From: Schmidtea polychroa
Taxonomy: Eukaryota
NCBI GenBank assembly: GCA_044892525.1
Contig: CM097885.1
Location: 29,514,001-29,578,000, forward strand
Reading direction: 5' to 3'
Length of the DNA stretch: 64,000 bases
In this document: in pieces, positions 1 to 64,000 of the stretch
How the letters are laid out: every line of letters begins with the position of its first letter
Position numbering within the stretch: position 1 is the first letter of the stretch
Program-made: the position numbers and the translations under genes
The notes under the pieces: generated by a model
Databases searched by the model: none
Told to the model about the DNA's origin: nothing
Seen by the model: the letters and a program-made list of their open reading frames with translations, nothing else

Positions 1-1741
1 TTATTGTACCAAACTACATTTTCCATTTCGAAATCAGAAGGCCAAACGAATTTTAAATCTTTTTATTTTCAAATTCACCGAAAAACCACAAAATTTAAAC
101 AACAAGTCCTTTTCAAACAAACTTCCAAATTCACAAAAATAATCCAAAGATTTTATCACCAAACCAAATCCAAAAAAACAGATATCTCCAAAACTCGACC
201 ATTAAACTCAAAACAATTGTCCACGTCTGTGTGCACACACAAATTAATACAATTTAAAAGCAAAAAACGCACACAGACGCGAAACTTCAACTCATAATTC
301 ACCAAAAGCTGTAAAGTAAAGAAGAAAATGAAATTAAAATGAAACTCAAGGTAAATTATGAAGTTATCGAAGAAGCAATTTTAAAAAAAAGTTAAAGCTT
401 GAAAATGCAACTAGATCGAATCATCCTATCATTGAAACCCGAAACAGTATTCAAGTATTTGTGAATTCCCAGTTGTATTGTAAATGTGCTATTCTTCCCG
501 AAAGGTTGCTATAAGCACTCAAGCTATTGTTATAATATTGAGTTACTAGTGTCGCAGTAAATTGGTAATCAATCATGTTAAATCAATATCAAATCAATAA
601 TTGTTAATTTCACTTTTTACCGACAACTCAAACATATTAATGGGTTCTTAGTTTGAAATCATTGAGCTTTTACAAAGTCATATAAATTAGGAAAATATTA
701 AATGTCGGTTCATTACATATGTCATTCTACTATTTGTATTATTTCATAGTTTGTTCGATTATTAAAATCATTTTGTTGGCGCATGCTTGGCACTGACAAA
801 TATAAAAGATTTGAAAGAGATTCTTGTTTTAATTTAATTACTAAATTCAACAAAAGATTTTATCGAAATCAAAAAGAGCCATTCAAACAATCAGTTTGAT
901 AATGAACATCTGTATTATATTATGATGCACAACTTTGCCAAAGAACATTATGGATGTCCCACTTGATAATCACATAATATGGTTAATAATCTCAGCTTAT
1001 GGGCTTTTCATATATTAATTTGACGTTGACGTAGAATAGTGTTAATTTCTAATTCAATAATGTGTCTATTAATTTGTTTACGTAAATTTTATATTGTAAT
1101 TATTAATTAATTATTAATAAAAACAATTAATTGACAAATAATCAAAAAATATATTAAAAATATTTTATATAAATTTTAAAAATTAAATATTAATAATCAA
1201 ATTAAAATAAAACACTATTATATTACAAGTACGACCATTTAACATTTTGTTCACTTTTTATCCGATTTTATTCCTTTAGAATTTCATTTATCTTCATTTC
1301 TACTGTAGATGAATATTTATCTTTAATTGATAAAAATGATACATCAAATATTCTTTCTCATAAATTTATGTTGAAATACACAAACGTATGAATAGGTAGT
1401 ACTCAAATATAATACCGATAGAATTGACAGACATTTGGAATAAAATAAGACAGCACTAAACTCTAAAAATTTATTTAAAAACCTATTACAGATATTCTAG
1501 AAATATTTTAAATACCACATAATTGTCAATTATTATTACATTGCCTTATCATTACATTACAAGTATTTATCTATATCACCACTTTTTCGTTGATATATTT
1601 CCATTCTTTCTTAATTATAGTTTCACAATTATGATTATATTTAATTTGAGTCTATGAAATTTTTCTCACTTTTCAATAATTTCACCACTTAATAATTAAA
1701 TTTATTATTAAAATTATTTTATTTAAATTAAAATATTTTAG

Positions 1742-1955
1742 TTAGTAATGTGGGAGAAAAATGGAGAGCCAATATTTATTAATAAAGTAGCGTTCCACAA
1801 AAATTATCGCTATATTCTCAGACAAGTTGATAATGGTCATTCAAGAGTTTCTTCAACTTTCATCATTAATAACCTTCAGAAATCAGATAAAGGATCATAC
1901 AGTTGTAAAATATCTGCATCCGATGAAGAACTAAACTTTCAATTGTGTGTTTTTG
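1742..1955 (+). CDS. Internal exon encoding the C-terminal part of an Ig-like domain (IgSF protein)
   Basis: Translation has W-x-K-N-G, an E-strand-like STFIINNL and DKGSYSC (D-x-G-x-Y-x-C). Acceptor ttttag at ~1741 (alternative AG at 1745) and a phase-1 donor G|GTAAG at 1955/1956. Confidence 0.8.
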
Positions 1956-2439
1956 GTAAGAATTAAGTTTGAAATTGTTTTATTGAATTTTTGATTATAA
2001 TAATTTTATTAAATATTATAAATATTATTATTACTTTTTCTGAGTTATTGTGGTTGAACTCGATACTGAATCGGAATCCTTGTGTTTTTTGTCTCAATTA
2101 TTTAACTAAGATTCAACACAGAATACACGACAACAAATTTCGAACAAATATTGTCAATTACACTATTATTCGATCTGCACCTAACTAATAATTATTTATT
2201 TATTTTTAACTAATTTGAATTTATTGAATATCTTTCTGTGGAGCTCGAAAATTAATTGTATTTTATTATATTTGTGTTTGTCTGAACATATGTTATCTGT
2301 ACGTACCCATTTCCCGTGGAATACGTCAAAATTTTATTTTCAAATTTTTAATTAATTTTTTATAAGTTTTGGCATTTAATCAATTTACACATTTAATTAT
2401 CTTTTGTGCTTTTTAGACGAACCCCAATAACTATTGTTA

Positions 2440-2440
2440 A

Positions 2441-2523
<83 letters not shown>

Positions 2524-2736
2524 TTATTATTTAAAACAATAAAATGATAATTTAAGCCTTTTGCTGCAAATAATGTATTTAATGAAAGAATTTTCGACTA
2601 TAAGATAGATTGATAAAGACTATCTTATAGTCGAAAATTCTTTCATTAAATACATTATTTGCAGCAAAAGGCTTAAATTATCTTTTTATTGTTTTAAATA
2701 AAAAAATGCTGCTACCAAGAAATCATCATTTTATAC

Positions 2737-2810
<74 letters not shown>
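2440..2810. repeat. (ATT)n microsatellite interrupted by a palindromic insertion
   Basis: ATT runs at ~2440-2530 and ~2738-2810 flank the 2529-2700 hairpin. Confidence 0.9.
2529..2700. mobile_element. Inverted pair of Penelope pLTR-like fragments (family B) containing a minimal hammerhead motif
   Basis: Near-perfect hairpin with ~80-bp arms. The + strand at 2610-2644 reads TTGATAA-a-GACTA-tctta-TAGTC-GAAA-at-TC. Related copies at ~31040-31115 and ~50940-51023. Confidence 0.6.
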
Positions 2811-2811
<1 letters not shown>

Positions 2812-4894
2812 AATAATATATATTTGTTAAATAAATGTTTATTCGGGTTTGAATAATAACCGAATGCAAGTAATTTTTGAATTTCATTAGATAAATGTTT
2901 ACGTAGGATTAATGTGCTGGATTTAGAAAAAAATGATTGATTTCACTTTAATAATTGTTCTATAAAAATTATTTTAATTACAATGTTTTACTGCAATTAT
3001 TATATTACCAAACATAATTGATTAAAAATAGGTTTACTATATATTGCTTTTGTTTTCACTGGAACAAGTAAATATTCTTTTCATAAATGTAAATTGTTAA
3101 TTTATATTAATTGTTTTCTTGATAATGAATCATTTTCCTAATTATAATTCCAATTAATATAGAAATGCAATCTTCCAAAAGAATTAGTATATAAATGTAA
3201 AGTCCGCGTAATATTTTTTTATATTCATTTTAATATTGTTGTAACTTTATTTTTCATTCAATTTTAACAATAAATATTTATTTGTATATGAATAAATTAT
3301 TTTTAATTTTAATAGATTTTTAATTGTTAAAATTTGGTCAGTGGTGTTTACGTAACGTTTTAAAATAAATTACATAAATATTTGTTTAACTAATTCATTT
3401 ATATTACAATTTCTATAACTATATTCCAACTTTCGAAGGTATTAAACATTCAGAATTGTAAAATGCCTTTGTATCTGTAGCTTAAATTTTATGAGAAATC
3501 ATGAATTAAATAAATATATATTGAATCAAGAAAAACAATATATTAAATTTTTTTTAATATATAGGTTACTAAATTTTTCACCACTTTTAACACTAGATTT
3601 TCAGGTAAAATAGCCGTATAAATAAGTATATCTAATTCGATATGCGAAATGAGGGAGTCGGTAGAGGAGAGTAATTAATATTTACCTATATTTCATGGCG
3701 TATCTAAAAACCAACATATGTATTCAAAAAATAATAAATCAGTATTATATATTTCTTTATAGCAATAAAATTTTAAATGAGTCAAATTGGCTCAGTTCGT
3801 AAATCTAGTGTTTAATAATATCAGTTTTGATGTATCTTGTGTTTTTATAAAAAATATTTTTATATTTTTATAAAATGTAAATATATTTATTTGGTCTTTT
3901 CTTGATAGGATGAAATACTTGAATTAAATTCTAACAAAAGAAAGTTAAGAATAATATGAAAAGAAAATAAAGAAAATTGAAAACCTTTCTAAGATTGTGA
4001 TTTTCTAATTTAATATATTAAATTTATAATAGTAAGTAAATATTATGAAAACTATACAAATTGCTAACTGTCAGAAATCGTATTCCAAAAGATTATTTAT
4101 GTATAATTTTCTAAACAATAAATTTAAATGGAATTACCATCATTGAAATTTTCGATCATTTGGAAATTGTTGAAAGTAGAAAATACATTCTCTACTTCTT
4201 TGAAACCCTTTGTTGCTGCAGCAATTAAATAAAATAAAATCTCTCTCATATTTCAGTTTATCAATGCAATTTCTCAACAAATTTTTCCATTCTAATAACG
4301 ATTGCACTTGAGAAAAATTCAAATGACATTGATAGATATATGTGCACTGAAATATGTGGAGAAAAAATTAGAAATTAAATAATTAAATAATTCTGTAAAA
4401 AAACTATTAAATGAAAAAATTGATTTATTCAGATAAATAAGAGAAGAAACATTTTAAAAAATATATTATTATTATTATTATTAGGATTCTCATCCGTTTT
4501 CAAATCACTAAATAATTCCATAAATTTTATTTAATAAATGATATACTCAAAAACTTGTCTGTTCTTATTTTTGTTATTTAAACAAATTTCAGATTTTCTT
4601 AAAATATTTCTTTGATAGAAATATTTTTTAAAATTGATAAATTTCTTTCTTTTTAAAATATTTTTCAATAAAAATATATTTTAAATTTTTACAAAATTTC
4701 TAATTAATCTTTAAGAATCTTTCAACTTCCTCATAATTATTAATGCATATTTTAACAGATTTAAATTATAGAACAGGATTTTTTTAAATATATTTTTGCA
4801 ATGTATTTCGAGAACTCTGCTGTTATCAACAGGAACTAAACAATTTCAATATAAACGATTACACTTATTAATATAAGAATTTTTATTTCTTCCA

Positions 4895-5106
4895 ATTTCA
4901 CCACTGATTATTTTATCCATTGAATTGAAAATAGAGTTTGAAGACTATAAATCAGTAATATATCGATGTTTGTTGATACTCATGAATTTTCGGCACTGCC
5001 TTTTTCAAGTGAACTCCCTTGAGAAAAGCAGTGCCGAAAATTCGTGAGTATCAACAAACATCGATATATTACTGATTTATAGTCTTAAAACTCTCTTTTC
5101 AATTCG
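4895..5106. mobile_element. Inverted pair of Penelope pLTR-like fragments (family A) with two hammerhead-like motifs
   Basis: Hairpin 4922-5106. Minus 4980-5012 reads tcac-TTGAAAA-aggcagtgcc-GAAA-at-TC-atga; plus 5015-5047 is similar. Related sequence at ~11280-11410, 15896-16030, 23715-23800, 27490-27605 and 53300-53350. Confidence 0.6.
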
Positions 5107-7899
5107 ATTATACTTATAGATTTATTAGTAATTGCAGAATTATATGTGCGGAATCTAATAAAATTTATTAATCATGATAATTATTCTATTTCCATTCAAT
5201 TACTATGCTTTCAAACTCGTGTACAAAAATAACAGGTAATCTCTCCAATACATGTGGCATTACACCTATTACAGGTAAGAAGATATACAATATCTGAACA
5301 TAAACCAAAAGGTGTCACAGATTTATTACTGAGCATATCACAAACTTTACAAGACTTTGAAATAATTTTAACATTAAATCTTTAAATATTTTTTTTAAAA
5401 TAGCTTTTTGATTCAAATGAATAATGGTAAACTGATATTATAAGTGAAAGTGATTTGTCTGTTACTAGTTCAATTATAGTTTTACTTTTTCCTGGAGGTT
5501 TCAAAACCTTTGATAAAGCTATTTTAAAAATTATTGAAAGCATAAATATTAAATATTAATTTCAAAAACTATTGTGATTGTATAACTTTTGAAGTCTTGA
5601 TGACTCCGCGCATATAATTATGTAACCTATGTAACCTATATGTATGGTCATTTATTTTGAAATTGTTTAGTTCCTGGTGATAACAGTCAAGTTGTTTAAA
5701 TATTTTTAAAAATCCTGTTTTCTATTTAATTCTTTAAAAATAAGAAATAATGATAATAAATTTAATAATAAAAATAATAATAATTATTATTATTATGGAA
5801 ATAAATTAATTATTTAAATTATTTGTTTTATTGGTTGTTTACATAATTAATGTAGTTTATTCAAATTCGAAGCATAAAACAATTAATTTAATGGAAATAA
5901 CTCAGTTTTTCTGTTAATTTTTAATAAACTATATTGTTAAATTATCTTTGAAGTTAGCTGAAAAGAATTTCACTAACAAATTCAAAATTAAAAAGAATTA
6001 AATAAAAGGGAAATAAAACTTTTGAACTAAAGATTTTAATGAGTTTGACTTTTGTTTTAGTTATCCATTTGTGATATTTGTTTATAATCAAGTAGTTTCC
6101 AAACTAATTAAAACAATTAAATGTGATATTTCAACATACTATTTTCTTATCTCTTTATAAACCTGACACCGGCTTTGAACCACTTGGTAAAGACTACCTT
6201 TTCCCCCTTCCTACTAAAAACCGAAATTAAAAAATAACTTGAATCAAATTTACTTGATAGAATGCAACATTTAGTAAATTAATAAACAAATATATCAACA
6301 AAGTCTAAGTTGTTTTTTTTAGAATTTATAATTAGAGAAAATAACAAAATGTACAGCTCCTACATAGACATGGAAAGTTATAGAAATGAATAAACATTAT
6401 TATAAACTAAATTTTATTGTATTGGCTGAGGCTAGTAAGGGAGACTAATCCTAGAATTTTTCAATTGAAATAGCTTTGTAAATAATATAAACAAATTTGT
6501 TATTGAAAGTCGTAAAGAGTTCATTTAAGTTTTAATGAGCTAACTTAGAAAATACAAATTAAATTTGAATGAGAAAATAGTTTAAATGAAAAAAATAGAA
6601 TTACAAGTAAAGTTCAAAGAAAATCTTATTTTACTGTTAATGTAAAATTATTTTATCATATGTCTATTTATAACTTATCGGGAAGTGACATAGTGATAAT
6701 TTTGACAAATCTTCACATGAAATTGGTTTTATTCGGTCGCGGAAATCTTTTCGACATTTCTCTTTCAGATTTTAGTGATAATTAATTACATTTGGAAGAA
6801 AAACTGAATTTGATTTATTATCAACAGTTGGGGTAGCTCATGTGTCTATGGGGCTCTGGACAGAGAGCAAAATTGTATGTGAATTTAAGTTATAAATTCT
6901 AAATTCTGAAATTTATGATAATTGTGCTGTAATCGTGTAATGTTATAGGAAAAATTATGAATTATAATTATCATATTTAAACATTCTCATTTTTACGAAC
7001 TTATAATGAAATTATTAAAAGCAATAAAACTATTATAATTTTACATTTTTTTCTAAAATTTTAACATTCAAAACTATGCCGTTGCAGAAATTACTGAACA
7101 AGTCAAATCACCAAAAGATGTTACAAAAAACAAAAATCAAAAATTATTTAAAAATAAATTTTATATTGAAATATGCTAAATTCTGGTTTTTGTTAATGTT
7201 TATTTATTATTAAATTTAACATTTTCTCTAGAATTTTGTTTCTTGTGTATAATAATTTCATATTCCGTATACTTCAATGAAAAATAAATAATTTATCACA
7301 GATTATTTATTTATATTATGATTATTTTAACAATTTCCATTACATCAATAAACTTATATTATAGGAAGCCTCTAACTTTTTTTGTTGCATGGAATAACAT
7401 CATTTAATAAAGAAATTGAAAATATTAGCTTTAACACACAAACACAACATATTAAAAAAATAAAATAACATGTGAATATTTGATGACTGGAAATGTTGCA
7501 TGGAATAAAAGAATTTTAAATTTGTATTTTTTGAAGAAACAAATTGAAAGAAACAAACTTAAAAATCTCAATGTAAAAAACTAAAACACTATTTTATGAA
7601 TATACGCCAATTTTGATCAGAATGCATAAGCAAATTATGGCTCATCTATTAGTTTGCACACAACCTGTATTATAGACGTCATTATTTCATGCAAACAGGT
7701 GTAATTCTCTACACCTAATTTTAATGAATAAAAGTTTTTATAATACACGTTGGCGTATACATCATTTGTATGTGACTCATCATTTTTGAGAAAATGAAGT
7801 TTGTAATTTGATTTATTTAATTTTAGAAATGACTTTCAAGTAGGTTTTTTCAATTTTAAGTAAATTTTAAGGCTTTAATTTTAATTTTATAAAAGTATT

Positions 7900-8110
7900 A
7901 CATCAGGTTTTTAAATATCACATTTAGTCAACATTTGTATTTTTATTTATTTTTCAGCTTTTTTCAGCTTTTTTAAAGAATTTATGCATGAAATATATTT
8001 TAGAATTATTTTGGAATTATTTCGATATAATGTAAGTTAGATCAATTTTGAATTATAATTTATTAAAGAAACTAATCGCCAAACCCATTTATTTTTTTAA
8101 TACATTTATT
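7900..8110 (+). repeat. Dispersed repeat family, unclassified
   Basis: The block ttttggaattatttcgatataat..aagt.agat..atttt.aa also occurs at ~20100-20260 (+) and ~60020-60280 (reverse complement). Confidence 0.55.
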
Positions 8111-11100
8111 TCCCTGTTCTTCGGAAGCAATTTGTTTGCTGTCACCTCTTTCCTTTAGAAATTTCTCCAAATTATTTGTATCTGTAAATTATTGTTCCAA
8201 TCGATTTTTTGGTAATTCATAGTAATCTTTACCATTGTCGAAGGCATTAATTAATCGAATTTTGGATTGTTCTGATTCTATTAAAATATTATTCTTAAAT
8301 TTATTTATTAAAATTTACGATTTTCAATTTTGTTTCTCAAAATAAAAAGAGGTAAAAGGACCTGGTTGAATATTTGAAATTTCACCTCCACAAGAAGTAA
8401 AATTTGAAAGGAATTATCTGAATATACTGAAAATACTGTAAAAGATTTAAATTCTTTGTAACTTCATGAGTAAATCTTACGTTGTCAGCTATTCATCTTC
8501 GCAAAAAGGCAGCATTTCCCATTTTAATTGGAAACAATTTAACTTGTTTTGACTATTCAATTATTACTTATAGCTATTATAGCGAAAATATTTCCTAAAT
8601 CAGACAATAAGATATTTATTTTCATTATAAGTTCTAAAATTTTTGAGAAATATTAAATTTATAATTAATCTTATAAATCTTACAAAGTTTTCTCGTCATT
8701 TCTTTCCGCTGTTTTGATAAATTGGAAATAATAATATGTTTTCTATATGTTAATCACTTTTATTCATTACACGAAACACCGCTGAGATACAGTGAATTTG
8801 GAAATGGTGTTAAAAATAAACAATATGCCATACTGTAGATTTGCAATTTTAAAGCTTCAGAGATAATAGTGGAAATGTGTTTGGGAACTGTAAACAATTT
8901 CATTGAGCGAGTTATTACAGACTGAAAAATTTGTGAAAATTTTAAGACGTCAAAAGTATGCTATTAAACAGTTTATTTCATATTTTGAAATTATAAATAA
9001 AATATATAAATATTATAAACTGTTATATTATAAAATATTTTTTAATTATTCAAATAAATTATTTAAAATTTCAAATAAGATTTTATGTTGCAAAAATTAA
9101 TTAATTTAAAATAAATTGAATTTGTGATAATATTTATTATCGGTAAAATATTTTATTTATTAATTTTTCATCAGAACCGAAAACTTATCTATATCTATTG
9201 CTCCTAGTTTTTGCATTTAATTCTTTTGATATCATTGGACAATAATAAAAAAAATTCTTCAAAATCATGAATAAATGATTTGTATTTTATTCGAATGAAT
9301 CTATAGTTTTATTTTATCCTACCTTACTATTTTTGTTCTGAAATGTTAGTAATGCAAACTGTGTCTATAGAACGTTACATTTTTTATATTTTTGATAAAA
9401 ATTCATTCAGTTTTATTTTGTAGTGACGTTTCTTTTGAACTTCGATTTTGGATTTGATAGTTTAAATTTTTAAATTTTTAAAAAATATTTTATAATATTA
9501 TTTAAATTTTACAAATGTAACTTTTCGATAGACAAAGTTAATGCAATAGAATAGACTGATATTAAATTTACGTATTAATACTATAGGACTCCTAAATATG
9601 CATATACTCAGTTTCGAGTGAATTTTAAATTTATAAAAATTTATAAAAATTTATAAAAATTTATAAAACATTCTAATAGCAATTGTGTAAAGTTGAACCA
9701 CAGGAAATTACACATATAAATTCAGCGAAAAAAGAAAATATTAGATTTTAATTAATTTCATTTAAAATAATGAATAACATTTATTCAACGAGTTTATTTT
9801 AAATATATTTTTATGATAAATTTTAATATAAAGTTGTGTGAATCTTTAAAAATTTCATATCCAATAAGTGTTTAAATTATATATATTTTTTGACAGGTTT
9901 AAACACAATTTTCGAGTTTAACCTTATTCTTTGTATTTCAGATGGTTTTTGGTTCGCATTAATAAAATAAATAAATTTATCTTGATTTTTATTAATGATG
10001 ATTGCAAATATTCATTGTCAATTATTCCCTCAAGTAATGAGATACTTCCAAATGTCAAAAGAAAGTTGAAGAACTGAAATTTATCAATGATAAATTCGCC
10101 GTTTTCTTTTATGTAACATTAAAATAAACATCTAAATTAAATTAAATTAAATTAAATTAAATTCTACTAGTCACATTTCTTCTTATTTCTAGTCTTATTA
10201 ATTTATTTGATTTTAAATGATAAAAATGGAAACTTGTTTCGAAAATTACATATTGGGCAAAATTATTTCTAAATCAATTTATTAAAATAAAATTTAAAAA
10301 AAATTTAATATAAAAATATTTTTGATATTTTATTTATTTTCATTAAGAAAAATGACCAAAAATCAATCGTCAATCATAATGAAAATACATAGAATATCAA
10401 AGGAAAGTAGACCCAAAAATAAGAGATTTCTCCAATAATTAATTAAACCCTAAATAAGGCAAAAATAAAGAACACCATTTTTAATATATATTTCGACAGC
10501 TCATCTATCTTTAATATGTAATTATATGTTATCACTTAAAATGTAGAGATATGATCATTTTAATAAATCTGTCTAATGCAGTAAGTTTCAACCTGTGCAC
10601 TGTGAAAAGGTTAAAAAATATTTAAAATTTCTCGGGTTTTTATGGAAAATTTAAAATTTATCAAAGAGAGTTTAAAGAATTTTTAAACAAATATTTTTCT
10701 TTGATATCATTTTTGAAAGTTTCCAAAATTGTTAAAATTTTTAAATCCAATTTAATAAAGTATGTAAATAAATCATGAATTACAATACTTTGATGCTTAT
10801 AAATTTTATATAGAATTCCTAATTTTCTATATTTTTCAGTCAATTTTCTTCGTTATTTTCTGATCTCTATTAATAATGTTTTAATATATAAATTTACTTT
10901 TCCTTCTAATTTTAACAAATTTATTAGAGGGGGCAACAATAAAAAATTGCATCACATTATTTTCATGACATAAAAATTATTAAGTCTTTCCAACTATGCT
11001 GCAAAAACTTTATTTATTTGGAAATCGAAAGATTTGTTGTTAAATAGTACAAATGGGTGAAACATTAAACACCATTATTATTTTTGTTTATTGTTACAGG

Positions 11101-11279
11101 GCTAGTCATTTCAAAATTAACAGCCATAATATATTATAAAGCTTTTTAGATATTTTCAAAAGATAAAGAAAGAAATGTAGGGAAAATGGAAATTATTTTA
11201 TTGTCATTTTTAGGTGAAATGAAATAGAAGATAAATGGAAAAAGTATTATAAGGTAATATAGTTATTATAAGAACCTTT

Positions 11280-11410
11280 TTCAAATTTCACCACTGATTT
11301 CTTTACAATTGACATTGACTTTTATTAAAAGGCTTGACAATGAATCAGTAAATATATCGATGTATTTTTGATATATTTACTGATTAATAGTCAAGCTTTT
11401 TAATAAATAT
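11280..11410. mobile_element. Family A pLTR-like fragment forming a short hairpin
   Basis: tttattaaaaggcttgac...aatcagtaaatatatc pairs with gatatatttactgatt...gtcaagctttttaataaa; shares aatttcaccactgatt with 4895 and 27495. Confidence 0.55.
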
Positions 11411-13171
11411 AATATAGTTATATTTATTTTACAAAGTTATAACTAATCTTATAAAATTTTACAAATATTATTTTCTTTCTGAAATTTTCCCATTTTAGGA
11501 ACATCCATGCTGATTCGATAATTTTTTCTTTGGAACTTTATTCATTGTCAAAAATTGCAATTTTCATAAACAAAACAAATAAATTTCTCTGAGGACCAAA
11601 TATGATGAGTATAAATAATTGATATAATAAGGAAATATATTCTCCATCGAAATGATAATAAAGTTTCAATTATATTATTTATCTTTATAATTATTTTTTA
11701 TTAATTTAATTTTTCTTATGTATAAATTTCCAATATTTTTCCCTATTTAAATTAATCCATTTTCTTTCAATTTCTTCGAATAAAAGGTTTTTCTTTCGTT
11801 TTAATTTTTTTGGCATGTCAATTTTATCACTTAAATTTGAGAATTTGTTTTAAAATCTTTTTCTTATATTATAAGCACCATATAATAATTAATTTTTATT
11901 TAGGAAATTTTAATTCGATTTGTATTTTGTTTGTATTTTATGTATTTTGTTTTATATTTAGCTATTTTATATGTTTAACTGTTTCTGACAAATATAATCT
12001 TCATGAATAAGTGAATGTGTTTTGTTTAAAATAGTAGAGTATTTTAAAACGTGTTTTAAATCTGAAAATGTGCTTTTGGTTTTAAATAGAATATGTAAAT
12101 TTTTTTTCATGTATCTGCTTGTCATTAAAACAAAAACTGACCACTTTTTCATGACGAGTACATTCATCAACCATATTTGAGTGAATAAAAATTATTTAAA
12201 TATTCGTTTTTAGATTATGCATTTAAATTATTTATTAAAATGATTAGAAGAGAATAGTGTAGTCCGTCTAAAATAAATTCTAAAATATAACAACGTCTGA
12301 CAGGCCTGGTAATTCATTTATAATTGGGAGAAAACTTGTGTTTTGAATTTAAGAAATTTGACAAAACTGTAAAGAGTTAATAAATATTAAATAATTTGTT
12401 ATCGGTTTATTATGAATAAGTGAGTCGACTAATAAGTGTCTCAAAACGGACATGATATATTCAAATCTATGAATTTTATAGCAATTCCCCATTAGTAATC
12501 CCACGATGCCCGTATTGAGGCGAGATAATTATTCAGGAAATTATCCTATGTATAAACTTTATCAATCTCATTTGCAAATACAACTTGGGCATTGACAATT
12601 TGATATTTTATTTATTAGTAACGTAATAAGAGCTAACATGGTAAAGTTTGCATGCAAATTTGTATTATTTTCTAATTTTGATTTAGTTTTATTTTTCGTG
12701 TTAAATGAAGCATATCTCACAAAAATTCTCATTTAATGATGACTGTTAATTATTTGATAAAAAATACGAGAGATATTAAATTTTAGGGAAAATGTAAGCA
12801 TGTTTTATATATTGGTTAAAGATGTCTGAAGTAAAAAAATTAATTAAATTAAAGAAAATTAGAAAAAAGAACAAAACTTTATCTAAACTTTGTTAAAGTA
12901 AAAAATACAATGGTGAACTGTAGAATTCCACGTATTGTTAGGAGGCGTTGGTATAGCCTATCAGAGGAATGCTTGAAAGAATGGAAAATTCTGAAAGTTT
13001 TCAGATTATTGTTAGATATCAGCAATAGTTGAAAGGAATAATGGTAATATTGTAATGACGAATCTTCTTACCATAATTTACTTTTCATAAAAATAAATAG
13101 TTAGATTTAGATAAAAAATTTATTATAAGAATGAATGATGAAATTGATATAAATAATTACCCAAGTATGCC

Positions 13172-13488
13172 AGTGCAAGTATATGTAATGCGAGTATATG
13201 TAAGTGCTAGACTATGTAGGTGCGAGTATATGTAATGCGAGTATATGTAAGTGCTAGATTATGTAGGTGCGAGTATATGTAATGTGAGTATGTAAGTGCT
13301 AGATTATGTAGGTGCGAGTATATGTAATGTGAGTGTGTAAGTGCTAGATTATGTAGGTGCGAGTATGTGAAATGGGAGTATGTAAGTGCTAGATTATGTA
13401 GGGGCGAGTATATGTAATGCAGTTATATGTAAGTGCAAGATTATCTAGGTGCGAGTATATGTAAGTGCGGCTATATGTAAGTGCGAGT
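13172..13488. repeat. Minisatellite, ~46-48-bp higher-order unit built from ~15-17-bp subunits
   Basis: Repeats of gcgagtatatgtaat / gagtatatgtaagtgct / agattatgtaggt. Confidence 0.9.
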
Positions 13489-15895
13489 TTCTATATCCAA
13501 CAGATGAATTGATTTCTCACCGGTTTTATTTAGAAACGCGCCCTTGTAACTTGTGACACTTGTAAAAATCAGCCTGTTTCAAACGATGTTTTATCTTATT
13601 TAACTACAAAATTTGAAGTACACTAAAGCCTTAATAAAATGTTTATACTTTATAATTAACTTTGCTTTCACAATTATAAATTGAATTCAAGTAATTATTA
13701 TGAAATTTTTTATTTAATTGGCGAGGGAAATAATAACAAGGAAATAATAAAAAAGGACAAATTACATTGATGAATTTTTGATCTAAAATTAATATTGTTA
13801 TTCTTTTAATTTACTTGGAAATAAAAAAAAATGAAACTGCAAAATTAAAGTAAAGAAAATTATTTATTTAATTGTACTGAGGTATTCAAACGATAATATT
13901 CAGCTATTTGTTTAATTAATTAATATAATCAATAAACTGAATATTAAATTGTAAATGAGCTGATCAATAAATTTTAAGTCATTGTTTAGAGTTCTTTATT
14001 GGTGTTATTAACACAATCTAGGGACGCTGGAATGAAATATTAATAATAGCCATGCCCAAATAGAAAGGGTTTAGGAGGTTCATATGGTATAAGAAATCTA
14101 GAAGATAAAATGGAAACAATTGTCTGTATAATTTTTCAGATTTTCCTCTCTTTTTACTCAAATAAAATTTTGAGTTAGAAAAAACTTTAATTTTCCGATT
14201 TACTTTTATAATATTTAAAATTATCGTTTAGATATTTATGGCAAGACCATTCCATTCTCGAAATAAAACTGGAATAAAACCGAACTAAATTCTTTTAAAA
14301 AAGGTTTTAACGACCACTTTTTAAACAGTTATTTTATCTAAACGTCTTCTTTTTGCCACTTAATTTATTGTCAAAAAATATTTAAAGGAATATAATTTAA
14401 AATCAAATATATATGAGGTTTAGGAAAAATTTTACATGTTTTACTATGTAGTTGAAACAGTTTTAAACACAACGGTAATTGTCTTTAAACATTTATTTTC
14501 AATATTTATAACTTTTCATTATTAAAAGAACAATTTTAGCAATATTAAAAAAATTATTTTCTAATCAAATATATAATGTTGTATAAAAAGTAAGAGATAT
14601 AAACAGAGAGGTATGTGGACAGAGTTACTATTGAAGCTTTCTCAGGGCCTATCAATGCCATATTAATTTAATCAAATTTTGTAAATTATGTTATCGAAAA
14701 TAAATAAATATATTTTTTGGTTGTTTTTATTTAATTAGTGAGCAATAAAATATTAAGTAAAAATTAACAATTACTATTTGTTACTGAAATTGACAAAACA
14801 GATATTTTAATTAAATAAAATTAAGCAGCTTTATCACATATGGAATTAGGTTATGGTATTATTTTTATGTGCTTTGTTTAAATATTCAATTTTATTTTTT
14901 ATTATTATCTCCCAAAATTCATCCAAACATTAATGACATAGTTCTTATTATGAAACAGATATTTACTAAAAAAGTCCCGGAAACTTGATATTGTAATGAA
15001 ATTTGTAACCCATCTTTATAATATGATATTTTTTGTTAAAGAAATAATATCTAAGGTTTTCGTTTTAGATAATTAGGGAAATGAGTTCAGATATTTAGGA
15101 GTTTTGTTAAGTATAAAGGTTAAAAATCATTTCAGAACCAATTTTTTAAAGTATTCTCAAATATTATAAATAAATTTTTTCGATATCATTAGATTTCTGT
15201 TGCATGGATTATTGTATTTAATTACATAATTAACTTTATAATAATTAATTACAAATTACAAAATAATAATATTATCAGTTTAATGAAACAGCTGCAAATT
15301 ATTCCATTTATCTTCATTTAGTTTTCAACTGTAGATCAATGTTTGTTATTTAACGTATAAGTTAACTTATTAATAGAAAGTAATTATTATAATCACTTAG
15401 TTTATATTTTGTCATTTTCTTAAAAGAAATATTAGTCAATAAATATTTGGATTTTGAATTAATTTACGCTGCAAAATGTGAAAAGAATATTTAATTATTT
15501 ATTCATTCAAAATAATAACTAGAGAAAATAAATTCGCATATTCAATTATGCTATAATTTACAATTCATATTAGTATTAGTGAAAGAGAAAAAAATGGAAA
15601 GAATCTGCAACACCAAATATCATATAACCCCATTGATAATTGGCATGAAAAATAGTTTTCTCTAAAGAATAAATCAATATATGCAAAATTACTTGAAAAT
15701 TATTTTTCACGTCGATTAAAATAAAACTTAAACTTGCTGATTTGTTTTTAAAACTAACTGTGGAAATTAAAGATTTTTTTGGAATTTTCACAGTCAAAAA
15801 AATCTTTAAAAATCAATATGTAAATGAAATCTTTTAGAATTTTTATCATTATTAATTAATATTATAAATAATATTTTTATGATAACAATTAAAAA

Positions 15896-16030
15896 TCACT
15901 AGAAAAAGGCAATGCCGAAAATTCGTGAATATCAAAAATACATCGATATCATTACTGATTCATAGTCAAGCTTTTTAATAAATACAAAGTCAATTGAAAA
16001 TAAATCAATGGTGAAAATTGAAAAAAGTTC
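15896..16030 (+). mobile_element. Family A pLTR-like fragment with a degenerate hammerhead motif
   Basis: tcac-TAGAAAA-aggcaatgcc-GAAA-at-TC-gtga at 15896-15928, followed by catcgata...actgattcatagtcaagc as in other copies. Confidence 0.55.
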
Positions 16031-16040
16031 CATAATAATA

Positions 16041-16061
16041 ATTATTATTATTATGTGATAT

Positions 16062-16121
<60 letters not shown>

Positions 16122-16536
16122 CATTATTACTATATTGAAAATAAATATCTAAACTTATTAATTTCAATAAAAATTACATCATCTCACCTTCTTAAATATC
16201 TTTTCTCTATTAAATTTATTTGTTAATAAATAATTAACTGAAAATAATTTCCTACGCAGACATTAATCTCAATAAAACCTAATTCAAGAATGATATTTTC
16301 AGTTATTTTAAGTCAGTCCAAAATTTTTAAAACCAAATAAATTAAATTTTATATATAAATATAAACAAAACAGCATTAATAAATTAATTTTAATGAACAA
16401 TTTCGATTTGAAAAAGATTTTCTAAAATTAAGATTAAAATATTCATTTTAAGCTGAAAAAGATTTTGCAAATTTTCTTGATAAAAGCCTGTCATATTTGA
16501 TTGGCAAATATTATTCATGAACAATATAAATAAATT
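16041..16536 (+). repeat. Left arm of a ~0.45-0.5-kb inverted repeat (partner 21010-21465)
   Basis: Reverse-complement near-identity, e.g. ttcctacgcagacattaatctc vs gagattaatgtctgcgtaggaa; differs mainly in (TA)n length. Confidence 0.9.
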
Positions 16537-16984
16537 CATCTTAGAATTTAGATAAATGTTTAGGATATTCAATGTGTAATATTAATCTGGTGTTGACTAC
16601 ATTATGAAATGTTCTAAAGTTTTCATATTAATAAATATATTAAATTATCCTGAAAATTATTTTGTTATTCATTAATTATTTGTTTTGTATTTTATTATTT
16701 ACATCATTTTATCAGGATATTAAAAGAATCAGTAAGTAACTTTGACAAAGTTAGAAACGTAAAATGTTAAAGAAAGTGTAAATCTCAAGTTTAGGGGGAC
16801 ATGAGTATTAGAGGTTTGGAGTGTAACGCTTCTGACTTTCAAATTAATAAATATATTAACTTAATAATTAAATTTCAAATACTTTATTAAATTAATTAAA
16901 TTAAAATATATTGGTTTGATATGCATTTCTTTCAAACGTCTCCATCTTTTAATCAATAAAACAAATGTACTCAAAATTCTGTAA

Positions 16985-17344
16985 TTGGAACAATTTGTGA
17001 ATCTAAGAAATGCTAACCAATATATCGAATGGGTATTACAAGCGATAACTCTCGCAAAGCTGCTGCAGATACTCCTTTTCGTTATCAGATTTATACAGTC
17101 AATGGATACGTTAAATTTAAATAAGCAATTACGTTCGGATCATGGAGACTACACCATCTCAATTGAATATTCAAACAACAAGAAATCAGGGAAGTCGTAT
17201 ACAATAAAATACAATGTCATTCCTAAATTCGCAAATACCAGAGACTCTTTATACAAAGATGTGGAATCCAATAAATATATTGTACCAATTAATTTTATGT
17301 TCCTAATTTTATGTTTTATTCTGCTTAACCATAGATGTCGTTGA
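16985..17344 (+). CDS. Probable terminal exon of an IgSF gene: Ig-like D-x-G-x-Y motif plus hydrophobic C-terminal tail (GPI-signal-like); possibly frameshifted
   Basis: LRSDHGDYTISIEY and tail IVPINFMFLILCFILL. An upstream frame reads ...PFRYQIYTVNGYVKFK, suggesting an indel near 17115. The 5' boundary is uncertain. Confidence 0.5.
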   Translation: MEQFVNLRNANQYIEWVLQAITLAKLLQILLFVIRFIQSMDTLNLNKQLRSDHGDYTISIEYSNNKKSGKSYTIKYNVIPKFANTRDSLYKDVESNKYIVPINFMFLILCFILLNHRCR

Positions 17345-17538
17345 AAGAAAAAAATTATTTATCAAAATGTAGAATCTTGTCGTGTTTACCATCAAACTGT
17401 TATATATCAGACTAATTTTATTCAATATCTTTTGGGATGAATATTTTATGAAAAATAAACATACTTTATTAATGGTCTGCAAATTCTCCAGTAGATAATG
17501 ATGTAGATATTGTATGGAAAATTATTCATAAAGAGGTG

Positions 17539-17591
<53 letters not shown>

Positions 17592-18559
17592 TTTAATTTT
17601 TGAGAATATTTGTGAATTTTGAATTAATTAATTTAATTATATATATAAATATATAATAATTTTTCTAAATAATTATTTCAAATTGTAAAAACAAACATAA
17701 AAAACTCTTTCAACTTTAGCAGTATTAAACTGGAACAGAAATAAATAATTCCATCAAACCATAAACAAAATTATGTTCTAATTATTTGATAATTTTTGTT
17801 TTAAATAACTTATTAAACAACTTGTAACGTTTTCGATTCGAACTAATTTCAAAAATTAATTGAAAAATTTTAATTTTTTATATTTAAATGAAATTTTAAT
17901 TAAATTTTAATTAAAAATTATTTATCATGCTTTAAATTTGTTTTTAAATAATTTTCAAATTTTAGTTATATAATTAAGTTAAATTTATAAGCGGCAATTA
18001 CAAAGCAAATACTAAATGTCAGTTTTCCATATTGAAATCTTTAGTTATCTGTGTTTATTTAAATTATTATTTATGCTAACATTTTTATGTGTGTATAACG
18101 TTTTGTGTGCTTTATTCAATGGTGCTACTTTGATCCCAAGTGTTCAACCATAGGTTATCAAAATTTTCAATAAGTTTAAAAGAAAATTTTTAAATTTTTT
18201 TATAATCAAGATGTTCTTAAACATTTAAGGTCACAACTCTTTGTATGTAGTTTTGTGTTTTATTCAATGGACCTACTTATACATTCGAGGGTTTAATCAT
18301 GGTGAATAAAAACCTTCAAAGGGTTAAAGTATTTTTATGGCATTTTTAACTGAATGGATAACAAGATGGACCAAGGTTAAACAAGCGCCAAAAGTTAACT
18401 AGGTTAAAATTTCACTTAGAACTTATTTTTGCATATTAAAATATTTTATTTTAATTTTAAAACTTTAACAATCTTTATTTTTATATATTGTATTCCTCTT
18501 TTTACCCGATGAAAGAGGAGATAATTATCTCAATTGAGGTATTGTCATATAAAATGATA

Positions 18560-19380
18560 AAAATATACAAAATTCAAATTTTTAAAAATATTGAAATTTT
18601 AAAGAAACTTTCCAAAAGAGAAAGAAATTCTCTACAATATATGCAATAATTTTAAATTTTTCATCATTCTTTATGTTCATACACTCCAGTTCATCAATAT
18701 TTAAATATGTAAATTCATTAAAATTATTTTTATTAAACAAACATTGAAAATCATCAAAACATTCATTCAAACATTACTTATCACATGCATACTTTAACAG
18801 TCGCATATTAGCATTATCATTAATTACTTTTGATTGAGAGCTCTTAGCACGTCCCCTTTGATTGGCGCTTGATAGTTTTGCGACTCGTCTTTAAATTGAT
18901 CCTCCATAACTAAGTTCTCATCATTGTGTTGATTTCTAAAATTTCAAATGTTTTCATTATTTTTCTCATTATTAGAATTTCCACAATTTTTAAAATTTCT
19001 TTCTTTATTTAAGTTTCTAAAATTATCACTGCCTCTGTAATTATTGGGTCTCTGAAATCTATTTACTTGTTTTCGTCCAGTATGCCTGTCAAAACATTGA
19101 AATTGTAAATGTCCATTTCCATTTAGATAGAAACATTTAATATTTGGATATTCTTGTCTGATATGACCTTCTTTGTAGCCATAGCATTGAATTTGGCGTT
19201 GTAATGAATTGAGTCTACTGTAAATTTCATATTTTCTGTTTTGGAAATTATTATCCTTATACAAAGGTTTAGACTTAATTGGATTGTAATTATTGTGAAA
19301 CATTTCCGCATAGCTTCTTTTACTTATTGCAGCTACATTTTCATTGAGTTTCGATTCTTTCAATTTTTTCAAAATACATT
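18560..19380 (-). mobile_element. Degenerate LTR-retrotransposon gag fragment (two decayed CCHC zinc knuckles)
   Basis: QCYGYKEGHIRQEYP and KCFYLNGNGHLQFQC resemble CX2CX4HX4C; downstream frames are broken. Confidence 0.6.
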
Positions 19381-21009
19381 TTATTTATTTATTTAATAGA
19401 TTAATATTGCACAATAGTCGCCAGGATATATGAATACATATTTTAAAGTATCTAACTGAAATATTATAGAACCTATAAATTATTGCTGTTGACTGAAAAT
19501 AACTGAAGAAAACAACATTAATTTAAATGTAGAACTAATTAATAAATTAAAACCCGTCAACATATTATACATATTATCAGGAAATAGTAAGACGACTTTC
19601 AATTTTCTAAAATATGTATTTATCATGCTTAATAAGTATTTTTCGGACACCTATATTGTACATAACATATTTAAAAACTAACTTTCTTAACATAATAAAC
19701 CATTTTCAAAATAAAACTGCTATAAATAAATAATTTTAACCACACTTGCATAATAGTTTTTTTAATATGAAATACAACAAAACACAGCTAAATAAATTTT
19801 TCAGTATGAAAAAATGACATTTTGTATTTGGTTTTACACAAAACACCACTGAGATACATTTTCTATAGTGATGGTTGGCGTGTACAGCAATTGCTCCTTC
19901 ACCAATTTAATGAATTTCATTGTATGAATTGTTCATCATGAATGTACATGAATGTATTTTGGAAATTTATTTTAGCCATTTTACAAATGGCTTTCAGGTA
20001 AGATGTTTAATTTTTAGTAAATTTTATGGCTTGAATTTTGATTCATATAAATATGAGATCATTATTCAAGTTCTTAAATATTACTTGTATCAACAGTATA
20101 ATTATAATTTATTTTTAATTAATTTTCAGGGTTTTCGGAATTTTATGACTTTTAATTTTAAGGTTTTTGGAATTATTTCGATATAATATAAGTCAGATAT
20201 ATTTTAAAATATAATTAAATAAATCAATCATCAAAAATATGTATTTTTCTAAAACATTTTGGGAAAAATGGCCTAGTATGAATAAAATTAATTTTTGTAA
20301 TCTTCTTTTCTGAACTCAATATAAATGGCTTCTTTCAGGAAATCAAATCTGGATTGAACCAAATCAACCTGCTCTTGATATTTTCATTAAAATATATTTA
20401 AATATTTTTTTTCCATCTATTTTTTTCTCAAAATTGTTTTGAATAAAGTTATTATAGAAACGTATCTTAGCGGTACATTTCTACGAATCGAAAGTTTGTA
20501 TGTTTTTTTAGTATGTGTTGTATTTGTGTGCAGTATTTAATTTTTCTATCCCTCTTTAGATTTCTATAGTGTAAAATGTATGTCATTGCAATTTAAATGA
20601 GAACATAAGCGTGAAATCAAGGTAAGTATGCATGTTTCTATAATGTAATATTATTGATTTTTTTCTTATATTATAGGATAATTTAAAATATTTATTAATA
20701 TTAAAATTTTAAAAAATCCCAGTGTTGTTAACAACGAATATTCTACGCCAGATCTGCAGAACATGTGGCACTGAACATTTTCTAGAGATCTCACAAAGAT
20801 TTTCGAAGAAATTCATATATTTAAAAAAAATAATCTTATCTATATTACATACGATACCAATATGTATAGTATTCCGTCTTTTCTATTAACGACCTCAACT
20901 GTTTTCTTTGAAATATTCGGCCCTCGATTCTTCTTAGGTTGCGCTGACTTGTTATAAACATTTTTCTAAATTCTGAGATGAATAACATTTGATAAGCCTT
21001 ATAGAAAAT

Positions 21010-21450
21010 AATTTATTTATATTGTTCATGAATAATATTTGCCAATCAAATATGACAGGCTTTTATCAAGAAAATTTGCAAAATCTTTTTCAGCTTAAAA
21101 TAAATATTCTAATCTTAATTTTAGAAAATCATTTTCTAATCGAAATTGTTCATTAAAATTAATTTATTAATGCTGTTTTGTTTATATTTATATATAAAAT
21201 TTAATTTATTTGGTTTAAAAATTTTGGACTGACTTAAAATAACTGAAAATATCATTCTTGAATTAGGTTTTATTGAGATTAATGTCTGCGTAGGAAATTA
21301 TTTTCAGTTAATTATTTATTAACAAATAAATTTAATAGAGAAATGACATTTGAGAAGGTGAGATGATGTAATTTTTATTGAAATTAATAAGTTTAGATAT
21401 TTATTTTCAATATAGTAATAATGTATTTATATATATTTATTTAATATCAC

Positions 21451-21465
<15 letters not shown>
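21010..21465 (-). repeat. Right arm of the inverted repeat (partner 16041-16536)
   Basis: Reverse complement of 16041-16536, ending in the (AAT)n tract at 21451-21514. Confidence 0.9.
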
Positions 21466-21515
<50 letters not shown>

Positions 21516-21715
21516 TTTTAATTTATTTAATTGACTAATTTAATTTATATATACATTTAAGCTGAAAAACATTAGTCTGAAAACTTGAGTAGACTTTGAA
21601 GAAATTCATTTTTAATTGTATGGCGCCATTTTTGTAAGATAATATTTATTAGTATTTTACTAATTTCTCACTGTCTAATTTCAATTAATTTACGCAACTC
21701 ACTTTAATAATTTAG

Positions 21716-21754
21716 AACCAGATCCAGAAATATATTACAGTCCTTATAAAAAGG
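21716..21754 (+). CDS. Probable 39-bp phase-1 linker exon (EPDPEIYYSPYKK) of the IgSF gene
   Basis: Acceptor tttag at 21715, donor G|GTAATT at 21754/21755, then a 45-nt intron ending ttttattag. The intron is also open in frame. Confidence 0.5.
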
Positions 21755-21799
21755 GTAATTTAATTTGTAAAATCAATTCCCAATCTAATGTTTTATTAG

Positions 21800-22159
21800 T
21801 GAGAATTACGGCTCCCGGTTATGTTGAAGAAAATGAAACTTTTAATATCAGTTGTTCAATTGATATTAATTTATCTGAATCAAAACTTGTCACTGTTGAC
21901 TGGTATCAAAATGGAATTTATCTCTCTACCTCAAAGGTTTCAGGAAGAATTTTAATTAAGCAGATAATATCTCTTTCCAATCACAACGATGGGGACGCGG
22001 AAAAATTCAGATCAGAGTATAATGTAATACGAAGTGTAGCAATTTTAGTATTTGAATCTCCAAAGCCAGAGATCAACGGAATCTATGAGTGCAGAGCTTA
22101 CAAGCCAATTTCCCAGATTCAATATATCCCCATTGATTCAGCTGCTTTAAAAATAAGAG
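21800..22159 (+). CDS. Complete Ig-domain exon (phase 1-1), IgSF protein
   Basis: FNISC (B-strand Cys), VDWYQNG (C-strand Trp), NGIYEC (F-strand Cys); acceptor AG at 21799 and donor GT at 22160. Confidence 0.85.
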
Positions 22160-22179
22160 GTTAAAATTTATTATATTTA

Positions 22180-22316
<137 letters not shown>

Positions 22317-23802
22317 CGTTAGAAAATATAAATACATCTTATTTGATATCACCTAAACATTACTTGGATATTTTTCAGAATTTAATTACCTAAAAACCTG
22401 GAAAATAATATTAAATATCGTATAAAATATTTTATTGCAATAAGAACAAATTCAATTTAGCTAAAATAACGCATCGTTCACTTTATGGGTTTTTAATAGC
22501 AAAACATGCCGTTGGGATTCTTTAATTAAGTTTAAAACATTATAAATCACATTTATTTGCCCATCAATAGTTTAAAAATATTTTGCTTATATAGACTGAA
22601 AAATTTCCAATATCAATAACAATAAATATTACAATTGTTATTTATTATTGTGAACTAATTTACTTTTAATTGCTTTAATGACTATTTGAAACTTATTTCA
22701 TCTACGGATATTTATATAAACGTCATATTTATATTTTGTTATAATTTCGAGTAAAATTAAACATTTAACAAAATTTATTTATTAGGCTTTTGGTAAATAA
22801 ATAATTTGTGGTTGACCTGTCATTGAAGCTTTGGCTTTAGGCTTTAATTACGAAATAGCAAAACTCCTAATGAATTGCTTTGGGAGTTTTCTCAATGTAA
22901 TACTACTATTCACTTTTATTTGATATTCTGAAAAAATGATTTCAATATCTTACCTATAAATGTTTAACTTTTCTTTAAAGGTAATTAAAATATATTATAA
23001 TTAATTTCTCTTCGGGTTTTCTTCACCTGGTTTCTAAACTACCTTTGATCATGATAATGATCCTCAAAGTTTAATGCATCACTTATATCCCTCACTTTAT
23101 GTATCCTTTCATTATCTTTTGATAATTTTATCTTTATCCTGCTTTTAATCATTATTTTATTTATCCATTGCCTATATTCTAAATTTTAAAAATTAATTAT
23201 TTATTGATTTCCTGTAAATTCACATTGTAGTAATTTATTCTTGATAACATTTAGATCTGGTTTGCATTACATTTGTATTAAATTTTAAATTATTTTGTTT
23301 TAAACAACCTCAACATAATTAAATTTCTAGAAAATAATCAATTGATAAACTGAATAGTAAAGTTATCCGTAAAATGTTAAAATTATTTAAATAAAAATGT
23401 TTATTATAGCATAAAAGAATTAAAAGAATAAAATATAATAAATATTTAAAATATGTATTTAAATAGTTTATATTAAACATAAATAATTATATATCAGTTG
23501 CAATATTTTCGCAATAATTTTTTTCTGCAAAAATTGAATTTTACTATTACATGTAATATCAATTATATGATAATTTCAACTAATTCACTTATTGCTGGAG
23601 AATCAACTAATTTTTACATAGAATCTATTTTTGTCCATAAAAATTCTCTTTCTAAAATATGTCGTAAGAAATGTTTTTTATAAAAGGTTATAGTAAATAA
23701 ATAAAAATGATTTTAGATTTATTAAAAAGTTGACAATGAATCAGTAAAGATATCGATGTTTTTTTGATATTCACGAATTTTCTGCACAGCCTTTGTTTAG
23801 TG

Positions 23803-23923
23803 CAGTGGTACGCAAACTTTTTACCTCCCGGCACAAAATAGAAAAAATAAATAGAAAAAAAGCACATTTTAAATTCTTTTACGGCACACTAATATGCCGC
23901 GGCACATAGTTTGCGTATCACTG
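23803..23923. mobile_element. 121-bp hAT-type MITE
   Basis: TIRs CAGTGGTACGCAAACT / AGTTTGCGTATCACTG; exact 8-bp TSD GTTTAGTG at 23795-23802 and 23924-23931. Confidence 0.85.
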
Positions 23924-24357
23924 GTTTAGTGATTTAAAAAAATATATTAAGTGCGTGTATTAATTTAAATACATTTATTAATATTATTTCGTATAAGTTT
24001 GTTTTAAATAAATCAAGTTTAATTTGAAAAATAAGATATAATTAGTTATTGTGATTTAAAAAGAAATGAAATTTAATATTTTATAATTATAAAATTTATG
24101 ATTTGGATATGAAACTTTCTAGAGCGTTTATTTTAATGTCTTTTTTCACATATTTAAACTTTAATTAAATTGTAAGTTATATAATCATTTAATTGATAAT
24201 CTTTATATTACAAATTGCCAATATAAAGTGGCACATGAAGATTTTTTGTACATGTGTATATTTTTCAAATAAAATATATTTCATTCCTATGCCTTTTAAT
24301 AATCATTCTTCCATTCAACATATCCTAATGTCGTGAAATTCTTTGAATATGAAAATA

Positions 24358-24435
24358 ATACATGTCTTTTTTTACACGATTTTTTTACACGCTTTTTGTT
24401 TGAACGTATCTACCGTGTAAAAAAAGAGTTGGGTG
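24358..24435 (+). mobile_element. Right-end fragment of the same MITE family as 31452-32153
   Basis: catgtcttttttt-acacg...gtttgaacgtat...gagttgggtg|ta matches 32078-32155. Confidence 0.7.
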
Positions 24436-24907
24436 TAATTGTGATTTACTGAAGAATGCAAAAGATTTTATAACTTATATTCATATTAAAATTAAAACAT
24501 TCTTACAAAATGATGGAGTTATATTATTTATCTGCTGCTATTTATCGTTTCTTTAAAGCACAGTCCATCTTTAGAATCGTTAATATTTATTTATTTTGTT
24601 TTAATTAATAAAAATGTCTAATGATTTCTTGGCTAGAGTAAAGATGAAATAAAGAATCTATATTTTATAAATTATTTGGCATTAATTTGAATTAATTCCC
24701 TTTGACTATATTTAATTGTTTAATATAAAATTCAACTGAAAAAGGCGTACTTAATTAAGTGTACTCATGTCCTCAACTTCTGCAATTAAAACTCTTCCTA
24801 ACCAATTGATTTGATTTGTAATTTATAAATAATTCATTGAAATTTAATTGAAAATGAAACTCATGTCATTGTTAATTTGAATTTATCGGTGAACCTGTAA
24901 ATATATC

Positions 24908-25132
24908 TCAATTATTTATTTGTTTTTCTAGTACTATCCAAACATCAGTATCACGAAAGCAATACTTCACAGTTATACAAATTCCCCTCAAATATTGGCA
25001 TGCCATCGAAAGAAAATCGCTTGATGAAACAGGGAAATCATCAATTACAAAATGATGGTTGGTTATTTTTTGATGATAAATTACAATTGAATCCGCTTTT
25101 TCACTAACAGTGACTTTTTGATTTTCAATCAA
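24908..25132 (-). pseudogene. Fragment with EKADS..IYH...DTDV motif, resembling FEN/PIN-like nuclease domains of uncharacterised repeat-associated proteins
   Basis: SEKADSIVIYH ... FRDTDVWIVL resembles the EEAD..I..H / DTDV pattern; short and isolated. Confidence 0.3.
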
Positions 25133-27808
25133 TTTTAGAAATAACTAATTGAATTAATAAATTAATTTATTATTTAATTGTTTCATTTATTTCATTTTAG
25201 ACTATCAAACAATAGTGTTCTTTTTATATATAACAAGACATTTTGTCACTATTTTCTACAAACAAAATATTGATTGATATTCTGAAAAGAAATAAAGATA
25301 AAAGAAATTAGAAAATTATTAATGGCGAAGAAAACTAAATATAAATCAATATTGTAAAGTGAGTGTGTTGATCACACTTTTATTGTAATTTAGAATTTAT
25401 AAATGTTAATAATTAAATTATATAAAAGTAAGTAAAATTAAATAATTAATTTTTAAAATTATATATTTTACATGCTATGCTACGTTTTCAAAAAACATGC
25501 TCAAGTTCAACATTCATGCATTTATAATCCAAACATTCACGATTTAAAAATTTGAAAATTATAAATTCAAACTCTTTCAATTCACATAGGTTTAATGGAG
25601 TCACTGGAGTCATTATTGGACTCGTTTCTGGAGCGGAACAAACCGAACAAATCCACAGAGTTGAAGATGCTTTTGAAATTTATATTACTTTGTCATTATT
25701 ATAGTAAAATAATAATATTTAATAATAAATCAATTACCTAACCAGGACATTGATGACATTGATGACTAATACAGAAATGTTTGCATTTGCAATTATAAGC
25801 ATTAAGTATGCGTGTGTATGATTGATTTGTATCAATATTAACTTTTAAATTATTATTATTCCATTTGTGCAATTGAAAGCAGTAAAATTAGTGTCTCAAT
25901 TGAATGTTCCGGTGTGGATTTTATTAAATTAATATTATAAAACTATCTTAATATGATATTCATAAAAACAGGAAAATATTTATCAATTTTATGTAAATTT
26001 CGAAGCAAGTGAAATATATAATATTTACTCTCCTTTCTTTTTACATTTTGTTTTGTGAGGAGCTTTTAAATTATTTCCGAAATAAAACTAAAAATAATTT
26101 TTAAATTAATTCTCTATAGTAAGATTTAAAATATCTTACGATAGAAATAGAAACAAATTGCATATTGACTTAGAAATTGAAAATTATTATGAAATAAAAT
26201 TTATGAAATTATATTTTGAAGAATCTGATAGAAACTTTAATGGTCATATAATATATTTTGTTATTTTATTTAATTAGGGTTTATTATCATAGATTGTTGT
26301 TGTATACATTTTTGTTGTGAATACACTTGTAATAGTCGTCCAGATGCAACCTTTTCAGGAAACTCGGCTGGGCTCAACACATTTTTTTCTGACACAAACA
26401 GAGAACAGATAAAACAAAGTTGTTAAGCAAATAATCACAGAAACGTCAAAAACATGAAAAATTGATGTAAATAGATAAAATTTCATTTGAACTCAAGTCA
26501 GAAAATCAGATATATGTAAGGAAACATCAGGGTGTAGAAAACACTACAAATATTGTTGTGTAGGACACTGTCAAATATTTAGTAATAATTATTTATATCC
26601 AATAGAAATTTTAATTTCGATACAATAATGCAAATATAGATTGATGAGTATATAAAATGATGAGTATATAAGGAAATATAGAAAGATGGTATAGATAAAT
26701 TATCCTCTCAAACTAAAGAGACACTGTAGAAAATGTACATTTAGTAGAGAGACTTTATGGCGACTTTACCTGAAGAAATTATCAATATATTTATAAATAA
26801 TAAAAACTGAAAAAAATTATTTATTTTATTTATTAATATATTTTGATTTATAGGAATGGGCAGCTAATTCTGAACAATGTTCTGTTAGGAACGTATAAAA
26901 TATTTTTTGATAACATGTATTTTTCAAAACCATTTTAGTCTCACAAATTATGTAAAATTATAATGTGTAAAAAATATCTTAAATTAATTTAAAAATAATT
27001 TTAATCAATGATGAAAATTTAGAACTTTTATTTGACAATTTCTGACCATTAAATTAATATGTTTGTTTAAATAAAAATATTTTTTTACGTTAATAAATTT
27101 GATGTATAAAATATATTTGTTGAAAGTTTTCTGTCATAATTAGATAAATTAGAAATTTTATTTGAAAATCCTAAATCAGTTTTCATGTTTTTATTGAAAA
27201 ATCTAATTCGAATCAAATTTGATGTGAATTGTAAAATTTTTCAATTTTTCAATTTAATTTAGGTTTTCATATTTAATTAATTTTACAACAAACTTCCTTT
27301 GTAATTTAAATTATAAAATCTGACAAATTAATTTGATCATGCATCCAATTAATACTTCCATTTTCTTAATTTATTTGTCCATCATTTTCTAAATTTGTTA
27401 TTATACTGAAATTTATTTTTTAATTTCATAAATTCCAGACTAACACATATAAAATATGTTTACAATATATCATATTATAAGAAGATTTCTTGAATTTCAC
27501 CACTGACTTGTTTTCAATTGACATTGATTGTATTTATTAATTGTTATATATAAAAAAACATCGATATATTTACTGATTCATTGTCAAGCTTTTTAATAAA
27601 TACACTATATATTCATATTTGTTTGATGAATATTATATATTTTATATTGCTAATTAATTATTATAATAATTAATATTACCTTGAAATGTATTTTTTATCA
27701 GTTACCCATCATAATAAACAAATATTTATTTTCGATGCTGAAAAGATTGACCCGCTTTTTGGAAAAATTGTATTTTGCAAGAATCTTTATAGTGAATTTT
27801 TTCAATTC

Positions 27809-27849
<41 letters not shown>

Positions 27850-28003
27850 TGTGAATAAAATCTTCCGAAATAAATTACTATTAAGAGGTAAAACAAGGAA
27901 GTCTTGTTGAAATTATCATTTACAGATATTTGGTAAAGTTAAACGTTTTTATATTTTATTTTATTTTTTATATGTTAATGTTTAATGTTTATATGTTTTA
28001 ATT

Positions 28004-28300
28004 GTTTAAGTTTCATTGATGATTGAACCAAAGCTGATATTTCTTTTTGCATACGAATCGCAATACCAGGATATATAAAACGATATTGCAATATAAATCT
28101 TTATATTGCACTTTTTCATGCTGCTCTAAGTCACCTCATGAATGCCAGCATCTTTTTGGCTATAGTTGTAAAACTTAAACCTTGTTCTGTCAGTGCTTTC
28201 ATTAAATATTCTATCAAATCTCTCCCGTTCAAATCCATTGTGCGAATTGCACAAGCCAATACATAACCTTCATAAATTGACATAGAATGTATCCCACCAC
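28004..28300 (-). pseudogene. Actin pseudogene fragment with internal deletions
   Basis: Minus strand reads [45 protein letters not shown], then AGIHEVT*SSMKKC, KDLYCNIV and YPGIAIRMQKEISALVQSSMKLK. These match actin [30 protein letters not shown] and [23 protein letters not shown]. Contains a stop and frameshifts. Confidence 0.85.
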
Positions 28301-30179
28301 GTTCCAAAAATTGACTTTTTAAACAAAACCATTCAAATTCCGGCGCAAATTAATCATTAATTATAAATAAAACATTCGTTTTATTTTCATATGTAAATTT
28401 TGACTTTATTTTTATTGTTTTATCCTAAATCGATGACATTAATGAAGAAAATGTAATTATATAATAATCGAATCGAATGTATAAATATTTGAATAAATAA
28501 TATATAAAAGGAAAATGTGTTTATTTGAACATTTTTAAAAATATTGCATTAAAATATTATATAAAGATATTTTATTCAATTCCATATCATATTCAATCGA
28601 ACACTGAGAATTTCTAGTTATTTTGAAGGAAAACAATTTATGACACAGGAAGAAACTTCACGTAGATTTTGTAGAGAATTCAATAGTGGACTCAAGTATA
28701 AACGTCACTTGAACTGAAATAAAAAATATTTTATTATTTGTCTTGATTATAATCCTAAATAATTAAGAATAAATACAATACTAATTTATACTACTAACAT
28801 ATTAATTAATACTAATATTTATCATCACGAAAATAGAACTCATAGATCTTCCAGAATTAGTGAGTTAGGACTCGTCAAGAAAAGTAAAAAATAAACAACT
28901 TTGAAAATCATTCAAAAAAATAATTATTTATTAAGGAACGTTGATAATTCCTCTAAAAGGTGTAGTGTAATAGGTAATAATAAGTAACCCTAGCTTGATT
29001 GTTTTTATTTATTCCTCATATTTAATGATAATACCAATAAATGGCAGTGATAAAGTATTAGGAGAAAATATTTCGGAATAATATTTATTATTATCATACC
29101 AATAGTAGCGGAAAGGAAGTGGTGAAAATTCTTTTAACTAGTAACTATATGATTATTAAATAAAGTTTCGAAAGTCATATGGTTCAATTTAGCAAAGTTT
29201 TTTCGCGGCCTTACAGAAATTTTAATGTTTCTTTATATGTAGTGGAATAAAGTGGAAATTGTCAAATGTTTGGCATCATCCTTTATCAGTAGAAATTCCC
29301 TAACAAATTCCATATTTTTTCCATATAATTTCCTAAAATATGTATTTTCACATTATAAAAAGTATATTTATTAAATAATTAATTAATTTACATTATGCAG
29401 CGTTTTATTAACTCTTTTTAAGGTGGTGCCAATATACTGTACACCATTTTAAACTAATAAAAATATCTAAGTGTAACGCTGTCGGTAATCATTTTTACTT
29501 TTGGTACAATTACTGACATATTGAGCCACAAGAGAACAAATTTCCATGTTTTTATTTTTTTATGATCATTTGTAACTATAATTATTATTAAAAACATGTG
29601 TGTGTGTGTGTGAAATTAATTTTATTAATAATCAGTTATATATTGCTATTAATCACATATTTCAAACATACAAATATTGTTTTTAGGCATGTAAAAAATT
29701 TTAAAAGGATTTCATTTTTAATTTCTAATACATATTGATTATTCAAATAAAATTTCAATTATCAATTTTAATTGATTTCGATTCAACTCTCACATAATTC
29801 TTAAGAAATGTCAAAGACTTTGTAGATTACTTCAACCGTGGAAACATTAATAACAAAATCAAGAATAAAAAGATTTTTAAACAAAAATAAAATTATTGAT
29901 TTAGCACTTGCTGTTGAAAATTATTCCTGCGCTTTAATATTATGTTAGTTGAAAATAATCCATTTAGAATGTCATTTAATTCCATATAATATGATAGTAA
30001 TTCATATATATATTTATTTATTTATTTATTTATAAAAATTAAAACAGTAAAAGAATGTATAATAAATAATAATTGTTCAGGAAATGGATTGAATGCAACA
30101 TGTGTATTATTATAAATTTTCATATAAAACACATGTTAAAAAGAATTTATATTATTTTAAAATTTATTATTTTAATTGC

Positions 30180-30247
<68 letters not shown>
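30180..30247. repeat. (ATT)n microsatellite
   Basis: Direct inspection. Confidence 0.95.
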
Positions 30248-30248
<1 letters not shown>

Positions 30249-31039
30249 GGAACTGTCAGCTTACATAATCTTGAATAATAACTTTCACTAATAATTTTAA
30301 GATAAATCTATCAAAAAAGACAGACATTCTCCACTAATTATAAATAATTTTGACTTTTTATAATTTTAATTACATATTACGTTTTATGAACTTATTTGTT
30401 ATTTGGGAGAAATGGATTTTCTGTTTTTATTTTTGTCTGAAATAAGTTGATTAGTATTAATTTATTTAAATTAATAAATTTATAAAAATAGAATATGTTT
30501 TCCTTAGATTTGAAGGTCGATAAATAGTTAAAATTTGCTAATTAAACTTGATCATATTTTTATAATTATAAAATTAATAGTATTTCAAGCTTAAAAAGTT
30601 AAATTTAATTAAAATATAATTTATTTAACAATAAAGATTTTTCATTCAGAGTATAAAACTTAACGAGTAATTTAATTATTACTTATAAGAAAAATCTTCC
30701 ATCTTTTTTAATTTAAACATTTTCAAAGGAGGTTCAAATAAAAGCATTATTTAAAGTTGATCGTAATATTTTTAATTTATTCATATTTATTACCTAAAAT
30801 TTATATTAGAAATTTATTTAAATATTCTGTTCCAAAAATTGTAATAAAAATATTACCGAAATCATAAAAAATATTATTAATTATCTACCTAAAAAATTAA
30901 CCTAAAATATATTTTCTCAAAATTTAAATTATAAGAAGAATTTTGAAATTTATAACACTTATTTTAAAGATTTGAATTAAATATTCATTGCTTCAATTAT
31001 CAGTATAAAGTGATGATTTGTTATTTAAAATAATTAAGC

Positions 31040-31116
31040 GATGATTTAAGCCTTTTGCTGCGAATAACGTATTTAAATAAAATATTTTAGACTATAAGAT
31101 AGTCCTTGTCAATCTA
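31040..31116 (-). mobile_element. Family B pLTR-like fragment with a degenerate hammerhead motif
   Basis: Minus strand TTGACAA-g-GACTA-tctta-TAGTC-taaa; shares tttaagccttttgctgc with 2551 and 50947. Confidence 0.5.
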
Positions 31117-31451
31117 AATAAGTAAATGACCGCAAAATACCTTATTTCCTTGAATATGAACCGTGGGTATAGAATCATATTTTACTGTCCGTCATACATG
31201 TGCCACATATTTTTCAAAGTTTTCGCCGAATTTAACTTACCGAAAATCACTTATTACAGTAAAATCAATTATATTTTACCGGTTTAGTTAAAATTCACGG
31301 ATGATACTTATATGTGGAGAATATGCGGGTAAATACGGTTATCAAAATAATTTTTAAGAAATGATCCGCATCAGCAATTGTATATTTTAATTATTGTCAA
31401 AATATTATGTAAGGTGATGTAATAGCTATGACATAATGAATTAATTAAATA

Positions 31452-32153
31452 CACCCAACTCTTTTTTTACACGATTTTGAAATAACACGGTCCACAAAAA
31501 AGGAACAAATCTTCTTTTTTGCACGAAATATTCGGTTTAACACTATTTCCAAAAAAAAATTGTTTTAATTTTGTTTTTATTGTTATTTTGACAAATATTT
31601 TTTTAGATAATTTTACTTACATAAGGAAATTTTAATAAACTGGTAATGCTATTTTTTTTAGATTTAAAAATTTTTTATTAATTGTTTTTATTTTAATTTT
31701 TATTATAGCCGATTAATAAGATGCCTAGACCTAAGTGAGTAAAGCAATTTTAGCCAGTCTATAATAAACGTGCACGCTTATTATAAAGTAGTGATAATAA
31801 ATATTAGTTGTTAAATAAGACTTATATTTCCAATTTGAATTTAATTTATATGTATTTATGAACAAAAATTTTATTTGTTTTTTTCTTATAGACTAAAATT
31901 ACTATTATTATCTATTTTTAATAAAAACATGTATGGATTATATTTTCTAAAACTTATATAATATGGTTTCAAGATCTACTATTTTTTTGCACAGTTTTTA
32001 TAACAACTAATGATTCTTTTTTCTATTTTACACGGTTTTCTATAATTGTAGAACACATCCTCAATTTTAATGGTTAACATGTCTTTTTTTACACGATTTC
32101 TTTTACACGATTTTCGTTTGAACGTATATACCGGGTAAAAAAGGAGTTGGGTG
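31452..32153. mobile_element. ~700-bp non-autonomous Tc1/mariner-pogo-type DNA transposon (MITE)
   Basis: TIRs CACCCAACTCTTTTTTTACAC / GGGTAAAAAAGGAGTTGGGTG flanked by TA on both sides. Confidence 0.8.
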
Positions 32154-35007
32154 TAATATCAATAGATTAGTTGATGATTGAATATTGATTGTAAGGAGTT
32201 GTAATTTAATCATTAGTGTCTCACATCATGTTTTTTTCAATATTTATCAATGTTTTATAAACAATTTGAAAATTATTTCAATTTGTTGTCTTGTTAATAT
32301 TACTCAAACCCTTTAACCAGTTATGGTCATAAAAAAGTGTATAGGAATGATAGTATATCTCTCCAATGTTTGGCATTAAGTCCATTACATAAACAGTTTA
32401 TGTGTATCGATAAAATATTTAGAGCGCAGAGAAGATTATGATTTTTCGTACGCCATGTTTACAAGTTTACAGATTTCTTGTGGCCAATTTAAAAAGCAAG
32501 TGATGTGTTTTTCAGTGTACCAGGGACAGTATGCAATAAAGGTGAATCAGCAACCTGGTGCGAAGAGAAATCTTCGCGTGTCTTGTAAAGTACTGATAAG
32601 AGCAAAATGCTCGAAACTAGTCTACTATTGGGACTTGCACTTAGTATCACAAAGCGTGTGCTGTTTATATTAATTAATAAACTATTATAAAAAATTCAAG
32701 ATTTTTTTTTAAAAGTAAATGCCTATTTACTTGAAATCTTTAAGCAAATTTAAATTGAATATATATTTTTTAATTCATTTAAATATTATTTTAAATCATA
32801 AATTTATCGGTTCTAGATCTGGGCAAAAAAGAGAATTTTATACCGGTAAACTTGCCAGCATCAAAAAACAAAAGCCCTCAAATTGACAAACATTTAACTA
32901 TTGAAAATTTAATAATTTTTGCATTTATTTTCCATCTTTATTATTATGATTATAATTGGAATTATTATTGTTTTCATTGATATCAGAAAGAGAAATGAAT
33001 TTTTTATTTTAAATTTATTTTTTCATCATTATCGTGTAAATTAATAAAAATTTAGATTTGTATTTTCGATTAAATATTTTTCCGATCTTTATTTTATGGT
33101 GTTTTATAGGTTCTTTTATGTTTAGATATAGAATTAGCACGAATGTTTTTTGAAGATTTTTATTCGTAAATTAATTAAAAACTCAAATCGGTTTAGAAGT
33201 TAAATTTCCAAATTCTAACATGAAAAGAAATTGTAGATTTAAAATCCGAAAAAAAATTTATTTACATTAATTTTTGACATAAAATAGAGAAATAATGATT
33301 TCATTGTCTAATTACATCATAAAAAGAAGTTTTACAAGAAAAAATCATGGAAAAGGATATTAATGTCCTTGCGTTATTGTGGTCACAGGCTAATGGAAAA
33401 TCAAATGTTTTTTTTCACAAAAATTTATTTTTGACATATTAGAAAGAAATAATGATTTCATTGTATAAGTACATCACAAATAAAATTTATTTTTCAAGAA
33501 ATATTATAGGAAAAGATATTAATATCTTTGTGTTGTTAATATGGTCGCAGACTAATTAAAAATCAAAACGTTTTTTCATTGAAATTTATTTAATAAATAT
33601 TATTATTAAAATTCTTTATTTCCAATTTTAATTTCTTTTACTGCTATTTTTTATTATATAATTCTAATTTTCATTTGTTTAATTGTCTATTCAAATTAAT
33701 TTATTTTAAAATTTTAGACCAATTAACATAATTTAAACAATAAACCTACTTTCTTTTAATCTGTGTTCACTGAAATTTTAGCAAAGGTTTCTATGACCAA
33801 ATTTTCCTATTCAAAAATGTGAGACCACAAAATATTTATATTTAAATATATTGCCCAAGTTTCTCTTTTCTCGCAAAGTTTGCACCAGCCTCCGACGGAC
33901 CCTGTCAACAAAGGGTTTATTATCACAATTGTATACTAAATCTCGTATGATAAAATATTTCTATTTAAAAATTAATGACCAAAAGGTTTTAGCCAAAATA
34001 CCACTTGATAAAAGCAAAGCCAAAGATTTGTGTTGAGTATAATAATGAAAAATATTTGATCTTTTGTCAAATTGAAAATAAATGAAGGTGATCAAAAAAA
34101 TAAAAGATTTCTTTAAATATAAATGTTTATATCTAGTAAAACTTTCCACATAAAATTTTTTTCATAAAACCATTTGTCAAATAGGACTTTTGGACATTGA
34201 AAATTTTGAATACGATTTGTTAATAAAACCTTGATGATAAAACATTTTATTTGTAATTTTTAATGGTATATAAATGGTATATGTCATAAATTTACACAAG
34301 GAATTTCGATCATAGATTATTTACAGGGTTTTATCAGAAAAGGTTCACTTGGTAAATAAAAACACATTGAGTATAAAAGTTTTAGTCAGTTTTTCATGAG
34401 TTAATTTATACATGATTTAAAATACGCGTATCATTATTTAAACAAAAAATGTTTTGTTAAAAATGTTTTAAACAATAAATTCGAATGGGTAATAAAACAT
34501 GTCATCAAAAAAGAAAGAAGTGGAACAATAGTGAAATATTTTAAAATAAAGTAAGTAGTATGATTGGAGCTCCCCAGACCAGGAGCTCCCCGCGCCACAT
34601 ATACCCCCTCCCCCCCCCCCCCGGGAAAAAAAAATTTTTTTTAAAATTTTTTGTTTTAATTAATTGGCCTGGCGGGCTCACACTTTTTTTCATCCCAAAA
34701 ATTAATGTTCCCGCCAACAAATTTTATTAACCGATACCTCATCTTAAAGCTCAGTCCAAGACCTTTCGAATGAGCTATAGGTATCTTATATATCTTTAAT
34801 AGTTTTAATGTTATTAACAATTGATGACCACCATCTTTTCAACGTTAAATTATTATTATTTTTCAAAATATTATTAAGTGATCCAGCGGGGACCTACTTT
34901 TTTTCATCCCAAAAATTATTGTTCCCGCCAACATATTATATTGATAGATAGCTTATTTTAAAGCTCTGTGCAAGAACTTTCTAATGAGATATAGATTTTT
35001 ATCATAC

Positions 35008-36192
35008 GATGACTCATCACATTTTTAGAACAAAGACAATGACTCATCACATTTTTAGAATGTTGTCTAATATTTTAGAATGATGCCAAATATTTTTAGA
35101 ACGATGCCTAATATTTTTAGAACGATGTCTATTATTTTTAGAATGATGTCTAATATTTTAGAACGATGCCAAATATTTTTAGAATGATGCCTAATATTTT
35201 TAGAACGATTACGTCATACTTTTAGAACGATGCCTATTATTTTTAGAATGATGCCTAATATTTTTAGAATGATTACATCATATTTTTAGAACGATGCCTA
35301 TTATTTTTAGAATGATGACTCATCACATTTTTAGAACAAAGACAATGACTCATCACATTTTTAGAACGATGCCTAATATTTTTAGAATGATTACATCATA
35401 CTTTTAGAATGGTGCCTCTTATTTTTAGAATGATTACGTCATAATTTTAGAACGATGCCTAATATTTTTAGAACGATGCCTAATATTTTTAGAATGATTA
35501 CGTCATACTTTTAGAACGATGCCTAATATTTTAGAATGATGTCTATTATTTTTAGAATGATGCCAAATATTTTTAGAACGATGTCTATTATTTTTAGAAT
35601 GATGTCTAATATTTTAGAATGATGCCTAATATTTTTAGAATGATTACGTCATAATTTTAGAACGATGCCAAATATTTTTAGAACGATGCCTAATATTTTT
35701 AGAATGATTACGTCATACTTTTAGAACGATGCCTAATATTTTAGAATGATGTCTATTATTTTTAGAACGATTACGTCATACTTTTAGAACGATGCCTAAT
35801 ATTTTTAGAATGATTACGTCATAATTTTAGAACGATGTCTATTATTTTTAGAATGATGCCTAATATTTTTAGAATGATTACGTCATACTTTTAGAACGAT
35901 GCCAAATACTTTTAGAACGATGCCTAATATTTTTAGAACGATGTCTATTATTTTTAGAATGATGCCAAATATTTTTAGAACGATGTCTATTATTTTTAGA
36001 ATGATGTCTAATATTTTAGAATGATGCCTAATATTTTTAGAATGATTACGTCATAATTTTAGAATGATGCCTATTATTTTTAGAATGATACCTAATATTT
36101 TTAGAATGATTACGTCATACTTTTAGAACGATGCCTAATATTTTTAGAATGATTACATCATACTTTTAGAACGATGCCTAATATTTTTAGAA
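35008..36192. repeat. ~21-bp minisatellite in the left arm of the Polinton-like element
   Basis: Variants of ttttagaa(c/t)gatgcctaatat / ...gattacgtcata / ...gatgactcatcaca, roughly 50-55 units. Confidence 0.95.
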
Positions 36193-36331
36193 TTAATAAT
36201 TTTGTTTTAATTATCGATGATTATATAATTTTGTTTAAATCATTGATTATATAATTCTTTTGTTTTAATTATCGAATACGTAATAATATAATTTTGTTTA
36301 AATCGTTGATTACATATTATTATTTTCTAAG

Positions 36332-36396
<65 letters not shown>

Positions 36397-36548
36397 GCAT
36401 ATATACACCGAGTTTATCCGACAAGATATTCTGTCCCCCTATGGGTACTGCTCACAAATGTACTACTCACATTCAACAAGTCACAAGGGTACTGCTCACA
36501 CTCAATATGTCGTAAATTATTATTATTATTATTTCAAATACAAGTTCA

Positions 36549-36636
<88 letters not shown>

Positions 36637-36996
36637 TATTACGCGCACCGGGAATATTATTATCATATATACTCTTAATCTATCCGACAAAATATTCTAT
36701 CCCTTTATGGGTATTGCTCATATGGGTAATGGTAGCAAGGTGTACTACTCACATTCAACATGTCTCAAAGGGTATAATATAATTATTATTAAATTCTGAC
36801 CAACTTAAATCAATGAAGGGGTAGAACAAAAATATATTAAGTTGCGGTATTTTAAATTTAAAAATATTTTAAAAACTTATTTTGACACTAAAGTTTACTT
36901 AATTAACAAAGACATAATTATTGCACATGCTTTGCATAAATATTATTATTTTTTAAATTTTCAATATTTTCTTTTAAAGTATTAACATGCGCGGGA

Positions 36997-37071
<75 letters not shown>

Positions 37072-40000
37072 GTTAACGAAAAATCTAAAATATGGTTTAC
37101 ACACACAACCCCTCAACCATTATTATTATTATCAATATTATTAACCTAAAATATTTTCTACACACACACACATGCACAACTCATTAACCATTATTATTAT
37201 CAATATTCGTGAAAACCTCAAATATTTTTTACACACACACACAACCCATTAACCATTATTATTATTATTATCAATATTAAAAACCTAAAATATTTTTACA
37301 CACACACACAACCCATTAACAATTATTATTATCAATATTAGTGAAAACCTAAAATATTTTTACATACTAAGTTATGGGGTAGAGTATTATTATGTTTGCA
37401 GTATTCTGTGTTTGCCTTTACAGGAAGTTGTCAATAAGGAGCGATAATTTTACACACACATTCTATATACACATACCTTGTTTAACATGGGTGTATATAC
37501 TCCTAGTCTATCCGACAAAATATTCTGTCCCCCTATGGGTATTGCTCACAAAGGTACTACTCACACTCAACATATCGCAAGGGTATATTAATTATGGTTA
37601 GTAAATAAAACCTATCACACACACTTTAACATTTAAACGATAAAAATCAAGACAAGAGAGGACAAGGCAAAGTGTATGCATTTAGTATTGCCAGGCCTAA
37701 TGAGCAGTGACCAAATATCTGTGCCTGAAAGACACGGTGGATATTTGTTCGCGTCCACAAGGGTCGTCTGTGCCTCCCCCAAGTGGGGTCAAAAGAACTT
37801 GGGCATTATAGTTTTCCGTATGGAACATTACGCCTAGCATGGGTAGTCAACTACCAGCACATTCGAAACGTATAATTTCAAAATACATGCGTCATTGGCA
37901 CTATAACCAAATTAATTAATGTTTTCACTAACACAAATATATATTTACAGAGGCCTCCCACTAGTTGGATTACAACCGCCCACCACGACGATCAGCTTGT
38001 AAATATATATTAATTAAGGGATAAAGAGGACCCACCCAACCCTATTATATTTAATTTACAAATTTTTCTCGCTCTTCTGTTGGTAATCTATCTCAAAATT
38101 ATCATCTCCATCAGGCCATTTGATAGTGATTTCATGGAATACATCTTGCAAATTGGACGTATTTCTTAGTCTCTGATGCGGCGTCAACTATCATTGCTAA
38201 AATTTATATTGATTTAAAAGCAATTAACTTACATTATCTAGCATTTTTTCGTCACAGGCTTGATAAATTAGGCAACTGTTATTTGTGGTATACTTTTTCA
38301 ATGTCATTTCCCACCATAAAACACAGATACCTAAATATAATATATATATATTTTAAAGAATTAATTCATATCTTACATTAATAATAATATTCTTCAGGTA
38401 GTACTTTACTTAATTGATAAAACATCGGTTTTTCCCATTTTTCTTGACAATCGTTGAAAGAAAGTTTACATAATTTAAGTAAACATTCATGTTGAAGGAC
38501 ACCCACAATCAGCTAATTCATTTAAGAAATCCGGAACATAGCAATGTTTCACCATTTTGTCTGGTTCATTTTCTTCTATAATTCATGTTTTATTAAGAAA
38601 TTTCTAAATCCAGAACATAAGTCATTTAGTGTTTCACCATTTTGTTCATCTTCTTCATAATCATATAATTCATTTTCTTCATTACTAAGTAAAATAATTA
38701 AAATATTGTAGTAAATTCTTTATTTACTTACTTTATGGATACTAAAACGAAAGAAATAAAGTTATATCAAAAGTATATTTAAATAAATTAAATTTCAATA
38801 ATTTAATTTAGTTATTTAAAAATATTTAAACAATTTAGTTATTTAAGCATATTTAAACATTAACATTATTATATAGTATAATTTTATATAATATTATAAT
38901 TTTATGTACACTTATATATCCTTCATTTAATTTTTTAAATTCAAAATTTATAATGAAGATTCTTTGAATTAAAAAATATTCTGTTAGTATTTCCAAACAG
39001 TAAACAACGAATTCAATAATTAAAATCTTAATTTTCATGTTGTTAGGGTTGTGGCCAGAATTTAATCGCCATCTAATCGTTTGTTCTCAATTTCGCTCAT
39101 TTTTGTTCAAAACATTCAGGTGAGTTGTTATCTGGAAAGTTTCTTTGAGCTCAGTTTTGTTAAAACACTCACGGTATTTTTGAGGGACGTGACACTGGGA
39201 ATAAATTAACAATGGGTGGTCATCCATACATGTTGTTGGTTTGAACTGTTGATTTATTTTAGAAATATGTATATTAAAAACATTTAAGGTATCATTCAGT
39301 AAAATAATATAGTATTTTTGAGTATTTTTAGTTGATTTATAAATAACAGTATTTTGATATATCAATAAAGACCATATACTTCTAGTCTATCCGACAAAAT
39401 ATTCTGTCCCCCTATGGGTATTGCTAGCAAGGGTACTGGTCACATTCAACATGTCACAAGGCTATATTAATCATTTAGAAATTCTTAGGTAATTTAGTGA
39501 GATGATCAGAAATTCGTGAATATTTTAAATGTAACTTTACACTTATGTCGAGCGACTAATTTATTGGTTAACTTTGTAGTCATTTAAAGCAAAAATTAAT
39601 TTATTCATCTAATGTTCGTTACAATAGTTAATAATATGAGAAAAACATGGTCATTATTCATTGATAATTTTAAATTCTTTATCATTTGGAGTAAATTTGT
39701 TTGAGGCAAAAATAATTAAAGGAGTCATAATAGAAATATGGTTATCATTTATCCAATTAAGGGGCCTATTATTTAGAAATATAAAGTAACAATTATTTTC
39801 TAATTTAATTAGATGATCATTAGACGTAATATATCTTTGCGAGAAATTTAAGATGTTTGAGTAACCAAAACATGGACATTTTGTGCGATAAATTTATGAA
39901 TATTGCTTAATTTTGTTATTTTTAGTCATTTAAAATAATATTTAGCAAAGGTAATTTAGCAAAATATCATTTATCCACCCGATAACAATATTCCTTCAAT

Positions 40001-43000
40001 AGATTAACTGATATTCAACGTATTTAATTTCTGGAAATATAATTAAAATCATAAATTTCCTTCATGAAAGTTAAATTTTCTTTAGTTGTCGATGTCTAAC
40101 TCTTTTAAGTCAATATTTTTGTTACCGTTATCTTCATAATGAATGTCCGTCTTTAAAATGTTAAATAAAATAATTTAAAGCAATAACCTTTGATATCAAT
40201 TATCTCTAAATATTTCAAATATTGCATTGTCAAAACCAAGTAAATTAGTCATTACCCATTAATAAAACCGTGGATAATTAATAAAAACTGGTTCTGAAAC
40301 ATAAATTACTGTGCAATAACATTCATCACAACCTCTAAAACGATATAATTTCACAGGAACTATTCATAGCTGACTATTTCCCTTGAAAATTTGATATTTT
40401 ACCAATAAGAATATATAAATATTCAAAACATTAACCGATCCCTCACCAAATATCTTTACCCCTTAAAACACCTTAAATCGTATATATTACCATCTTAACC
40501 TTCACTAAATCCAACCGAATATAATTTCATCCACTTGTGCCCTTTAATAAATCTTAAAATCTATAGAAAATTCTTCAAAATATGAATTTTATTTAATTGT
40601 CACAGACATTCCTCCATTGAAATAATTTAGTAGCTAAATTCAAAGAGTCCACTAAAAGATCAAAATTCATTAAAATAAATATTTAACCACATGTGTCATC
40701 AAATACCTAACTAGAGATGATAATATCTCATTGATTGATCATAATTATAACCATTATAACATGATATATCTTTCAAACTAAATTTAGGTATATTTTACAA
40801 TAATTTTCAAGTAGATTTTAAATATATCATCATCGTGAAAAAATTAGATTGTTTCAACTTTAGATTTTCAATATTTTAAAGTTCATCAATGTGTAAATAT
40901 TCTTAGAAAAATATATGAAAAAATTATTTAGTCAAATTATCATTACAAAGTCATCATCATCATCAAAATTAATAAAATATAGCAAATTATCAATAAATTA
41001 ATTAAATTTATCTTAGAATTAACACTAAACCTTAAATATTCTTTCAATTAACATGAAATTCACAAAAAAAATGTTAGTAAAATCCCGCTAACTCTAAACA
41101 ATTACCAATGAATTTAATGCCAAATAATAACCAAATATTTGCCTAAATAAAATCATTAAAACACACCAGTACCTTTACGACCAGTACCCTTACGACCAGT
41201 ACCCTTACGACCAATACCCTTACAAGCAGTACCCATAGAGGGAGAAAATATTTTGTCGGATAAACTCCGAGTATATATATAATAAAACGAATTAACAATA
41301 ACTCCATCAAATTGAATCAGTCAAATTATCACAAATTTTAATAAAAAATCTTATTCTAAAGTGGTAAGCAGCGTAAAATCGAAAGATAATTTTAATAACA
41401 CAGAGATAAAATTAACAATATTATTCTCAGGTGGTAAGAATATTTTATTTTTGAGTCTGTTATCCCTCTATTATCATTGCTTACTTGATGTTTTCATAAA
41501 TTTAAGTAAAGTTAATGCTGGGTATGTGTTCTGACACACTTTGTTATTTTCTTAACTTTGAGAGATTATTTTGATTAAAAAGAGTAATGTATCTTGAATT
41601 ATCTTTTAGAATAACTGTTTTTGAAATATTTAATGTAAAATAGTAAATCTCATAATTATTAATTCAATATTAAAGGAGTTAATCAAAATTTAAAATATAA
41701 AGTTATCATAATTGCTTAGTCAAATACCATTTGTTATGTATGTTTGTCATTTTTGGATTAAATACTTTATCAAAATAATTGTTTATCACATTATTATTAT
41801 TCGTTAGTCACTCATATATTAGAAATAATTTATAAATACTCATCACTTATAGCCCCCCCCCCATTTTCCACTAATCCTCCCAACAACTATTTCTTTGAAC
41901 ATTGAATTAAATATTTTTTTTTTATTAAAGTGATCATTTTTATAAATTTTTATGAATTTCATGAAATAATTTTAAATAAATGCAATTAATATATTTCCAT
42001 CTTATCTATGACACTTCTCGGTATATTTACGTTTACGTTCCATTAATGAATAATTCAAACCCTTATTTTCACCTTTTTGAATTTCATTATTAATTAATCA
42101 TAGAATAATGATGATTCTTACCACCTGAGAATAATATTGTTAATTTTATCTCTGTGTTATTAAAATTATCTTTCGATTTTACGCTGCTTACCACTTTAGA
42201 ATAAGATTTTTTATTAAAATTTGTGATAATTTGACTGATTCAATTTGATGGAGTTATTGTTAATTCGTTTTATTATATATATACTCGGAGTTTATCCGAC
42301 AAAATATTTTCTCCCTCTATGGGTACTGCTCGTAAGGGTACTGGTTGTAAGGGTACTGGTCGTAAAGGTACTGGTGTGTTTTAATGATTTTATTTAGGCA
42401 AATATTTGGTTATTATTTGGCATTAAATTCATTGGTAATTTTTTAGAGTTAGCGGGATTTTACTAACATTTTTTTTTGTGAATTTCATGTTAATTGAAAG
42501 AATATTTAAGGTTTAGTGTTAATTCTAAGATAAATTTAATTAATTTATTGATAATTTGCTATATTTTATTAATTTTGATGATGATGATGACTTTGTAATG
42601 ATAATTTGACTAAATAATTTTTTCATATATTTTTCTAAGAATATTTACACATTGATGAACTTTAAAATATTGAAAATCTAAAGTTGAAACAATCTAATTT
42701 TTTCACGATGATGATATATTTAAAATCTACTTGAAAATTATTGTAAAATATACCTAAATTTAGTTTGAAAGATATATCATGTTATAATGGTTATAATTAT
42801 GATCAATCAATGAGATATTATCATCTCTAGTTAGGTATTTGATGACACATGTGGTTAAATATTTATTTTAATGAATTTTGATCTTTTAGTGGACTCTTTG
42901 AATTTAGCTACTAAATTATTTCAATGGAGGAATGTCTGTGACAATTAAATAAAATTCATATTTTGAAGAATTTTCTATAGATTTTAAGATTTATTAAAGG

Positions 43001-46000
43001 GCACAAGTGGATGAAATTATATTCGGTTGGATTTAGTGAAGGTTAAGATGGTAATATATACGATTTAAGGTGTTTTAAGGGGTAAAGATATTTGGTGAGG
43101 GATCGGTTAATGTTTTGAATATTTATATATTCTTATTGGTAAAATATCAAATTTTCAAGGGAAATAGTCAGCTATGAATAGTTCCTGTGAAATTATATCG
43201 TTTTAGAGGTTGTGATGAATGTTATTGCACAGTAATTTATGTTTCAGAACCAGTTTTTATTAATTATCCACGGTTTTATTAATGGGTAATGACTAATTTA
43301 CTTGGTTTTGACAATGCAATATTTGAAATATTTAGAGATAATTGATATCAAAGGTTATTGCTTTAAATTATTTTATTTAACATTTTAAAGACGGACATTC
43401 ATTATGAAGATAACGGTAACAAAAATATTGACTTAAAAGAGTTAGACATCGACAACTAAAGAAAATTTAACTTTCATGAAGGAAATTTATGATTTTAGTT
43501 ATATTTCCAGAAATTAAATAGGTTGAATATCAGTTAATCTATTGAAGGAATATTGTTATCGGGTGGATAAATGATATTTTGCTAAATTACCTTTGCTAAA
43601 TATTATTTTAAATGACTAAAAATAACAAAATTAAGCAATATTCATAAATTTATCGCACAAAATGTCCATGTTTTGGTTACTCAAACATCTTAAATTTCTC
43701 GCAAAGATATATTACGTCTAATGATCATCTAATTAAATTAGAAAATAATTGTTACTTTATATTTCTAAATAATAGGCCCCTTAATTGGATAAATGATAAC
43801 CATATTTCTATTATGACTCCTTTAATTATTTTTGCCTCAAACAAATTTACTCCAAATGATAAAGAATTTAAAATTATCAATGAATAATGACCATGTTTTT
43901 CTCATATTATTAACTATTGTAACGAACATTAGATGAATAAATTAATTTTTGCTTTAAATGACTACAAAGTTAACCAATAAATTAGTCGCTCGACATAAGT
44001 GTAAAGTTACATTTAAAATATTCACGAATTTCTGATCATCTCACTAAATTACCTAAGAATTTCTAAATGATTAATATAGCCTTGTGACATGTTGAATGTG
44101 ACCAGTACCCTTGCTAGCAATACCCATAGGGGGACAGAATATTTTGTCGGATAGACTAGAAGTATATGGTCTTTATTGATATATCAAAATACTGTTATTT
44201 ATAAATCAACTAAAAATACTCAAAAATACTATATTATTTTACTGAATGATACCTTAAATGTTTTTAATATACATATTTCTAAAATAAATCAACAGTTCAA
44301 ACCAACAACATGTATGCAAGACCACCCATTGTTAATTTATTCCCAGTGTCACGTCCCTCAAAAATACCGTGAGTGTTTTAACAAAACTGAGCTCAAAGAA
44401 ACTTTCCAGATAACAACTCACCTGAATGTTTTGAACAAAAATGAGCGAAATTGAGAACAAACGATTAGATGGCGATTAAATTCTGGCCACAACCCTAACA
44501 ACATGAAAATTAAGATTTTAATTATTGAATTCGTTGTTTTCTGCCTGGAAATACTAACAGAATATTTTTTTATTCAAAGAATCTTCATTATAAATTTTGA
44601 ATTTAAAAAATTAAATGAAGGATATATTAAATTTACAATACATAAAATTATAATATTATATAAAATTATACTATATAATAATGTTAATGTTTAAATATGC
44701 TTAAATAACTAAATTGTTTAAATATGTTTAAATAACTAAATTTAAATTATTTAAATATAATTCTGATATAACGTTATTTCTTTCGTTTTAGTATCCATAA
44801 AGTAAGTAAATAAAGAATTTACTAAAATATTTTAATTATTTTACTTAGTAATGAAGAAAATGAATTATATGATTATGAAGAAGATGAACAAAATGGTGAA
44901 ACACTAAATGACTTATGTTCTGGATTTAGAAATTTCTTATTAAAACATGAATTATAGAAGAAAATGAACCAGACAAAATGGTGAAACATTGCTATGTTCG
45001 GGATTTCTTAAATGAATTAGCTGATTGGGGGTGTCCTTCAACATGAATTATCAGACTTAAATTATGTAAACTTTCAACGAATGTCAAGAAAAATGGGAAA
45101 AAACCGATGTTTTATCAATTAGATATTGTAAAGTACTACCTGAAGAATATTATTATTAATGTAAGACATGAATTAATTCTTTAAAATATATATATTATAT
45201 TTAGGTATCGGTGTTTTATGGTGGGAAATGACATTGAAAAAGTATACCACAAATAACAGTTGCCTAATTTATCAAGCCTGTGACGATAAAATGCTAGATA
45301 ATGTAAGTTAATTGCTTTTAAATCAATATAAATTTTAGCAATGATAGTTGACGCCGCATCAGAAACTAAGAAATACGTCCAATTCGCAAGATGTATTCCA
45401 AATGGCCCGATGGAGATGATAATTTTGAGATAGATTACCAGCAGAAGAGCGAGAAAAATTTGTAAATTAAATATAATAGGGTTGGGTGGGTCCTCTTTAT
45501 CCCTTAATTAATATATATTTACAAGCTGATCGTCGTGGTGGGCGGTTGTAATCCAACTAGTGGGAGGCCTCTGTAAATATATATTTGTGTTAGTGAAAAC
45601 ATTAATTAATTTGGTTATAGTGCCAATGACGCATGTATTTTGAAATTATACGTTTCGAATGTACTGGTAGTTGACTACCCATGCTAGGCGTAATGTTCCG
45701 TACGGAAAACTATAATGCCCAGGTTCTTTTGACCCCACTTGGGGGAGGCACAGACGACCCTTGTGGACGCGAACAAATATCCACCGTGTCTTTCAGGCAC
45801 AGATATTTGGTCACTGCTCATTAGGCCTGGCAATAATAAATGCATAAACTTTGCCTTGTCCTCTCTTGTCTTGATTTTTATAGTTTAAATATAAAAGTGT
45901 GTGTGATAGGTTTTATTTACTAACCATAATTAATATACCCTTGCGATATGTTGAGTGTGAGTAGTACCTTTGTGAGCAATACCCATAGGGGGACAGAATA

Positions 46001-46199
46001 TTTTGTCGGATAGACTAGGAGTATATACACCCATGTTAAACAAGGTATGTGTATATAGGATGTGTGTGTAAAATTATCGCTCCTTATTGACAACTTCCTG
46101 TAAAGGCAAACACAGAATACTGCAAACATAATAATACTCTACCCCATAACTTAGTATGTAAAAATTATTTAAGGTTTTTTCACTAATAATAATAATAAT

Positions 46200-46259
<60 letters not shown>

Positions 46260-47029
46260 GTTTAATGGGTTGTATATGTGTGTAAAAAATATTTGAGGTT
46301 TTCACTAATATTGATAATAATAATGGTTTATGAGTGTTTTTATGTTTTTGACTAATATTTGCAATAATAATAATGGTTAATGGGTTGTGTGTGTGTGTGT
46401 AAAAAATATTTGAGGTTTTCACGAATATTGATAATAATAATGGTTTATGAGTGTTTTTATGTTTTTGACTAATATTTGCAATAATAATAATGGTTAATGG
46501 GTTGTGTGTGTGTGTGTAAAAAATATTTGAGGTTTTCACGAATATTGATAATAATAATGGTTTATGAGTGTTTTTATGTTTTTGACTAATATTTGCAATA
46601 ATAATAATGGTTAATGGGTTGTGTGTGTGTGTAAAAAAAAAATAAAATTTTAAGTTTTTGACTAGTATTTGCAATAATAATAATATTGATAATAATAATT
46701 GTTAATTGGTTGAGTGTGTGTTTTTATGTTTTTGACTAATATTTGCAATAATAATAATAATAATAATAATAAAGTTTAATGGGTTGTATATGTGTGTAGA
46801 AGATATTTTAGGTTTTCACTAATATTGATACAAATAATTGTTAATGGGTCGTGTGTGTGTGTGTGTAAACCATATTTTAGGTTTTCACTAATAATGATAA
46901 TAATAATGGTTAATGAGTTGTGCATGTGTGTAGAAAATATTTTAGGTTTTTAATATTGATAATAATAATAATGGTTGAGGGGTTGTGTGTGTGTGTGTAA
47001 AAAAATATTTTAGGTTTTCACTAATAATG

Positions 47030-47060
<31 letters not shown>
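46200..47060. repeat. Compound (AAT)n/(GT)n-containing tandem repeat, including ~120-bp units, expanded in the right arm
   Basis: Repeated aatggttaatgggttgtgtgtg...aaaatatttgaggttttcac; a shorter reverse-complement counterpart lies at ~37000-37365. Confidence 0.85.
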
Positions 47061-47061
<1 letters not shown>

Positions 47062-47582
47062 TCCCGCGCGTGTTAATACTTTAAAAGAAAATATTGAAAA
47101 TTTAAAAAATAATAATATTTATGCAAAGCATGTGCAATAATTATGTCTTTGTTAATTAAGTAAACTTTAGTATCAAAATACGTTTTTAAAATATATTTAA
47201 ATTTTAAAATACCGCAACGTAATATATTTTGTTCTACCCCTTCATTGATTTAAGTTGGTCGGAATTTAATAATAATTATATTATACCCTTTGAGACATGT
47301 TGAATGTGAGAAGTACCCTTGTAACCATTACCTATGTAAGCAGTACACATAGGGGGGCAGAATATCTTGTCGGATAAACTCTGACTATATATGATAATAA
47401 TAATAATAACTCCCGTGCGTGTTAAAATAAATAATAATACTTTGAACTTGTATTTGAAAATAATTTACGACATGTTGAATGTGAGTAGTACCCTTGTGAC
47501 AATTACCCATGTGAGTAGTGCCCTTGTGAGCAATACCCTTAGGGAGACAGAATATCTTGTCGGATAGATTAAGAGTATATAT

Positions 47583-47634
<52 letters not shown>

Positions 47635-47674
47635 CTTAGAAACTAAAAACTTAGAAAATAATAATTATTTTAAT

Positions 47675-48600
47675 AAATGACCTTGAAAAGTAAATGACCT
47701 TGAAAAGTAAATGACCTTGAAAATTAAATGACCTTGAAAAATTAAATGACCTTGAAAATTAAATGACCTTGAAAATTAAATGACCTTGAAAATAAAAAGA
47801 TTACTTAATTAAAACAAAAAAATTAAATTAAAAAAAATGACCTTGACCTTGATGAGTCATATGACCTTGGGAATGACCTTGATGAGTCATCGTTCTAAAA
47901 ATATTAGACATCGTTGGGTGAGTCATTGGGTGAGTCATTCTCTTTGTTAATATTAATGATGATGATACCTTCTATGACTCATTCGAAAGGTCTTGGACTG
48001 AGCTTTAAGATGAGGTATCGTCCAATAAATTCGGATAATGGGAACATTAATTTTTGGGATGAAAAAGAGTAGGGGCCCGCCAGACCACTTAATAATTATA
48101 TGACCTTGAAAATGATTTTTGGTAAAATGTTAATAACTTTGTCAATAATAATGATGATGATACCTTCATTAGCTCATTCGAAAGGTCTTGCATTGGGCTT
48201 TAAAATGAGGTATCGTCCAATCCGTTGGTGGGAACATTAATTTTTGGGATGAGAAAAAGTATGTCACCGCCCGGCCAATTAATAATATTTTGAATAATAA
48301 TAATAATTTAACGTTGAAAAGATGGTGGTCATCAATTGTTAATAACTTTGTCAATAATAATGATGATGATACCTTCTATGAATCAATCGAAAGGTCTTGC
48401 ATTGGGCTTTAAAATGAGCTATCGTTGAATAATTATCGTTGTCGGGAACTCTGTACATTTAAATTTTAAAATATGACCTTGAAAAAATAAATGACCTTGA
48501 AAAAATAAATGACCTTGAAAAATAAATGACCTTGAAAAAATAAATGACCTTGACCTTGACCTTGAAAATAATATTTTGAAAAATAAATGACCTTGAAAAA
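47675..48600. repeat. Clusters of ~15-bp aaatgaccttgaaa repeats interleaved with ~200-bp subterminal units
   Basis: Clusters at ~47675-47790, 47836-47885 and 48472-48600; units beginning atgatgatgataccttc at ~47957, 48151, 48360, 48638 and 48852. Confidence 0.9.
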
Positions 48601-50254
48601 TGGTCTCGGTAAAACTTTAATAACTTTGCCGATGTTAATGATGATGATACCTTCTATGGCTCAATTGAAAGGTCTTAGACTACGCTTCAAAATAAGCTAT
48701 CGATTAATAAATTCGGATAATGGGAACATTAATTTTTGGGATGAGAAAAAGTATGTCCCCGCCCGGCCAATTAATAATATTTTGAATAATAATAATAATT
48801 TAACGTTGAAAAGATGGTGGTCATCAATTGTTAATAACTTTGTCAATATTAATGATGATGATACCTTCTATGGATCAATCGAAAGGTCTTGGACTGAGCT
48901 TTAAGATGAGGTATCGGTCAATAAAATCTGTTAACGAGAACATTAATTTTTGGGATGAAAAAAAGTGTGAGCCCGCCAGGCCAATTAATTAAAACAAAAA
49001 ATTTAAAAAAAAATTTTTTTTTTCCCGGGGGGGGGGGGGGGAGGGGGTATATGTGGCGCGGGGAGCTCCTGGTCTGGGGAGCTCCAATCATACTACTAAA
49101 GTACGTAATTTAAGGTTGTTAAAAACAAGAAAGCATGAGTGATTTAATAATAAAATATTTAAAATTAATCAAATTTGAATATGCGAAAACAGTGACGTTT
49201 ATTCAACACTTAAAAAGTCTAATAATATATTAAATGTGATTTTCTAGTTTTATATAAATTACAGTGATAAGTATTGTTTTAACATATATCTAGCTTAACT
49301 TTATGAAAATGTAGAAAATTATTTTGTTTAAATGTAATGATTTCCTTCCTTGATATTAATCATTTCTTACCTTTGATTAATTATTTATTTAAGTGTTAAA
49401 TATGCAAAAATTATAATTCTTTTATAATAATACAGTTTTCTAAAGGATTTTGATTTTAAAATTCCGTCTTTTATTTCAAATTATGATGCTACTAGTAATG
49501 CTCAACAAACAGGGCCGCCCCGAACAAAAGATGGACTAGTGCAAATATTCTTAGTGGGTCATTGAAAGAAATTATATTCAAAATCGCATGATTCTGTAGA
49601 TTTTTATTTCAATAACGTGATTAAAGGACTCAGATATAAAGAATGGCGGTAAGTAAGTAAAGTAATCAAATGTTAGAGTGTTTTCAGATATAAAGAGAGC
49701 ATCAATACTACTAGAGTAATTTTCAAAACAATCAAATTTTCGCCATAAAATTTTGTCAACAAAGACAAATGAATAAATAAAAAATTCAACAAATAAATCC
49801 ACTCAATAATATGAACCTCTACAATTCATATATAAATTTTATCGCCAGGGGCCCCATTTATTTTTAACAAAAATATTCTAAAACTAAATTTAAATTAAGC
49901 TAGAAATTTGTGAGAATCGATTTTCGCAGAAAGTTCAGTCAATATTTATACGCCACCTGCTGCTATACGAATCAATGAGGCATCGATCCATTATCAGAGA
50001 TTTTTAGAAAAATACTTTTAGAGATTCCCTTCACCATAATAAAAATCTTTATTTTAAAAAAAATTTTCAAATTGAATAAATTGGGACATTTATCTATTTT
50101 TTGACACAAGAAAAATTTATGGGTTTTTAATAAATGATAAATGTTTAACAATCTGATATAATTTGTAAAAATGTATTAATACCGTTGAGGTCTTTCAGAT
50201 TCATTTTATCTCCATTATTTTTAATATTATAATGTTATTTATATTAATATTAGT

Positions 50255-50887
50255 ATAAACTTTATAAGTTTAGTTGGAGCAAGAGAAGCGATCGAAAATA
50301 TTTTATTACAAATAACACACTGCACTTTATGTGTCTGTATTTCCTATACCTGTAAATCCATACGGCAAATAACTGATGTTATATTTTCGATTTTTTATAC
50401 ACAAGCTGGACTCGTTTGTTGGTCTTTTTAATTGAGAATGATCACTTTTTGTAGAAGTGCTAGGCTTCGGTTCTTCAAAAATATATTCAGCAGTATTGTT
50501 GTCAGCAGTAGGTGCATTTATTGAAGTGTTTTTATTTCTTAAAGTCCCTTGTTTTAACCAACGTTCCTTCATCACAAACATTTGGGTTAACTATTCCCAC
50601 AATTTATCGATAATAAAAAAATACTCATACGATTATTTTCAAAAATTGAAAAAATAACTTACCTTTTAATCAAATATTATTAAAAATAATTTTGAATTCG
50701 TATTTTAAAACAATATAATTAAAAAAACTGTGGTTTCGTTTTGAAAAAGAATTTTAAATTGGATCGAATAATATCGAGAATTATTTATTAATTTTTATTT
50801 ATAAATCTTTTTTTATAAATTATTTATTTACAAAAGGTTCGCGGAACCTCTGCTATCAATCCACGGAACCCACTTTGTGAAACGCTG
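50255..50887 (-). mobile_element. 5' fragment of a hAT (Charlie/Buster/SPIN-like) transposon
   Basis: Terminal CAGCGTTTCACAAAGTGGG. ORF ERWLKQG...NRKYNISYLPYGFT, then frameshifted KVQCVICNKIFSIASLAPTKL, typical of the N-terminal zinc finger of these transposases. Confidence 0.7.
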
Positions 50888-50934
50888 GTATAAAGTGATG
50901 ATTTTTTTTAGCAACCTTGATTCACTGCTAAACA

Positions 50935-52330
50935 AATAAATGATAATTTAAGCCTTTTGCTGCGAAGTATATATTTAAAAAAATGAAAAAATTGTCAACT
51001 ATAAGATAGACCTTGTCAATTTCCTGGAATTTAGTTGCTTCAATTTTCAAATGTTTTTTCGTTTTTTCTTTTATTTTATTTTTTTTTGTTCACATTATTT
51101 CAAAGTAAATAGAATTAAATTAAAACTTTTTTTCAAGAATTTAAAATTAAATATCCTCTAAAATTCAAAATAAAACAATAAAAAATTTCTGAATTTTTAA
51201 AGCTTTTTTAACTAGATCTTGATATTTTTAATAAATAATATTATAAAATATTTATTCATAAAAGACACAGTTTAAATATTTTTAAACAGTTATATTTCGA
51301 TTTTTTTACTTAATGATTCTTAAAAGTTTACTTCCTTAAAATTTGATCAAGTTATTTATATTATTTTTAAAGAAAATATTCTCAAGGTCAATAACAACTG
51401 ATTAGGCTGGTGATTCTATTGATCTCTTCCATTGTGTTGATTTTTAGCTGTCTGTTTATGATGAGAATTACCTCTTTAAATCTGACATCTTTCTTTTGGA
51501 TGTTGTCATTAGATTTCAATTAAAATATTTTTATTTCCTTCCTTGGTTGACATGGTTTGGAGATATTTGTATACCGATGATTTTCCACCAGGATCTAGAT
51601 GTTCTTTAACTCCTTGGTGCAAGTTCTTCAGCGTACTTCCAATGTATATTTCATTGCATATATTACACGAAATGTAGTAGCCAATATGGTTTTGGAGGCA
51701 AAGATCGTCGGTGTCTGGCAGCTTTCCAAACGGGATTGAATTTATTTTTTCAATGTCCTTATTGTGTTATCCGTTTCTCTGTATAAATTTTTTGAAGTTT
51801 AATGGTAGTTTATTTAATAGCTGTCAATTTTATTATCTTCAGCACATCAATTGGATATTCATTGTTTCTCGATTTTTATGAAATTTATTCTCTATGAGTA
51901 TGGAAGTGCTGATCTTTGGTGTATAAATATTTTCTTGCAAGCTGGGTTTTTGTAGAATCCGTAAGTTGAAGTATCTACTTCTATTTTAATTTTTAAATCC
52001 AGTAGATTGAGGGATTCATCTTCTTCTGGATATTCGATTTCAAAATTAAAATCTCGACGAGCAGTATTAAATATATGAAATATTTCTTCCGCTTCTAACC
52101 CCTTTTGATCGTAATGAAGAAATCATCTACATATTTTGCGTAGAAACCGATTGATTTTATGGTCCTTAGTGTTTGTCGTTCGCGAATAAAGAAAAGCGGT
52201 TTGATGATATTATCGGTATTCATTTCCTTTATTAACAAGTTGCTTTCTCCTAATTTCTTGTTTAAACATTTAATAGTCTTTTGGGTCAATAGATGTGTTT
52301 AGTGATACGACATCAGGACTGAAATGGGTA
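50935..52330 (-). mobile_element. Degenerate Penelope-like retroelement (RT, GIY-YIG remnant, 3' pLTR with family B hammerhead)
   Basis: FSPDVVSLNTSI, YAKYVDDFFI, LNLLDLKI and EVILII...INT motifs; hammerhead-like TTGACAA-gg.cta-tctta-tagt at ~50985-51023 downstream. Confidence 0.7.
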
Positions 52331-52574
52331 TTTAAATTCTCTATGGGTTTTCTTTACAATTATTTTATAATTTTAATTATTAACTATTATGAATAATTGT
52401 GAATATATATTTTGAATTAATTTTTATTTTGAAATACATTAAGATATAGAAAAATAAAATACTTCGACACAAAATTCGACAAAATTTACTTTTCTGTAAA
52501 AAGTTTATTTTTGTTAATTTAGTGTACAGTTCCCCATTTTTTGTCCAAAATTAACATTTACTAAATAGATCTGA

Positions 52575-52710
<136 letters not shown>

Positions 52711-53019
52711 TTTATATAATTAAGTGAATAATTAAGAAATAGCTCATATAACGTAAACAAACCTTTATTATGATTAACATTAGTTCATAATCTTATTTTA
52801 AGTTATTTTGTCTCTGATATTCAAAAGAAACTATATATCAGAAATAGATATATAAGATTCGGCCGAATTAATAGTAAAATTTACGCCTCTAAGATTTCAT
52901 CAACATCATGGCTTGGAAAGTCATGTTTATTGTCTGCATCATTGATATTAATATTTTCTATTATTTCGACGTCGGTTATTAACGATCTTGACATTTCATT
53001 AGTTTCTTTTGCCCATTAT

Positions 53020-53250
53020 CGCATTGTTAAAACAGCGTAGATTTTTGGATTACTTAATAATCATCAACAGTATTTTATGCTGGCTAGTTACAGTCACTCA
53101 CACCATTACGACAATCCGTTCTTTGCTGCTTTTTCCCTTGATTAGTAACTAAAGAATTTGAATCCAAATTGTTGACAATTAATCCAGCTTTATCTGGGTT
53201 GTATATTTGTTCGGGTCGCAATCCTAATCGTTGAATATTAGTCTTAAAAC
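53020..53250 (-). mobile_element. pogo/Tigger DDE transposase remnant
   Basis: LRPEQIYNPDKAGL, KERIVVMV, HKILLMII and SKNLRCFN match QIYNADETGL / KERITV / HKL.LLVIG / SK.PRCFK, with stops and frameshifts. Confidence 0.75.
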
Positions 53251-54594
53251 ACTATAATTTAATATAGATTTCAATTTACAAATTTAACACCAACATTTTT
53301 AATAAATACAATGTCAATTGAAAAGAAATCAGTGGTGAAAATTGAAAAGAGTTATTTCAATTATCTGATCACATTTAAACTAATTTTTTTTAATCGGAGT
53401 TTTAACATGTAATAAAATAAAGAAAACCAAAATTTGTAAAGGTTAGTTTTATTAAATCAATTATTTTTTGAATCAAAAGAAGTTGCTTTTTATGATTCTT
53501 TACGCTAGTATCAATTATTATTCCAAGTATTCTTTGTAATTAGGTGCTGCTCCAAGATATCTTTGCGCTCTAAGCTTGTCACAATCATAACATTATGTTT
53601 AATAATCAACCAAAATCAGAAAATATGGTAATGATTTGTAATTAGGAATTTTAATCTAGAAGTATAACTTAAAAAATCTACGGATATCTAATATTTATTG
53701 TGTTTTCTTATAGATATTATTGTAATATATTATTGTTAAATTGAATTGTCCAAAAGATGTGACCAGTTTGTGGCATGAAATAAAAATCATTGGAAAAATT
53801 AAGTACACCTGGATACAATTATACATGCTCTACAATTCTAATGTAATTTATTTGCAATTTACTTATCTAAACAATGTCACGCAAATGCAACTCAGTACAC
53901 TCGTACACCCGTTAGCACACAATAAAAACTTCTATAATACAGACGGGTGTTTTTTTCATCAATTGATTTTTGGGTAAAATTCGCAATATGATCACAAAAG
54001 CAGTGTTTATATTTTTACATTAAATCTTTTATGTTTATCTTAACAAATTTGTAAATTATAGATATTTGGCCCTTCGGTTGATTTGGGTTGGCCACCACTG
54101 GTTTAAAGTATATAATATAAAGTATATAGGGGGTTCCTCCTTGCTGCAGTAAGGTTTTTTGCTTTTTTGGTTATGTAATTGCTGTAGGGAGCTACGCTTA
54201 TTTTTTCTGGGAATTTCAATACAAAAAAAATTTTGCAATAGAAAAAAAGATTCTATAGAAAAAAGAATTTTAAAATAGAATTTTAAATAAGTAAAATAAA
54301 GTTAAAATTTTTAAATTAAAGTAAATTAAAATAAGAATTTTAAATTTATTAACAAAAAGATTGAATAACCACCAACTTTTTTGAGAAATGAAATTTTTTT
54401 TAATTTCTAATTAAAATCACCCAATAAATTTCTTCTAATAAAGATCAATTTTCTTTAGTCGATGTCAATATTTCTCAACCTTTGTCTGCCTATAACACTT
54501 TAAATAAAAATAAAAATAATTTAAAGTTGATATCAAACCTAATTATCTCTAAATAATTCATTGTCAAAATCAAGTAACGATTACTTAATTTTAA

Positions 54595-55065
54595 AAATTA
54601 GTCCTTAATTTACCTAATTAATTAATTTGGCCGTTCATTTATTTTAATTTAAAATTTTAGACCCAAATTTACTTAATTGAGCCCATAATTTACTGCAATT
54701 CAATTTTTAGACCCATAATTTACTTTCCTTATTTGAGCCCATTGATTACTTTATTTTAAAATTTAGACCTTAATTTACTTTAATTCAATTTTTAGACTCT
54801 TAATTTACTTTAATTTAAAAATTTGAACCTTAATTTAAATTTCAGCCATTAATTTACTTTAATTTAAAAATCTGAACCCATAATTTACTTTATTTTAATT
54901 TTTAGACCGTTATTTACTTTACATATTTGAGCCTTTATTTTAAAATTTGAAAATTAATTTACTTTAATTTTAAAGTTTAGACCTATATTTATCTATTTGA
55001 GTCCATAATTTACTTTAATTCAATTTTTAAACCCATAATTTACCTATTTATCCTTAATTTACCAT
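54595..55065. repeat. Degenerate ~25-30-bp tandem repeats upstream of the kinase
   Basis: Recurring aatttacttt...aatttttagaccc(a)taattt units. Confidence 0.7.
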
Positions 55066-55318
55066 GCTTTTTAGTGTTGACCCTTTTTTGTATTGAAAAT
55101 CTCAGGACCAAGGAGACCCATTCAAATTATACTTGCTTATTCATGGTTTTTATAAATTAATTGAGCTCTTGCAAATATGATTTGTCTTTCGTTAGTGCCA
55201 AATTGTTTATAATTTATTATTTTATATTTTCATCCAATAACAAATCAAATAATTTTAAAATTAAAAAAATGTATAACTATTAATAAAATATATTACATGT
55301 AATTTAAACAAAATTAAA

Positions 55319-56125
55319 ATGATAAATATTAATGATAAATATAAACACATTCAAACCATTCAGTCATCAACAACAAGTGAAGTATATATTGCAGAAAATA
55401 ATTCCCAGAACAATAAAAGGAACAAAACTGTAGTGATTAAAAAAATTCACAAATCTGAAAATATCTTATTTACACAGAATTCAAATTATCCATTTCGTAT
55501 TCCATTGGAAATGCATTTTAATCAATTAATTAATGATGATGAAATTTGCCCTAAGATTCTTGATTTCTTTCAAGACGACAAAGAATTTTCAATTGTTATG
55601 GAGCATTTGACCGGTAAATGGGCTGAACTAGAGGAGTACATTATGGAGAAAAAGCGACAAGAAAGATGTGTTAAAAGAATTGCAGAAAATGTAATAATTG
55701 CTATTGAAAAATTAATCGATAAAGGCATTTATCATCTCGATATCAAACCTGAAAATATATTTGTAAATAAAACAACATATCAGGTAAAGATTATTGATTA
55801 TGAAGACGCTCTCTTTGATAATGTGATGAAGTACCCTAAAACTAACAGTTATGCTGGAACAGTTGGATATTGCAGTCCGGAGGTATTACTTCGTCAAACA
55901 TTTGATGTGAACAAAAGTGTTGTATTCATGTTAGGCGCTCTATTTTACAAATGCATGGAAAGAAAACTTCCATATCTATTAAAAAACAATTTCTACATTA
56001 AGGATATAATATTTTATAGGTCTTCAGAAACATTACAAAAGTTAGTTAACAAATGTCTGGATTATAATCCTACAAATAGAATGACCATAAATGAAATACG
56101 CAATGACATTTGGTTTCAATCTTAA
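55319..56125 (+). CDS. Intronless divergent Ser/Thr protein kinase, PIM/CAMK-group-like (268 aa)
   Basis: VVIKK, IPLE, IYHLDIKPEN, KIIDYE, GTVGYCSPE, CL..NP..R.T; intact ORF; AATAAA at ~56154. Confidence 0.85.
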   Translation: MININDKYKHIQTIQSSTTSEVYIAENNSQNNKRNKTVVIKKIHKSENILFTQNSNYPFRIPLEMHFNQLINDDEICPKILDFFQDDKEFSIVMEHLTGKWAELEEYIMEKKRQERCVKRIAENVIIAIEKLIDKGIYHLDIKPENIFVNKTTYQVKIIDYEDALFDNVMKYPKTNSYAGTVGYCSPEVLLRQTFDVNKSVVFMLGALFYKCMERKLPYLLKNNFYIKDIIFYRSSETLQKLVNKCLDYNPTNRMTINEIRNDIWFQS

Positions 56126-56279
56126 TTTTGATAATGCTGTGTGGAATGTTTGCAATAAATTATTTGTGATAAGTGATGAGAAAGTGCAGTGAAAAGAGTT
56201 TTTAATGATTGATTTCTTCAATTAGCTGTTAAAGATACTTTGTCCTTTTTTCAAAGATCGAAAAAGTTAAAAAAGTTAA

Positions 56280-58560
56280 TATATACAAATTAATAATATA
56301 TAACAAAATACAAATTTTAAACAATTATTTTTTAAAAATAATTTTCAATAATCATTATTTTATTTTACTTATTTTTAATTATTTTAACATAACTATTATT
56401 AATTATTATAATATGTGTAATAATATATTATTATAATATATTATAATATATTATTATAATATTATAATATATTATAATATATTATTATAATATTATAATA
56501 AATGTATGCTGAGTGCAAGTAAGATTGAGTATGTTGATAAAAATAAAAAACAGAATATTAAGAATTTTTTGGTACTGAATAAATTGTAAATTTGATAAAG
56601 GAAATGGATTTGTGATTTGGACCATAATGTTTAAGTGAATAAATTAAAAGAAGTACTCTCAGGTTCTCAATTTTCAAAAATCGATAAATTTCGAATAAAT
56701 GGAGATTGCCACTTCTAAAGGATGAAGTGATTTTGAATACTATGTTGTGTGATTTGGTTAAGATAAGATAAGATAAGATAAGATAACAGCTAAATTATAC
56801 GGACTTCCAAAAGTGCATAAAGACATGAGTTCCCATGAGACCTGCTTTATCTATGGTCGAAACAGCTCAATATAAAATAGCGAAGTATTTGGGTGGATTA
56901 TTAAAACCCTTAATAAAATCTGAGTTTGAATGTAAGGATAGTTTCGAATTTGCATCATGTATAGGACAATTGAATAAAAATAATGTTAATGAGTGTATGG
57001 TTTTGTTTTATGTATGTAGTTTATTTACTAATGTCCCGATGAAAGAAACAATCGATTTATGTTGTGAATTATGGAATCAAAATATTAATGCGCATAAAAT
57101 ATGTGATGGAAATGTATTTAAGAAGCTTTTTTTAGTTTGCAACTTCCAAAGTTAATTTTGTTTTTAATAATGGTATGAACAAATTGATGGAGTGGCTATG
57201 GGTTTGCCCTTAGCGTCAACAATGGCGTCAATATTTTTGGCATGTTTAGATAAGAAAATTGCTTCTTTTCAATATGAAAAACCAATTGTGTATAAAAGAT
57301 ATGTTGATGATATTTTTCTAATATTTAAAAATAAGGAACATGTGAAACCTTGTTTGCATTACACGAATGGATTGCATAAGAACATTGTATTCACATGTGA
57401 AACTGAGAAGGATTCATCCATAGCATTTCATGACTTGTTAATTAAACGTAAAGATGAACAATATGAAAAAGAAATTTACAAAAAACCAACAGATACCTTT
57501 ATACTACCCAGAGAGTTTTTGTGAATTTAAATATAAAAGAAACATGGTGAAAGGATTGGTTTATCTATGATGGTGCTTATCTTCCACTTTTAAAAATTCA
57601 GTAAAAAGTGTAGATAAATTAGTTGAATTACTGGTGAATTACTCTGTACTCAAAACGGTTTTTTTTGTTAACGTTGAAAGAGACTGTTGATAAATGTATG
57701 AATAATGCTAAGGATCGTAGTATGGATGAATGTAAATTGACTGATATGTCGAATGATGTAGTGAATATGACTATTGATACTAACAAACAAGATTAGCCAA
57801 AATATACGATGGTATTGCCGTATTCTGAAGATATAAAGATTTCAAAAGAAAGATTGGTAAACAGCTGGGTACATAAAATTATAGAATTGTTTCAAAATCG
57901 TGCTTAGTACATAGTATATTTGTTAGTAAATCTCAAACGCCGGTTGGATTGTGTTCGGATCTCGTTTATCAATTCACATGTAATGGGTGTAATACCACAT
58001 GCATTGGAGAGACTTCCCGTCATCTCTGTACTCGAGTTCAAGAAAACTGTCGACCGAAGAGAGTATCCAATATTAAGAATCACAATAAAGTCTGTATGAG
58101 AGAATTAAGAATGTCTGATTTTAAAATCTTATCAAAAAATTTGAAAATTGTTTTGAGCGTCTGATATGTGAAGCATTATTGATAAGAACTTTTAATTCTA
58201 AAATCAATGTGCAGAATGCAGTGAATACGTGTGTGTTAAATGTTTTTAATAATATTTTTGTATGTTGATGTATATTGAATAATAGTTATGTTAAATAATT
58301 CAAAAAATAATTAAAATAATATTTTTTAAATAATTTTAAAAGTTTAAATATTATTGATTATTGGAAATTATTTTTTAAAAAAATAATTGTTTAAAATTTA
58401 TAGATTTTATAAATTGTTTATATATTATTAATATAGAATTGTTATTCATCCGTCATGAATGTAGTTAACCTGATGATGATAGTGATCCTATCGAAATATA
58501 TAGTGAAAAGGATGTACGAATGGCGATTTTAATTAATAAAATATTTAATGTGTTTATTTA
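56280..58560 (+). mobile_element. Degenerate Penelope-like retroelement: inverted pLTR piece, RT, GIY-YIG endonuclease, 3' pLTR
   Basis: DKGNGFVI (~56594), P.RP..S, SLFTNVP, G.AMGLPLA, YKRYVDDIF and LVYQFTCNGCNTTCIGETSR. 56288-56420 is a reverse-complement copy of 58265-58435. Confidence 0.9.
58465..58507 (+). ncRNA. Minimal type-I hammerhead ribozyme motif in the Penelope pLTR
   Basis: ttaac-CTGATGA-t-GATAG-tgatc-CTATC-GAAA-tata-TA-gtgaa; canonical core, stem I has one mismatch. Confidence 0.7.
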
Positions 58561-60479
58561 AGTATTCTTTTAAATGATATTCGCCTTAATTATTTAATAT
58601 TTTTTCTCTATATTTTCTCGACCAATCTAGAGAAGTAAGACTGAATATTAGATTTTGGCATTACATTTAATTTACTACAGTATTTCAGATATTTCTTTTC
58701 AGACTCTGCCTTTCTGTGGTGACTATTTTGTTAGGGTGACTAAATATAACGTATCTATATTTAGTAATTAAATATTAACTAAAATAAATAATAATTATAA
58801 ATAGTAATAAATAAATAATAAATCTCTATAAATAATAAGTAATAAAAAATAGTAATTTTTGATTTAGACTTTTAATATAAAAGGTCACATTACAAATAGA
58901 AAAACAGGTAGCGGAGAAATCACAGAAAGACTAAATATTTAATCAACATCAAGTATTCAACTAATGGCTCATAAATTGCTTTTATTACCGGAAATTCGAA
59001 TAAAACGAGGAACGGATAATTATCGGGTTAATTGCATTCAAACTTCTAGTGGATATTAATATAGTATAAATATTTGAAAGGAAGAGATAATCACTGTCGA
59101 TAATTTTTCGAGATATCGGAATATTTGAGAATATATATTAAACCTGAAGTAATAACTTTTTGTCGTTACATTACCAATTAAAAGCAAATCGTATCACAAA
59201 AGCAATCTTGCAGAAACTGAAACTGGTCATCATTTATTTGATAGACCATGTTGTAACAGTTCGAGCGGGGAACTGTAGGGGAACTGTATTGTGCGAATTT
59301 ATTTAGAGCATTAAATAGAAGAGGGTAGGTCATCTAGGATAACGTTACTGCCAAATATCTGGGTAGTAATCGATCGCGGTAAAATTTTGGTAACCCTCGT
59401 CTTTTTTCGGTATTTGTTGAGAGGAGTTGTTGATCAATTAGGATCTTGCATAGCCTTCTTAGAAGTATCTGGGGAGGATTTTTATAACCTATATGTTTTC
59501 TTTTGCTATTTGCGACAACATTTTGGGTAACATGTTTTATTGTTATTTTAACTTGTGTGTTTAAATCATATTTTTATTTATAAATAATCTATTTGATTCA
59601 AAAGTCGTGATGTGTTCTTATTTTATTGAACACAGATGTTTGGAGTTAGATCGAGAGAATGTGTTAGTTGTACAAGAACCTTAGAACATCTTGTATAAGA
59701 ACCTAAAGATTTCAATTATTTAACAAGTTCCTTCTAACTCTTTTGATTTCGAGGAAAACATCATAAATTTTAATAAGTTAAAGTAAAAGTATTATGCTTT
59801 GATGGAATTTCAGAACATAACAAAATTCAACTAATTAATGCCTTCAAAAATGACGAAGATTACTATGAATTTGAAAAATTACTGAGAATCACCAAAAAAA
59901 TTGATTGGAACAATAATTCAAAGAAAGAGGATTAAGAAAAACTTAATAAACTATTTTATTCATGTATGACGCTTCTTAAAATGTATTAAAAAATTAATGT
60001 GTTTGACGATCACTTTCTTTAAAAAATTATAATTCAAAATTGATTTAACCTACATTTTATCGAAATAATTTCAAAATAATTCTAAAATAAATTTCATGCA
60101 TAAATTTCTAATAAAATCTGAAAAGTAATTTTAAATCAATTATAATATAAATTTTGACTAAAAGTAATATTTAAGAACTTGAATAATGATCTCATAGTTA
60201 TATAAAATCAAAATTCAACCCTTAAAATTTATTTACAATTTAAAATCTTACTTGAAAGCCATTTATAAAATGTTTGATATTACACATTAACTAAATTTTC
60301 ACAATACTGGTGAGGTATCTATAATTGGTGTACACACTAACCTCTGCTTTTATTCTGAGAAACATTTCCTAAATAATGACTTTCATATAAATAAAACTTA
60401 ATGCTGGTTTTGCTTTTTCTGCTCTTTTAAATAACCTCATTTTATCATATAGTGAATTGATTTTTCTCAGACGGACTAA

Positions 60480-60830
60480 AGTGCTTTGAAAAGTATCAAG
60501 TAGATCACTTTATAATAGTTATTATACCTATTGTATACGAAATGAATTATAATTTGACTTCCAAGCTCTAGACCAAAACTCCATTCCTCAATAACAATAA
60601 AACCTTAGTATGATTCTAAATCAGGTTACCATGATGGAAACAACCTTAAATTATACCTATCTTCTATCTTTGTCAATTTAGAAATTGCTGTAATGATTTT
60701 TAATTAAATTTCTTCTATCACAAAAACAATTTGGCTTCGTTTTCTTAACTTTTTAAGGATTCTTTGCCATCAATTGTTCAATTTACAGCCAAATGTCACG
60801 ATTATCAAGCTCAAGAACTCACTAGGTTGA
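60480..60830 (+). mobile_element. Possible highly decayed non-LTR (LINE) RT fragment
   Basis: LLSQKQFGF (cf. ..QFGFR) and an LNY.PI-like stretch; heavily disrupted. Confidence 0.3.
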
Positions 60831-61278
60831 TTAATGACTTTAATTAATTAATTAATTTGTAATTTTAAGTAAAATTGCTTAGGGACCTCCTCATCTATTT
60901 GAAACTGCTATATGGTATTTAGTTGCTACTTACCAAAATATTTCCCTTTGAAAAATGTTAATTTTTAATTTTTGCTAATTTTATATTTAATTTTAAATGC
61001 ATTTTACACAATCTTTTGTGTCGTTAACATAATTTTCATGACCTCAACAACTGGAAAATTTGCAAATTCTGCAAATCAAGTAAGACCCTAAAATTCAGAT
61101 ATTTTTTAAAAATTTAATTTATCTTATGAATTCAAAAAATTAAAATTTTTAAATATTTAAACAACATACAAATAAAAATCAATGGTCAATAATTTAAACA
61201 ATTCACTTGAATTTTCTACAGTTTTTTGGTATTCCACGCAGATACTCTCTCGTCTTAGAGGGAATGTTGTTATATAAT

Positions 61279-61459
<181 letters not shown>

Positions 61460-61532
61460 AAACATATTAAATTAAACATATTTAATTAAACATAATAATT
61501 ATTAAACATACATGGCAACGATGTAATTATAA

Positions 61533-61677
61533 GAAAGCGCCACTCAAACAATCGTTTTACGATATATTTTGACAGTTTTCCTCTCATCGTCAGGTAGGAT
61601 ACAATAACCATGTACCATGTGATGACAGGAAAACTATCGAAATTTATCTTAAAACAAATGTTTGAGTGGTGCTTTTT
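61533..61677. mobile_element. Inverted pair of pLTR-like fragments (family C) with decayed hammerhead motifs
   Basis: Minus strand tac-CTGACGA-tgagag-gaaaa-ctgtc-aAAA-tata-TC-gta; the + arm has gatgacaggaaaactatcGAAA. Confidence 0.55.
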
Positions 61678-62311
61678 TATTATTATGATAACAGTAATAA
61701 TATTAATTATATAAAAATATAGTAATAATTTATGAACGAAATCACCATTATAAAATGAACATTTTAAAATTTCAATCTTGTCATGAATTATTTCCTAATA
61801 TTCCCAATAATTTTGACCTACTGAAATGTTGAATTTGAACTTTTTCAAGTACCTAATTCAGTTTGTATATTGCCGGAAATTAAAATTAGATAAATTAATG
61901 GATTAATAATTTATAATTTTTCCTTTTTCTTAATGAAAAAAAATACTAATCGTCTATTTAATAATATGTGATATTTTTTAATTGGAAAATTATTTTTAAA
62001 ATTTGTATTTTTAAAATTTGCAGTGAAGAAAATATGGAATACAAACTTTAAATTGTTTTTAGTGTGACTTCATACGAACATTATTATTCTCATTTATATA
62101 CTTAATTGCAATTTAAAGAATCTAAAAATGAAATCAATCTGTAATTGAAAAATAATTTTTAGATTTTTCATTCTTTTAGTCAGAGAAAGTATCTAGAATT
62201 AATTTTAAACATCAAAAATACTTTAAACTAAATTCAACTAAGTTTAGATAACCCTAAAATCAAGAAAAGTATAATAGCAAAGTTTTGTGTATTTCCCGTA
62301 ATTTTTTGTAG

Positions 62312-62344
62312 ACACTTGATAAAGGCTGTGCCGAAATATCGTGT
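62312..62344 (+). ncRNA. Minimal hammerhead ribozyme motif, U3-A8 variant
   Basis: acac-TTGATAA-a-GGC-tgt-GCC-GAAA-ta-TC-gtgt: perfect 4-bp stem I, 3-bp stem II, palindromic ATAT stem III. Confidence 0.65.
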
Positions 62345-64000
62345 ACCTTACATATTGTTTTGATCTATATCCTTACAAACATTAATATGAAAATTATGGA
62401 ATTTAAAAAAATCAAAGTTGAAACCAAAAGATATATTAATAATAATATTAATAATATTAATAATAATTGCAACTAAGTGCGGTGAATATAATACTTATTT
62501 ACATTAAAATATTTAAATGTAATAGTTATAATATAGTATTTAATTAATTAATTAATTAATTAATTAATTAAAGATTTATTAAATTATAAATATTTAAAAA
62601 GTGGTGCAAATATAAATTTTATGTACAAAAAATTGTGTACAACATAAAAAATTAAATGTAACAAAATTCAAATAAATTAATTTAAATCCAAAATTAATTA
62701 AATATTTTTTATGGAGAAACGTATGGGCGTGTAGAAAATTAAAAAATAAGTAGAAATATAATTATTTAAAGATGCTAGATCATATTTGTATTAGTTATTC
62801 TGAGTCGGTCTCCAATCAAGTTACCTGCTCTCTAAAGGAATGACTAGGAGAACTACTTGTGAACATTGATATTTACATTGAACATTGACGATTTAACACG
62901 TGTGATCATTGTATTGACAAATAAGAATATGTATTGGTTTTTGTCATTTAAATATAAAGAACACATAATCAAATTATTAACTAGTATCCTACCGAAACAA
63001 TTTTAATAACCCACCAAATTTAGAAATTATCCCTAGGCTGTACATTCTAAGTTATCGAATAAATTGGAGTATTTTCATTTTTGTATATTTTATTGTCAGT
63101 TAAACTAGATATTACTGTGAACTCTGCACATTTAAAAATGTATTTTTATTTAAAAAATATATTTCTCTTTCTTTTCAAATGACAATTAATCAATAAATTA
63201 AAATTAAACAGGTTTATGTTAATCATATGTATAATTTGTTTATATGAAATGACAAAAAAATGAAAATATTTCAGTAATGCCAAGTCATATTTTTACTGAT
63301 TATATTTATGTAATTGCTTTAAATATAATTATTACTAATATAATTGTTATTAATATAATTGCTATTAATATAATTGTGTGATTATTTCTATTAGCATTGT
63401 AGTGAATAATATTGCTTTTCCATTATATTTAATAACACTGTAATTTGCCAAAACTCGAGAATAACTTTATAAACATAAATTAATATTTTCTAATTAATTT
63501 TTAGAAAACATTTTACCTCTTTCTATTATTTAATTTTAAAATGTGCTTTATAAAATTGAAAAAATATATTTTTTATTTTTATCAAGATTATTATTGTTTT
63601 TACATCAGGCGTGTTTTAATTGATAGGCTTCCTGTCTTATTTTATTAGTAGAAAATACTGAACTTTTAAGCAAGACTATATTTATAAATTATAACGCAAT
63701 GATATATTTTAATTTAAAAATTTTATTTTTATATTTTAGTTATATATATAATCGTTATTAATATTTTACTTTTATGAAATATTTTATTTGTCATAACTAA
63801 AATTGAAAATACTGTATACGACATTATTTAATAAACCCATTTGTGCACATTGTGACTAATTATGAAAATCTGTCATTAATTTGATTACGCCACAGCATAA
63901 TCAGGGCCAGTGGTCCTATTTGTGATGATAAATATGTTGGGGTTCATCTAGAGTTTAAAAAGATTAAAATCAAAGATTAAGAGAAAAAAGCTATTGTCGA

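Follow-up and report, generated by a model that had tools for sequence, protein, structure and literature searches.

A gene-less palindromic Polinton satellite in Schmidtea polychroa with arms matched within copies

Results

Structure and content of the element

The window, a stretch of 64,000 nucleotides from Schmidtea polychroa, contains a palindromic element that begins with AGTAGT at 34554 and ends with ACTACT at 49097, the Polinton-like termini claimed in a first-pass annotation (Table 1). A perfect terminal inverted repeat (TIR) of 69 bp, with AGTAGTA at both ends, is bounded by the hexamer AAAGTA on both sides; the chance of a 6-bp match is ~0.001 at this base composition, and the claims of a target site duplication (TSD) and of insertion of both ends as one unit are supported. 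The inverted arms measure 6,888 and 6,984 bp and enclose a 672-bp loop, as had also been described. The label of a ~95% palindrome holds as the share of length that lies inside the paired arms but fails as an identity, which is 77% globally (5,756 matches, 666 mismatches and 1,028 gap columns). The best single BLAST block between the arms spans 4,411 bp at 95.6%. Near the loop the match is ~99.8%, with 4 substitutions and 2 indels in the inner 2.2 kb (39230-41441); the middle part of the arms differs by ~2%, and at ~35000-36300 a left 21-bp array opposes the 17/18-bp arrays and 214-bp units of the right arm.

Table 1. Features of the palindromic element, in window coordinates
Feature	Position	Strand	Remark
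Left TSD copy, AAAGTA	34548..34553	+	
Left terminus	34554..34622	+	AGT tandem start, then GC-rich modules
Left subterminal 214-bp units	34659..34994	+	one whole and one partial; helper-type TIR sequence
21-bp tandem array	35051..36193	+	TIR variant; also in helpers L047 and L119; absent from right arm
TAT microsatellites, two 93-bp boxes, CA/TAT composite minisatellite	36315..37364	+	boxes from ~36400 and from ~36666
Left non-coding satellite core copy	37370..41441	+	
93-bp boxes within left core	37494-37586, 39374-39465, 41198-41301		the last reversed
44-nt copy of SRP/7SL RNA 5' (Alu) head	37953..37996	-	Rfam RF00017
Unpaired class-1 loop	41442..42113	.	672 bp
Right satellite core copy	42114..46160	-	98.5-100% like L099/L100 arms
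SRP RNA head, mirror copy	45525..45568	+	
Right-arm minisatellites, two 93-bp boxes	46184..47660	-	117-bp and 65-bp units, TAA runs
Right subterminal arrays	47674..48989	-	17/18-bp arrays and about five 214-bp units
Right terminus	49029..49097	-	
Right TSD copy, AAAGTA	49098..49103	+	

The statement that the element has no Polinton gene was borne out, 168 open frames from Polinton-region loci matching only spurious frames of the end repeats. With these frames as queries, no retroviral-type integrase gene and no capsid, ATPase or protease gene was found in the element, and tblastn with the polymerases of the related autonomous Polinton (the helper, below) and of a second family gave no match. 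Five longer frames of the element yielded two weak Pfam matches, both below the cut-off. The longest core frame has 99 amino acids; in shuffled sequence the median is 78 and the 95th percentile 112. A coding core was rejected because substitutions between lineages fall evenly over codon positions (57/62/53 for L083), as well as because just 8 of 31 indels between lineages are multiples of three. The 4.7-kb core and the loop have only a 93-bp box and simple repeats in common with the helper; judged from its sequence, the core is non-coding and not helper-derived. This box was also considered as a breakpoint hot spot, an idea not supported because just 3 of ~18 internal breakpoints in 11 rearranged copies lie in or at it.

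No Rfam match reached the gathering score. Below that score, the 7SL head matched RF00017 with an E value of 5.8e-5; it is identical in 68 of 86 matches, whose loci overlap, and its conservation is not above that of its immediate flanks. A GC-rich stretch (37650-37870) folds no better than shuffles (z -0.95 and -0.54).

A family that shares its ends with an autonomous Polinton

Exact genome copies number 350 for the terminal 25-mer and 220 for the left arm-loop junction (control 0 for each), and the loop-edge motif occurs 1,184 times; the best 40 loop matches are 99-100% identical. We defined a set of 32 elements by paired termini carrying the same terminal 25-mer as the window copy. A perfect TSD of its own flanks 31 of the 32, confirming that there are other copies with different 6-bp TSDs, and 15 of the 32 are gene-less palindromes with the satellite core, each with a different TSD. 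Satellite lineages are 13-14% apart and have at least three loop junctions. The window element is therefore a copy of an old non-autonomous Polinton satellite family and not a one-off snap-back. Hundreds of 14-kb palindromes amount to a sizeable gene-less share of the genome, which annotation relying on polymerase and integrase genes would miss.

The autonomous partner that had been postulated was found in the same set, ten of the 32 elements matching all six helper genes tested. These ten helper Polintons of 16-17.7 kb carry polymerase, integrase, ATPase and double-jelly-roll capsid genes between the same ends, which places the termini on pPolB/INT-bearing elements in the same genome; their Polinton type is supported. 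The TIRs of window element and helper are 92-97% alike: over its first 400 bp the left arm matches the right TIR of helpers L119/L120 at 97%, and the right subterminal region is a helper-type TIR as in L043, L111 and L117. Helper genes that could be read include an A32 ATPase, an rve integrase with chromodomain and a TBP-like gene; an adenoviral protease gene was read in L098, whose left half is ~99% helper-like. PF03175 was missed by hmmscan in the full-length helper polymerase, which was identified through relatives: it is 60% identical to a protein with a PF03175 match, and a piece of the same family matches PF03175 at 2e-25. The capsid had no sequence identification in Pfam, NCBIfam or PDB sequences. 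Its predicted fold is a double jelly roll (pLDDT 92.6) that matches iridovirus, PBCV-1 and mavirus capsids (best E 8e-17), and this structural model settled the identification. Because ends are shared and TSD length agrees, we infer mobilisation in trans, in which the satellite is likely copied by the protein-primed polymerase of the helper and inserted by its integrase; the terminus is likely both origin and integrase substrate.

Non-autonomous Polintons have TSDs of 5-8 bp, usually 6 bp, and TIRs whose first bases are a 1-3-bp tandem repeat. Polintons are described with a 6-bp TSD, a short tandem repeat at the tip, TIRs and lengths of 13-25 kb (PMC10748475, PMC4196379), and published TIRs measure 100-1,500 bp (PMC10748475). 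The window element resembles these autonomous Polintons/Mavericks in its 6-bp TSD, tandem-repeat tip, TIRs and length, and its ends are common to a co-resident element with pPolB, INT, ATPase, protease and major capsid; unlike them it is gene-less, with arms of ~7 kb. The helper-shared ends and dispersed gene-less insertions, together with the TSD and tandem-repeat TIR tips, are those of a non-autonomous Polinton. Of such elements, Polinton-1N1_DR (Repbase) is named in PMC9341505, and butterfly polintons are reported to have ~2-kb gene-bearing extended TIRs and activity after polB loss (10.1101/2025.02.07.637071). Like non-autonomous or polB-less Polintons, the satellite is TIR-bounded and probably helper-dependent and active; unlike them, it is palindromic as a whole at near-unit length, has an old non-coding core of its own and is present in hundreds of copies. 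Some non-autonomous Polinton entries in Repbase may share the palindromic form.

Arms are matched within copies

The inner arms of a single element diverge by 0.06% (n = 12), those of different elements by 7.25% (n = 484 pairs). Three copies (L083, L101 and L109) stand 13-15% from the window element with an arm difference of their own of 0.00%, and identical arms in lineages 13-14% apart imply that arms have repeatedly been rewritten from each other. In 27 of 30 palindromes, across 19 variants, the two ends have identical terminal 45 nt, as against 7.8% of 1,740 between-element comparisons; among 14 palindromes not chosen by their termini, the ends match in 11. The mean rate of arm substitutions rises outward, from 0.2% over the 2 kb nearest the loop to 1.8-3.0% at 4-7 kb. 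Since medians stay at ≤0.3% out to 7 kb, the rise is driven by a minority of mosaic copies and by misaligned arrays. Diverged arms are kept in some copies (95% in L115, 97% in L072/L131), and in the duplicated insertion L132/L134 the three substitutions that fall in the paired region lack a mirror counterpart, a comparison of very low power.

The window element is itself a mosaic. Its right arm is 97-100% like the L099/L100 arms in 16 of 17 bins, and the nearest match of its left end is helper L119, so that the overall 77% reflects recombination between different relatives. TSDs flank chimeras that join a helper left half to the satellite core (L091, L097), and likewise a pol-pol palindrome of the helper (L051) and helpers in which 3.7-4.4 kb from one end has overwritten the other end; a capsid-capsid palindrome (L187/L188) is helper-derived. 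In the second Polinton family, six palindromes are centred on paired termini of the window element's family, with inverted flanks. That Polintons of this genome generally tend to form palindromes through inverted-repeat-guided copying is supported. Within the left arm of L155, 3.7 kb of that element's right flank is repeated in inverted orientation, so copying templated by an arm continued beyond the terminus there; L141 has a similar inverted flank.

Discussion

How the arms may be matched

Two long-standing questions, on which direct evidence is scarce, are how Polintons replicate (by a racket or a panhandle model) and whether those of animals make particles. Matching of the two halves could show how such elements copy themselves: the 7-kb arms act as an internal recorder, in which within-copy matching, mosaics, half-genome swaps and run-off past the terminus are readable from sequence. 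The reading that we consider probable is that this gene-less palindromic family, sharing its ends with an intact Polinton, has its arms matched through helper-driven hairpin replication. Strand displacement from a terminal origin would free a single strand able to fold back on itself as a hairpin, its stem 7 kb and its loop 0.7 kb long. Copying of one arm from the other would then re-match arms and terminal modules. An occasional copying switch to a sibling or helper molecule would produce mosaic arms and chimeras of a helper half and a satellite half. Such intermolecular switching must be added because under plain terminal panhandle repair the ends should match best, whereas the observed substitutions rise outward. 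A racket model of Polinton replication is given in PMC4196379, and internal inverted repeats of adenovirus drive replication-induced recombination according to PMC2518115, citing Steinwaerder 1999.

The arms of sex-chromosome palindromes are kept alike by arm-to-arm gene conversion. Were the arms of a non-autonomous Polinton family likewise homogenised in the chromosome once inserted, by gene conversion or cruciform repair, their matching would be uninformative on replication. We regard this as unlikely, if the most serious of the alternatives. Arm identity does peak beside the loop, and the rewriting of the L155 arm past its terminus into the flank, with the similar case of L141, means that the L155 element was joined to its target; arm copying is thus possible in the joined state, and chromosomal conversion would also account for the overshoot copy. 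Yet L155 and L141 are both located within or next to other Polinton sequence and so may have arisen in a replicating composite. The persistence of diverged arms, the unmirrored substitutions of L132/L134 (for what their very low power allows) and the within-copy match of terminal modules that adjoin unique flanks also argue against conversion, and rewriting likely takes place during helper-driven strand-displacement replication.

The origin first proposed for the window copy, in which the helper genome gave rise once to a snap-back or defective-interfering form that kept unit length, is very unlikely. True helper-derived palindromes do occur in this genome (the pol-pol and capsid-capsid forms above), AAV makes snapback genomes (PMC8235507), and the element has the self-complementarity, loop and replication ends of such a genome. 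Barring an autonomous Polinton that holds this core and escaped notice, however, it is not a piece of the helper, since core and loop are not helper sequence; nor is it a one-off, given the many exact loop junctions and loop-edge motifs, the divergence of the lineages, the age of the family and the tracing of the two arms to different relatives. The satellite resembles the AAV snapback genomes described in PMC8235507 in its self-complementarity, its loop and, probably, its dependence on proteins of the parent; unlike those parent pieces, made anew each time, it forms a long-lived lineage with a core not derived from the helper. Slightly less credible still is a Foldback- or MITE-like cut-and-paste element that uses the Polinton integrase alone, with no protein-primed replication step. 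Foldback elements and MITEs have no genes and long modular inverted arms, and Foldback elements have a TSD of about 9 bp and a DDE transposase partner. The long modular tandem-repeat TIRs and lack of genes fit such an element, and TSDs attest only to integrase action. But the window element is 14 kb long, has Polinton ends, a 6-bp TSD and a Polinton as its partner, and its family exchanges halves with a polymerase-bearing helper; cut-and-paste alone does not rewrite 7-kb arms or create half-genome chimeras and pol-pol palindromes. The AGT terminal repeat, moreover, marks protein priming according to PMC4196379. Hardly any weight falls on an assembly or amplification fold-back artefact. What speaks for it is that the junction evidence comes from short-read contigs, which cover the left junction only and in which no empty-site allele was seen. 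Against an artefact, the flanks are unique and carry the TSD, the arms are not identical and can be traced to different relatives, all but one of the 32 related elements have a TSD of their own, and the 672-bp loop is common to copies. Contigs of two public runs, possibly from the source study, span the left flank and 27 bases of the terminus without a difference, an overlap shorter than the 31 bases of our bridging rule.

Length and packaging

According to PMC4189039, adenovirus genomes shorter than ~75% of unit length undergo rearrangement, and vectors of 15 kb are packaged in the form of direct and inverted dimers. Like a 'gutless' helper-dependent adenovirus, the satellite keeps the ends only; unlike that engineered, episomal vector, it occurs in nature in integrated, inherited form, and its packaging is putative. 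From the sequence one might picture, as a doubtful but possible extension, a naturally occurring 'gutless' satellite virus with an animal Polinton as its helper: an inverted dimer filled with stuffer and fitting the helper capsid in size, packaged in Polinton particles, with ten cis boxes where the helper has two, a captured 7SL head and arms recording a hairpin intermediate. If true, this would give genomic evidence for a virion stage of animal Polintons. That the two-armed form won by reaching a length packaged by the helper capsid is somewhat more plausible, at a little under even chances. Lengths relative to the capsid-encoding helper yield a testable packaging prediction. The earlier suggestion that near-unit length reflects packaging is unproven, because TSD-flanked elements of 7.4-11.5 kb exist (among them 7.4, 8.3, 8.5, 9.5, 10.2 and 10.6 kb), and length clustering could be inherited from a founder. 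It is compatible with the 25 of 30 palindromes that lie at 77-105% of the helper median length, while the 5 of 30 below 75%, together with the shorter TSD-flanked elements, speak against a strict size floor.

Structure of the palindromic element

The first-pass annotation had the anatomy of the element right: within the window (G000:C1:29514001-29578000; a 781-Mb, AT-rich animal assembly), AGTAGT-type ends bordered on each side by AAAGTA, the 6-bp target-site duplication (TSD), enclose inverted arms of 6,888 and 6,984 bp and a 672-bp loop. Its "~95% palindrome" holds as coverage but not as identity, which is 77% globally and uneven along the arms. The inner 2.2 kb differ by 4 substitutions and 2 indels, the middle diverges by ~2%, and tandem arrays at ~35000-36300 are unlike between the two arms. 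The absence of Polinton genes was borne out, as none of 168 protein queries mapped to the element, the longest frame of the core (the non-coding arm sequence adjoining the loop) is at chance level, and between-lineage divergence of the core carries no codon pattern. The element is a non-autonomous Polinton and not an autonomous one.

Published Polintons have terminal inverted repeats (TIRs) of 100-1,500 bp and lengths of 13-25 kb (PMC10748475, PMC6431247), Repbase includes named non-autonomous members (PMC9341505), and butterflies carry gene-bearing 2-kb TIRs and active polB-less Polintons (10.1101/2025.02.07.637071). We found no description of gene-less whole-element Polinton palindromes in the literature surveyed, with Repbase entries, supplements and most subscription papers outside its scope; nor is the type described in the available portions of 10.1101/2024.01.15.575659, PMC3014272, PMC5499653, PMC3185507 and PMC8235507.

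A satellite family and its probable helper

The terminal 25-mer occurs 350 times in the genome (control, 0), the arm-loop junction of the window copy 220 times, a loop-edge motif 1,184 times and the ATPase motif of the helper, an autonomous Polinton with the same termini, 377 times. The first 100 termini listed of the 350 gave 31 inward-facing pairs and 38 unpaired termini; we sampled all of these pairs except the window copy itself (30 pairs), plus one pair each on contigs C3 and C4. A perfect 6-bp TSD flanks 31 of these 32 elements. Ten are helpers (16.2-17.7 kb) and 15 are gene-less palindromes with the window copy's core; the others are two one-armed forms (8.5 and 9.5 kb), two joining a helper capsid half to a core arm, a polymerase-polymerase palindrome, a 7.4-kb short palindrome and a short piece with inverted flanks. 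Both the autonomous partner and the further palindromes sought through the shared ends are present, and the satellite is a family, not a single event. When 20 loci were chosen by loop instead, both termini were located in 13, with direct TSDs in 10 (two needing a 3-base terminus shift), inverted flanks in 2 and mismatched flanks in 1; the other 7 lack one or both termini.

The helper (type locus L043/L044) encodes an A32 ATPase, an rve integrase with chromodomain and a 1,382-aa polymerase with 60% identity to a PF03175-positive polymerase; a same-family polymerase piece matches PF03175 at 2e-25. Its 407-aa protein has a predicted fold (pLDDT 92.6) matching the major capsids of iridovirus, PBCV-1 and mavirus. 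An adenoviral-type protease was identified in L098, whose left half is ~99% helper-like. Satellite and helper share the TIR region and a 93-bp box marking the inner TIR edge, present twice in nine of the ten helpers, three times in the remaining one and 10 times in the window element. Because core and loop, compared with the helper, are not helper sequence, the proposal of a snap-back or defective-interfering genome derived from it fails. On each arm, the core includes a copy (44 nt) of the SRP RNA head. Core-like sequence (67-74% identity) in palindromes without the window family's ends (L078, L177/L178, L067-L069) suggests that the core is older than the helpers or has switched between them.

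Arm matching and recombinant copies

We compared arms in the window copy and 19 others, dropping arms under 85% cover. In the inner region, nearest the loop, the two arms of one element diverge by 0.06% (n = 12) and arms of different elements by 7.25% (484 pairs); the values are 0.63% versus 3.08% at 37600-38700 and 0.30% versus 3.16% at 38900-39600 (n = 15 within, for both). L083, L101 and L109 lie 13-15% from the window copy, yet the inner arms are identical within each. The loops form classes with ~76% similarity to one another, and their left junctions are of at least three kinds. The terminal 45-mer has 19 variants. In 27 of 30 palindromes the two ends carry the same one, versus 7.8% agreement between elements; 16 of the 30 had been chosen by exact terminal 25-mer, and 11 of the other 14 match. 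One-armed loci, loci that lack a terminus and L132/L134, a pair with a deleted arm, are outside this set. Such patterns suggest that the arms are rewritten from each other.

The window copy belongs to the most asymmetric ones. Over 16 of 17 bins its right arm resembles L099/L100 at 97-100%; its left end is closest to helper L119, and in one middle bin another lineage is closest. It is a recombinant afterwards inserted as one unit, and the perfect TSD around it upholds the earlier view that both ends went in together.

Palindrome formation is general in this genome: all five inverted polymerase pairs examined are palindromes, with arms 99-99.9% alike. Six palindromes of a second Polinton family have a pair of satellite-family termini, with the same mirror-image flank, as their centre (0.5-1.7 kb). 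Fold-back or recombination guided by a nested inverted repeat would be expected to give this arrangement; the terminal variants differ from copy to copy. Four inverted ATPase pairs are helpers in which 3.7-7 kb from one end has replaced the opposite end, and a clear TSD is present in two of them (17.2 and 10.2 kb). Half swaps also occur: L091/L092 and L097/L098 are TSD-flanked chimeras with helper TBP, ATPase, integrase and capsid genes and a satellite arm where the polymerase would stand.

Mechanism and packaging

The satellite works like a helper-dependent, snap-back-shaped satellite. In the likely mechanism, helper polymerase would copy it by strand displacement, the displaced strand would fold into a giant hairpin in which one arm could template the other, switches to other molecules would give mosaic arms, and helper integrase would insert the product. 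This would extend the racket model of Polinton replication, as outlined in PMC4196379, and parallels adenovirus, with its replication-induced recombination from internal inverted repeats (PMC2518115), packaging of half-length vectors as inverted dimers (PMC4189039) and 75% length floor (PMC4189039, PMC12111873). Counting against it, arm mismatch grows away from the loop and not toward it: means run from 0.2% to 1.8-3.0%, and medians do not exceed 0.3% out to 7 kb. A second point against it is L155, a satellite lying within a Polinton of a third type, which could be explained by the main rival, matching of arms by chromosomal conversion; we consider this rival improbable. The left arm of L155 includes, within the outer TSD, 3.7 kb of the right flank in inverted orientation; the join lies at a TAT run and has a short repeat inserted. 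This indicates that copying from the right arm overran the terminus.

Median length is 13,964 bp for the 30 palindromes versus 16,905 bp for helpers. The suggested packaging constraint on near-unit length is compatible with 25 of 30 at 77-105% of helper length, but five fall below 75%, and shorter TSD-flanked forms occur. On these lengths, packaging in the helper capsid is plausible, and we lean slightly against it.

Coordinates of features in the window and at other loci of the genome
Feature	Position	Strand	Remarks
Element	window 34554-49097		start AGTAGTATG, end CATACTACT
Immunoglobulin-domain exons	window 1742-1963, 21679-22161	+	upstream of element; probable host gene
Small palindromes, about 185 bp	window 2524-2704, 4919-5108		probably other DNA transposons
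Inverted pair, 525 bp, 93%	window 16015-16536 / 21010-21524		4.5 kb apart; probably another DNA transposon
Decayed actin fragment	window 28134-28349	-	PF00022, E 1e-4
Broken reverse transcriptase and GIY-YIG pieces	window 51512-52298, 56829-58161	-, +	Penelope-like
TBP-like protein, 159 aa	L043:3014-3490	-	PF00352, E 2.5e-15; head to head with ATPase
Second-family polymerase-polymerase palindromes	G000:C1:92.37 Mb, C1:171.21 Mb, C1:235.38 Mb, C3:10.39 Mb, C3:32.53 Mb, C4:8.61 Mb		six; L121-L128, L061-L066 jointly
BED zinc-finger frame	L051:5021-5545	-	centre of polymerase-polymerase palindrome
Satellite in third Polinton type (L183/L155/L156)	G000:C1:34784042-34800748		
Helper L047/L048	G000:C1:13994549-14011562		flanked by two loop-edge motifs facing apart; apparently inserted in a satellite loop
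Loop-edge motif run	G000:C1:40888905-40984947	one strand	spacing 3,529 bp, then about 8.5 kb; tandem arrays of satellite pieces
Composite L141/L142/L182	G000:C1:186360-212908		palindrome, inverted duplicate of left flank, second element; direct CATTTT repeat at both outer sides
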